DNA of 64,000 nucleotides, from contig OZ076409.1 in NCBI GenBank assembly GCA_964187785.1, positions 79,734,001-79,798,000 of the forward strand, given 5' to 3'. Source of the DNA: Amphiscolops sp. MND2022 (lineage: Eukaryota). A program made the translations under genes and the position numbers. Positions 1 to 64,000 of this stretch are shown here, one piece after another. Each line of letters opens with the position of its first letter. The first letter of the stretch is position 1. The notes below the pieces were generated by a model. The model worked only from the letters and a program-made list of their open reading frames with translations, searched no databases and was not told the origin of the DNA.

Positions 1-1116
1 CAGTGGCTCAGCACGCTTTATCTGAACGGCATTTTTTCTATGCGACTTTTTTATAATTCGTTTTTATCGAAACCCCCCTCGATTTTTATTAGAAACGAAA
101 CATTTTGCGAGAATAAAGGACTCCATAGGATTTTCGGCACTATGCGACTTGCCGGAGACCTTCACTTTTTGGTACTATCGGATTGTTTCAAAATTATTGC
201 GCTATATCCGAACTTTGACGTTATATCCGAAGTAAATTGCGTTCTATTTAGGGAGGCGGATGTTCGAAAAAACTCTCCCATTTGTTCCAACACAGTATAT
301 CCAAATTTTGACACTGTATCCGAAAAAAATGCGCTTTACTGAGGAGGAAACCAAGGTTTGAGAAAAGCGCTTCCATGTGGCCCAGCAGGCTATATTTAAT
401 CGGCACTGCGATTTTTGAAAGTTCTTGACAGCAGCAGCTTAAAACATGAAAATTTGAATTTTTCTACATGATCCAAGTCTTTTATGGCATTTTGGGTGAG
501 TGGAAAGGCAACAGTCTTTTTACGCTACTATCAGCTGGTTAGAAGCATAAGCGAAAAAAAAGTTGCTTCAATTTTTGACGAGTTTTCCGCTGTTGTATTT
601 TAGAGTTGTTTCCTACAACTTTTTCCAGATTCGTAGTTAAGGCCTACAGCAAGGCACAGTTATAATTAAGAGTAGAACTTTTCATAGCTGTTCGGTCCAT
701 ATATTTTCAAGAGTCTATATGTTGTCCTCCTAATTCACGCCGTTAGACTGAAAACGTGAAGACTAATGGAGCAACTGCCGATCTCAGGGTGACGCAATAA
801 TGGTAGTAGGGTGTCAAGCTTATCGAGGTGGAATTAAAAAATTGAAAAAAAACTAAAATTAGGAATCGAATTTTCAAAACTATTCTTGATGGTAAAGAAA
901 AAGAATAGTTTTAATTAATTCGAAGATTGAAGAATTTTTGTAACCCAAAAATGGAATCGAATGTTTTATTCAAGTAAGTTGAAAGGAAAACTTGCAGAAA
1001 AACTTTACTTGCCCAAAAATTTTTTATTGAACTGCAAATAGGTAACGCTACAAAAAAATATTCGAAAGTTGAAAAATCTGAATTGTATGGATTGTTTCAT
1101 TTTAAAAATTACTGAT

Positions 1117-1697
1117 TTTTAGTAGTCGGAAAAAACTTTCGACTACTTATGCAATCGTGCCGTTTTTCTCTCCCGACCTTTTCATGAAAATTTCAAATTT
1201 CTCAAAAACTGTCCATACGATTTTCATAAAATTTTGCACAGTCATTCTACACCCAAAGGGGCCCCTGCGTGCGCAAAGGCATCAAAATCGTTTGACTGGA
1301 TTGTAAGAAACATAGCCAAAATTAGCCCAAAAATGGCCAAAATAGCCCAAAAACAGCAATTTTTCGACTTTTTTCGATTTTCTCAAAAACTGTCCATACG
1401 ATTCGAACGAAATTTTGTACAGTCCTTCTACACTATATTATAGTCCTTTGTGTGTAATTTCATTAAATTCGTATTGCTGGGATGTGAGAAACATAGCCAA
1501 ATTAACCCAAATTTAGCCCAAAAACAGCCATTTTTCAACTGTCCATACGATTCGAACGAAAATTTCTACAGTCATTTTCTACACCATAGTATGGTCCTAT
1601 GTGTGCAATTTCAATAAATTCGTATGACTGGGATTGGAGCGAGTCAGAAGGAAAAAAGACCTAAGCCGACTCCTTTACCGCATATGCGGCTCTGGTT
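1117..1697 (+). mobile_element. Non-autonomous Helentron/HINE (DINE-1-like) element
   Basis: Starts in a T-run with 5' hairpin AGTAGTCG..CGACTACT. Internal imperfect repeats of AACTGTCCATACGATT. 3' sub-terminal AGCCGACT followed by palindrome CCGCATATGCGG. Confidence 0.55.
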
Positions 1698-1752
1698 TCA
1701 TTTTGCAAGTCAGATCGAATTTTAAATGTAGTAATTTTGAATAAAATTTCAG

Positions 1753-3053
1753 GAGGGCCTACAGCGAACAAAGACACGGTTGCCACTTCCAATACTACAA
1801 ATGAGATCGTAGCTGGAAAGTTTTCTGAAAATGAGTGGAACTTATTACTACAAGAAGAGGAGCATGAGTCTTTCTGTGCCGGAGTTCTGGAAGAACTTCT
1901 CCAGAAAACCATGGACCAATGCTATCAGAAGTACATTGAAAGACAACTGCTTCCTTTTACGGTAGAAACCGCAAAACAAGCTCTGTTGGAAATTGTGGAG
2001 TTGAGATTTTTGGAGAAAGATTTTGGAGAAGCAGAAAGTGGCTACACTTCTTGTTGGGTTGAAGACGAAGAACCAGACTTCGTTTTGCTTGATTCGTGGG
2101 CTGCTGGTGCGGTACCTTATTCAGTCGTAGCACAGGAAGTTCCAGAAACTGCGACACAATCTGAGCGATCGATGAAGACCTTAGAGGTCCCAGAGCCAAT
2201 TGAAGAGCAAGTTGAAATTGTCGAAACCGAGCAAATGGGAGAAGAGACGGTAGAATGCGAAGAGAAACCAGTTGATCAGGATTTGCCCGAAGACGTAAAC
2301 GAGAAAGAACAGGAGGAGAAACCTAAGAAGAAACGAAGAAAGTACAAGCCATACAGAGGTCCCATTGGTTCAGCTGGGGTTTCTAAGATGAGCGAGACGC
2401 TGTTTGAAACTGAGCTTCGATTGAATATTTTAGAACAAGTAGCAGCCGATGTAAACACTTCTCACGACATGCCGGCGAAAATGCAGCAAGCCATGAAAGC
2501 CCAAGCTGGAAGACCACCGGGTCTGGGTGATGTGCCAATAAAGGACATAGAAGTTGTGTTGATAGACAACGATCATCGAGGATCTCTGGAGCATGTACCG
2601 CCCACCATTCAAGTTCGTACCAACTACATGATCATTGATCCTGAAGTGGAAGCTGCCCAGCAACGTTTGATTGCTATGAGAACAGGTAGGTTCAATCCAA
2701 TCAGTATGGTGGCCCCGAAGAAAAAAGCAGAGGTCAAAGACAGAAGACAGACCCAAGAATTCAAAAACGAGCAGCAATTAACGTATGAGCGAGCTGCTTC
2801 AAATGGAGTTGCACCTGTGCCCCCACCTCTAATAGAGTCCATGGACGTTGCGCCCGGAGTAACAGTGCGGGAAGGTGGAAGAGTAAAACAAGGTCCCAAG
2901 AGGCTGCAGAAGCAAAGCACTTCCTCCAAGCTGTTTTCCGAATCAATGCTGCAACCCGTGAACAAAACCAAGGTGAAACAGACAATTTCTGTCAGTGAGA
3001 TAATCAGCCCATATGTGACCAAAACTAACAAACCTTTGCCGCCAATTGCTTAG
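1753..3053 (+). CDS. C2orf81: C2orf81-like (DUF4639) protein, large terminal coding exon; upstream exon not identified
   Basis: [56 protein letters not shown] resembles the human C2orf81 N-terminus as recalled ([55 protein letters not shown]). Acceptor TTTCAG ends at 1752; AATAAA near 3273. Confidence 0.8.
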
Positions 3054-5841
3054 ATTCATTAGAGTTTGTGGCTGTTAATTTTTATATTGAAAGTTCTATC
3101 AATTTACTGGGTCATTGAAGCTTACCTTTCATTTCATCCGTTTTGATGTCCAAGAAAATTGAAGAGATACAGATCTACTATAAACAACTCAAGTACAGCT
3201 TAAAGTCGGCGCCATGATTTAAAAAGCTGACAGAAAACAATGGTCGCGTTTTATTTCAATGCGCTGTCTAAAAATAAATACCTTAGTTTTAGTCATACCT
3301 TTTCGACTGACCGTAAGTGAAAACCGAAACTTTTGACGTAACGCTAATTAAGAAATTTCTACCGCTGTCGATCAGCACCTACGGTTGACTGCCGTTTCGT
3401 GTGTTTTTGATTGGTTTCTTACAGCAGAAAATTTTTAGGCGTTTCTTGGTAAAAAGGCGGAGTTTTATAGTGAATATATTTTCTTCAGCCTCCGAAAGGT
3501 TTCCGTTTTATTTGATTATTTTTAGGCGTCAAGTCAAATAGAAAATCTAAAACCCATTCGAAAAGTTCCTCCTTTGGTTACTTGAGTAGTTTTGTCTTTT
3601 TAGAAAACTGGAAAAACTGAAAGGGTCCGTTAGATGAAAAACGTTACGCTTTTCGGCATTGTGAGACTTTCCCGGATTTGTCTTGTCCCGAAAGGATCCC
3701 TGATCGGACATTTAGTCTTTTTGAAACCGCGTGTAAACAAAGAAAGATCTCAAAAAATCGTCTATTCAATTTATTTGGAACTATGCGACTGTCCTGAAAC
3801 TTCTCGAAAATGGTTCCAATTTGAAGGAATTCGCGTCAATTTGGGTTGTCATGGGCCCGTTTTTTCGTCGGCCCACAGACCTCACTCAATGGAGATTTTC
3901 ACCAACTTCCACATTAGATCTAAAATGCATTCGAAGATTATCTCTTCGTTATCGTTTTGCGTAAACTAACAAATTCCAGAAAGCCCGTAATTGAGGAAAA
4001 GCCACTGTGAACAGCGAATCTTCTTTTTCAGCACTTTAGTGAGAATTTTGCAATTTCCTTTAAAACAATTTTCAGCAATTTTGGACGCTTTTTGCAATTT
4101 TCGATATCTTAAAATGTGTTCGGCAATTTCAGCCGATTTGACCGTAGCGTTCAATGCTAAAATTTTAACTTGGTTGTATGAATGAGCCTTCGTTGTCGGA
4201 GTGCAACGTCAAATCAAACCAATGTACTAAAAGTATGTCATTAAGCTTCCCTTTAGTTTTGCAATACATCCAACGGACTACCGCCATATGCTCCAAGTTT
4301 CAATATCTCAACATCTTCGATGATTCGCCAAACTGGACAAGATGAGGTAGAGCCTTCTAACATTGGATCAGTGCTTTTAATAAGCCAAAAATCATAGTAT
4401 TGTCATAGTCGTTTTTGTTTTTTTTCCAATTCCCTTAATATAACTGAAACAGTTTCATTAAACGTTTACAGCAAGCATTCAATTGACTAAATTCAGTGTT
4501 CTTAGTAATTCTGTTCTTTTCTCGAAAAAAATAGACTATTACAGTGGCAAGTTTTTGTCTAGAGTCACTCTGAAGCGTCTACTTTTATAAACTTTACATG
4601 TAATTTTATGAATTTTGAAGAATTCCGTCCCTCTTTTTGGCCCAGTGGTTAACGAGGGTTTTCAGGCCTGGTGTGAAGCAGGATAGCATGGGCTCGAGTA
4701 TTAAACCAAGTTTTTTTATGTTTGCAAAGTAGAGAAATCACCAAGGGGTACACCTTTTGGCTTTTCTCGTTTTTAATTGAGTTTTTTCCCGAAGCTATCA
4801 TTCAATTTTTAGCCGAAACCATGCATTTGACGAGCATAGAGGCCCCCTCAGTGATTTTTGGCACTATGCGACTTGTGGACTCCGAGACGAGCGTTTTCTC
4901 GAAACATGTGGAAAAGCTTACAGATTCTTTAGGCACTGCGACTTTGTTCGAAATTTCCTTTGATCAAAAGGTACCTTCAATTTTCAAAAAAAACGTTTAC
5001 TTGGAAAAATCGTTTTACGGAATTAGCGGGTCTGCTTTTGGGTTTTTCGTTTGTATTTTTTCAGAAATGAAGAAAATCGAATATTTTTTCAATACTTGGC
5101 TTTTCAAATTTTCGAGTTAGTGAAAAAGCGGGTTTCGAGTCTGATGTGCATCCCTTTGGGTATTTTTTGGCATTGAATATTTGATAAAATTTTTCACAAA
5201 ATTACCCCTTCGCATTTTCAAAACATTTTACTCTTTGTGCGCCTTGAGCGGGGCGCCGACTTCGGGCTTGTTAGAAACACTATGACATGGTGGCCTACTC
5301 GTTAAAGCAATAAAACCATATCTTCTATATATTTTGAGCAAAGGCGATCTATTGAGGAAAAGTTAGTAAGATTTCATCTAAAACGAAATAGCGATACATA
5401 CGCTAAACAAAAAACAAATATACTAAATTAAAAACAATTACCAATAATAAATTAAGGCAAGAGTGGAATAACCTATAAAAGTTAACCTATATGCTCTCGA
5501 GTTACACGTTTACGCAATTGTGAAAATACAAAACTGTCCCTTCGAAATTTTTGGGACTGTGTGAGTTTTTAATGTTTGTTTTATTTGGTCAGAAAATCCT
5601 TTTTTCGACATTTTCCGATAAAAACTTTTTTAAGCCTAAAAGGTTTACGTTTGTGGAGTTTTTGGCACTGTGAGAGTTTTCAGAAATTTTTGAAAGTTAC
5701 CTTTTGTATAATTACACTTGCGATAAGTAAGTGTTATGGGAAAGTGCGGGTGCTTTTTTTTCGGCGCGACAACTCTCTCGTTTCAGACCGCAAGTCGCAT
5801 AGTCTAAATTTGTGGCCGTGCAAGTCGCAACTTCTGGCACT

Positions 5842-5916
5842 TGGCATAGAGGTTAATTAGGATTTTTTGAGGTCTGCCAAGCAGAAGGACGTGGGTTCGA
5901 TTCTCTCCCTTGACCA
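5842..5916 (+). pseudogene. tRNA-Gly(GCC)-like pseudogene or SINE head inside a dispersed repeat
   Basis: A-box-like TGGCATAGAGG; CTGCCAAGCAGAAGGAC resembling the Gly anticodon arm; B-box GGTTCGATTC; ends in CCA. Acceptor stem not intact. Confidence 0.45.
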
Positions 5917-7851
5917 AAATTTTTTGTGCATGTTATTTCGGCTTTGTGACTTTTTTCGCAATTTTTTTTCATATCACCAAAGATTCCTCCCTTCATTTTT
6001 TTGGTATTTTGCAACAGAACGAATGTTAAAAATTCCCAAAGGGTCCCTTCTTTCAGATTTTTCGGCACAATGAGACTGTTGAAAATTCTCATTTTTTTAA
6101 AATTTTGCAAGTCTCGCTTCAATTTTTTTTGAAATTTTGCAACAGAATGGATGTTAAAAAAATCTCAAAGTGCCCCCCCTTTACAGTTTTCGGCATTGTG
6201 AGATTTTTCAAATCGAATAATTTTTGTCTTAAAATTAGGTTTTCTCAGGCCCAGCACGCTATATCCGATTTTTTTTAAAGACCGCTGTTTTTTCTATGCG
6301 ACTTTTTTCTAATTTGTTTTCATCGAAGCCCCGTCAATTTTTACTAGAAACCAAACGTTTTGCGAGAATAAAGCACTGCTCAAGGTTTTCGGCACTATGC
6401 GACTTGCCGGAGACCTTCATCAAAAAAATTTCGAAAATTATTTTCCTCAAATTTCTGTTTTTTTTAAAGGTTTACGGTTGAGAAAGATGGGTTTTCTGTT
6501 GTTTCCAGTTGGAGAAAAATTGTTTTCGAGATTTATGGGTATCCCTTCGGGATTTTTGGCGTAAAATTGATCAAATTGTAACAATAATCTCCTTTTACCT
6601 TTGGCTCTCCGTATGATATTGCTTATTTGGGTTTCTTCAAAAGTTCGCAACTTTCTTCGCAAGTGTTTGCGAAGCACGGCTTCGCCTCTGTTCCAAAATA
6701 TCCTGCACTTATTGAGCCTCCATCGGGGCAACCGTTTCACCCTTGTTTTTTGCTGCTTTTTTCTTCAGTATCAAAACTTTGTATTTTTGATATTCAGCTC
6801 TGGGGTTACAAGAGTTCCATTGTGAAGCCAAGTTTCGAAAGAACATTTTCGGGATTAGTGGAGCAGCGGCACAAATTCGATCTGAGCGAGCCTAGCCAAT
6901 TATTTTATACTGACGAAAAGGTTCGAAACATGCACAAAAAGAAAGAAGTTGTGGCTCATACCGTCATTTTCTACACGGGTGGTTAAAAATTTTGCAGTTA
7001 GTTCGAACTTGATCAGAGGTTTAGTTTTAGCCTAAATTAGCGACAGAATTGAAACCTAGTATACACTAAATATAAGTCTTATGATTAGTTTGGTTCATTT
7101 GATGAACTGTTTTAGTCCTCTGGTTTCAGCCAGCCAAACGTTTACGAAAGGTTTGGGTCACACTTTCCTCCATTGTACGATCTTTCAACATGATGCGATG
7201 AATCAAATCTGCGGTACTCTTTGCTTTTCAACGTCCTTCACGCTTTCCGGCGTATTTAACATATGTGGCGTCTGTGACTATACCACTTCTTGCTTTTGGG
7301 TTCCTGCTAGATTCTTCAATTCAGGAATAGGGGAAATTGCTACCAGAAAATAGAAATACCTACAACTTCTTTTTAAATTGCAGTTTCAAATCAGTGCAAA
7401 TTTGTATTTGTCACCCGTTAGAAAATGTGAGTTTTGTTCAAGAAAAGTGTGAGTATTTTATCGTTAAACTCTATGGATAGTCAAGCCTAGGAAAATTCCG
7501 TAGTGTTGTCAAAAACTGTTGGTATTTTCCTATCTACGTATGCTAGGAACCTTACTGTTACGTCGTTTTATTATGCGGAAGAAGCTGCACGTTTTGCACA
7601 TAAAAGTATGACAGAATCAATAGGAAAACCCCGGCTGTTAGATATACTTTGTTTTCTCCATAATGAAACTGGGCATAAATTGGAAAGACAATATGAGGTG
7701 TTTGAAATAACTTAATTTGACATTGCTTGGTGATTGGGAGTAAAAAGTGCAAATGGTGAAGTACAATCGGTTTTGTAGCGTTTCACTTTATGTATCTATT
7801 AAACTTCTTGGATTCTGATGGTTATTTGGTAAAATCATTAACAACTAAACT

Positions 7852-8697
7852 TTAAATCCGGAGGAACTTCACGAAATACGCTGACATTTTTTGGCAGAAA
7901 ATCCTGGTTGGAGGAATGAACATCACCAAACAAGCATCGGCGATTGTTTGCTGCAGCAAAACCAGAGCAAATAGACATTCCACAGTTTTCCAGCTACCCC
8001 AAAATGACGTCATCGATTGCGACATCAAAGCAATCAGAACAAGAAACAGGAAGACCAGCTGTCTCATGAGAGTTACTTGGTTTAAACGTTTGCTGACAGG
8101 ATTTGCCAATTTTTTGTTTCTGATTATAATCACACTTACAAAGTAGAGATGGGATACCGTGATTGTTGCAAATACCAAAGAAGTAATTCCTCTGGCAAAA
8201 AACCCAATGTTTTGAATGGCGTTGCAAATATTTTGGAAGATCGGATCTTGCGGGTAAAACGCGACCAGGTTGAAACTAATCAGCAAGGGAACCCAAGTAC
8301 ACAGCACAATCATAAGCAACAGGTTATAAGGACTCCGGGAATGGAATAGCTCGTAAAACGAGGGGTCATTTGTCCGAATTGAGCAGTCAAGTAAGGAAGG
8401 TAGATGTGAACAAAATGCCATCACCCCAAACCAAAGAACCGTCCATTTTCTGAAAGTGCAAGAAAAGTATTCGGAGATGTAGGGCCATTGAAGCACTGAG
8501 AAAAGATAATTGCCAAGCAAGTGGACCCAGCACTGATAGAAGACACAGGCGTCATTGCTCTTGAATTTGCCCAGCATAGTTCGCGGCTGTCCGGCCTTGA
8601 AGTAGGCACAGACCAGAACTGTCGTGGACATGACAGGACCCAGAATTGACCACAGAGTTGAGTAGAAGATATCTACGTAATGCAGCATGTCTGCCAT
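7852..8697 (-). CDS. Intronless divergent 7TM receptor (class A GPCR-like), ~281 aa
   Basis: ATG at 8697. About seven hydrophobic segments; Cys at the top of TM3 (FSC) and in ECL2 (NIC); SLLDC at the DRY position; ADACLVMF at the NPxxY position. Confidence 0.6.
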   Translation of the reverse strand: MADMLHYVDIFYSTLWSILGPVMSTTVLVCAYFKAGQPRTMLGKFKSNDACVFYQCWVHLLGNYLFSVLQWPYISEYFSCTFRKWTVLWFGVMAFCSHLPSLLDCSIRTNDPSFYELFHSRSPYNLLLMIVLCTWVPLLISFNLVAFYPQDPIFQNICNAIQNIGFFARGITSLVFATITVSHLYFVSVIIIRNKKLANPVSKRLNQVTLMRQLVFLFLVLIALMSQSMTSFWGSWKTVECLFALVLLQQTIADACLVMFIPPTRIFCQKMSAYFVKFLRI

Positions 8698-9059
8698 TGT
8701 GAGCCCTAGAGAAAAGAATGACACGGAAGGTTTTGTTCGGGATCAAAGTTTTTTCATCACCGTGTTTCACCTTAATTCAGCACATTAAGTTTTTCAGGTG
8801 GTTTCTTACACGTGCGTGTTCAATATACACATACAGTTCGAATTCCTGAAATTACAGGAATGATTGATTCTGAGGCTTAGAAACGCGATAGACGTAAACT
8901 TTGAAACTATCTGAGCGCAATCTAGACAACGAAGGGCTCTTGAAAAAACTAAAATTGATATAAAAACAACAGTTTTAATACGAGGTTAACAAGTTTCTTT
9001 GAAGTTTCTTTGAAGTTTTGAAGCATCTTATAAAATCCCAGGACTTGTAGAAAAAACAT

Positions 9060-11582
9060 AACAATTGCAAACTTTTCCAATTTTGCAAACTTTTCCAATT
9101 TTTACGTTTTATTGCAATTTTTGTCAATTTTTCCATAAATGTCGTTGGATAAAATGATAAACACGTTCAACAAGGCACGAACGTGTTGTCCAATAGTCTT
9201 CGATCAAGTGATAATTGCTGTTTTCCCACTGAAAAAGATCTCAAATTGACACCCGAATTGACAAAAAATAAAAAGTGTCCCAATTTTTAAAGTTTTATGC
9301 AATTTATGTCAAATTTTCGACAGCCTTCGTGGATAAGATTGTGGAAAACACGCAAAATGGCACAAATTTGTTGTCCAGTAGGCTTTTCCGAAGAGTTTAT
9401 TGCAGTTTTGCAGATGAAAAACGTCTCAAAGTGGCACCGAAAATGACAAAAAACCCAAAATTTTCCAATTTTCATCATTTTTGTTCATTTTGTTTTTCAT
9501 TTTATTGATTGACATCGTGGACTAGAATGCTAGAAATCTGGGGTATTTGTTGTTTCAGGAGCTTTCATCAAGAGATCAATTCAATTTGTAACAGGAAAAG
9601 GCCTCAAATTGATCCTGGAACTGTCGAAAAAGTTCTTGTCGTTTTTGATGCATTTTTTTCACATATTCCGCGCGATTTCGTTATAAGTTCCCACACAATC
9701 AACAACGACAGACTGAGCTCTACAGTACTGTTTCGAAGAGAACGTTGCAGTGTTTTGTTTCAAAAACACTTCCGAATGAACTCCAAATTATTCGAAAAAT
9801 TCAACATCTTCACGTTTTTATGCAATTTGTGTACTTTTCGAAAAGTTCTGGGGTCAGATTGTTGGCAAATGTTCAACAAGGAGTCAAATTCAATTACAGT
9901 AGCTTTTTGAAGATACGTTTGCAGACTTTGGTTGGAAAATGGCTCAAAATTGACCGCAAAATGTCAAAAATGTCAAACTTTTTGCCGATTTCGGACATTT
10001 TCAGTGAGTTTTTCTTTCAGATTGGAACATTTCGGTGAGACAATGCTTCGAAAAGCTCCAGATAATAAAACTAGGTCTGCAGCAGCAAGTTTTTAAAGAG
10101 AGATCGTCTTTTTTTCTGGAGAATGTTTCCTTAGATTGACTCAAATAATGCAAAAATTGAGATTTTTAAAGTTTTTCTTCATGTTTAGGCAGATTTTTTG
10201 AACAATTTTTGAGCATTTTCCTAGCCTAAAATGGTTTAAAAACTTAACAACGGCTGATTTTGGTTTCAAGTAGCCAATTCTAAAAGTATAACGGCCTAGT
10301 TTTTTTTATTAGGCCTCAAAATCACCCCAAAATCCATGAAACAACAAAAAAGCACGTTTTTCGACAAATTAACCCCAAATTTTGTTCAAACCACAACACT
10401 TTTTGTAGAATAGAACTTCCAGTGACCGGAGGGTTGAAACAATAGGGTATTCAAATAGCAATTTGGGAAAAAAGTGGTATGAAGTTCCTCGAGTTTACAA
10501 CAAAGGTGTCAAAATTTCCGAATTTTCTCAATTTTTGACTACATAGTCCCAATTTTGGCACCTTTTCGAAAATTGACTTAAATTATAAAACCCATTGGCG
10601 AAGGATTGAAACCTGTAGCTACCGGTAGTGTTTCGAAAAGATCAGAAAAAATTAATTTAAACAATTTTCAAAAATTTCCTTTTAAAACGTAAATTCCCAC
10701 CTTATTGGTCAAATATTTATCATTCACTATGCTCCACGCAAAATCACCAGATACGGAGCACACCTTCCAAAGGAAAATGTTTGGAGCTACTTCGTGGGAT
10801 AGAATGGTGTAAACATTCAACATTAACAAAACTAGGTGTGCAGTAGGCTTATGTTAGAAGAGATATTTTTAGATTCATGTTAGAAAAGTTCCTCAAATTG
10901 ACCCAAAAGTTGTCGAAAATGTTTTCTGATTTTTTAGGTGAAACTATGTGCAATAATATAACAAACCGGGACCGCTCAATATTCTCAAATTTGCAAAAAT
11001 CCTAATGTCTAACTTTTACTATTTTCTCAGTGCCAAAAAGTACCCCAAAAATACGCCCGAGACTCGGAAACCACTTCTTCCTCAACAGGAATCACGAAAA
11101 ATCCAATTTTGTGAAATTTTTCACGTTAAAGTCTTATGATGGCGAAACAAGTTTCAGCTTGCAAACTACTTTTTTCAAACCGAAATCAGCTATGAAAACA
11201 AGGGGGTATCCTTCGACCAAATGAAAGTTTCGTAAAAACACACAGCCGAAAAAAACTGAAATGAGGTATTTTCCACAATCAGGGAGAAAACTCACCACAT
11301 GATCAAAAGTAACAAAGAGGTCACTCTCAGAACTCGAGAAACTCATTTCCTTTACAAAAAACCTCAAAAATTAAAAAATGCGAAAAATGTTTTCCGAAAT
11401 ATTTTTTGACTTGGTAAGTCGATATATTATGTGTTTCCTTTAAAAATGGGCTGAAATGAAACAATGTTTTCTTTTCTTCTAACTTCTTTGCGTTTTTATT
11501 GACTATTCTTGAGCCTCAACTTTATATAGTGGTAAACAGTTTGGGGCGGAAAATATCTCGCTGCTCAGCGGGCGTCTTGTTA
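9060..11582 (+). mobile_element. Dispersed Helentron-like element, short copy with degenerate ~185-bp internal units
   Basis: Collinear with ~16100-16500 plus ~20850-22975; both copies end in GGGGCGGAAAATRTCTCGCTGCTCAGCGGGCGTCTT. Confidence 0.65.
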
Positions 11583-12406
11583 TGTTCTTTCTACAAGTCC
11601 TGGGATCTTATTTAGATGCTGAATAAAGTTGAGAAATTGTTAGAATCTGTTTTATATTCGATGAAATGTTAGGAATTACCTGAAGATATCTAATGTGAAT
11701 TTGATAATGACATTTCGAAAGTGTTGAATGCTTAGCACATTAAGTGATGAAGGTCTTTTCCACTAACAATTATAGTTTGGAGTCTTTACGTGAAATGGAA
11801 AAGTAGAAATCAATGGCTGGTAATTCATGTCTTTTAGTTTTGGGAAAAATCAATATACAGGTAGTTATTTTGTAATTTGTTAAGATGACATGCAAGATTT
11901 TCTTCCTTCTTTAAATACTCTTTAAGCAAATCCTATCAAATGACTTGAACACACCAATAAAAAATTTAGCTAATTCTATTTTCCAATACCCTAGATGCTA
12001 ACACAAAATTAGCTTGGAATACTCGGATCAGAGGTATCATGGAATTTTATGCAATTCCCTTAAACGAACTGTAGAATTTCAGATAGTAATTTCATACAGT
12101 TCCAGTACTTGGAAATGCATTAAACCATATAATTCTATGTACTTCTATCAATTCCATGTACACATGATGAATATAACACAACAAGGAAGAGGCAAAAGCA
12201 TCTACCGCTTTGTCCGGTGAAGCAGCAGGAATCCGAGAAGATTTAAATCGAAGAATTGCCCAAGCCAGTGATACGTTCATGATAATTTTTAGTGCTGTAT
12301 AAATCGCCTTAAAAAACATTTTTTTAAAAATCCTCGGACTGACAACAACGTAATATTTTCCGCCCATTTTTCCATATCGGAAAAGAAAATTACTAACCGA
12401 GCCGCG

Positions 12407-13210
12407 TTTTTTAGTCGGCGTTTTTCCTTTAAGGAAAAATGCCCGACTATTACAGTGTCTAGTTTTTTCGTCAGTCTCACTATGAATGGTCCATTTTTTG
12501 TGCACTGTGTACTTTTACCATAAGAATTTAGTACTCAATTTTTAATGCATCCAAAGCCTCTAACATGAAAGACAAAACCATTCCAAACCAGAAGGGTCCC
12601 CTTTCCTTGTTTTCGGCCCTCTGAGACCTTTTTGAAAATTTTTTAACGTCTCCAAAGGGCCCCCTTCACTTTTTTTGGTATTTTGTGACAGAATGGATGT
12701 CAAAAAATCCCAAATGGTCCCCTATTAAATTTTTTGGCACTATGAGACTGATCACAATTCTCATTTTTCCTTTTTCTCGAAAATTTTTAATGTCTCCAAA
12801 GGGTCCTCCTTCAATTTTTGGCACTTTGCAACAGAATGGATGTTAAAAGTCTCCCTCCTTTTACATTTTTCGGCACTATGATACTTCTCATTTTTCGTCT
12901 CATATTAGACGATACTTTTCTTCTGATTTTTCTCAAAATATGTTCACCAAAATTTTTTTCGATACATCCTAATTTTTGACGTAATATCCGAAGTAAAGCG
13001 TTATAGCCGAATTTTTGACGTTATATCCGAACAATAACCAATGCCTTTAGTCCTAGCACGCTATATCCGATTTTCTGAAGCATTTTACGTGCATGAAAGG
13101 CACCCTTTGGGCGCTTCGAAACTTTTTTGTGAGTTTTTTCTTAAAAAACAGACTGAGCGTATTTTAAAAACTTCGCGTTTTTTGATCCTTAGGTATAGAG
13201 CCGACTTGCT
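12407..13210 (+). mobile_element. HINE-like dispersed repeat
   Basis: 5' TTTAGTCGGCG and 3' GCCGACTT sub-terminal inverted motifs. Internal CCAAAGGGTCCC and GGCACTATG motifs shared with 1-400, 3600-6550 and 47547-49266. Confidence 0.5.
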
Positions 13211-16099
13211 CCTCTTTATCTCTCAATAGTTGTGTGATGGGTGTAAAACGCATCCAAATGGTCTTCTTTGGACTAATGAAAATTTTCACGTTGATTACAA
13301 TCAAGGTGAGAACAAAGGGTCACATCTTCGGTTGTTTTTGGCTTGCGCGGTTGCTTTCTCAAATTTTTCTATATGTGTTGATTAGCTTGGTGTTTTCAAT
13401 TAAGAAATGCATTTTTGAGCCTAAATGATCAATCCAATCCCACTATGTGCACTTTCCGGCATTTTGGGTCTTTTTATAATGTCGCAAAATCTGTCTTGTA
13501 GCATATTTCGCAGCTTTTTGTGCCTTGAGAGAGTAACCGGCTGTATGGAGTTTCAGTCAGCTATTACATAGCGTTTTAGACCTCGGGTGAAAGAATTTGT
13601 GACAAGAAGAATGTCCCTCATGAGATGATATTTGTCGTAAAAACCCATTTTTATTGTTTTAGTATGACTGAGATCCTGTCGGTAAATTTTAGAAGCTCCC
13701 TCTGCTTCTGTTGGTGTGACTAAACTGGGCGACCATCTTTCCAACAAAAACTACTCTTTCAGATAATGAACAATTTATTGTCAGACTTGAGAAACAATTG
13801 TAATCAGCCCATGTGTTTCTTCAGACCCATGTGGGTTAACCTTCCTTCAATTTAGAATCATCTTTTATACAATCATCATTTATAACCATCAACTCTCTCT
13901 AACTCTCTTAAATTTGAGCCAGCAATCCACGTTTTGAACTTTCTACGAACAACAAAAATTCGTTTTGTCCGCGTTTGCAGAAAAATGAATACATTATGCC
14001 TATCTGCAGAATTACTTCAAAGATACGAAATTTCTGAAAGTTTTTCATTGAAGTTTTCGAGAGAAATGAAAATTTTTTCTTTAGGTGCAGAGAAATAGTT
14101 ACCAATTGCATGATCATAAAACATTTTCTAGGCACCGAGTGATGGTTCGCATATCTCTCGAACTCATCAGCTCTAGCATTAGTTTTTGAAAACTTCAAGG
14201 AAAATCTTTGTCCTATTGAAACAATCAAACTTTCATATGATGAGAAAACACCTGGAATTGAACATAAACAGTGCTCATTAGGCTTTTGAGCGTGATGCAT
14301 GAAAAAATGAATAATTGAAAAACGTGGTTTCAGGCATGCTTTTGAAACTATAGTTTTGCGATATATTGACAACACTTTTCCACCAATCGATAAAGACATA
14401 CAACAAGATGAAAACAAGTTGAATTTTTGCATCAATAGCTTGCCACTAGAGCTACGTCAAACTTGAGACTGAAAATGAGATGCATCGAACTTATTAGAAA
14501 GTTATCTGATTTTTTAATTACTTTGAATTTAAAGCGAACAATTTTGGTTCTCAGATTAAACTAGCAAAAATAGCCATCAGGAATTTTTACACGAGTTCTC
14601 TATGTAGTCAAATATGCTGGAAACTATTCCACGCTGTTGTTTCTTTACATAAAAGGCAATCTTTGTTCTCACGAAATATGAAAATTTCCGGGAAGTTTCC
14701 GAGCTCTAATTGACATTGTTTTCAGCAGTAATCAAATCATGAACCAAGCATCCGCTTCCAAAACACTTGCTCTCGAAAAAATTCAACGGTGGAAATGTCA
14801 TGGAATCAGTGGTACAGTTCGACGCTAATGATAGGAGTTTCGAAAAAAAATTTGTCCATAGGTTGAAATGGCCTCACCAAGAATCAGGTACAAACCGTTT
14901 CAGATGGTATAGCATAATGCAGATTTTTGATTGAATTGCCTCATAATTTTGTGTGAAATCAGATTTTGGTGAACCCTGCTGACAATTTTCGAATGATTGA
15001 AAATCCTTTGCATCAAAACGGCGGTAATTAAAGTCGATAAAGTCTCACCTCCATGTAAAAATAAAAAACTAAAACATCAAAACTTTACCTTTTCCAGATG
15101 TCGTCAAATTCAACAAACAAAACGGAAATACAATGTTTCTTATTCCCTCCAAAGAGAAGGGAGAGGGGAATTAGTAACAAGGGACTATGTGTTCAACCCC
15201 CCCCCCCCCAAGCGGCAGCAAGGGGGAAATAGAACACAAGGTTAAAATGACATTATGTCGTCATCATTTGCGGTAAAATTTCGCTCCAATAAAATAATTG
15301 TTGTCGACATAATCCCATTTTTTATATATATTCATGGTGAAGAGTTGTTAACATTGTTCTCTTGCGGTGAATGAAGACTTCGTTTATTTTGAGGCCTTTC
15401 TATACAATTTTGGCTTATTGCAGGCGTGAAATTTTGCCATTTTGGACAATAATATGAAAAAAGCTAGGCTATTTTTTGCCGGAAGTGTCAAAACAGATGT
15501 ATATACAATCCCCAAAGTGTTTTTAGTTATATGATATTCTTTTATTCGTGCAATGTTATCCAAGAATAAAAGGTGTTTCCGCATTGGGGGAAATACGAAA
15601 CAAGGAGTACCTGTGGCAAATGAGAAACATGGTCCAAGCTAAATTTTTCATGCATTTTAACCAACAAGCTAGTATACAACAATAGCTTCCGTCAGGGCTT
15701 TAATAAATCATGATAAATCTGATTGGCAACTTACAACATCATTTGAAAAATTCAAGGAGTTTCAAATATCGCTTCCATTTTTCAAGGAAAAGTGGAAGGG
15801 GAATTGGTAGACGTCTGGAAAATACTACTGTTGCATTATCTTAAAGTTTTAGCACTCACTGAAAAATTTTGAAGCTTAATATTTTCCGCCCATATTTCAT
15901 ATGGGAAAGGAAAATATTTAAATCAAACGGTTTTTTTTACAAAATTTGCCAAGGACCAAATTCATATTTAACCTTAAGGGTGTTACCCATAGAATTCAAC
16001 TCACATAATTTTAGCTTCGTGCGATTTGTACTCGTGGAGATTTCTGGACTTTTTTAGTTGACCCCATGGACCCCAGAATGACCCAAAACTGATCCCAAA

Positions 16100-19000
16100 A
16101 GTAGAAAAATTGCAAAAATTTACAATTTTTTACGTTTTATTGCAATTTTGTCAATTTTCGATAGATGTCGTGTATTAGAATGTTGAAAAGGTTCAAAAGG
16201 GCAAGAATTCGTTGTTCAGTAGTTCTTTATGAAGATATGAACGCGGTTTTTTTGGGAAGAAAAAGACCCAAAAATGACAAGAAAAAACAAAAATTTTCCG
16301 ATTTTTAACATTTTTATGCATTTTTTGTCATATTTTCGATAGACTTCGTGAATTAGAATGCTAAAAATGCACAACATGGCACTAATTTGTTGTCCAATAG
16401 GTTTCTCCGAAGAGATATTTGCTGTTTTCTGAATGAAAATGTCTCAAATTGACACAGAAAAAGACAAAAATCCCAAAAACTTTCGAATTTTGAAAAGATT
16501 TTATGCTTTTTTTTTTCAAAAATTTGACAGACTTTGTAGATTGGAACGTTGAAAGGGGTCAAAAAAGAAAGAATGTGTTGTCCGGTAGGTTTTTCCGAAG
16601 AGTTTATTGCAGTTTTTTTAGTGAATGTGTCCCAAACTGAAACCGAAAATGACAAAATTCTAAAATTTTCAAACTTTCAAAGTTTTTATGCATTTTTTGT
16701 TAAAGTTTCGACAGACTTCGTGAATTGGAATGTTTTTAAGGGTCAACAAGGAAAAAGTTGGTTGTCCAGTAGTCTTTTATGACGAGATAATTGCAATGTT
16801 CTGAATGAAAATGTCTCAAATTGACACCGAAAATGTCAAAATCTCAAAATTTTCCAATTTCTAAAGATTTTATGCATTTTTTTCCAAACTATTGACGGAC
16901 TTTGTAGATGAAATGTTGGAAAGCGTCAACGAAAAAGGAATGTGTTGTTTAGTAGGCTTTTCAGAACAGTATATATAGCAGTTTTCATAGCGAAAAAATC
17001 TCAAATTCAAATCGAAAATGCCAAAAACCCAAAACTTTCCATTTTTCAAAATGTTTGGGCATTTTTGTTTCGAAATTTGGAAAAACTTCGTGGATTGGAA
17101 TGTTTTAAAGGGTCAACAAGGAACAAGTTGGTTGTCCAGTAGTCTTTATTGAAGACATAATTCCACTGTTTTGAATGAAAATGACTCATATTGACACCGA
17201 AAATGACAAAAGTCCCAAAATTTACCAATTTAAAAAATTTCATCTATTATTTTTCAAATTTTTGGCAAACTTCGTCAACTGGAACGTTGAAAAGGGTCAA
17301 CAAGGAAAGAATATGTTGTCCAGTATGCTTAGAAAAGAGATAAATGCAGTTTTTTAAACAAAAAGTTTCCGGAATTGACACTGAAAAGACAACATTTCGA
17401 ATTTTTCTTCGAGTTTCACTATTTTTGTTCAATTTTTGTCAAAATTTTTCCATTTTTTAACGTGTTTATGCAAATTTTGTCATATTTTTGATGGACTTCG
17501 TGGATTAGAATGCTGAAAATGCACAACATGGCACTAATTTGTTGTCCAATAGGTTTCTCCGAAGAGATAGTTGCTGTTTTTTGAATGAAAAAATTGTCTC
17601 AAATTGACACAGAAAAAGACAAAAATCCCAAAAACATTCGAATTTCAAAGATTTTATTCCTTTTTTTCCAAACATTTGACAGACTTTGTAAATTGGAACG
17701 TTGAAAAGGGTCAAAAAAGAAAAAAAGTGTTGTCCAGGTGGTTTTTCCGAAGAGTTAAATGCAGTTTTTCTTTAGTGAAAGTATCCCAAACTGAAAATGA
17801 AAATGACAAAATCCCAAACTTTTCCAACTTTCAAAGTTTTTATGCGTGTTTTGTTAAAGTTTCGACAGACTTTGTGAATTGGAATGTTTTTAAGGGTCAA
17901 CAAGGAAAAAATTGGTTGTCCAGTAGTCTTTTATGACAATATAATTGCAATGTTCTTGTATGAAAATGTCTCAAATTGACACCGAAAATAACAAAATCTC
18001 AAAATTTTTCAATTTCCAAAGATTTTATGCATTTTTTCCAAACTATTGACGGACTTTGTAGATGAAATGTTGGAAAGCGTCAACGAAAAAGGAATGTGTT
18101 GTTTAGTAGGCTTTTCAGAAGAGTATACATAGCAGTTTTCTTAGCAAAAATATCTCAAATTCAAATCAAAAAAGACAAAATACCCAAAACTTTCCAATTT
18201 TCAAAATGTTTGGGCATTTTTCTCTCGAAAATTTCGAAAAACTTCGTGGATTAGAATGTTTTAAAGCGTAAACAAGGAACAAGTTGGTTGTCCAGTAGTC
18301 TTTATTGAAGACATAATTCCACTGTTTTGAATGAAAATGACTCATATTGACACCGAAACAGACAAAAATCCCAAAATTTACATATTTTAAAGATTTCATC
18401 TATTATTTTTCAAATTTTTGGCAAACTTCGTCAACTGGAACGTTAAAAGGGTCAACAAGGAAAGAATATGTTGTCCAGTATGCTTACAAAAGAGATAAAT
18501 GCAGTTTTTCAACCAAAAATTTTCCGGAATTGACACTGAAAAAGACAAATTTTCGAATTTTTCTTCGAGTTTCACTAATTTTGTTCAATTTTTGTCAAAA
18601 TTTTCCCAATTTTTAATGTTTTTATGCAGTTTTTGTCATATTTTTGATAGACTTCGTGGATTAGAATGCTGAAAATGCACAACATGGCACTAATTTGTTG
18701 TCCAATAGGTTTCTCCGAAGAGATAGTTGCTGTTTTTTGAATGAAAAAATTGTCTCAAATTGACACAGAAAAAGTCAAAAATCCCAAAAACTTTCGAATT
18801 TCAAAGCTTTTATTCCTTTTTTTCCAAAAAGTTGACAGACTTTGTAGATTGGAACGTTGAAAAGGGTCAAAAAAGGAAAAAATGTTGTCAAGTAGGTTTT
18901 TCCGAAGAGTTTATTGCAGTTTTTTTAGTGAAAGTGTCCCAAACTGAAAATGAAAATGACAAAATCCAAAAGTTTCCAACTTTCAAAAATTTTATGCGTT

Positions 19001-22000
19001 TTTTGTTAAAGGTTAGACAGACTTTGTGAATTGGAATGTCTTTAAGGGTCAACAAGGAAAAAGTTGGTTGTCCATTAGTCTTTTATGACAAGATAATTGC
19101 AATGTTCTAAATGAAAATGTCTCAAATTGACACCGTAAATGACAAAATCTCAAAATTTTCAAATTTCCGAAGTTTTTATGCACTTTTTTCCAAACTATTG
19201 ACGGACTTTGTAGATCGAATGTTGGAAAGCGTCAGCCAAAAAAGAATGTGTTGTTTAGTAGGCTTTTGAGAACAGTATATATAGCAGTTTTCTTAGCAAA
19301 AATATCTCAAATTCAAATCAAAAAAGACAAAAATCCCAAAACTTTCCAATTTTCAAAATGTTTGGGCATTTTTCTCTCAAAAATTTCGAAAAACTTTGTG
19401 GATTAGAATGTTTTAAAGCGTCAACAAGGAACAAGTTGGTTGTCCAGTAGTCTTTATTGAAGACATAATTCCACTGTTTTGAATGAAAATGACTCATATT
19501 GACACCGAAACAGACAAAAATCCCAAAATTTACATATTTTAAAGATTTCATCTATTATCTTTCAAATTTTTGGCAAACTTCGTCAACTGGAACGTTAAAA
19601 GGAATTGACACTGAAAAAGACAAAATTTCGAATTTTTTTCAAGTTTCACTATTTTTGTTCAATTTTTGTCAAAATTTTCCCAATTTTTAACGTTTTTATG
19701 CAGTTTTTGTCATATTTTTGATGGACTTCGTGGATTAGAATGCTGAAAATGCACAACATGGCACTAATTTGTTGTCCAATAGGTTTCTCCGAAGAGATAG
19801 TTGCTGTTTTTTGAATGAAAAAATTGTCTCAAATTGACACAGAAAAAGACGAAAATCCCAAAAACTTTCGAATTTCAAAGATTTTATTCCTTTTTTTTCC
19901 AAAAATTTGACAGACTTTGTACATTGGAACGATGAAAAGGGTCAAAAAAGAAAAAAAGTGTTGTCCAGGTGGTTTTTCCGAAGAGTTAAATGCAGTTTTT
20001 CTTTAGTGAAAGTATCCCAAACTGAAAATGAAAATGACAAAATCCCAAACTTTTCCAACTTTCAAAGTTTTTAGGCGTGTTTTGTTAAAGTTTCGACAGA
20101 CTTTGTGAATTGGAATGTTTTTAAGGGTCAACAAGGAAAAAATTGGTTGTCCAGTAGTCTTTTATGACAATATAATTGCAATGTTCTTGTATGAAAATGT
20201 CTCAAATGGACACCGAAAATGACAAAATCTCAAAATTTTCCAATTTCCAAAGATTTTATGCATTTTTTCTAAACTATTGACGGACTTTGTAGATGAAATG
20301 TTGGAAAGCGTCAACCAAAAAAGAATGTGTTATTTAGTAGGCTTTTGAGAACAGTATATATAGCAGTTTTCTTAGCGAAAATATCTCAAATTCCAATCGA
20401 AAGTGACAAAAAACCCAAAACTTTCCAATTTTCAAAATGTTTGGGCATTTTTGTTTCGAAATTTGGAAAAACTTCGTGGATTGGAATGTTTTAAAGCGTC
20501 AAAAAGGAACAAGTTGGTTGTCCAGTAGTCTTTATTGAATACATAATTCCACTGTTTTGAATGAAAACGACTCATATTGACACCGAAACAGACAAAAATC
20601 CCAAAATTTACATCTTTTAAAGATTTCATCTATTATTTTTCAAATTTTTGGCAAACTTCGTCAACTGGAACGTTAAAAGTGTCAACAGGGAAAGAATATG
20701 TTGTCCAGTCTGCTTTGAAAAGAGATAAATGCAGTTTTTTAAACGAAAAGTTTTCGGAATTGACATTAAAGAAGACAAAATTTCGGTTTTTTTCGAGTTT
20801 CACTATTTTTGTTCAATATTTGTCAAAACGTCGATAGATTTCGTGGACTAGAATGTTAGAACGCCTAACATATGGGCTTTCGTCTCGAGATAAGTTCAAT
20901 TGGTATAAGGAAATTGCCTCAAGTTGACCATGAACTGTCAAAAAATTTGATAATTTTGTCGTTTTTGATGCATTTTCAATACTTGTTCCAAAAGATTTTG
21001 TTCTAAGTTCCAACACATTGAACTCAACAACAAAAAAAAACGAGCTTTGCATTACAGTTTTTGAGGAGAACGTTGCCGCGTTTTGCTTCAAAAACACTTC
21101 AGAATGACTCCTAAGCAGTCGAAAAATTTCAACAACTTCGTTTTTGAGGAACTTGTGTACTCTTTGAATCCTTTTGAAGTCAGAATGCCGGAAGACGTTC
21201 AACAAAGACTGGATGCATAATCCAGTAGGCTTTTAAAGGAATATCTGCAGTCTTATGTTGGAAAATAGCTCGAACTGGCCGCAAAAATTTTCAGTGAATT
21301 TTTATTTGAGGTTGGAAGATTTCGATTTAAAAAGTTTCTAAAAGTTCGAGATGATAAATCTAGGTCCGAAGCACGTTTCTCAAAATCCCTTTTTTATGGT
21401 CGAAAATTTCCTCAAAAGGACCCAAATATTGGAAAAACTGAGAAACTTTTATGTTCTTTTACTATTTTAGGCAGTTTTCTGAACAATTTTTGAGCCACTC
21501 CCTTGCACAAAATGGTATAAAAAACTCAACAATGTTTAATCCGGGTATCTCCAGTAGGCAATTTTGGAGAGAAAACTGCACTTGTTTGTTGGAAGTTGCT
21601 TAAAAACACCCAAAATTCCGTGAAACAACAAAAAAGCACGTTGTTTGACAAACTAATCCCGTTTTTTGTTCAAACCACGAAAGTTTTTGAAGAATAGAAC
21701 CTCCAATTGACCTGAGCGTTGAAACAAAAGGGTATTCGGTATTAAAAACGCAAATGGGGAAAAAGTGGGATGAAATTCATCAAGTTTACAACAACAGTGT
21801 CAAAGTTTCCGAATTTTCGTTATTTTAGACAACATTGTCCCAAATTTCGACCCTTTTCGAAAATAAACGTCAAACAGAAATACCAAAGGCTCAGGATTGA
21901 AATGTGTAGCTACCGGTAGTGTTTCGAAAAGATATCAGATAAGTTCATTTGCCCAACTTTCAAAAACTTTACTTGAAAATGCAAATCTCGACATTATTTG

Positions 22001-22975
22001 TCCATTATTTAAGTTTCAAAACCTCCAAGCAAAATCACTGGATGTGGAGTACACCTTCCAAAGGAAGATTTGTCGAGCTACTTCGTGGGTTAGATAGGTT
22101 TAAACATTCTACAACAGCTAAACTTGGTGTCCAGTAGGCCTAACTATGAAGAGACTTCTGTAGATTCATGTTAGAAAAGTTCCTCAAATTGACCCCAAAG
22201 TTGTCAAAACTATTTCCAAATTTTAACACTTCTGGTGAAACTATGTGCAATAATATAGCAAACCCGGATTGCTGAACTTTCCTAAATTGGCAAAAGACCT
22301 ATTTTCAAGTTTTTACTATTTCTCAGTACCAAAAATTACCTCAAGAAATACGCCTGAGATTAGGAAACCACTTTTTGCCCAACAGCAATCACAAAAAATT
22401 GTTTTTTATTCTTTTCGGTAAATTTCTCTGATGGCGAAACGAGTTTCAGCTCGCAAAACTACCTGTCCCAAGCCGAAATCAGCTAAGAAAGTAAGGGGGT
22501 ATTCTTTGACTAAATGAAAGTTTCGGAAAGACGCACAGGGTCGAAAAACTGAAATGAGGTATTTTCCACAATCAAGAAAAATTCTCGTCAGTTCCATATG
22601 ATCAAAAGTAACAAAGAAGTCACCCTCAAGACTCGGGAAGCATATTTCTTTCACAGAAAACCTCAAAAATTGAAAATTGCGAAAAAAATTTTAAAAAATA
22701 ATTTTAAAAAAGTTATTAAAAATTTTCTCTTTTCTCGGCGAGTCGCATAGTGCCAAAAAAAACAAGAAGTCAGAAAACAAGATAGCCAGCTATCGCAGAA
22801 ATTATAAGTTAGGGGTTTCCTTTAAAATGGGCTAAAATGAATCAAAGCTTTCCTTTCTTCGAATTTCGTTGCGTTTTTATAGTGCATTGGCTATTCTTGA
22901 GCCTCAAATTTATTTAGTTGTAGAACAATTTGGGGCGGAAAATGTCTCGCTGCTCAGCGGGCGTCTTTTTTTATG
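16100..22975 (+). mobile_element. Long copy of the 9060-11582 element, containing a satellite expansion
   Basis: Same internal sequence and 3' end as 9060-11582; left boundary approximate. Confidence 0.6.
16353..20850. repeat. Tandem satellite: ~185-bp monomers in a 6-mer higher-order repeat (HOR, ~1.15 kb), 4 copies
   Basis: TTAGAATGCT anchors at 16353, 17505, 18661, 19735. Monomer anchors in the first HOR at 16353, 16541, 16725, ~16908, 17095, 17279. Confidence 0.9.
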
Positions 22976-23063
22976 TCTTCCTTTATCCGCAAGACTCGGG
23001 TTTGATTTAAGGAGCGTGTCTTTTGGAACGAAATTGAACACATCGAAGGAGATGTTTTATCAC

Positions 23064-23331
23064 CCCGGGTTTGCCTCCCATACAAAAGCAGGTCAATCAT
23101 ACTCTGCCATCATACTCACAGTATGATTCCAGGCTGATCATACTCTGGACCATAAAGGTTTATGGTTCCAGGCTGACCATACTCTGGACATATATCATTC
23201 CAGGCCGATCATACTCTGGACCATATATGATTCCAGGCCGATCATGGCAAGATCAAAGTAAGGAAACTTGTATGATTTCTATGGTACCATAATATGGTCA
23301 GATTATGATCGGCCTGGTCGGGAAACCCGGG
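23064..23331. mobile_element. MITE with CCCGGGTTT..AAACCCGGG termini and 2-bp TSD (AC)
   Basis: Terminal inverted repeats; AC on both sides; internal ~32-bp tandem units TGATTCCAGGCYGATCATACTCTGGACCATA. Confidence 0.7.
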
Positions 23332-26300
23332 ACACTGAGAGGTTTGCTCAGATCAAATATTTGGACCTACAGAATTCGACGGTGAACTACTTTTCGCTTG
23401 AAAAGGATGACACTTTGATTGAGAAAGTGATCTATTGCACAACTTGCTTGCATTTGACTTATCTAAAGGCAAAAAAACTTGAGTCGAATGAAAATTTTAA
23501 TCGTGCCCATTCGACTTATCGATTTTTGACGTTCAGTACCTAAGTTTGTCAAAATAAGACAGGAGTCCTTGTGTTAGAATAAAAAGAAATGCATTCTTTT
23601 GTGTGTTTTCCGCATTCGTTTGACAGATTCATTGAATTCATGGGGATTCCATGAAATCATAGAAGTATCCTGATAGTTATTCCAAAACTTATTCACACAC
23701 TTGTGCGCCTCCTCTTATTAACCGTTTGGTATCCAGCACGTATTGACCAGACTTCAAATTTATTCCAGCGTCGTCTCGATCGGCGGCCAGAGTATTAATT
23801 GTAGCGGCACCTGATTGATCTCGTTTACTTTTATGGGGGTTCAAGGGGGGTGTTTATGTTTGGAGTTGTTATTAGAGCGTGACTGTGGCTGGTTAACAGA
23901 AGAAAGGATCTATAAATCCATTATGCTCATCATCATAATAAAAGATTTAAAGTTTATATAGACATTGTGACATCACTATTCGAGGTCAAATACGTAGTAA
24001 GAATAGTAGGGAGTCCTAATTTGACATCGGTGCCAAAAAATTCTACCGCCAGAAGTTATGGGGAATCTCCGGGCAAATAGGGACAGTAGACTAGTGATTG
24101 TACTATTCATATTCATTATACTATAATGCAGTTACCAATATATATCTGCAAACAAACCTGCAAAGTTCAATTTAATCATGGCTGAATTATAGTCATCCGC
24201 GTCAATTACTCACATGATTGGGTTCTTTCCTCCAATCTTATTTCCCAAGTCAGAAGGTTAACAGGGCTCCATGGAACGTCTATGCCAAACCTCAAACGCA
24301 CTTTTTCACACTGTACAGGGATATATTATAGCAATCGAATTAATCTGTTGAAGACAAATTAGAAAAAAACAACGGACCATGTTTTATATCCCCCAGGTAC
24401 ACCTTGTCTCGTGCCCCCACCCAAGACGGAAACACCTTGCAGCCTTGAGAATTTTTTTTTGCACAAATAAAAGAATTTTGAATGGTTACAAATACTTAGA
24501 GGACTTACACCCCATTAGTAATTTTTAGGTCTGGAGCAAATCGAGATAGCAAAGAAAGGCTCCTTTTTTAACGAAAAATGTTCTCAGCTATCAAATAAAT
24601 TAAGCCTTTTAACTGAATCAATGTGAACTATTGAATTATGTCGGCATCAATTTTTTATTCGATTGAACTTTCATCGCAAATGATGTTGGCATATTTGAAC
24701 CTTGTTTCTCAATTTAAAAAACATGGTCCGAAAAAAATTAATTGGAATTGACAACATGTATTTCAGCACGCTTCGGGCAATAAGTTCGATTTACTAAGTT
24801 CGAATTTGAACTAGTGCAATAAGTTCGAATGGAATAGTTTCGAGACACCAAGTTCGAATTTTCATATCGGGCATATCCGGTGTAAACTGGACATCCTTCA
24901 CACAAGATCCTGAGAGCTCCACCGCCTAGGATCTAAAGGAATCTAAAACCTGAAATGTAGGGCATATCCGGTGTATGCATTTATAGTGTATCATTTATAG
25001 TGTCCAATATGCATGGCGTTCAGGCAGCTAGCATAATGTCGAGAGTAACTATGACATCCACTAAATCTCGTGATTGCCACTTCAAAGTAAAAAAATAACC
25101 CAGATGAGAAACTGTTTTTTTCTTTTTGTGGTTCTATCATTTTGACCTGAATGATAAAAAGTGCTTTCAAGCTAAACTAAAGTGTGGAACGTCCGGTAAC
25201 CTAAATTTCGAGAACCATTGATAATATTATACTTTCGAGTTATTTTTCTTTTAGACCAATTTTCTGTACTTAATTCCTATGGGAGAAAAACTGATCATTC
25301 AGCAGCTTTTTCCACAAAATTAGATGTTCCATTTTTCTACGCATTTGATAAAAGTCCTAAGTAAACGACTGGATTTATTGATAAAATGATAGGTTCGTAA
25401 CAAATAGATTTGTGGTGATATTAGAACTTTTTCGAAAAAAATTACTGAAATGAAATTACCGTAAACCTTACACAGGACGCTACAGCGACCAAAGCTCAGT
25501 AGAGGCCAGGATTTAAAGACACTGTACGCCCAATGTTGAACTAGGCAAAAAACCGGAAACAACTCTTGTGTGCCGATAGACAGTTCAAAATTATGTGATA
25601 GTTTAGAGTAAAACTTTTCTCGAATGATAAACTTTTTGTGCAAGTCAACTTTGGGTCTTCGTCAAAGAGTTCAAGAAGAAACTGAAACAAGCAAACTTCA
25701 TAGCCCTTTTCCCGAAGTCCAACAGAAATTATTGAAATGCGAACGTAAACTTACACCCTGTAACGGCTGCTTGCCCTTATCTTGCGCTGAAGCTTGACAT
25801 GGCTTACGTCACCCTGATCAGTTGTTTAGTACTGTTACTAAACAAATTAGGACCGTTACTAAACCATCCTGGTTTTCTTGTTTCAAAGGACTGTATCTTT
25901 AAGTTGGTGGGTCCGATGTGAACCGTAGGATCTCCTGGTGACCCCGCTTTACCCTAGGGTGGATCTACTGAGATCCGTCACAAACTTCCCGCTCTGTATC
26001 TTCAGGCGCTTCAACTCTCCAACTATCAGAATAGCTACGTGTTCGCTCTGACTCTAGCGAAAAAATGTGAAGATATGGAAAGCGCAACTTGACTATAGCT
26101 ATTCAGTCGCAAGTTATTGGCTGTGTAACCAAACCATACGGTGGGTAGTGAAAGTTGATCAGGTTGGCTCGGAAGTATGTTTACACAATGTAGCTAATCA
26201 TTAATTTCATCAGAGTTACGTTATTACCTGGCGTGCCAGTTCCGTCGGGTGGGTTTTTCTTGAGTTTGATACTCTTTTTGTGAGTTTGATGCTTTGATTT

Positions 26301-27716
26301 TGTGGACACATGCATGTCCTTTTGCTATCTTTGACCCTTAAATATGACCCGACCTATGTCGTTCACGGATGGTTATTTTTATTTTTATCATTTCCAATTT
26401 TGACCAACGATGATACGTATGAATCTAATTGTGATTTAATTTTAATGTTGACTGTCAGTGACACGAATGAATTAACTATAGAAATGTATAGGAACGTGCT
26501 CTCGGAGTTGTTACAATTTAATCAGAAAAAGGTTGTTTGGCTGCTTTTATACCCTCATAGAGTCGTTACTTTGCTCGTTTGGAAATGTTTAAAGAACGTA
26601 CTGAAAACATAGTCTGTCTTTGTAATTTAATAGAAAACGAACAAAACAATGACATTAGGTAGCACAAAACAAGTTTGGACAAAAGTGTATCTTCATCGAT
26701 TTAAACAATTTTAAAAGCGTTTGAAGCGTCATTCCTCCGCTGCTTTCCTACCCTGAATTTGATTCTGTAAGGGCGCCGAGGAATCCTTTTGACCTCCGTC
26801 CACGTGGCTTGTTACGTCATTTGATTGAAACATCTCAATTCGCGAAATCTGTGGCTTGCACTTCTGCACTCTGTTCAACAATCGCCCTGGGCGAGTTTCG
26901 AGCTATATGAAACAAGAGAACTGTATATAGATGTTTAGGAATACGCTTCCGGAGTTGTTACAATTCAATCAAAAGAATGTTGTTCATACGCTCGTGGAAT
27001 CGTTCTAGAATTGTGTAAAGAACGAACGGAATAATCAAATCAAATTTTATAAGTATAATGAACAAAACAATTATGGATATCTCATTTTTGAAAACAAAAG
27101 TGCGAAAAAAACAAATTGGGACGAAGCAGAACAGAATTATCATGAAATCAGAAAGTGTGTATGTGTGCGTGTAAATCAGTGTGTCGATTCTTTATCGACT
27201 TATTTAACTTGGGAAAGCGTTTAACGAATTGAGAAAAGCTTCTGAAGATTCCAGAACGACTTTAATGCAAATTATCTACTTGTTTGAAGAATCCAGAAAA
27301 GTGTACAACAATTCACAAAAGTGTTAAAGAATTCACAAAAGTGTTCAAGAAATGACAAAATGCGAAGAATTCTCACACCAATGTTGCTACCTGTGCAGCA
27401 TAGATTATCATTAATATGAAGAATCCACGAAGCATTTTTTGCATTTCTGAAAAAAATCATTTTTGCACTGCGATCATTAGTATGTGGATTCTTCAATCAT
27501 TTTGGCGGCACGCTCAGTTTCTTTGAAGTGCAGATTTTTGTGAAATCTTGAAAATACATTTTTGTAGGTGCGAACATCAACTTTTGTCAATTCTTGAAAA
27601 AATCAGAACTTACCTTATTGGCGTCGTAATGGACTCACAATGAGATTCTCTTCTATACGAAAAATCCACGTGAATTGCGGCTGTAGCATTGGACTTCAAA
27701 TCAACGTTTGGAACAC

Positions 27717-30700
27717 TGTAGGATTTTTGACTTTTTCGCCTGAAACATGGTGTTTATTAAATTTTATGCCCTCAGCAAGGTAGATGATCCGGGTGTGATA
27801 TCTATGAAATTAAAGATAACAGTAAGTACTTCAAGTACCTCGCCTTATTGTTTAATGTCAATACTATTGTATTCAGCCCCGCGGACAACCAAAATAACCA
27901 TTCTTAGCTGCTATGAAGCGGCCGCGCAACGTATTAATGCAGTAATACGGCCGCCACCACTCAGAACTGTGTAGGAAAATTCTAATCGAAAAGAAACTTT
28001 GACATCGAATTTCTCGGCAATTATTGCTAATACAAGAAAAATTAAACCACCGAAATGTTCCTATTTGACCTGACTACGTGTTGAGTAAACATTTAAGAAC
28101 TTTAAACCAACGTATCCCCACAAAAATTGAACCTAAAGTCATCATTGACTGAGAATAGAGATTTAGCCAAATTGCTATATTAATACATGTGTTTGAGGGT
28201 AAGCGAGTGTGCGTGAACAGCATAGAATGCAACTCAGCTAAGCGTGTCAGAAAGCGAAAGGAATGAAATTAAGAACGCGCTGTGAGTGGCTGTACACATA
28301 GCTAATAAGAAAACGGCCGCCGCACACTTTGGAAATATCCCCTCTCTTAATGCAAGTTAAAAATCAAAACGCGATTTCTCAAAGATGGAAAAAGATATCG
28401 ACAAACGATTTTCAGCATTCGACAGCCCGTCCAAAGGAAAGTTTAGGTTGAGATTATGAGCCCCGTGCAATGACGAGAACATATTTGGGGGGAGCTTTGA
28501 AAATAAGTGCGTATAAAATGTTGACGATTTTCCAAAAATGAGTTTCCTTTAAAAATTTCGTGTGATCGCTATAGTTGTAAAAAAAGGTTCGGATATAGCT
28601 TAAATTAAAGATAAATGAATGCCCTAACTGTTGTCAAATGGAAAATAAATAATAATCAGTAGTTTTTGAGAACTGAGCCAGCAAACGTTAAAAACAGCCC
28701 TAAAATGGCCAAATTAGCCGTTTTTCGCATGTTATCGCTTAGTACTCAACGAGTAAGCGCACAATAGCCGCCCCCTTCACAGCGTACTTGTGAATTGAAG
28801 TGGAGGAGTGAATAGAATAATAAATAGAGTGCTGCGGCGCGCTAGCGAAGAACACCCAAGATTTCAAAGTCGTGATTTCTTTCTGCCGATAGGGATGTCG
28901 ACCTACCAAAATGCTAACTCCCCCCCTGCACGTTTTGGGCGATATCGAGCTGAAACTTTCAGGGTAGACGCACAAGACTCAGGCGCACAGCGTTTAGCGG
29001 GAGCGTTTTTCCGAAAAATGCCCTGGTTTCGAGATATTGGCCTCCAAAATTGAAAGTCCAGACATAAAAATTGGGAAAAAGACTACTTTCAGAAAAAGTA
29101 CTATCAAATTTTGTTGAGAAAAGATAGAGACTTTATCTAAAGTGCAAAATACTCCTAATGGCTTGGGCTAGCGATGTATATAAGCCTCCACTCTGTATCT
29201 TTCAAACTGACTGAGTACGAGCCCTCCAAAGTTGAGAGTTTTGCAAATGTCATCACGTGTTTTTTTTCTACCAAACTTTAAGGGCGTTTTACACCGTTAG
29301 TGAGTTGAAATAGAAAGATAATGATTGATAACGTTTTTGTAGCCCTTGGATTGTTCTGTCGAATAGTTAATTTGGTTTCAGCCCCCGGTGATCGGAACAG
29401 CAAGTTTTTGCCCTTAGAATGCGTAACACGAAGATCGACTTTTCAGGACATAAAATAAGTTCGCCTTTTGGGTCATTGTAAATTGTAGAGAGTTATTTCC
29501 TTCAGCCAGATTTAGCTAGAGAGTTGTCAGGAACCGTGTGGGAAAAAGAGACCTGGCAAAAGGTGCAAATGTCAATCAGTAAGCCGAAGTTCAAGTCGTG
29601 CTTACAAAAGTGGGAAAAACTGAGTCAGTAGCACCGCCCCTTAAATTCTATCGAAAACGAAGTAAAACCACCAGTCATGATTGACAAGGAGGTGGAACCA
29701 GGACTGACTTGTGATGAGAAAATGTACTCCTGATGAATTTTTAGTACCGAAGTAGGGAGAACTGTCTTACTCAACACTTAGTCAGGCCCCCAAAAAGGAA
29801 AGATGACAAATTACGAATACTCAAATGACTAAACTGCCGAAAAAGTAACTTTGGCCGAAGTGTGCGCCATTTTAGCGACACACACCGTGAGTTACAACCT
29901 AGAGAACAGTTTGACTTATTGTTGTGTTGGCGATTTTTATCTGCAGCTACAAGTGAGGTGGAACTCCAAGACCTTGTGTTGAGATAACTTCGGAACAGGA
30001 TTTTGTCGTAAGTGAGGCGGAACTCCAAGACCTTCTTCAAGATCCTTAGCTTCAATCGTGAGTGAGGTGGAACGCCAAGACCTTCGTTGAAGCGTTCCAA
30101 TCGTGCGTGAGGTGAGACTCCAAGACCGTCGTTGGAACAAACCGTTGCAATCGCGAGTGAGGTGACTCCAAGACCTCCGTTGTGGCACCCGTTCTCGAAC
30201 CCTGTTCAATTGTGCGTGAGGTGAGAATCCAAGACTGTCGTTGAACATTCTTGTACTCTTATTCGTGCGTGAGGTGTTGGACTCCAAGACCGTCGTTAGG
30301 ATACAATTGCTTTCACTCCAAGACCGATAGAGATTTGCGGCGAGTTGCTTTGTTCGATATATTACTGATATCACTCCCTATCCTCACGGATAACCAAAAT
30401 CAACACCTTGCTAGAACCCTGCTTATTAATTGAATGTGTTATATGCCTTCTAATTTTAGCTGTAATATTCACCGTATTTATCGATGTTACCTCATAGTAC
30501 ATTCTATTATTCGTGGTTGTGAAATTGTGTTTGTGTCTATTAATCGTCTTATATTATTATTTTGTATTATTTGATGTTCAAACTGCTCTTTTCATTCGTG
30601 AAAAGACCCCTCTCGTATTTTTAACAGCCTAAGAGTAGCGAGACAAACCCCCGAGAAAGAGACCTGATAGCAAAGATAGTCAAAGAACGTGATTTCCTAG

Positions 30701-30879
30701 TCACACTTACTCCCACCGTCTTCAGCTGTATTGATTCGTCTTTGCATTTGAAGTTAAAATAAATTTATGTAGATACTCAGCCATTTCTTGTCTCGTGATT
30801 GGTACCTACGGGTTTAATTGAGTGGTAGTGGAGCAATCTTATGTATTGTTAAAGCTACCGTAATTCCAAAAATCTTACA
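27717..30879 (+). repeat. 5' LTR (3163 bp)
   Basis: TGTAGGATTTTTG...CAAAAATCTTACA (12/13 inverted termini); direct repeat of 39947-43099; AATAAA at 30758. Confidence 0.97.
29953..30325 (+). repeat. Repeat-spacer array in the 5' LTR (7 full + 1 partial GTGAGGTGGAACTCCAAGACC-like repeats, unique spacers)
   Basis: Repeat starts at 29953, 30012, 30062, 30107, 30157, 30216, 30269; partial at 30315; periods 45-59 bp. Confidence 0.9.
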
Positions 30880-30880
30880 T

Positions 30881-30898
30881 TGGCGCTCCTGGGTGGGC
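30881..30898 (+). promoter_or_regulatory. Primer-binding site, probably tRNA-Asn
   Basis: TGGCGCTCCTGGGTGGGC begins 1 nt after the LTR. Its reverse complement GCCCACCCAGGAGCGCCA resembles the metazoan tRNA-Asn(GTT) 3' end (human ..GCCCACCCAGGGACGCCA). Confidence 0.75.
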
Positions 30899-30990
30899 CA
30901 TCTTTGCGTCTTTGCTATTTACTCTTTCTTTTTTTTACTTCTTTCCCTCTTCTACCCTTCACCCTTCGCAGTTGCTGAACCCTTCCCCTG

Positions 30991-32303
30991 ATGTCTGCGG
31001 ACGACGAAACCGAGCAGCAGCAATCACCCACTTGTAAACCACCCACTTGTAAGTCTACTAGCTTTTCCCTCATAGGATCGGCCGCCATGACAAAAGAACG
31101 TAAACAAGATGCTTACAGGTGGAAGAGAGATTTAGAAAAAGAAAAGAAACGTATAAAACTCGAAGAAGACCTTGATTCTGATGATTCCTTAGCACCCGAA
31201 AATGAATCTAGGCGAAAACAAAAACCTCTGTACGAAAAATCACCGTTTAAACCAGAAAAATTCCCCAGTAAAGATTACAACCGTTGGGAAAATTGGGTAA
31301 AATATTTCATGGCAGTTGCGAAAGCCAATGGGTGGAATGATAGTCAAAAAATTGCCGCAATGCCCACTTGTTTAACTTCTTGGGCCATCGAAAAATTTGA
31401 AACTGTCGCCCGAAGGTATATTACAAAAGAACCTGGTTGTTATCACCCCCGGTTTGACGAACTCCTTGAAGTTTTAAAACCTAAAATGCAACAGTACCGC
31501 AGCCAGCGAGCTACACGGTCCGAGTTTAAAGCTGTTAAACAATGGGAAAATGAAGACTTAAGAGAATACTCGAGACAAGTACGCTATCTCGCTGATATAG
31601 CTTTTCCCGAAAAACCGCTCCGGTAAAGGGAGCGGGACATGCGAGATCAATTTATCGAAGGAGTACTTGACTCGCGAATACAAACTAAATTGTATGAAGA
31701 CGAGCGTGACCGTGATTTGCAAAGAGCAAAAGAACTCGAAATAATCCACAAGACTCAAGAATCGAGAAAAGACCGGAAATTCGATAAACTCCGCTACTCC
31801 CAAAATGAATTCGGGTATTCCGATACAGTAAGAGCTGGCTATTCAAACAATAATCAAATTGACAAAAAAATTGCAGCTATCGAAACCTCGTTAACCAACG
31901 TGGCAAGTCGTTTTGATCGTTTTGAAAATTCAATTTGTCAACACATCTCCAAGCATACTGAACAAATCTCGAAATTGGCCAATTCAACAACCATCCAAAT
32001 GGAAACGCTGGTACAGAGTGTAAAAGACATGTCATCAGCGATTGTAGGAGCGTTGGAAAGCTCGCAACGGCCGGTTGGTGGGCAACCCCAGAACTAGCAA
32101 TCTCTTTGTTCGCAACCCCCTGTAACCCCTACCCCTTTTGTACATCCGACTAGGGTTGCACCGTCAGGACATGTAAACATTACGTACCCCCCTCCGGAAA
32201 AAGCAGAATGCTTCCGGTGCAGTCTAATAGGACATTTCGCAAAGGATTGTCCGGCGCGATCCAAACAACATCCTTTAAACTACCATCAGCCGAGTATGCA
32301 GTA
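30991..32303 (+). pseudogene. gag: gag with two in-frame premature stops (31624, 32095)
   Basis: ORFs at 30991 and 31639 share a frame. Capsid-like WENWVKYFMAVAKANGW..MRDQFIEG. Read-through gives CCHC knuckle CFRCSLIGHFAKDC at 32209-32250. Confidence 0.9.
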
Positions 32304-32350
32304 GCAGGTTCTATTCGTGCTTGGGATATTATCCCCTCTCCTACTGCTAC
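32274..32350 (+). promoter_or_regulatory. -1 ribosomal frameshift signal (gag-pol)
   Basis: T TTA AAC in the gag frame at 32274-32280; the -1 frame is the open ORF ..FKLPSAEY. Downstream stem CCGAGTATG/CGTGCTTGG. Confidence 0.75.
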
Positions 32351-34434
32351 AAACTTTCCTAAAACGAATCCGCTTATACGCCCTAGGTCTAGGAGTGACG
32401 AAAGTCGTTTGCGACAGCAAAACCGAAGTAGGCGTATTGATCCGGAAGTTTGGCGACAAATGAGTGAAAAATTTGTCCCCAGAGGGTTCTGTCCGAAGGA
32501 CCCAAATCTTTCCGTTGCAAATAATCCCCCTCAATCAACGGTTTTTGAAGATAAACAAGTCGAGCCCGGTTTGGTAAGAATTTGCCCCAAATCTGGCGTA
32601 GGCTTTCCGAAACAAAACCTGCTGGACGCAGAAGAACTAATACCGATCACCCATAGCAAGTATGTTCCAGGCGCGACTTTTTTTAGTTCCCTACGAAGTA
32701 AAAAATTTCCGATGTTGGGCCGTTATAGATACCGGAGCGAGCAGAAGTTTAATGAGCTTAGAATTAGCACAGGCGATCGGTAATCCGATAACTCCTCACA
32801 ATAGTCGTCTGACCGGCCCCATAGCTAACGAAATGCCGACAAAAGGCATCATAAAAGCAGAAGTAAAAATAGGAACACTTGTAGCCATGGATGAATTTGT
32901 GGTTGTAGAAGATCTACATCCAGAGATATTAGTCGGATTGAAATTCTTAATGGAAAACCAATGCACGGCAGATATGGTCGAAGAAAAGCTAACTATTCCC
33001 CAAGACGACGGTTCAATCGTCAAGGTACCGATGCAAATCTTAGGAGGGCTCATCCTTCCTTCGGAAGAGGACGCCTTTGTTTCGAAACGGTACCAGGCCC
33101 TGACACCGTGTCAGCGGCTTCCGAAACTAACGAAAAATTCGAGCAGGATGTTGACGAAATTTTAAATTTAGCCACCCCTGGTCTCGGAAACCCCGAAATA
33201 AAGAAAAAATTACGAGTGCTTATTCGTAATTATAGAGACGTGTTTTCCCTGCCCGTGGACCCGTTAGGAACTGCGGTAGGAGTAGAACACCACATCGACA
33301 TAGGCGACGCGAAGCCGTTTAAAATATCGCCCAGACGGAGGGTTATACGAATGTCTAAAAACGCCGTTTGGTTTGACGAACGCCCCGCCGACTTTCCAAA
33401 GGAATATGAACAACATATTCAAAGACGACCTCTATAAACACGTGCTGATATTCCTAGATGATGTACTAACGTTTAGTAAAACTCCGGAGGACCATTTGGA
33501 GCATTTGGAAAAAGTGTTTAGAGTATTGCGCAAGTCTGGCTTGAGGCTTAAACCAAAGAAATGTAACTTGTTCCGCACTGAAGTCCACTGTCTGGGCCAT
33601 GTGATAATTAAGGAAGGAATCCAACCAGACCCAAAGAAGTTGGCGGCAATTCGCGAATGGGAACGACCGACTGACGTTACGGGAGTCCGCTCATTCGTCG
33701 CGTTCTGCAATTATTACCGGAAATTCGTCCAAAACTTTGCAAAAGTGGCTCGCCCACTTTATTTATTGACTAGCAAAGGCCTCAAGTTCACCTGGACCGA
33801 AGAGCATGATCAAGCGTTCCAAACGCTGAAGAAAAAGTTGTTGGAGGCTCCGATCCTAGCCTTCCCAAATTTTGAACTCCCGTTCATTATTGATACGGAT
33901 GCTAGTGAGACTGCGCTCGGCGCAGTACTGTCTCAAGTGATCGACGGAACGGAGTATACGATCGCCTTTGAATCTCGAGTTTTCACCAAAACCGAAGTAA
34001 ATTATGCCACGACCAAACGAGAAGCACTTGGATTAATCCAAGCGGTTCAATGGTTCCGACCGTACATATACGGATCAAAATGCATTATCCGAACAGACCA
34101 CGCAAGCCTGCAGTGGTTGTTTAGGCAAAACGCAGATGGAATGACCTTCCGGATGGTTCAAAAATTGCAGGAGTACGACTACCAAATCGTACATCGACCC
34201 GGCGACAAGCATTGTAATGCGGATGGTCTCAGCAGGAGACCAAATGACGTACCACTGTGGCTCCCAGGCGAAGAAGAAACACTAAGAGGTCCGATCCCGG
34301 AATTTACTGAATTTGACAGTGCCCTGTTCGAAGCCGAACGCGACCTACAGGCCGCCAGCACTAAAGCTCGAGAGACGAACGATTTGTCGGAGGATATAGC
34401 CCGGCATTTCAAAATGAAACTCGCTCACCCTCCA

Positions 34435-34860
34435 AGAGAGGTAGTCCGCTATCGCGAAGCAGATTTCCTCGAATCACCAGATTCTTTGGTCTTGTGCATC
34501 GCCGCAGATAAGAGAGTGTCTACCGCTCCTATGAAGTCTTTCATTAGGTCGTATTCTCATCTATCACCCCTCGGAGAATCGGTGAATCGAGTGGGGGGAT
34601 TTCTGGTATACAAGGACGAAAACCATGAGCGTTACGTATATCTATTGATTACGAAACCCCCAATAGAAGAAGTAGCAAAAAATGACACTTTGAAAGTCTG
34701 TCTACTGAGGATGAAAGAACATGCTAGTTCGCACGGAGTCCCTAAACTTGCGATGCCCCGAATAGGCTGTGTTGAGGATGAATTGGAATGGGCAAACGTA
34801 GCGATTTGTCTAGAGGTCGTTTTCCAAGATTCGTATGTTACGATTTCGGTGTATACACCT
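34435..34860 (+). other. TARG1/OARD1-class macrodomain within Pol
   Basis: DSLVLCIAAD..RYVYLLITK..MKEHASSHGVPKLAMPRIGCVEDELEWANVAICLEVVF..ISVYT parallels human OARD1 as recalled: [57 protein letters not shown]..ITVYT. Confidence 0.88.
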
Positions 34861-37156
34861 CGAAATCAAGTACTCAAATACCCTCCCACTTTGCCTAGGC
34901 AAAGTACTTCCACCTCCACAAGTAAAGATCTCGCCTGCTCCGTTGCTACTCCGGAAGAAATGTTAGCAGCAGAGGAAGTAGACGGGCATATTTCGTGGAC
35001 TAGATCAGATAGTGATTTGGCTTATGGCCAACGAATGGATAGAGGCATGGGATTATTATTTCGGGAAATGGTACGGAATGGCATTCGAATAGATGGTTCT
35101 GTAGAAAACCTAGGACCTAACCCAATTCCTCGTGAAGTCGCGTTAACATGGAGTTGTCCAGAGGCCCTGGAGCTCTGGAGTAATTGGGAACACCTCGCCC
35201 TCGCGAATCGGGTTCTTTATAAAAGGTGGGACCCCGGTAATCGTGGTCGAGAGATCTGGCAAGCCGTAGTACCGGCGAGCATGCGAGACGAAATATTGTA
35301 TCAGTTGCATGACTCCCCTCTGAGCGGAGGTCATTTTGCAGTAGAGAAAACCATGTCACGAATTAAACAGAGTTTCTGGTGGTCGGGGCTTAGGCCCAGT
35401 GTCGAGAAATATATTGCAAAGTGTACCCGCTGCGCCGCGTGGTCAACCGCGGGAAAAACTCGGAAAGCTAGTCTGCAAACAATCGATGCGAAGGCGCCAT
35501 TTAGTATTGTAGCAGCGGGTATTTTAGGACCGGTAACACTAGCGAAGAAGTCACAGGCACGATACATCTTGGTCATTTCCGATTTGTACACCAAGTATGC
35601 GGTTGCCGTACCTTTGAAAGACATGACGTCTAAAATTGTGGCCACTTCTTTAGTCGAAGAATGGATCTTAAGGTTTGGGGCACCCGATACTTTGCACACT
35701 GATCAGGGAACGAACTTTAATAGCGAAGTGATGAAAGACATTTGTCAGGTCTTTATGATCGACAAGACTAGGACTTCTCCGTACCACCCTCAGGGAAACG
35801 GCCAGGTTGAACGTTTTAATCGAGTGATTGCCGATACCATATCGAAATTTTGCGCAGAAAAGTCTCAGGAAAGGGACATGTATTTGCCCTATGTTACTTT
35901 CGTGTACAATACGACCGTGCATAAGACTCTCGGCACTACTCCGTTTTCCATGTTGTATGGAAAGGAAGCTCAATACCCGATTGACCTATACTATCCAAAA
36001 CCTCCCGGAGATCCCCGATTGGAGTTAGATGAGATGGGTACCGAGTTAAATGAAAAATTGTACGAAGTACATAGTCACGCGCAAATGACTATGGGAAAAG
36101 AACAACGCCGACAGAAGGAATATTATCAGAGAAAAATCCACAGAGGACCATTTAATCCAGGAGACTTAGTATGGTTACTTGAACCACATCGAGCGAAATC
36201 GCGAAAATTTTATCTCCCCTGGCGCGGTCCATACGAAGTGTTGAAACGAACGAGCGAAATGAATTATCAGATTTGTAAAAAAGGCTTCCCCGACAAGTGG
36301 CAAAATGTCCATTTCAACCGCTTAAAACCGTACATGGGTGAATCACCTCCGAAACGCTCCGAACGGTTAGCCTCCAAGCCGACTCCGAACTTCGAGGAAC
36401 TAGTTGAGGAATCCGATCCCTCCGATACCGAGACCGAAGAACAAACATTCCATGTGTACCGCCCTACTTCGGCGGAAACACAAGCCAATAAAAATCAGCC
36501 TCACGTGTCGTTTCACGACGGCCCCCGCGTGATAGATGTAGAAGACGAGGAGAATACTCGTCTGACTAACAGCCCCTTGTATATAAATGTCCCCGAGTGT
36601 TCCAATGCGGAGTCGTCCCCCGTATATGAAGAAATACACGAAGGAGAGGGACAGCCCCTCCCAGATGACGACGACTCGAACGCAAGTAACCACTCAGACT
36701 CGCTACTCCTAGAAAATACACGGAATCGTCGACCGCCAATCCGCTTCGGCATCGACGAGTACGTGGTACATCCAAAATAACATCAGAGTCTTCGGATGAA
36801 AGTCAGGTGAGTTGAGTCATCCGAAGTAAAGAAGCTCATCATTCGCTTAGCCGTTCACGAGCATGCCTAAGCGAATTATCGTAAGCTCGGACCGTTAATT
36901 AGAAGGTGCTGAGTCATAACTGTAGCGTCACTGACGTCGCTACCGACTCCCCTTCATACTTTGCTTTAACCTCCGCTTAAACAGTCGCTAAAATAGAAAC
37001 GTTGCAGTTTCAATTCCTGCAATCTATTTAACCGGCCTTTGCCTCAAGTATTTATTGTCGTTGTGATCGTCCAACTAGTAACCCGCTTACCTCATCCTTT
37101 TTCGCTTTTAATTAGTTTATATCATCCGAATTTGGAATCGCTAGTATAGTCCTGAA

Positions 37157-39400
37157 ATGTTCTGTGTTTACTTTAATTTTTCTCGCTCACTACGTTTTGG
37201 GAGGAGAAGACGCATTCGACCCATTCGAGTTCCAGAGGAGACTCAATCAACCAGGGTTTGTAAATGGCACCCATTCAATTTCTGGCGCAGCGTTCACTCC
37301 CGAACCTCCCGTCGTACTCGTTAAGTCGATCAAAACTATTTGGACCTATATTCCGTTTCCTCAAATCCCTCAGTTAGATCCAGAACCGTTAAACGAAATC
37401 TTGGATAAAGCTTTAGCTCGATTGGTGTCCCTGGACATACGCATGTTTTCACGAGAATGTGCAGACACGCATTTGTTTAATTATTGGAAAGATTTTCTGC
37501 GCGTTAATTTAGCGGAAATTTTTCAAGCCACCGGATGTTTCAACACGACTGGCTTGCAATGCGAAAATCGCTCACCGTTTTTCTCAACCATACCGTAGAC
37601 GATATCCCCCTAGAAAAACCGAATCGTTACGCTAGATCAATTGTCGGGGCCCTTGCAGGATCTATGTTGGGAAGCGAGTTAGCACATCTCTTCCTAAGAC
37701 CGATATTTGGCCCCATACACGAGACGCTCTCCTGCTTCGTAGATGACCTGATCCCCTTTGGATCAGTGTGCCGGAGTAAAGAGAGAAAAATTATCGAGGA
37801 TTTAGCAAGAGAAATTAAAATCCTGCAGGACGAAGTAGTATATTTAAGGTCGGAATTGTTAGAAACCGTCACAGTGAGAATGCCGGCCGACGTCGGAAAC
37901 CGCGAGTTGCTAGCGTTGAAACAATCCCTGGACGAAAATATACAAATGTTAAATAATACGGTAAATGGAGCGATCGATGAGGTATATGATTATGTAGAAA
38001 GGGCGGAATGCGTAGTCAAATTGACTCAAGACCGACACCGTAACACCTTAATAATGGCCGCCGCGTTTCAAACTCTAACCGTGCAATATCGCCGGATCGT
38101 GAATGAGATCAATCAACGCCGCATCTCTCTGTCAAACATGGCGTCGATGTTACAAGAGGCCATCTCTTCTTTAGTCCATGGCTATTTGCCTATTTCTTTA
38201 ATCCCAACTGCAACGCTGAAAAAGATCCTTGATTCGTACCACGTCACCGGATGAAACGAGGCTATTCCGAGGAAATTAATTGCGGCGTACTATTCATTCG
38301 AAATCGTCAGAGATGCATATGTTACGAACGACGGCTTGCATATGCTATTAGAAATCCCGATGTACGCCGGACACGGAATTCACGAGGTGTACCGTGCTAC
38401 GGCCATCCCGCAACCTATTCCAAATACGGAACGGGCAACGCAATACCAGCTTGCGAAAACCCACTTTCTAATGTCGTGGGACAAGACGAATTTTGCGGAA
38501 GTCCTTGAACAAGAGTTGTCGACGCATTGTTGGGGTTCTCATCGACTTAGGCTATGCAAGCAACCCTTCTCTACTACTAAGTCGCAGAAAACAACATGTC
38601 TAACTGGCCTGTTCTTTAACCTCCCCGCCACTGTACTAAAACTGTGCGCTCAGGAGGTAGTGGCCCTTCCGCAACATCCCCAGGCCATCTATTTATATGA
38701 CTCCACGTATTTACTAACGTCAGCGAAAGGGGATTTTACCATGCAAAATGTGACTTCTACTGTGGATTATCGAGTACCAGACTGTCAAAGCTGCCTAGTG
38801 AGACCTACTTGCGACGGAAGATTACAACTCCCCAATGCAGGTTTGTTTCTTACCCCGGACCCGATATCTTGCGCCGATAACCAAGTTAGCGAAATTGTCA
38901 GAATTATGCCGACTCCTTTATTGAGACCCCTGTTTGAAAATCTAAAAGAGTTAGAAGGAGTGATTCCTCCCTCCTTAATGGGAGACGTACACCAAGAACT
39001 TTTGTCACACTTGAAATTAAATTTGGCAGGCTTGCCAGACAGGGCTATTACCGAAGAAATGGCAGATGCTATAGCTAAGCCCTTTTTAATCGAAGTAGAA
39101 AAAGTTCACTCCACCGTCCTAAAGAAAGTGTGGACAGATGTTATTTTACCATGTGTTGTTACTCTGATTATTTTAACTTTCTTGGGAATTCTATGCTGGC
39201 TGGTAAAGAGGGGACAACTGTACATCATGCGTGCCTGTATACAACGACTGCTGAGAAGGGGAGACGAAGATGAACCAGAAGAACAACGATTGTCCAGAAT
39301 TGCAGATGAGCTACAACAACTTTCTGCCTCCACCCGAACCGATGGGAATGCGAAAACTCCTGATCTTCCCCAAGGAGAAAAGAAGCCCCGATCCAAGTAG
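37157..39400 (+). pseudogene. env: env, class I fusion glycoprotein (errantivirus/baculovirus-F-like); frameshift ~37530, in-frame TGA at 38252
   Basis: Signal-peptide-like N-terminus; RYAR cleavage site then hydrophobic SIVGALAGSMLG; heptad repeats; GYLPISLIP and LEIPMY..VYRATAIPQP; Cys-rich region; C-terminal TM VILPCVVTLIILTFLGILCWLV. Confidence 0.85.
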
Positions 39401-39933
39401 TAATCTATTGAAAAGAGTGAGATTTTAACTCGATTGACGAGATATTAACCGTATTTTAAACCCCCTGTATTTATTTGCCCCAGGGAAAGGCTCGGAAAAA
39501 CTATATTCCCTCGCTTGGACAGAAATTAAAGATAGAACTACAAGTTTTAAGAGAATGAACCAGAAAACCCGGTCAGTAAAAGAGTCAACTATAATAGAAA
39601 ATGATTGTTGTAAGTATATGCCACACCTCACTTTCCAAAAATCTTACTTGGGACTGAAAAAGAAAGACTTGATTTTTTTTCGTGTGTGAATAAAATTTGA
39701 AAAATGGGATCTGATAATGTTTTATGGGAATTTAAAATTAATTGAAAGAAAATTTACAAAGTGTGAAGTGATTTACTATTGTATTTCAAGCACTTGTTTA
39801 CAAATATAACAAAATTAGTTGATGAAACAAGGCTAAGATTACAACCTGACTGGACAGCGAATTAACCAATTAAAACCTCCCTAGTAATAGAATAAAATTT
39901 GAATAAACCTACTACTCAGGAGAGTAGTAGTCC

Positions 39934-39946
39934 AAGTAGGGGGGAA
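39934..39946 (+). promoter_or_regulatory. Polypurine tract
   Basis: AAGTAGGGGGGAA directly before the 3' LTR. Confidence 0.9.
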
Positions 39947-42900
39947 TGTAGGATTTTTGACTTTTTCGCCTGAAACATGGTGTTTATTAAATTTTATGCC
40001 CTCAGCAAGGTAGATGATCCCGGTGTGATATCTATGAATTTAAAGATAACAGTAAGTACTTCAAGTACCTCGCATTATTGTTTAATGTCAATACTATTGT
40101 ATTCAGCCCCGCGGACAACCAAAATAACCATTCTTAGCTGCTATGAAGCGGCCGCGCAACGTATTAATGCAGTAATACGGCCGCCACCACTCAGAACTGT
40201 GTAGGAAAATTCTAATCGAAAAGAAACTTTGACATCGAATTTCTCGGCAATTATTGCTAATACAAGAAAAATTAAACCACCGAAATGTTCCTATTTGACC
40301 TGACTACGTGTTGAGTAAACATTTAAGAACTTTAAACCAACGTATCCCCACAAAAATTGTACCTAAAGTCATCATTGACTGAGAATAGAGATTTAGCCAA
40401 ATTGCTATGTTAATACATGTGTTTGAGGGTAAGCGAGAGTGAAAACTCCGCCGTGTGCGTGAACAGCATAGAATGCAACTCAGCTAAGCGTGTCAGAAAG
40501 CGAAAGGAATGAAATTAAGAACGCGCTGTGAGTAGCTGTACACATAGCTAATAAGAAAACGGCCGCCGCACACTTTGGAATTATCCCCTCTCTTAATGCA
40601 AATTAAAAATCAAAACGCGATTTCTCAAAGATGGAAAAAGATATCGACAAACGGTTTTCAGCATTCGACAGCCCGCCCAAAGGAAAGCTTAAGTTGAGAA
40701 TATGAGCCCCGTGCAATGATGAGAACATATTTGGGGGAGCTTTGAAAATAAGTGCGTATAAAATGGTGACGATTTTCCAAAAATGAGTTTCCTTTAAAAA
40801 TTTTGTGTGATCGCTACAGTTGTCAGAAAAAGATTCGAATATGGCCTAAATTAAAGATAAATGAATGCCCTAACTTGTGTCAAATGGAAAATAAATAATA
40901 ATCAGTAGTTTTTGAGAACTGAGCCAGCAAACGTTAAAAACAGGCATAAAATGGCAAAATTAGCCGTTTTTCGCATGTTATCGCTTAGTACTCAACGAAT
41001 AAGCGCACAATAGCCGCCCCCTTCACAGCGTACTTGAGAATTGAAGTGGAGGAGTGAATAGAATAATAAATAGAGTGCTGCGGCGCGCTAGCGAAGAAAC
41101 CCCAAGATTTCAAAGTCGTGATTTCTTTCTGCCGATAGGGATGTCGTTCTACCAAAATACTAACTTCCCCCCTTCGCACGTTTTGGGCGATATCGAGCTG
41201 AAACTTTCAGGGTAGACGCACAAGACCCAGGCAAACAGCCTTTAGAGGGAGCGTTTTTCCGAAAAATGCCCTGGTTTCGAGATATTGGCCTCCAAAATTG
41301 AAAGTCCAGACATGAAAATCGGGAAAATGACTACTTTCAGAAAAAGTACTATCAAATTTTGTTGAAAAAAGATAGAGACCTCATCTAAAAAGCAAAATAC
41401 TTGTAATGGCTTGGGCTAGCGATGTATATAAGCCCCCACGCTGTATCTTTCAAATTGACTGAGTACGAGCCCTCCAAAGTTGAGAGTTTTGCAAATGTCA
41501 ACACGTGTTTTTTTTCTACCAAACTTTAAGGGCGTTTTTCATTGTGAAGGAGTTGAAATAGAAAGATAAAACTAAATAACGTTTTTGTAGCCCTTGGAAT
41601 GATCTTTCAAATGGGAAACATCTGGTTTTTGCCCTTAGAATGCGTAACACGGAGATTGACTTTTCAGGACATAAAATAAATTGCCTTTTAGGTCATTGTT
41701 AATTGCAGAGAGTTATTTCCTTCGGCCAGATTTAGCTGAGAGAGTTGTCAGGAACCGTGTGGGAAAAAGAGACCTGGCAAAAGGTGCAAATGTCAATCAG
41801 TAAGCCGAAGTTCAAGTCGTGCTTACAAAAGTGAAAAAAACTGAGTCAGTAGCACCGCCCCTTAAATTCTATTGAAAACGAAGTAAAACCACCAGTCATG
41901 ATTGACAAGGAGGTGGAACCAGGACTGACTTGTGATGAGAAAATGTACTCCTGATGAATTTGTGGTACCGAAGTAGGGAGAACTGTCTTACTCAATACTT
42001 AGTCAGGCCCCCAAAAAGGAAAGATGACAAATTACGAATACGTAAACGACTAAACTGCCGAAAAAGTAACTTTGGCCGAAGTGTGCGCCATTTTAGCGAC
42101 ACACACCGTGAGTTACAACCTAGAGAACAGTTTGACTTATTGTTGTGTCGGCGATTTTTATCTGCAGCTACAAGTGAGATGGAACTCCAAGACCTTGTTT
42201 TGAGATAACTTCGGAAAAGGACTTTGTCGTAAGTGAGGTGGAACTCCAAGACCTTCTTCAAGATCCTTAGCTTCAATCGTGAGTGAGGTGGAACGCCAAG
42301 ACCTTCGTTGAAGCGTTCCAATCGTGCGTGAGGCGAGACTCCAAGACCGTCGTTGGAACAAACTGTTGCAATCGCGAGTGAGGTGACTCCAATACCTCCG
42401 TTGTGGCACCCGTTCTCGAACCCTGTTCAATCGTGCGTGAGGTGAGAATCCAAGACCGTCGTTGAACATTCTTTTACTCTTAATCGTGCGTGAGGTGTTG
42501 GACTCCAAGACCGTCGTTAGGATACAATTGCTTTCACTCCAAGACCGATAGAGATTTGCGGCGAGTTGCTTTATTCGATATATTACTGATATCACTCTCT
42601 ATCCTCACGGATAACCAAAATCAACACCTTGCTAGAACCCTGCTTAACACTTGAATGTGTTATATGCCTTCTAGTATTAGCCGTAATATTCACCGTATTT
42701 ATCGATGTTACCTCATAGTACATTCTATTATTCGTGGTTGTGAAATTGTGTTTGTGTCTATTAATCGTCTTATATTATTATTTTGTATTAATTGATGTTC
42801 AAACTGCTCTTTTCATTCGTGAAAAGACCCCCTCGTATTTTTAACAGCCTAAGAGTAGCGAGACAAACCCCCGAGAAAGAGACCTGATAGCAAAGATAGT

Positions 42901-43099
42901 CAAAGAACGTGATTTCCTAGTCACACTTACTCCCACCGTCTTCAGCTGTATTGATTCGTCTTTGCATTTGAAGTTAAAATAAATTTATGTAGATACTCAG
43001 CCATTTCTTGTCTCGTGATTGGTACCTACGGGTTTAATTGAGTGGTAGTGGAGCAATCTTATGTATTGTTAAAGCTACCGTAATTCCAAAAATCTTACA
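39947..43099 (+). repeat. 3' LTR (3153 bp)
   Basis: Direct repeat of the 5' LTR, followed by TSD AACAC. Confidence 0.97.
42174..42546 (+). repeat. Repeat-spacer array, 3' LTR copy
   Basis: Same units and spacer order as 29953-30325, with a few substitutions. Confidence 0.9.
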
Positions 43100-43492
43100 A
43101 ACACGTCGAGAACTTTCACTAACTATTTATCGGAAATAGTTTGTCGTAACAAGGGAGCAAAAAAAATTTCAAAATGCCCTCAAAACCTTTTTGTCGTGTT
43201 TTCCTTGATATTATTCGTCACAGATTTCAACTACAGAAACAGTAGCTATACGGCAGAGTTCCGTATGAAAAATAAGAAGCTTTTTGTAAGTTCATTGAAA
43301 AAGCCACAAAGCGCTCCATAAATGCAAAAAGTTCTTTTCAAAAAATTTTTTGAATGAAAGTGCCATAAATGAATCAAATCTTTTATAACAATTGTCAAAA
43401 CTTTTAAGACAAATTGAATCATCTGAATTTTTGTGTCACCTTCGTAGTGTATCTATCAGCTACGCTCGAACCCTGAAATTATGTTGTCGCTA

Positions 43493-44302
43493 CCCTGGTC
43501 GAGAAAAAATGCGTTCCTTGCAAGGATCTTGCAAGATCCTTGTAAAAATGCAATTACTTGTAAGATCTTCCAAGGAAATTTGTTCCTTGCAAGATCTTGC
43601 AAGGAAATGTTTTCCTTGAAAGACCTTGCAAGGAAATGTTTTCCTTGAAAGATCTTGCAAGGAAATTTTTTCGTTGAAAGATCTTGCAAGGAAATGCTTT
43701 CCTTGCAAGATTCTTGAGTTCAATGTACTTCATACTGAGAAATTATGTTAAGGTAGTCGTGATTTGAGAATAATGTCAAAAACGTTAATAACTATTATTT
43801 CAGAAAGGTAATTTAACAAATTGAAAAATAATTTCAATCGAAACATTATGCACAGTCTATTTTCAAATCAATAACTGGTACATAACACAATTGGTTGGAA
43901 AAAATTTTCAGAATACTCTGAAACTGTATTTTAAATGTTGCGTCACTGAAATGTACTACTACTTTTCAAATAACTTCACTAAGATCACACTTTTAGAGAT
44001 ATTTTCTAGAGTTTGCATCTTTTTGGTGGTTGAATCCTCTAGTAAGTAAGCCCCGTTCTGTGACAGAATCTAATAGTCACGATGCAGTAGTCAACTTGAA
44101 GTCAAAAACAATGAATATAAAAAATAATAAAAATTGTCGAGAACCTTCCACGAAATTTTTCTCCTTGGAAGAATCTTGCAAGGAAATTTTTTTCTTGCAA
44201 GATTCTTGCAAGATGTCTTGGAGAAAAATGCATTATCTTGCAAGACCTTGAAAGAAAATCTTGCAAGATCCTTGCAAGGAACGCATTTTTTTTCAACCAG
44301 GG
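43493..44302. mobile_element. MITE with CCCTGG..CCAGGG long inverted termini and TA TSD
   Basis: ~45-bp terminal inverted repeats; TA on both sides; many TCTTGCAAGR subrepeats at both ends. Confidence 0.85.
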
Positions 44303-47300
44303 TAAAATAATTCAGGGCCGGAAGTTAAACACGGAAGATAAACCCGGATGATTGCTAAGCCATTGCTGAGCGGGTGTCTTGTTAGAATTAATGTTTGAGT
44401 TCATTTCTCACTTTTGTAACATTTCATTTGTACTATTGTATTGCGTGAGCAATGAATATTCATTATTGTCAAGTGTGATTTGGTATTCTTTATAAATTTA
44501 TTTGTTTGTTTATTTTCTAATTATATTTATAAGTTATTCATTTTTTGACACTCTTGTCTAAGACTCTTTATCAAAAGTCCGATCAAAAATTCAAAAGCTT
44601 TCTGTGAAGCAAGAATCAACAAGATTCTATCAAGGCTCAACAGGAATATGTAAGAATGCGCAAGATCTTGGCAAGAGTTTCAAGATAATTTGCATTGGAA
44701 ATCGTTAATCGATCTGCATTTGTTCACTTTTCTTTCTGATTTTTTAAAGCAATGGATTTCAGGTTACATTTGACCACAATGCGTAATCTCTAAGTTTTTT
44801 GGCAGTAATGCCCGTTGAATTGTGACTGTTCGATTTCAACACCGTTCGTTGAAAGGCGGAGAATTTGAGAGAAGGGGCGTTTCGCGCTTTTTCAGCCATG
44901 TGACATTCTAAGCCCGTATATATTACACTTGATTTGGCAAATGATATGTCTCATATGGTCCTTTTTGATATCACAGCCACAGTTTAAGAGCCTTCTCTGA
45001 ATTTTAATTTTTTGTCATGGTTAAAAATTTTCAATGATTTTTAGGCCCCCTTGGGAATATTTCGCCTGGTTGTTAAAGGGAGGCTTTCATTGAAAAGCTC
45101 ATTCGTTAAAATGTGGTGGCAGTTACCATTTATAAATTAACAAATTAATTTATGGATTTCGTACTTTTACATAATAAAAGGGAAGCCAAATTGTTTTGAA
45201 AATTTAAATTATATTTCCCTAAGCTACTGATTTTCTTCGCAAAATATCATAACGAAATATGGCTTTTAATTCCATATTTTATTATCAAATGTGCTAAAAG
45301 CTGTTTTGTTTAAAAACCTTATATTTCATTGCACAAAATTTTCATCTTGAATAATCCTTCTTTTCAGAAGTTGTTCATCTTCTTCATCTTCAAAGAAGCC
45401 ATATTGTAGTAGCCACTTTAACCATCAAATGAATTCATCCAATTCAAATGAAAAATCCTTTTCAATTGAAAAATCCTTTTAATTTCAAGTCTCATACTGG
45501 ACTTCAATTAATATCTTTTCAGTATAGGTCATGCAAAGGTCCTTGTAGAAATACCTTTGTTGCCTGTTGACACCATACGTCGCAGAATAAAAATACTTCA
45601 AATTCGCAGTGAATGGGGATTTCCGGTTACGCAGAATAGGTCATGGATTTTTATACTCTAGAATAATTTCCTATATTCGACCATTTTGCTGCTTCAAATG
45701 TCACAATCTAGTGCGTATTTGAAAGTTTTCTTTCTTTTAAATTAATCTATAGAAACATCTCTGGATTTTTCCGCCATTGATAAGCTTTTCAGACGGAATA
45801 CAACAGAGAATAAATTGCCATCGTTGGAAGCGTTGATTATATTGTTTTGATTATTTTTCTGTGTTTGACTATTTCAGATAGCACGGAACTCACAATGAAA
45901 AACAAACATATAATGTGATGCATTTTTTGGCATAGAAGTATTTACCAAAAACGTGATCAAATCTTTGATCTGTAGGTACAAGGCACTGTCAACTTTTACA
46001 GTCCTGGAAAGCTCAATTTCTGACACAAACGTGAATTCCAAGATCAACTCTCCAAAGGACAATTTTTCTTTTCGTCATTTTGATCATAATTAGCGATTTC
46101 CGATTTTTCTTTTACCGCTGTTTTGCAGCATCCATACTTCCCGCTTTTTGTGTTTGCGGGATTATTCCGTCATTAATTGCGCTGTTAAAAGCTCTCTGGA
46201 TATGGATATCAAGGTGTCCGTTCACTAAACAGAAAGCGTTGCATGCAGAAGTCAAATAGACGTGTGTACTAACCAGGATCATCTCTGATTGATTGAAATT
46301 CAAAACTAGACTCTAATTTCAGAGAAGTTGTGCTGAATAATTGCGTGATTTACTGTCAACTTTCAAACCCCCACCACAAAAACAGTTCGAACATAATTAC
46401 AGTAAAAAAAGTGAAAAAAAATGTTCAAACAAAAAACTATCCCAATGGAAGCTAACTTCCTGTTTTGGAAGATTTCTAAACAGCCCAGTTTGAAACCATT
46501 TTTGAATTTTTCCTTTGAACAAATTGATGGCGTGGGGGGGGGGGGTTAAAGAAGCATGGGGTCCGAATTGTATATGACAATAAATACTTAGAGAGATTAT
46601 GTCAATTTTTACTGGGGAAAGTTTCACTGGAAGATAATAGAAATTGACGATTATTCTAGTTGATACACATATAATTCAAATTTCTGCATGCAACGCTTTC
46701 TGCTTGGAACACTGGAACCGGATATCAACAATATCAACTGATTCAACTGCTCCTGACTGAAACTTCTGTCTCTGGTTGTGATGATTGTTTATCTACTTGC
46801 ATTCGCTCGTTAATATCTATCCCGATGTTTATGACGTTCACCTACCTGGTGACCAAAATTCGTTCGAAATACCGCAAAACATAACGGGGTTTTAAGGATT
46901 AGCATGTACCCGTAATCAGAAGAGAAGATGGAAAAGTAAAAAAAAACACCAACCCGAATACCCGAATTGACACCCACAACCCCGAAAAGCTACGATATTG
47001 TTAAATATAGCAAAGAAAAAGCAGAACGTGTCCTGATCCGCGGAAGATGCAACACGACTTTGTCCGGAACATTATAAACTTTGGAATATTTTATACATCG
47101 TAGATTATTCCGCAGGTCAGGGTCTCGCTGATGCTTTGATTCGTTGTTTTACTGGCTGAATCGCGGACCTTGATCTTCATATTGTTCATCAAATTTTGAT
47201 GATGTCTGATGTAGTAGATCTTTTTTTTCACTTGATACAGTCAATTTATTGTATTTTCCGGAATAACCGTTTGCCGACCTCGAATGAACACTCATAAACC

Positions 47301-47546
47301 ATATGATTCATTTTTACGTGCTTGATGAACGTGTCTGAAGCTAGAATGGGCCGGTATGTCGCCCATGAGCTTTGAAATAAGGAGCCTCCTCGACAATTGT
47401 AAAGTCCCCCTAGGAGACCATTTTTTGGCAAAACTACTGTTTAGGCTACTAGGCAACCTAGGTTAGTGTCTAGGCAACCTAAGCATCTTCCCAGGTCTAG
47501 ATTGTTCTCCTTTTGCTGGACGTTACATTCGTTTGAGCATCATTTG

Positions 47547-49266
47547 TTTAGTCGGCGCGTTTTCCTTTCAAGGAAAAATGCAAGACTCTTACTGTTACCT
47601 TTTTTTTCTCCAGACAACAGACCTCACACTGATGGGTCCACTTTTTAGAGAAACTCCTGAAACCACTAAGGCCAAGTCCGACGAAAGCAAACGTAGTGCA
47701 AAGGGTCCCCGTTTCATTTTTTTACTTTTTTAACGTAAAACCTACAAAACCGGACGAGACTAAACGGTCCCACCTTTTGATTTTTTGGCACTGTGCGACT
47801 TTTGTTTCAAAAAAGTTTCATGTCCCTAAAGGGTCCCTGCCGCAGGCTGCCGCATGCAATGGAAACTGGTATTCTGTCTCTTACAATCACTACGACACTC
47901 TCCCTGGGACGATCCCACTTGACTAAGGAAATTGGACATGCGGTTCAAAAAGAAACTACTAACTTTAATCCTGGAACTTTAGTGTTTTATTTTAATTTTA
48001 TAATGTTAATTTTGATTTCTTATTTTGTTATGCATGTAAATTGAATATAGTGTTGTTTTTTACGCGAGTAATTGATACATGTAAAGATAACTGGACACCA
48101 AGGCATACAGGCAAAGGAAACGGGTTCAAATGTTTCCTTGTCTGTCGCCTCGGACAACGCGTCCAATGTGCATTTTAGCCAACCAGCAGCGTTCATTTAT
48201 TAGTGCTACACTTGATTGAATTAAAGGCCGAGTACGGCCATTCTATTTATCTAGCGTACTATTCAGGACGGCGGGACACTGAGTCCCAATTTGAATTAAA
48301 GGCGCTGTTTAGTAAACACTGAAATATGATTAGGCCGTCCCCTTTAAAAATTCGATGAATTACTTAATTTCTGATTTGTCTTGAAACGTACGAATGCCCA
48401 ATAGTTATATAATATTTTCCATGCATAATATGATCACATGTAAAATATCATGAAGTAATACCCGTTTACATTGTTGCTTGTCCTTGAGGGACGCTTGTAT
48501 ATTCAATACGCCACCGTGTTTTATAAATTCACTGTCGGCGAGCGATTGCTTTGAAGTCAACCTATACCCATGACGTCATTGTGGCTAAAAAAGTCGGTGT
48601 TATTTTTAGGAAGCCCCTCAGGCTATTTTTAGTAAATGCCTCAGTAAAATTGCGAGCCAGGTAAACTCAGTATATAAATACCCGGGAACTCAAGTCCCGA
48701 CACAATTTGTTGAAACTACATACCGTTCAGTTAAACACCCGTTACTAATTTTGATTTGCAAGATAAAGTTTCAGTTTGATTCCTTTCTTGTAAAAATTTC
48801 TTATGCGTTCAACGAGGAGACAGAAAGCAAAAGCAAGGAGATCTAGAGAAATGGACATGATGTCTGATTTTGATATTTTAGACATAATGATAGGGAGTGA
48901 TAACATCAATCAAATTGAAAGAGATTTAGCTAGTGGTTTTGGAGAATCTTCAGTCCAAATGACACTGAGTCTAACGTACCAGCAAGGGAAGACTTTCCCA
49001 AGAAAACGAGCTTAGGAATAAGAATTATGGAAATAATATTCTTAGACATGAAGGCATTATGGATCATTAGAAACATTTACAAATGAAGTTAACTTGAGAT
49101 CATCCCAGGAAATGGATTCCATGATGTCGATGGTACATGCTCAGATCAATATGTGACATTTTCCGAAAGAAAAAAATATTCAATAAATTCAAATTTTTTT
49201 CAAAAAAATGTTCTGCGCTTTTTGAGCCTTATATATAGGGCCGACTTTAGACGTTCTCGTCTTGTT
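47547..49266 (+). mobile_element. HINE-like element containing a foreign 1.3-kb insert
   Basis: 5' TTTAGTCGGCG; 3' GGGCCGACTTTAGACGTTCTCGTCTTGTT. Interior 47830-49150 is homologous to 56.9-58.1 kb (minus strand). Confidence 0.5.
48803..49150 (+). pseudogene. Decayed paralogue of the 56520-57206 ORF
   Basis: MRSTRRQKAKARRSREMDMMSDFDILDIMIG versus MPSTRKQKAREKRSRQSDVMSDIENFDVMLG; TATATAAA at 48671. Confidence 0.7.
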
Positions 49267-49392
49267 GCTTTTGTCAAGTCCTTGACCTTTAGGTCATGTT
49301 TTTTTTAATATTCTGGGTCTATCCGGTCTTGATTTTTACTCCTTATCAAACGCCCTAGTTTTCAAAATCAGAAATAATAAAAGGTTCGATAA

Positions 49393-50224
49393 CCCAGGTT
49401 TTCAATCGTTGCGAATCTGTAAAGATCTGCAGGGTTTTGCAAAGATCGTTGCACTGAATCTTGAAGATCTATACAGATCTGCAAGATCTTTACAGAAGTG
49501 TGCAGATATGTTTTTCTGCAGCTTCTAAGGAACCAAAAACTGCATTTTTGGACTTCTTTAACTACTTCATCAACTATTTTAGCTGACCAAGGCTCAGTCA
49601 GTTGATACTCTCGATCACTCAAAATTCTCGAGAAGAAAAATTTGACCCCATCACGGTAGTTATGGTGACTGGAGAATGCGCCGTATTGGTTATACACCGT
49701 AATTTATCCATTTCACTTGAACTTTCGAGATGTGGTTGTTGAACTTTGAGAAGCTCGTTTGCCTCATTGACTTCGTTTTGACGGATGAAATTTGACATGT
49801 GGCAACCTTCTGGGTTGGTAGATGTGTTGATATAGTGTTGTTGTTGTAATAATTCGGGAACATGGTTTGTTGGAGTAGTTTTAATAATTTCTAGTAACTC
49901 GGAATACGTTATAGTGATTTACTGGTCATTGTTTGGATCTGTAAAGATCTGTAAAGATCTGCGAAACTCTACAGATCTGTACAGATTGCTGCAGAAAAAT
50001 GTTTAATAATTTTGACATAAATGAGACTTTTCTCGAGTTTTAAACATTTTTTTATTCGTTTGACATCGCTGTTTGGTTTTAGTGGGTTTCTGATAAGGTC
50101 ATTTTTCTTCGAATCTGCACATATCTGCAAAGATCTGCAAAAATCCTGCAGATCTGCACATATCTGCAAAGATCTGCAAAAATCCCGCAGATCTGCGCAG
50201 ATTCGCAAAGATCGAAAACCTGGG
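49393..50224. mobile_element. MITE with CCCAGGTTTTC..GAAAACCTGGG termini and 2-bp TSD (AA)
   Basis: Terminal inverted repeats; AA flanks; 10-bp AGATCTGCAR subrepeats. Confidence 0.8.
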
Positions 50225-50788
50225 AACCCTTTCTAGCTCTTTGTTCTTGTTTTCTGGGTGAAAGCGTTTCAGTCAAAATGATTCTTCATATTGAACGTTT
50301 TTTCAATTTTGTCTTTTGTTCCATGGTTGGGGTATCTTTTTTAGGTCACTATCTTTTTACATAAAATGTGCGATGTTAAGAAGTGCTTTCGCCACCATTG
50401 AAGTTCTGGAAATAGAGTACAGACTCCCAGTGGAGGCGGCAACCTGCGACACACACACGCAAACACTAAAAGTTCTACAAAACTATATCACGTTGTAAAC
50501 AGTTCAAAAATTGCACTTCTTTAATTTTTGCGTGTCTGTGTTTGGGGGGGGGCTTTTTGTGAAAAAACTAAATAACACCACACATACTTGTAGCATTATT
50601 TAAGTGCGATGCGTTTCCCTCTATAGTATTTTCCGCTAGTTACTACTTAACGACTACTTAAAATTTCAATCAGTTGTATTAGGCAAATTGTTTTTGACAA
50701 GTTTTCCCAGATTTGTTCAAAATGCCTCCTGTGCTTCATTTCACGTGATGAAGTACATGGAAAAGAAGTGATCATTTGCGACAAGGTT

Positions 50789-50924
50789 AACAAAAATGAA
50801 AGAAACGAACTTCTAAACAAACTTCTGTTTCCTGCTTCGCCGCCAATTTACCTTAATTAAGGTAAAATTGGCGGGGAAACAGGAAACGGACGTTTGTTTA
50901 GAAGTTCGTTTTCTTCTTTTTGTT
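50789..50924. repeat. ~135-bp imperfect palindrome centred on TTACCTTAATTAAGGTAA
   Basis: Left arm AAACGAACTTCTAAACAAAC..GCCAATTTACC; right arm GGTAAAATTGGC..GTTTGTTTAGAAGTTCGTTT. Confidence 0.85.
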
Positions 50925-52163
50925 TGTCGATAAAAGGTAACTTATAGGATAATTAGCGCCTTTTTTTTATTCTGTGCTATACTCCAGCGCCTATCCATGC
51001 ATTCCTGTGAGAGGAAAAACTCCTTCTCCTTTTATGGTGAATAAAACTTTTATAATTATGATGCGAAGAATGCCCAAGTGTGGAAATTATACTTTGAATT
51101 ATTCATTACATCTTGCTTATTTCGTTTCATGCGCCCCACGGGAAGCAATTGCACCAATAATTTTATTCCTCGCAAAGTAAACCTTCGAATGCAATGTCGG
51201 GGAATAAAAATTACAGCAATGGGAGAAATAAGGGAATTTTGTGGAAAGAAAAAGCGCTGGCCAGAGAAGTAGGGATACTGTAAATTTATAGTTGTATTTT
51301 CATTTGTAGGAGCGACGCAAATATTATATGAATAATTGAAGGGAGCAATAGGAGTTTCCATTGCTAATCAAAAACGCCTTTTTTCGAGAATTCAACACTC
51401 GATTCAACATCACCGCTCCTGGTTGCTTGTCCTTCTAGCGGTGGTGTAAAAAAAGGAAAATTAAGGAAAGAGTGATGAAAAAATAAACAAGTAAACAAGC
51501 GGCCACAAACACACGAGTGTGGCATAATACAGTCGACTAATTTTATCATCATCAATCTTTGCTTAGAGCGTAATTCCAAATGGCGTCTTGTCTCCAGCTA
51601 CTTCTAGATCCTTCAAAACTGAAAGCCTCCTTTGATGCAGGAAAATGCATTCACATTTTACAACAGCTCTGAATGTATTGGAATTATTATTTTAAACAGC
51701 CGCCAACGTCATCGACTCACAAACGGCCGTAACTTCAAGCTCAAATGAACACCAACCAAAATTGATTTGACCTACCATCCAATATTTTACACAATGAGGG
51801 AAAATTATGAATATATGGAATAAATCAATATTACTGACATTTGTATTATCTTTTTACATTTGCCAGGCTTTTTACCAGTCTTTTTACGTTTTTCCTACCA
51901 GAAATTGAGGAATTCTTTCTTCCAGTGACACAGCTGTACAGTTTTAAACAAATGGACGATTGACTTTACAGAAAAAATACAAGAAAAGACTGATAAAAAG
52001 GTAATAAAAAAGTCATGTGATTTCCAAATTGCAGACAAACTGCAACGCCTTCGACCATTAATCTTCATCGCGGTTCTTACCCAGTCTCAGAAATGGCAAC
52101 TTTAGTAGCCTTCTAATTCCTTTTATGGCCCAAGACTTCCAGTACTATTTTTGATTACCTTTT

Positions 52164-54694
52164 ATGGCAGTTAAAGTGTGTTTCGGCTGGGTCGCCGTTA
52201 TCTTGACCATCCTCGGAGTCGCAGGTTAGACAAAACTAATGCAATCATTTTGAAGTATTTCTAATACACAGAATTTTGTCTATGAAAATTAGTTTCAAAA
52301 ACTTGTGTTAGAATTGAAGACTAACTTTATACATTAGCTCCAACGATTGAAGAAAACTATTTTTTGAAAAGCATTTCAACAATGCAAGCAAATTATATTT
52401 TCAATATTAATCCGGAAATCGAAAAAGCGAGAGTTTTGGTTTATAAAATCAAAACTCAAAACGTTATCTGCCGTAGACTAACAGTGAAAACTTAGCAGAA
52501 AGAACCTTTCATTTTACTTGAAACAAACAAAAACGACACTAAAATTTTACAATTGATGAAATTCTTATCTGAGAGTCATACCCCCTGTAACAAATGCAAC
52601 AAGTACTAAAAACCACTTTTTGCTCCTTTGGGTTTTAACATCGACGCTTTTGCGTCTTTCCAATTGATGAATTAATAAACCTAACTGTTAGTTTTAAGGC
52701 AATTAGATTTCAAAAATAAAACTCGTCCCTTTCAAGTTGGGTATTTCAGAAAAAAACTGACAAGGAAATCTAATGCTTAAATACTTAGTATTAATAATGT
52801 ATCTTTCCAGGCATCTTCATTTCGGGGATAGTGGGTCTGGTGTGGGGTCCCACATGCATATTGGGTGACGTGGACGTGCAGAAAGACATGCGATGCAAGC
52901 AGATAGTCAGAAGCAGACCCATCGCATTCGCCCTCATAATCTGTGGGTGCATGGTTCTCGCCCTTACCATCTCCATTATCACCATAGAAACCAGGATACA
53001 ACTCAAAGACCGACAGCAGAAATTTCTCGTGAGTAGCTTCTGTAAAACTTTTTTTCCATTTTCCGCCAATACAAATTATGGCTCGAGCGCGGCCTAAGAA
53101 TATATGTACTTTATCAAAAACGTTCAGAACTGGGAAAAAGTTGAATAATTGAAATGAATTTAATGTTATATTTATTTCGTTTTTTGAACTTTTTGAACTT
53201 TTTGCGAAGTGATAAATCTCTTATAAAGTGCGTAAGTCCTTGGGATGATCTCGAGCTTTAAAATTGTGTGCTATTGCCAAAATGACTCAGGGCGGAAAAC
53301 ATCATAGTACTCAACGGGTGTCAGGTTGATGGGATCTTAATAACTGTAAAAATGTTCAATTGAAACAACCTTGATCTAACATTTCAAACAAATTTTGAGC
53401 TACAAATTTGGCACTAGTTCAATGTGCATTGCGATGATGAAGACTTACTTATAATGTCGACGAGTCGAGTTCGTTTTATTTCAAGAACATTTGAAATTGC
53501 AAAAATGTTCAATTGATTTCGATTGACGTCATACCGTCAGCTTTCATGACCTTTTTAAGGATGTTGACTTGCAAGTCAAACGAGCAAAATCGTATCCTAG
53601 TACTCACCAAAGTAGTAAAATTTTGACGCAACATACTGAATATTTTTTTCTTTTGCATCGACAAATTTTTGAAGAAACTAATTTCTCAGTTTCTTTTGGT
53701 TCAACTTAGATTCAATTGAAGTTCCAACTTGTTTTGTCTAGTATGGGATAGCTGACAACAACCACATGTTCTGCAGCTTGACATCTTTTATTAGCTTCAT
53801 GGCATAATTTCATCAAACATTTAATTTAGTTCTGCACAAAAAAGTTGATGCTTTGATCCGAATGTTCTGTCAGACGAAAAGTGGGTTTCTTAAAGTACTT
53901 GCAGTTAGATCCAACCTGAATTAGAAAACTATATCATTTGTATTTCATTGTCAGGTTTTTTGTTCTACTTTATCGAACATTATTAGTTAGAGTTGTTTTC
54001 GTCGGCTCTTGAAGAAAAATTCCCGACTTAGAAAGCGGTAACTTCATTTTGTAAGATGACAACTTCCACAGTGAAATGTCTTTTTTAAACAATCTTTTGA
54101 AATCTAAAATATACTATCTAGAAGAAAGTCACTCTTTGGAGTTTTTTCCAGCACAATTAGTCTTTTGTAAAAAATGGTCCATTTCACCAAGGCTCCCATT
54201 TTTTGGCCCAAAGTGTATTCTTTGTGGAATTTTTCAAAATCTTGAAAAAAAACAGCCTTTTAGCATCTTTGAAAAGCTGCGCTTTTTGAAATTTTAGCGG
54301 GGTGCCGACTTGAGGCGTTCCCCCTGATTGTTGCAAGTGAAAGTTTTCAATTTTTGGGCCTTAAGCAAATCCTTCATCCCTTGCTTAATGGTATGGTCAG
54401 TGACAAAAAACCTATTTTGCGGAGAAAAGCGAAAATAAAACGAGCAACGGTGAGCAGCCAGACCTTTGTGACCTTGAGCAAGTCACTTTGAAACTACAGC
54501 TTCAAGTCAACCATTGCTTGACCATTTGACTGCAATATGGGAAGATAGCATCCAAAAGCACGCCGACTTTAAAAAAAAGTAGAACTTATTCGGCATCCAC
54601 CCCGCGGAATTAGGGAAATGAATTTTCTTCTTTGTTCCTTCAGGCTGAAACTGCTGGAAAGAAAAATTTTTCCTCATTCAAGAACTTTGCTTAG
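52164..54694 (+). CDS. Small spliced 2-TM protein (~109 aa); predicted exons 52164-52224, 52811-53028, 54644-54694
   Basis: GT/AG sites give phase-consistent MAVKVCFGWVAVILTILGVA-GIFISGIVGLVWG..PIAFALIICGCMVLALTISII..KFL-AETAGKKNFSSFKNFA*. The last exon is less certain. Confidence 0.55.
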
Positions 54695-56519
54695 ATGCCC
54701 CGATTGTGAAGAAGTTGTAGTTAGTCATGCAAAATCTTGGACGCATTTAGTTTCCAGGCGATGTGAATGAAGCATGTAGGTTTCTACATCAAAATTGATA
54801 TCAAACTGTGAATCTGCCATGAACAGTCTTCCCATCTAGGCATTTTTACTTTCTATATTTAGTGTAGAAAAACGTAATTTAATGTTTCATCCTTGAAATT
54901 GATTTTTTCCACTTTCACAGGTAACAATAAGCAATCAGAAAAAATCAAAACGCACAAATTAGGGAGAACAAAATACACCTGCAGAAACAATAAAAGTATA
55001 GAAATGGAAATGCCTTCCTCCTGTATATTTTGCAACAATTCAAAGCTTACGGCAGAATGAAGAATGATTTTATTAGCCGCCCATTGTTTAACAGACTAGG
55101 CAAAAAATACAATTTTGCTTTGGTAGCATCGCATTAAAAAAAACAAAATATTGTCTTGTTTGCTCAAGAATATATTTTCAAAAATCCTCTCAAATTTTTC
55201 ATGATAATCAATATCTACACCATATATCTGATTTGTTTACCTTGTTTGTGTTTGACCTAAAAAATGCTACTACCAGTAGTTCAGTTCTTTTCAAAAAAAG
55301 TTCGCTGTTGTTTCGATTTGAATCCCGAGCTAAGTGAATTAACCGGAAACAAAAACAAAGAATGCAAAATTTTTTGGTAATCAATCCTAATTCTAATTTC
55401 TTGCCATTTTCTCGTTTCCTCCAGGTTCACCATAGATCAGATTTTATCCCTACTCGAAAATCACTTTTAAACTTGAAAATTGATTGATGAATGACGTTAA
55501 CAATTTGAAACAGTTACAAATCGTAACAAAACGCTCACTGAGCAGCGGGATATTTTCCGCCACGAAATGAGTTTGCTACGACATCTTCTTAAGGCTCGAG
55601 GGTGAGAACTTCTACACCTTCCTTGCTATGAAAAACACTGGAAGTACGTTTCCCCAGCAAAGTTTGTTTATTAGCCAAACTTTTTTCAAACGAACTCCAT
55701 CAATTTTCATACTAAAAAAACACACGAAGTTTATCGAGAAAAGCAAAAAACGCAGTTTTGGTCGTTGATTGTTCCATTGATGTAATTTTGAAAAATATCG
55801 TCTGATTTCTCGTTTTGAGGAAGAGCTCAAGAGACAAGGGTTGTGTCTTTAAACGTTGCAATTTTTTTTAAAACACTTGAATGTTGGAGAAAATTTCGGA
55901 AATTGATTAACACGGTTGAAATTAGAGAAAAATTGGCGCTTGTGGGGTTTTGGGGCTTGTACAAAAATATCTTCATTCTTTTCTGACAGCGTACTGAATG
56001 GTTCTTTGCCACTGCATAAATTAGCTTTCAATTCGGAACACTGCGAGCAATAATACTCACCAAAGTACACAGAAACTGACTAAAAGTGCATCGAAGTGTC
56101 AAAAAATGTGAAAAAAAAAGTTTTTTGTGCTCATAAATTGCTGATTAATGCTCAAAAGTACTTGTAAATCACTGAACTTTGTGTTGTCGAAATATGAAGA
56201 CTTTCATACCCATGAAAACGAACAAAAATTATAAACAGAGACAAAATGCATGAAACGGTCGCATTTGAAAATTTGATTCTGTCGAGTGAAAATTTTCTGG
56301 ATTTCCAAACGCATGGAAATGTTCAAAAGCGGAACTAGACATTCGCTATAAGGACCACCTTTCTGTACATTCAACCTTTCTGAAGTCATTTTAGAGACTT
56401 TTTCATGCACAAACAACAAGTTGCTTGTCGTAAAAGCATACAAGATGAATCTTTGGTTGGTCGTCGAATTCTGTGGATATTCAAATTTCCCGAAACGTTA
56501 GAAACATTCCGAAATTTGG

Positions 56520-57206
56520 CTAAAGTAGACAAAAAGGCTTGTTAAGTTTTTTGTGTATGTCATAACCATCATCATTTTCACTTTGTTCAGAATCTTCCAA
56601 ACATTCCATTTGATGATTTGAAAGGTTATTTGCTGTTGTGTTTAGTCTAGGAAAATTCTCTCTTGAGTCCTGGACCTGTTGGCTGAATTTATTTTTATGC
56701 CGTCCATATGACCCAAGGTCCACAGTCTGGTCCATAGGGACGTTTCTACTCGGATGCCGTCCATCTGACCGAAGGTCCAATTTCGCGTTCTTAGTCTCCC
56801 TATGATTTACTATGACATTTTCGATGCTCGGTAGTATTTTTTCATCGATAGCGGAGTTTATTACCTCCATAATATGGGAATTTAGATCAGATTTCATTTC
56901 TTCCAATTTCCTCGACATCTGTGAAGAAATTTCTGAACTAATTGCTCTACTAGTTTCTACTGTAATTTCACTATTCTCACTCAAATTTGTATTCAAAAGA
57001 GATCTATAGTTGCTTTCTTCTTGCCTGAAACCTTGTTGCCGTCTACTTGACTCAGGGTCAATTTCTATTTGATCTACCGTGTTTTGGTCTCTAATTTCGC
57101 TGTTTGAGTAATTTCCAAGCATCACATCAAAATTTTCAATATCTGACATTACGTCAGACTGTCTAGAACGTTTCTCTCTTGCTTTCTGCTTTCTAGTTGA
57201 AGGCAT
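56520..57206 (-). CDS. Orphan repeat-borne ORF (basic N-terminus, coiled coil); possible gag-like leader
   Basis: ~228-aa open frame from ATG 57206; TATA-like box ~60 nt upstream; paralogue at 48803. Confidence 0.55.
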   Translation of the reverse strand: MPSTRKQKAREKRSRQSDVMSDIENFDVMLGNYSNSEIRDQNTVDQIEIDPESSRRQQGFRQEESNYRSLLNTNLSENSEITVETSRAISSEISSQMSRKLEEMKSDLNSHIMEVINSAIDEKILPSIENVIVNHRETKNAKLDLRSDGRHPSRNVPMDQTVDLGSYGRHKNKFSQQVQDSRENFPRLNTTANNLSNHQMECLEDSEQSENDDGYDIHKKLNKPFCLL

Positions 57207-58019
57207 TTTCAAGAAATGGATTTGATTCCAACAGTGAATTAATCAACAGTAACAAATCAAACAGTTTTGTATCGTAGCGTTTTCAATCAATGAATGAATG
57301 ATCCCTCTTATTACAAATTCCGCGTATATATAGTTTATACTGCATGACACGCAATATTTTGCGTGTCAGGAACTAAATTTAGGGTGATATCATTCTAAAT
57401 ATAGCCCCGATTTCATTATTAGGTCACTAGTTCTAAAAATAGACTGAGGGTTTTGACATTACGTCACACAAATGAAGAGATATAAATGGCATCAAACAAA
57501 CAGTGGGTATCTTTACATGTATTCAAATTCAGGTTAAAATCAACCTTTCATGCATTGGTAACATCAATACTCAATGAAATTCTAAATTTGACCATGCGTC
57601 AGCATGACTGCAATGATAGACTGGTACTTCACTCTGATTGGTCAACAAGTACTTGTGACCACACGTCAATTTGACTGCAGTAGAGTACTAGTTAATTAAC
57701 TAAGAAAAGTGTCTTAAGGTACTCTTTAAACACCGTTTAACAGCACTTGAGTTACTTCGCTAAGTATTGCGTCGTTAACTAAGTGATGTACTTTAGATTC
57801 AGATTAATTGCAAGTAATTTCATCAATGGGAAATTCTAAATAGTAACAAATCAATAATAGCAATTGAATAAATGCACAGATTAAATGCTGTCAGTTTGAC
57901 CTTTGGTCTAAATAGTAACATCGAAATTGCATGTTTAGCGTTAATAATTCGGTCATTACATGCATGAAACAAATATTAAACTATCAGAATAAATGCTAAA
58001 GTTCGTTTCAGAGTTTGTT

Positions 58020-58844
58020 CTAGATAGGTAGTACCCCGGGGGCTGGTGGCGTCTCATTACCTTCTGGCATCATTTGGTATAGGATGCCGTCACAAGCGGC
58101 AGCTTGCGACACTCCCCCCGGTACAAGTATGAACGTCCCTGCTTTCATACCTGCCTGGAATGCATCACGTCTAGCAATCCGCTGCTCATAAGTTTCTCCG
58201 GGAATGTGTGTCTGTTCAAGGTACCCCAATGTTATTTTTTCTTTAATGTCCGCAGATGATTTCCCACAGATCACGCAACCAGTTTGGGTCGTCTCATTGG
58301 GTTGGCCACAGCTTCCCCCGACGCTAATTCCTAGGCCCGTGATGTGTGAGTTGCCATACCATGAGTCTGCCGAACCGTGAGGTTGCGTAGGCTGGTAGGT
58401 GTCAACTGAGGGTCCTTGGTCTTCTAGCGGAGGTGACCATGGGGAGTCCCGTATTGGGTTTAGCTGGCCACAATACGTTATTGGGTGGTCATCCGCATTT
58501 GAGCCATAAGAGGTTCTTGGGGGGCCCCCAACACACCAATCGAGCAAGTCTTGTGACGGGTCTGTAAAAGTGCTCACTGATCCAATTAAATCGTCATCTG
58601 GTATGTTCAGGTCGTTCAAGCAATGAGCTAATTCTGTAGTCATTGCCCGACCCGCGGTGAGTTGTGGAGGGAAGGGTATATTTTCACGATAACAAGCAAG
58701 AACTTGTATGTCGTCGTCTGAATCTTGACCGTCAGGTCCGTCTGCAATGGACACTGAGTCCACTTCCATTTCTTCATCAGATGACTGGTACGAAAGGCTA
58801 ACTAGAGGTCTATCGTGTTCCTCCAAAGAAAATTGTAGAGACAT
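58020..58844 (-). CDS. Orphan acidic/Pro-rich protein with C-terminal CxxC domain
   Basis: Open frame from the first ATG (MSLQF..) to ..GCVICGKS..QAAACDGILY..; a homologous C-terminus occurs at 47830-47926. Confidence 0.6.
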   Translation of the reverse strand: MSLQFSLEEHDRPLVSLSYQSSDEEMEVDSVSIADGPDGQDSDDDIQVLACYRENIPFPPQLTAGRAMTTELAHCLNDLNIPDDDLIGSVSTFTDPSQDLLDWCVGGPPRTSYGSNADDHPITYCGQLNPIRDSPWSPPLEDQGPSVDTYQPTQPHGSADSWYGNSHITGLGISVGGSCGQPNETTQTGCVICGKSSADIKEKITLGYLEQTHIPGETYEQRIARRDAFQAGMKAGTFILVPGGVSQAAACDGILYQMMPEGNETPPAPGVLPI

Positions 58845-59471
58845 TTCCTTGTAGAAACGTTGAATGAGAAGTTTTTTAGCAATTGTGACAAACAAGGTTT
58901 GTAGCAACTGAGTTTCACAAAGTTTGGGAGGCAAGTAATTTCCTGCCGTCTTCTTGACTTCAGGTCCAACCCCAATTTTGGCGGGGGTTGGGCGCGGGGT
59001 TTTCCCCCGAATCATAGTTTTCACATTTCCTATTTAGGATTAGTTTACTCACGAAGTCTCAAATAATTTTCAAGCAATTAATCTGCGAAGCTAGTTGATT
59101 GCCCCTTTAGGTTGTTTTACTCCATTCTTCAAAGGCGTCACTTGATGATTTAAGTGTTGTTTCTTTTAATTCTCTGTCAACAATTAACTTGAAAGACCGT
59201 CGGTCCTTTCGACGGCAGCAATGATGGTAGCCAATCAGATGACACTAGCTTAACTAGTAAAATATGGCAAACAATTTTATGAATGTGAAATGAAATAAGT
59301 AATTTGATATATTTTCATGGAAAATAATGAGATGAAATGAAATGAATAGATAAGTCCATGAATATTTCACTGGCAGGTTCCATACCATGTACTAAGAATA
59401 AAGAGCACGATTAAAGGAAAGGAGGAGATGGAAACATAAAAGAAAGTCTTACATGTAGCCACGACATCCAA

Positions 59472-59533
59472 GTAATAATGATAGTAATAATAATATTAAT
59501 AATAATAATAATAATATCAATAATAATAATGAT
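59472..59533. repeat. (AAT)n microsatellite
   Basis: Imperfect AAT run. Confidence 0.8.
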
Positions 59534-60298
59534 AAGAAGTCCGAGACTCTAAATTATTGGTAGGAGGTAGTAATTAGTCAAAAGAGTAGTTGTTGAGTAG
59601 AGGAAGTGAAATAAAGTACATTTGGTAACAAGTAACGTTGTGCCGTCATGATGACTCATCGTCCAATTCGTAAGTACTGGTTAACTAATACTTGATTGTG
59701 AACTAATAATACACTGCCGTCAGGTTGACGTTACGTCACGTTGCAAACAGCATTCTTCACTAATTTCATTTCCAGTCTATTATTGTCATCTCAAGCAGCA
59801 TCACTTGAGCTATACTGTGTTACTTTGTAATCTGTATAGTCTCTCTGACCTTGGGTTGTACATTGATCTTCTGTCTTCACTTTTAGTGATTTTTGCAATT
59901 TCCGAGCAATTCTAGTCTTGTGATTATTTCATTTCATACATCCAGTTGATAGTTCAGCTACTGTTAATTCTTTCTTGAAACAACATATCCCGTTTCCTCG
60001 TTAGAATACACGCATTTTGAAGGATTTACACCATATATTTGAGTGGACTGCCCGTCAATTACGGTTTGGATACAGTTGAGCAATCTATTAGTTCTGGTCT
60101 AGACCGAGCATTTCAAAAGGATCGCATCAATTCTGCAGACCCATCATGGAGTCCGCATCAGGTTGGTTCTTTTAAAGATGTTAAAACTAGGCTTGATCAG
60201 GGCTCTTAATTTTAACAAAGTCACTTCCTCCATCGTGAAATGTTTGCATTCAGCATGAACATTGTGTCAATTAACTTCCGGAAGAGTTTTAAAGCGCT

Positions 60299-63200
60299 AT
60301 GATGGATTCATATTCAGGAAGTGAACCGCGCTTATTCATCTCATTTCGTTTAGATAATGAGTCAAACGGCCAACCTCACCAATTGAACGCGGCGGTAGAA
60401 GAGAGAATGGATACCAGTGAATCCTTCGTGACTGCTTCGTCACACGTTGAGAGTCCATCCCTGGCGTGCAATCCTCAAAACGACCAAGAGGAGATGGACA
60501 CTGCTGTTCCAACACAAACCCCAATTAGTACCGTCGCTGGTCCCTCAGTCCAGTTTGAAGAATCCGGAGTACCAGAAACGAGTCAATTCGAAACCCCACA
60601 AATTTTGTCTTCTGCACAGTCCGAGCCAATTGTCACCCCTCAATCCGCAGTCACTATCATCAATGTGGAAAGTAGCAGTACCGATGAAAGCTGCGGAGCG
60701 TACATCGCTCGGAAATGGGAACAATTAGGTGTTACCCCAGAGATCATCACCGAAGGTCCAAGTTGCGGCAACGCTGAGAAATTCAGTGACAGCGCTGTGT
60801 TAGAGCTGGCACCAACCCAAAATCCTCCCGATCAAACCGAAACTGATTCAGATTCTGTACCTAGAGTTGCTTTCCTCGATTCCAACATCAACCCGAGCAA
60901 GAGTAATTTGAAATCGATGTACAAGCCGTCAGAGCCGAAAATCCAGAAACTGTGCGCTAAAATCGGAGGCACCAGAAGAGAGTTCTCGGTTTCTGGATCT
61001 GATAGTGAAGGACCGTCAAACACCGAAAATTGTTCTGCGACTGATGATGATGAATTCAGGTTTAATGACCCTCATGTCGTGATTCCCCATGGCCCTTCAA
61101 ACAATTCTGCTAGTGACACAGGACACGAATCTGGTGGATTGGCAGGTTCGACAGTGGCTGACGCCCTATATGCCCCAGTTGATAAGAGTAGACTCAGAGT
61201 TAGCGATGCGGGCAGTGTTACCTCTATGGATTTTCCCGAAGTGGCGACCAGGGGTCCCCAGTTATCTGCGAGTAGTCGGGTTCTCATAAAGAAATGCTTC
61301 GAAACTGTAAATCCAGTAACATTGCCACCAGGCCACACGACCTTAGCGCTCAATGAGAGCCAAGTTAACTGCATTTTGAAAGCTGTTGCCGAAGAAGCCG
61401 TGAAGTCCTCCCTTAAAACGATGGAAAGTCTAGTAGAGCGAACTGGCAGACTGAGCCTTGGGACTCCTCACTTTTCTCCTGAAGGCAGGGGGCAACCTAG
61501 GAAATCTGCTTTCCGAGCTCCTACACCCGGGCCACGATCCGGTTCAATATGAGGAAATACCAGTGACACGAGTGGGGCTATAAGGAGCTCCGATGACTTT
61601 GCCAGCATTGGATACGAATATGAGCATTCCGACTTTGAAAGCCAGCCATTTACCCCGCCCCCAGTTGGTCCTCCCGGGTGTAGTCGAGTTGACTCAAGGT
61701 CAGCTGAAACTGAATATCAGGTCGATAGTCCCGGTGCCCAGACTCTTGCCGCAGTCAAAGCCGAAGCTGTTGCCGAGAAGACGAAGTCTAATTCCCGCAA
61801 GAGGCCTCGAAAGAAGACAACATCAAACAATGCGGTCAACAGACATCGAGTCTCCCGTGCCTGTAAGATCATGAAGGAGGCTTATTTTAAAGGCATGGAG
61901 TGGACGAAGACCTTTGTGTCTGGGCCTGTCGATCCTCGGTGGAACCCGTATAAGTTTTATTGCCAAATCTGTAAGGGCAATATTTCAATTTACGGCCGGG
62001 GAGCCCGAGAGATCTTGCGTCACCATGCTACTGAGCGACATTTGCCGAAGGACCAAAGGTGTCGTTACGAGCACCTTTCCACCGAAGACCCAGTGACTAA
62101 GATGGTGAAGCACCATGTCCGTGGAAAGGATGGCAAACTTCTTACTCCGTACGAATTGCAATTGGAGTTGCCAAAGTTCAAGGACGTACCGCTAGTGGAC
62201 ATCGGTGAAAAACTTCCATTCTATGAAGATTATATGCGAGGCACCGACTATATGACGTCTTCATCAGAAAACAGAGCGAGGGTCCAGGTGTCAATCCTTG
62301 GCCATTATCTGCGTACCCATGGGGATATCAGCGCATTAAGGAACCTCTGGAGTGACGTTGGCGTCGTTGTCAACCACCAGGCTCTTTTTACAGACTTCGA
62401 CTGGAGTAGAGAACGTTTGTCGGTAAGTATTTTGTTGCCGTCATAATGACCTTGAGTCCATTTCCGACTCTAAACCTAATACTATCTAACAGTTCGTCGT
62501 TGTTTTGCAGGCGCTCTTCCATCATTTATTCCTGCAGGCTATACGTGACATCGGAACCCACGTGGTTGAGTCAGGCGAATATTCTTTGGAGTTTGTGAAA
62601 CAAGGAGTTTTCTTATTGGTCTTCATACGATTCTGGCGTAAAGATGAACTGTGCCGCGTGCTTCTCAAGCGAACAGGTAGAGTGTTAGGACAGTCCGCAG
62701 CTGAACTCCATCTAATTAGCGACCTCATGGCCGTGTTCTCGACCTCTCCAAACATCGTCAGTTGCTCTGGAAGTACCTTAGAGACAGTTCAAACTGTAGA
62801 TAACTCCCCGTTCAACAAGCATGGACTACAACGCCCGCTTCGATTTGCTGACTTCTCAATTGCTAAGCTCATGCACAAGGAGAGCTACAGCGTCTTTGGA
62901 CGCATAGACTTCCATTCCGTGCTGAAGTATTTAATTGTGTTCCTTGGTGGCTGCCTTGACCAAGATTGGACCTTGCTAACCCCAGTTCTTGCGAAAGTTG
63001 GTTGTTCTTAATTGTTTGCATCGTTTCATAATGTATTGCAGCTTAATGGTTTTGGTTCCTTTAGGCTGTTAGAACGTGCCAAATTGAACTGGGTACCTTA
63101 CCGACTCTCTGTCAGGAACTTCTCTCCCACTGGAGCAGTGTGTGTGGCTATCTTAACGCCCATGCCCCGCCTCATGAAATGATGGGAGTAAAAAGACAGG

Positions 63201-64000
63201 TAAGTTTTGCCGTCAGACTGACCCCAGGTCCGAATTGGATCCCTTTTGAGGAACCCTGGTATTTTAGCCTCAGAATCTGGAGAGGGCAATGCTTAGCGAC
63301 GAACTATTCCTCTGCCGCCTCGAGCTCTTTTACCGACTAGTCAGGGACTGTAAGTAAGATCCGTTTACCGGTTGGGTTATAAGGTTAAATCCCATGAGTG
63401 TATTAACATATTTTGTTTAGACACTACTAGTTTCGTGCCACACCTTGTTGAAAGACGGGACCACGGGTTCCACATCTATCGGCAATTGTGTCAGTTTCTC
63501 CTCAAGCTTGGAAGACGATGCATGCGGCCCAAGAATCTCCCACAGGAAAATGATTTGTCTGGAATCCTAAACATTTCCGTCTCTGATACCAGGGCCCTTA
63601 CAGTTACCGATTTTATCGTGAGGTCGAAGTTAGAGCAGAGATTGAATACTGCTTGCAAAATCAAAGCTGAGCGAGAGCTGAGTGACAAGAAGGGGAGTCG
63701 AGCCAACCTCCCTAAACTTGTGAAAGATGCAAAGGAAGACTTCGGGAGGCTCGGAAGGGCATACGTTGCTTACTTGTTTCACTCAGCACAGAGCAATCTC
63801 CAACTCACAAGTGACATTGTAAAAGGACTTGGGTCATTCGATTTAGACATCATGTTCAGATGTCCACTCGGTCAGGCTCTTTATTGTTATAAACAGTTAT
63901 TTCGAAGCTTCCAACTCCGTGGATATTTCCAGCCCGACGAGGAGTCCGTTTACACAGAGGAATATTTGTCCTTTTTAGATGAATTAAGGAAAGAGCTGCC
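60299..64000 (+). pseudogene. Spliced hAT-transposase-derived gene with C2H2/BED-like finger; one in-frame TGA (61550); runs off the window
   Basis: Exons 60299-62422, 62511-62996, 63065-63199, 63268-63349, 63421->64000 join in phase over GT-AG introns of 88, 68, 68 and 71 nt. Finger FYCQICK..RHHATERH; hAT-like YSLEF..LVFIRFW..NIVSCSG. Confidence 0.65.

Follow-up and report, generated by a model that had tools for sequence, protein, structure and literature searches.

The LTRs of a retrotransposon in the 64,000-nt stretch of DNA analyzed here (the window) each carry a row of short, near-identical repeats separated by dissimilar spacers, which raises the question of how a CRISPR-shaped array comes to stand inside an LTR and what it does there. 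Searches of the 1.07-Gb genome reveal that the array is one of two unrelated cassettes (A, which holds the array, and B) that occupy the same fixed slot in a Ty3/gypsy LTR and are exchangeable there. The element that carries it in both of its ~3.2-kb LTRs has an env-like gene and can be recognized as a Ty3/gypsy retrotransposon by the TG...CA termini of its LTRs, its target-site duplication, its primer site and its polypurine tract (Table 1), and Pfam confirms the pol domain order typical of gypsy elements. Compared with an atlas, the env-like gene bears a weak resemblance to baculovirus-F-like clusters (score 0.95, low recognition value), the family occurring on 14-43% of the cluster members. 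No tRNA gene matching the primer-binding site was found among 38 loci. The two LTRs differ in patches, with only 59% identity at window positions 29317-29416 and 97-100% in many other blocks, a pattern that suggests conversion or recombination during or after insertion. Two further features of the internal region were noted: a long pyrimidine tract between the primer site and the start of gag (window 30900-30990), which is conserved in the family and resembles a splice acceptor in some copies only, and an insertion in pol between RNase H and integrase (window about 34200-35200), which is common to the clade, has no Pfam match and may represent a macrodomain, judging from a motif.

Table 1. Features of the array-bearing retrotransposon (window coordinates).
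Feature	Position	Strand	Remarks
5' LTR	27717..30879	+	3163 bp, TG...CA, 94.9% identical to 3' LTR
3' LTR	39947..43099	+	TG...CA
Target-site duplication, 5 bp	27712..27716, repeated at 43100-43104	.	LTR flanks
Primer-binding site	30881..30897	+	Common to whole clade
Polypurine tract	39935..39946	+	From sequence
gag-like region	30991..32783	+	Split up into open stretches; nothing found in Pfam
pol: protease, RT, RNase H, integrase	32641..36780	+	gypsy order, split over frames
env-like third gene	37116..39400	+	Three open stretches; no Pfam match
Candidate polyadenylation signal AATAAA	30758..30763	+	Near LTR end; also in B-type LTR; putative function
Cassette A (exchangeable slot)	29914..30310	+	Short leader, 7 cores, 6 spacers, terminal spacer
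Seven 19-23-bp cores	29953..30291	+	Two conserved blocks, short variable linker
Constant flank	30311..30345	+	Common to A- and B-type LTRs; contains single 'partial repeat' 30315-30325
Conserved anchor motif	29900..29913	+	A/B cassette homology stops at 29913; probable U3/R border near 29908
Cassette A and constant motif, 3' LTR copy	42135..42546	+	Same set as 5' LTR

The array is real and largely as the initial annotation had described it. Seven cores of 19-23 bp start at 29953, 30012, 30062, 30107, 30157, 30216 and 30269, are 86% alike among themselves and are separated by spacers of 38, 29, 24, 29, 40 and 32 bp, in agreement with the reported range of 24-40 bp; the same core set recurs in the 3' LTR, where the array had been said to be preserved at 42174-42546. 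The partial repeat that had been counted with the cores is present, but it lies outside the exchangeable cassette and is a single constant motif found with both cassette types. The description of the spacers as unrelated holds for their 9-25-bp middles (39% identity vs 36% in shuffles, p = 0.065) but not for their edges, which match pairwise at 57% and 68% (45% and 38% in shuffles, p ≤ 0.01). As the edges are related and only the middles unrelated, the repeated unit is better regarded as a sequence of ~36 bp with a variable middle. A 3-base linker between the two core blocks occurs in 121 of 165 units, counting the six commonest types alone, so that the 21-bp form of the core dominates; in young copies the linker ranges from 1 to 5 bases.

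The original argument that this is not an evenly decayed minisatellite is borne out at orthologous positions in 10 older copies, where the two core blocks are 90% and 87% identical, the spacer middles 81% and the flanks 82% and 76%. Constraint on the cores, if real, would act on sequence; higher core conservation can also stem from conversion between repeats, and alignment can favor the cores. The exact two-block core pattern has 455 matches in the genome, whereas the reversed control has none. Outside these arrays, neither strand of the window has a match resembling the core, and inspection of 41 LTR ends from other families that have this primer site in common revealed neither the core nor any array. 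Matches to the core in scans of public sequences (one viral and three metagenomic) were each single and isolated, and were treated as chance.

CRISPR arrays have repeats and spacers of similar size, are accompanied by cas genes, acquire spacers in a polar manner and match protospacers elsewhere. Cassette A resembles them in repeat and spacer sizes, and differs in that it shows no cas genes, no polar acquisition and no protospacers and has related spacer edges. A memory or guide cassette, whose spacers would be acquired from other sequences and cut into small RNAs, is suggested by the outward look alone (21-bp repeats, 24-40-bp spacers and probable transcription), and we consider it extremely improbable. 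No cas-like family was found by Pfam among the 17 window ORFs of 150 aa or more, and Rfam gave no match at the family threshold (two matches far below it lie outside the array). The spacers are inherited in fixed order: the 30 best-scoring copies, which were chosen by similarity, have the same spacers, and older A-type copies contain 2 to about 10 units with their order conserved. The polar spacer change that had been proposed as a diagnostic was not seen, as the first spacers are the stable ones; an older A subfamily with 8 units has its first five spacers in common with the younger one, differences and gains are internal, and single units have been lost (in L120, L122 and L123, single A units by recombination). 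The suggested search for foreign spacer content was equally negative for spacer 5, which has 112 genome matches at ≤2 mismatches: among the matches listed, the 80 exact ones coincide with array positions, the near-matches that were fetched are arrays and no protospacer was seen (12 of the 112 stand outside that list). Spacer middles of 14 bp or more produced two weak stray matches against the fetched loci. The initial conclusion that this is not a true CRISPR is thus upheld.

The slot itself is defined by comparison with sister elements. In all 18 newly fetched sisters, which were selected from a pol search (150 of 925 candidates scored) with known A-type copies excluded, the LTR aligns with that of the window at positions 1-2197 (~87%) and again from ~2590 (~78%), while the middle is unrelated. 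Cassette B consists of ~190 unique bases and 1-12 copies of a 29-30-bp hairpin unit, and both cassettes end in the same constant flank. An exact search of the genome finds the constant flank 578 times, the B junction 410 times and the A junction 76 times, with 0 matches for the controls; 20 LTRs that have the flank and neither exact junction proved to be 18 B-like variants and 2 of type A. In a sister family (L056) the same slot holds a non-repetitive filling, and a motif related to the constant flank is present. Since B, the commoner allele, lacks the core, the core is not essential.

The proposal that the array units fold as stem-loops with variable loops is not supported. The whole array folds no better than shuffled sequences (z = +0.88), single units vary from z = −1.8 to +1.9, and in the covariation analysis suggested at the outset, carried out on 165 distinct units, neither of two candidate stems covaries, the paired counts being those expected for independent columns. 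A structured RNA or ribozyme array was accordingly rejected. Pairing of cassette A with B-type RNA was also discarded, as it is at chance level, including a 9-base match to the B anchor that had caught the eye. The unit of cassette B (L058:4110-4461, L097-L113; 29-30 bp) has a 5-bp stem and a 4-base loop with compensatory changes between subfamilies, one stem pair being G-C in 23 and C-G in 17 of 44 unit variants, which are related to each other. Cassette B thus appears to be a better candidate for RNA structure than the array that was first flagged, and, if A and B share one job, the compensatory change would point to RNA rather than DNA.

The slot is likely to constitute the first 400 bases of the element RNA, within R, with a start at ~29908. 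This position is suggested by the conserved anchor immediately before the slot, a switch in A/T skew and strand-specific depletion of ATG. The anchor is common to two sister families with far more distant pol sequences, and it is here, at 29908, that the cumulative A-T skew reaches its maximum. ATG is the most depleted of the 64 trinucleotides in slot A (0 vs 5.0 expected) and ranks 2-3 in cassette B; in four sister LTRs it ranks 1-3 in the sequence that follows the matching anchor. The depletion begins at the anchor and is specific to one strand, as CAT is not depleted; ATG counts upstream of the anchor are normal apart from a low count in the sister LTR L076 (rank 4). A TATA-like motif at 29177 was considered as the promoter, since it is conserved in a sister family, yet ATG is normal upstream of the anchor, and we provisionally prefer the anchor. 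The possibility that the slot is an intron was set aside: no slot-deleted copy was found with the one pattern used, and the ATG depletion argues that the slot is exonic.

Comparison of young A-type LTRs indicates that the cassette has moved between backbones. Their arrays are 97-99% identical to that of the window, while other parts of the LTR are 70-95% identical, and in four out of five that were tested an A tract is set in a B-type backbone. In these (L031, L034, L035 and L054) the sequence upstream of the slot is mostly 90-100% identical to B-type LTRs, and that across the slot is 95-99% identical to the window. Left breakpoints lie near 29700, 29780 or 29870, and right breakpoints near 30520, 30655 or past the LTR end; the idea that the left breakpoints all coincide with the U3/R border was dropped because their positions vary. 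A entered B backbones with at least four breakpoint combinations, which then multiplied, and in a gag tree the five long A-type copies sampled sit within the B-type clade. As the exchanged copies were found by searching for A, the tract that they have in common must include A, and the mosaics therefore demonstrate exchange, not selection. Strong selection as the cause of the 97-99% array identity was likewise rejected, as recent exchange accounts for it. Template switching by reverse transcriptase between co-packaged RNAs is established retroelement biology, and the cassettes may have been exchanged by this route, with crossovers only in the homologous flanks. In wheat elements it has been suggested as a route of LTR transfer (PMC9744471).

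Cassette A sits mostly in 5-kb copies without pol. Of the A-type LTR pairs, 21 of 30 are less than 8 kb apart, compared with 4 of 34 B-type pairs, which were taken from among the first 100 of the 410 listed; the corresponding Fisher p of 2e-6 is overstated, as the events are not independent and a small number of founders may underlie the link. In the short copies examined the gag-like frame is retained, whereas most or all of pol is missing. In the older A subfamily all four fetched pairs are short, and their LTRs are 87-93% alike, compared with over 99.8% in the young ones. One locus (L119) holds a tandem short element with three LTR copies. A short A-type copy (L037) has its leader and gag from a sister family (L056 type), so that short copies take gag from different helpers.

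What, then, does the array do? Of the Drosophila arrays that offer a comparison, those cited below lie in the 5'UTR, and Idefix has an insulator in its LTR. Of 49 5'UTRs of Drosophila LTR elements, 19 are described as tandemly repeated (PMC8872304), that of gypsy contains 12 degenerate Su(Hw) sites within 350 bp (PMC7168160), and the known leader arrays include the Su(Hw) insulator of gypsy, those of ZAM, Tirant and accord, and the copia enhancer (PMC7168160, PMC8872304). By analogy with the Su(Hw) sites and with the repeats of ZAM, Tirant and accord, the best reading of the array remains a multi-site regulatory module. We tentatively favor, as a reading with a fair amount of doubt attached, that the conserved 21-bp cores are repeated sites for a host DNA-binding regulator tuning transcription or chromatin from the leader, with the array in an exchangeable slot. 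The array would have grown as a ~50-bp unit was duplicated and the middles then diverged; cassette A is inherited as a block, and the host regulator would bind the cores as putative sites in leader DNA. The restriction of the core to this family (0 of 41 LTR ends elsewhere) and the single public matches count against a DNA regulator, as do the lack of the core in the commoner cassette B, the compensatory change in the B unit, the variable linker of the young copies and the 5'UTR location of the Drosophila arrays cited. The cores may instead act in RNA, as single-stranded sites that could be bound by Gag, U1 snRNP or a host RNA-binding protein and would favor packaging, export or read-through at the 5' LTR poly(A) signal; we regard this as rather unlikely, although several observations are in its favor. 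The slot lies at the probable 5' end of the RNA and is repeated at the 3' end, an action in RNA would benefit pol-less parasites most, and A is enriched in short copies in both the young and the older subfamily, albeit perhaps through few founders. The compensatory pair in the B stem also fits, as does the presence in slot A of five donor-like sites (1.4 in shuffles, none on the other strand), matched to the splice-donor consensus. However, B, the commoner allele, has no donor-like sites, the antisense match of slot A to the B-type element is not beyond chance, no slot-less, spliced-looking LTR copy was found by the one pattern tried, and in B-type copies the AG that resembles an acceptor ahead of gag is not preserved as YAG. 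The role considered for U1 has a parallel in foamy viruses, where U1 bound upstream of the poly(A) signal is used (PMC3694450).

It is also possible, and in our judgment unlikely, that the leader is simply tolerant and hypervariable, with slippage growing and shrinking the repeats, conversion homogenizing the cores and avoidance of upstream ATGs as the sole constraint. The slot does accept unrelated fillings (A, B, several B variants and the repeat-free sequence of L056), the B units vary in number from 1 to 12, single A units are lost, and the spacers contain degenerate internal sub-repeats, with CGTT ~6-fold over the LTR background. Yet two A subfamilies with ~80% similarity have both retained 7-8 units, the order unchanged, though deletions arise readily, the cores change about half as often as the middles, and the multiplied breakpoint combinations described above, in copies found via A, speak for more than tolerance. 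A more far-reaching proposal would make cassette A a selfish allele of the leader, whose array, acting in RNA, would give gag-only parasites an advantage over their helpers in packaging or copying; A and B would be non-recombining alternative alleles, a small supergene kept by conflict among parasite, helper and host silencing, with A repeatedly captured by helpers. We hold this to be distinctly improbable.

Several components of this system are already known, namely leader arrays, LTR mosaics, CRISPR-shaped plant cassettes and repeat-rich LTR regions, and the general layout of LTRs has been described (PMC3601003). Like the Drosophila gypsy-type arrays in the accounts cited above, the present one spans roughly 350-400 bp and combines degenerate ~20-bp sites with unlike spacers in what is probably the leader. 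It differs from those described for gypsy, ZAM and Tirant in lying inside the LTR, and hence at both ends, not between the 5' LTR and gag; its slot also has a non-homologous alternative allele. HERVH LTR7 subfamilies likewise arose through duplication and repeated recombination of LTR modules (PMC8912925), whereas the block here is without detectable homology to the cassette that replaces it, is located downstream of the probable start and tracks with pol-less copies. Wheat Angela and Sabrina also have gag-bearing short derivatives and LTR sequence moving between partners, for which template switching or conversion has been proposed; the parasites portrayed there grow to resemble the helper LTR, while here a distinct module is typical of short copies and is found in long ones too (PMC9744471). 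The SIRC cassettes of Arabidopsis share the CRISPR-shaped repeat-spacer look, the tie to mobile elements and the lack of cas genes, but they are from a plant and have a proposed MITE origin, and cassette A is a fixed part of an LTR (PMC10342631). Maize Sirevirus LTRs have repeated motifs in a fast-evolving, palindrome-rich region; those repeats precede the TATA box and fold into hairpins, unlike cassette A, which folds no better than shuffles (PMC4728375). Retrosat2 likewise has LTRs that exceed 3 kb and include a long R region (PMC3485330).

The open-access literature searched yielded no description of a single LTR slot in which two unrelated leader cassettes alternate. The novel point is that two such cassettes are swapped at a sharp boundary by the likely start site, one of them typical of pol-less parasites. 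This natural allele pair on near-identical backbones offers a means to ask what the first ~400 RNA bases do for expression, silencing and parasite-helper competition, and it provides a worked case of CRISPR-shaped arrays arising in eukaryotic mobile DNA without spacer capture. Elsewhere in the window, positions 1665-3053 and 56520-63011 contain a DUF4639 exon together with several long open frames that have at most a weak zinc-finger match. A satellite of ~185-bp monomers with a higher-order period of ~1155 bp lies at 16100-20830, with related copies near 9100-9500, and a MITE-like element at 43491-44304 has terminal inverted repeats of 47 bp and, internally, palindromic tandem repeats of 29 bp.

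Follow-up and report, generated by a model that had tools for sequence, protein, structure and literature searches.

A TARG1-type macrodomain with a substituted pocket in the Pol of a Ty3/gypsy retrotransposon with an env-like ORF

The Pol polyprotein of a Ty3/gypsy element in Amphiscolops sp. MND2022 carries, in frame between RNase H and integrase, a macrodomain of the TARG1/OARD1 type with an altered pocket. We judge it rather probable that a captured TARG1-type domain kept its fold and lost its pocket glycines, and that it is now likely a dead pseudoenzyme, likely kept to bind protein on the RT-RNase H side of Pol. The copy analyzed lies in a 64,000-nucleotide stretch of contig OZ076409.1, here called the window, and has the following parts.

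27712-27716 (+): left target-site duplication, AACAC, identical to the five bases at 43100-43104
27717-30879 (+): 5' LTR, 3163 bp, TG...CA termini
30881-30897 (+): primer-binding site, complement of the 3' end of host tRNA-Asn(GTT)
30991-32301 (+): gag, with an internal stop that breaks it in this copy (Retrotrans_gag, E 0.004)
32274-33338 (+): 5' part of pol with aspartic protease (gag-asp_proteas, E 7.7e-9)
33337-33606 (+): C-terminal part of reverse transcriptase (RVT_1, E 3.5e-19)
33793-34239 (+): RNase H (RT_RNaseH_2, E 5.8e-34; RT_RNaseH, E 6.8e-30)
34240-34443 (+): linker 1, its first part shared with the macro-less sister family K
34444-34857 (+): TARG1/OARD1-type macrodomain, altered pocket
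34858-34983 (+): linker 2, rich in S/T, with the lowest conservation in the bridge
34984-35268 (+): pre-integrase segment, by eye like the "mini" domain found in the bridge of Ty3/gypsy Pols that lack a macrodomain
35269-36330 (+): integrase, with H2C2 finger, core and p58 C-terminal domain
37170-39400 (+): env-like third ORF, broken in this copy
39934-39946 (+): polypurine tract
39947-43099 (+): 3' LTR
43100-43104 (+): right target-site duplication, AACAC

The TG..CA LTRs, target-site duplication, tRNA primer-binding site, polypurine tract and the order gag then protease, RT, RNase H and integrase are those of a Ty3/gypsy LTR retrotransposon. The two LTRs show 112 mismatches over 3133 aligned sites, and for the primer assignment ARAGORN called tRNA-Asn in one of the two loci scanned. 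The window gag matches the natural copy L051 at 67%, the 5' part of pol is frameshifted and the start of RT is partly missing. Linker 2 has 52% identity between subfamilies A and B, with a dN/dS of 0.28. The name "mini" for the pre-integrase segment is taken from the available text of PMC13524379. The env-like ORF is probably F-type: it has a basic cleavage-like motif followed by a hydrophobic stretch, and a late hydrophobic segment. A homologue in L119 matched Baculo_F at E 2.6e-5 (23.5 bits, just under the cut-off of 24.1), and the best matches in an atlas search were F proteins at 0.93-0.94, with low recognition; direct Pfam and PDB searches returned no match. In subfamilies B and C a fourth ORF of 282-306 amino acids lies between env and the 3' LTR (L052:916-1761, L054:524-1441). 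Its core is 62% identical and has no Pfam match, and the window copy contains no match to it. Both window LTRs hold short imperfect repeats (29960-30330 and 42180-42520) with the core GTGAGGTG...CTCCAAGAC.

Other features lie elsewhere in the window. An array of diverged ~185-bp units showing higher-order periodicity at ~1.15 kb occupies 16143-20800 and 9050-9630, and a palindromic 29-bp tandem repeat (43525-43740) lies ~400 bp to the right of the element. A 462-amino-acid frame at 1665-3053 (+) matches DUF4639 (E 4.8e-25) and is likely a host gene, and a hydrophobic 296-amino-acid frame at 7852-8742 (-), which has no Pfam match, looks by eye like a multi-pass membrane protein. Several long frames on both strands at 56520-63998, with no clear Pfam match, possibly belong to another mobile element; 61553-62446 gave one weak zinc finger match.

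The fold of the domain is closest to TARG1, DarG and Poa1p. An earlier note, made from the sequence alone, had described an in-frame TARG1-like insert and proposed an HMM search; the search detected homology to TARG1 along the entire length of the domain (E 2.7e-17; profile probability 99.95% over 137 columns), confirming both the insert and its class. A Pfam search of the full-length Pol did not detect the macrodomain, and an AlphaFold model built from the family alignment only was of too poor quality to use. A chance motif or a neutral insert is ruled out by the homology match, the conservation between subfamilies A and B, and a test of nonsynonymous and synonymous (N/S) copy variants. Thus a fold and a profile match were found where the note had named their absence as contrary evidence, and the insert is neither missing from the family nor evolving neutrally.

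The 1.07-Gb genome yielded 2738 family candidates, and all 150 that were scored matched, 6 with an internal stop. The family comprises subfamilies A (which includes the window copy), B (1610-aa pol) and C (1619-aa pol) and three further lineages, P0007, P0009 and P0010. The domain persists across lineages that are only 54-77% identical. We chose 30 loci by their RNase H, avoiding selection on the macrodomain itself. All 30 carry the domain, 29 at full length and one covering 100 of 149 amino acids, and none of the 30 is a domain-deleted copy. The window copy is broken; the family itself includes intact, recently mobile members, such as a subfamily C copy (L053) with gag, pol and env all open and LTRs 99.8% identical, and many subfamily B copies have an open 1610-aa pol. 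Between subfamilies A and B the macrodomain has a dN of 0.13, with synonymous sites saturated (pS 0.78), and is 78% identical, against 91-94% for RNase H and the integrase core. Among 28 RNase-H-picked B copies, shared variants had an N/S of 12/26 and singletons 23/15 (p 0.021); a macro-picked set of 32 copies gave 7/24 versus 17/17 (p 0.039). The macro/integrase distance ratio is 2.35 in the window clade and 2.40 in the intact clade, and the macro/RNase H ratio is 3.3 and 2.5, respectively. Thirty-three positions are invariant in five window-clade lineages and uncommon elsewhere. The comparison across genomic copies that the earlier note had suggested shows a domain kept family-wide under purifying selection, and the env that the note assigned to the element is present as an env-like ORF.

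The pocket and catalytic residues of the domain, in human numbering, lie at these window positions.

34492: H32 replaced by L
34525: G43 replaced by A
34528: I44 replaced by P
34771: G123 replaced by V
34774: L124 replaced by E
34654: K84, catalytic, kept
34777: D125, catalytic, kept

The altered MGAGIA loop and the G123 change recorded in the earlier note are thus present, and they extend beyond this copy: H32, M40, G43, I44, A45, P91 and G123 are replaced in all six window-clade lineages. G43, I44 and G123 are absent from 44/44 macro-picked window-family loci and also from the 30 RNase-H-picked loci (29 readable at G123). The 122 homologues without a detected retroelement domain (non-element homologues) keep H32 in 119, G43 in 122, I44 in 111, A45 in 116, P91 in 115 and G123 in 120. 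The 22 rows of the D/E clade, from co-resident families described below, keep H32 in 22, G43 in 21, I44 in 19, and A45, P91 and G123 in 21 each. The second glycine of the phosphate-loop GxG is Val or Ile in all six lineages and 44/44 copies, and the window clade consequently fails at that glycine the pattern TKx(30,35)Px[IL]GxGxD, whose GxGxD is demanded of TARG1 proteins in the available text of PMC6397177. The same loop has acquired an acidic residue (L124 to E in the window). In human TARG1, G43E, I44E and G123E each abolish ADP-ribose binding and catalysis, according to the accessible portion of PMC5928194; lineage P0009 has a natural Glu at G43. The mean net charge of the domain is -2.0 in the window clade (n=6; range -5 to +2), compared to +6.1 in D/E (n=22) and +4.4 in rows of the non-element set (n=62). 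C33, T83, P118, G121 and W129 are kept in the window clade. The earlier claim that the catalytic Lys and Asp are conserved stands for the window and for D125, which is invariant in 44/44 copies, and falls short for K84, which is found in 39/44 copies and 5/6 lineages and is Arg in the other 5/44, all of subfamily C.

Because it lacks the GxG and G43/I44 features, the window domain, as judged from its residues, falls outside the active TARG1 family despite its TARG1 fold. The six lineages descend from one ancestor, and therefore the loss of the pocket is a single event rather than six. In the macrodomain tree the window clade sits on a long stem (1.16), which we read as a single loss of catalysis, after which new constraint set in.

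A sister family provides a comparison without the domain. The LTR-end/primer-site junction occurs in 595 genome copies. From the first 30 we followed 12 that were a poor fit to subfamilies B and C and to family J, and 3 of the 12 define family K (L288-L290). In one K copy (L288) gag, a 1420-aa pol and env are all open. K and the window clade are sisters with 100% support and the bridge flanks of K are collinear, and a macrodomain search of the family gave no match at E 10. Either the window clade cleanly gained the domain, or K lost it. Since K lacks the domain and still has gag, pol and env open, the domain is dispensable as a spacer.

These observations suggest a path in four steps. The domain was gained in, or lost from, an otherwise collinear bridge, because K has the same flanks without it. 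The ancestral domain may have been an active hydrolase, packaged with Pol and stripping host ADP-ribose from element proteins or from RNA/cDNA, a task that co-resident families with intact domains would be expected to perform even now. On the long stem of the clade, pocket residues were replaced, the surface turned neutral to acidic and a new residue set became fixed. Present selection may act on a non-catalytic contact. The earlier note had favored a virion-packaged counter-defense hydrolase; for the window family that is unlikely, with G43, I44 and G123 lost in every lineage and K84 replaced by Arg in subfamily C. The binding-altered domain that the note gave as its second option is the better one, the same three residues being replaced in all copies read. 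The counter-defense idea fits, on sequence grounds, the other families and the satellite with an intact site.

Some of the evidence speaks against a pseudoenzyme. K84 and D125, together with C33, T83 and G121, are retained as they would be in an altered but active site, the Val, Ala and Pro replacements differ from and are milder than the Glu substitutions made in human TARG1, and RNase H is better conserved than the domain, as the higher distance ratio of the domain indicates. It is unlikely, in our assessment, that the domain is still an enzyme, countering host ADP-ribosylation through a remodeled pocket that acts on a different substrate, such as a particular modified peptide or the end of a nucleic acid. 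P118 and W129 are kept as well, and SCO6735, a bacterial relative, is functional although Gln occupies its Lys position (PMC9967889, as far as its available text goes), so the class tolerates catalytic change. However, such an enzyme would have to work with the G43/I44 loop gone and with a phosphate loop that has lost its GxG, turned acidic and departed from the published pattern at the second glycine, and the recent transposition of subfamily C took place with Arg in place of K84.

Quite unlikely is a passenger, a once-useful capture now retained only for clean folding within the polyprotein. Family K manages without the domain, many of the conserved residues are core residues, and decayed macrodomains occupy the same pre-integrase position in other Ty3/gypsy elements (L221 and L171; HH-suite probability 94-95% to the intact macrodomain). 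By contrast, no RNase-H-picked locus of 30 has deleted the domain, it persists across diverged lineages with 33 clade-specific invariant positions, and its rate relative to integrase equals that of the intact clade. We give still less weight to a nucleic-acid-binding module, in which the pocket would be dead but the domain would bind RNA or cDNA and aid reverse transcription or packaging. Human TARG1 binds RNA without its pocket, and G43E and G123E still bind, in the accessible portion of PMC5928194. That binding is ascribed to basic patches, however, and net charge in the window clade, a crude proxy, runs only from -5 to +2; its drop relative to D/E therefore weakens this alternative. We prefer a pseudoenzyme retained for a contact other than catalysis, probably with a protein.

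An intact TARG1-type query (P0088) and a motif pattern (270 matches, against 4 for the control) brought up many further carriers in the genome. In the 14 stretches that we examined, intact-looking TARG1 domains occupy four positions in Ty3/gypsy elements.

RNase H-integrase bridge: env-bearing families D and E, and L128
Between protease and RT: L120, L121
After integrase: L122, L129, L130, L123
Behind Gag and protease in an RT-less ORF of 834-845 aa (Gag-protease-Macro): family J (L124-126)

Families D and E differ in their termini and primer sites. L128 was left out of trees and counts, and its architecture was read separately. In the family of L122, L129 and L130, an antisense JmjC-like ORF accompanies the C-terminal macrodomain; it encodes 300 amino acids behind pol (L122:6845-7744 (-), also in L129 and L130) and its JmjC match is weak (E 6.6e-4, below cut-off). 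The Pol of L123 (439-6213) has a weak dUTPase match (E 0.003) after the protease and an intact-type C-terminal macrodomain, and an antisense 382-aa ORF lies ahead of its env-like ORF. L127 is a TARG1 gene of host type, in which the motif set is complete and near which no retroelement domain lies. It has an N-terminal extension of ~175 amino acids in one open frame (L127:5057-6001 (-)) and a partial paralogue ~5 kb away (L135).

Carriers also occur outside this genome, some of them already flagged by database labels. In a weevil Pol (XP_076269006) a macrodomain with an intact site stands in the order RT-RNase H-Macro-integrase finger. In the tree this domain clusters with non-element proteins of beetles (96% support, 50-55% identity), suggesting that it was captured independently. 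Macrodomains were carried by 27 of 120 returned Pols, and among 54 bridges read (from 84 metagenome/viral loci and 6 proteins) an intact-type domain immediately precedes the integrase finger in 10, and a macrodomain is accompanied by a pseudo-domain in 4; these are not prevalence figures, because the queries included macro-bearing sequences. In an RT-RNase H tree (130 rows, 10 left out), the bridge carriers fall into three distinct clades, each with good support. A single origin of all bridge macrodomains is rejected on RT-RNase H (AU p 3e-14) and window plus D/E as one clade is weakly rejected (p 0.031), both values being optimistic because the groups were named after seeing the tree. In the macrodomain tree, a single clade of all element macrodomains is only marginally rejected (p 0.024) and window plus D/E as one clade is not rejected (p 0.82); the window domain may therefore derive by recombination from the co-resident D/E clade. 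Collectively, these comparisons point to repeated capture of TARG1 by Ty3/gypsy elements, and an unrecognized ADP-ribosylation conflict with retrotransposons is likely.

Family J is a young non-autonomous element (L124:3219-5720, L125, L126) that encodes only Gag, protease and an intact TARG1 macrodomain, with within-copy LTR identity of 99.7-99.8%. Its LTRs are 87-95% alike with those of K and the U5/primer junction is exact, and K is therefore the likely helper of J. The J macrodomain nests in the D/E clade with 98% support. H32, G43, K84, G123 and D125 are kept in 27/27 J-type loci, from 30 loci that are biased in having been picked by intact-query similarity. The dN/dS of the macrodomain is 0.17-0.30 compared to 0.35-0.55 for the adjacent linker (three pairs). 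J has shed RT, RNase H and integrase yet retains a macrodomain under selection on Gag, which is the strongest argument from sequence for a use of the intact enzyme in the particle, and we infer that J would deliver this enzyme in trans to K. Further RT-less elements have the same primer site as K and J (L291-L293, L299, L296-L298); L291, L292 and L299 have K/J-type LTR sequence and gag followed by a 450-525-aa frame without a recognized domain, and no macro match. A large tandem array of 3' ends resembling tRNA-Asn, the primer tRNA of the K/J and window elements, begins at G000:C7:47639203; there are 379 pattern matches genome-wide, and most among the matches listed are in that array.

The decayed domains of L221 and L171 occur among insect-type elements, and L171 falls in a group with the classical pseudo-domain (91% support). 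Together with L158, L191, P0308, L179 and L198, they show the pre-integrase domain of insect-type Pols at graded stages of decay. The "pseudo-RNase H" of errantiviruses has five strands with the second and third flipped, as described in the available text of Chary & Hayashi (PMC13524379). Compared directly with the macro profile, the pseudo-domain gave a probability of 0.4-0.6% (shuffles up to 2.1%); via the decayed pair this was 5.6-20.8%, and against RNase H itself 0.05%. The profile test thus linked the pseudo-domain neither to the macrodomain nor to RNase H. We take its strand order to be that of the macro core, and a macrodomain origin of the errantivirus pseudo-RNase H is a lead only.

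PARP-based antiviral defense was revealed through the macrodomains of RNA viruses. It is possible, and we offer it tentatively, that animal hosts restrict LTR retrotransposons by ADP-ribosylation and that Ty3/gypsy elements answer with many TARG1 captures at several positions, with the J satellite supplying the enzyme in trans to a macro-less helper, the window clade marking a transition from enzyme to pseudoenzyme and the pseudo-RNase H perhaps an end state of decay. If so, repeated independent capture of TARG1 would be comparable evidence for ADP-ribosylation defense against retroelements, with Pol, Gag, RNA and cDNA as candidate substrates, and a satellite carrying an enzyme absent from its helper would be an unusual cooperative parasite. 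The pattern of repeated capture across families is a stronger result than the window domain alone, which offers a clean case of what would be pseudoenzyme birth under continued selection. One genome holds a natural comparison set: intact D/E, the putatively pocket-dead window clade, K without the domain, satellite-borne J and host-type L127.

Among the closest known systems are the "ancient errantiviruses" of PMC13524379, which according to its available text share with the window element the LTR-gag-pol-env arrangement, the order protease, RT, RNase H and integrase, a mini-type pre-integrase segment and an env that in the window element is putatively F-like. That survey, in the text available, reports mini and pseudo-RNase H bridge domains; "Macro" is absent as a domain name from its main text, and in its supplement "macro" is part of species names among the matches listed (4 of 10 places). 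Capture of chromatin domains by retrotransposons is on record (bioRxiv 2021.11.30.470311, available text). Our literature search, with incomplete coverage that took in few subscription papers or Repbase reports, returned no TARG1-type capture by Ty3/gypsy elements and no account of a pocket-dead clade or a Gag-protease-Macro satellite. Fish epsilon-like endogenous retroviruses are, like the window element, retroelements with a captured macro domain (Basta et al. 2009, as cited in the accessible text of PMC4977317). These are vertebrate retroviruses with macro domains as additional ORFs, a likeness drawn from the description in the citing paper only. Alphavirus nsP3, coronavirus Mac1 and bacterial DarG are only 8-19% identical to the window domain, and the RNA-virus macrodomains belong to another macro class, whereas the window domain is closest to eukaryotic TARG1. 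Unlike human TARG1/OARD1/C6orf130 (PDB 4j5q, 4j5r, 2lgr), it sits inside a retroelement Pol, with H32, G43, I44, A45, P91 and G123 replaced, L124 acidic and the basic surface lost.
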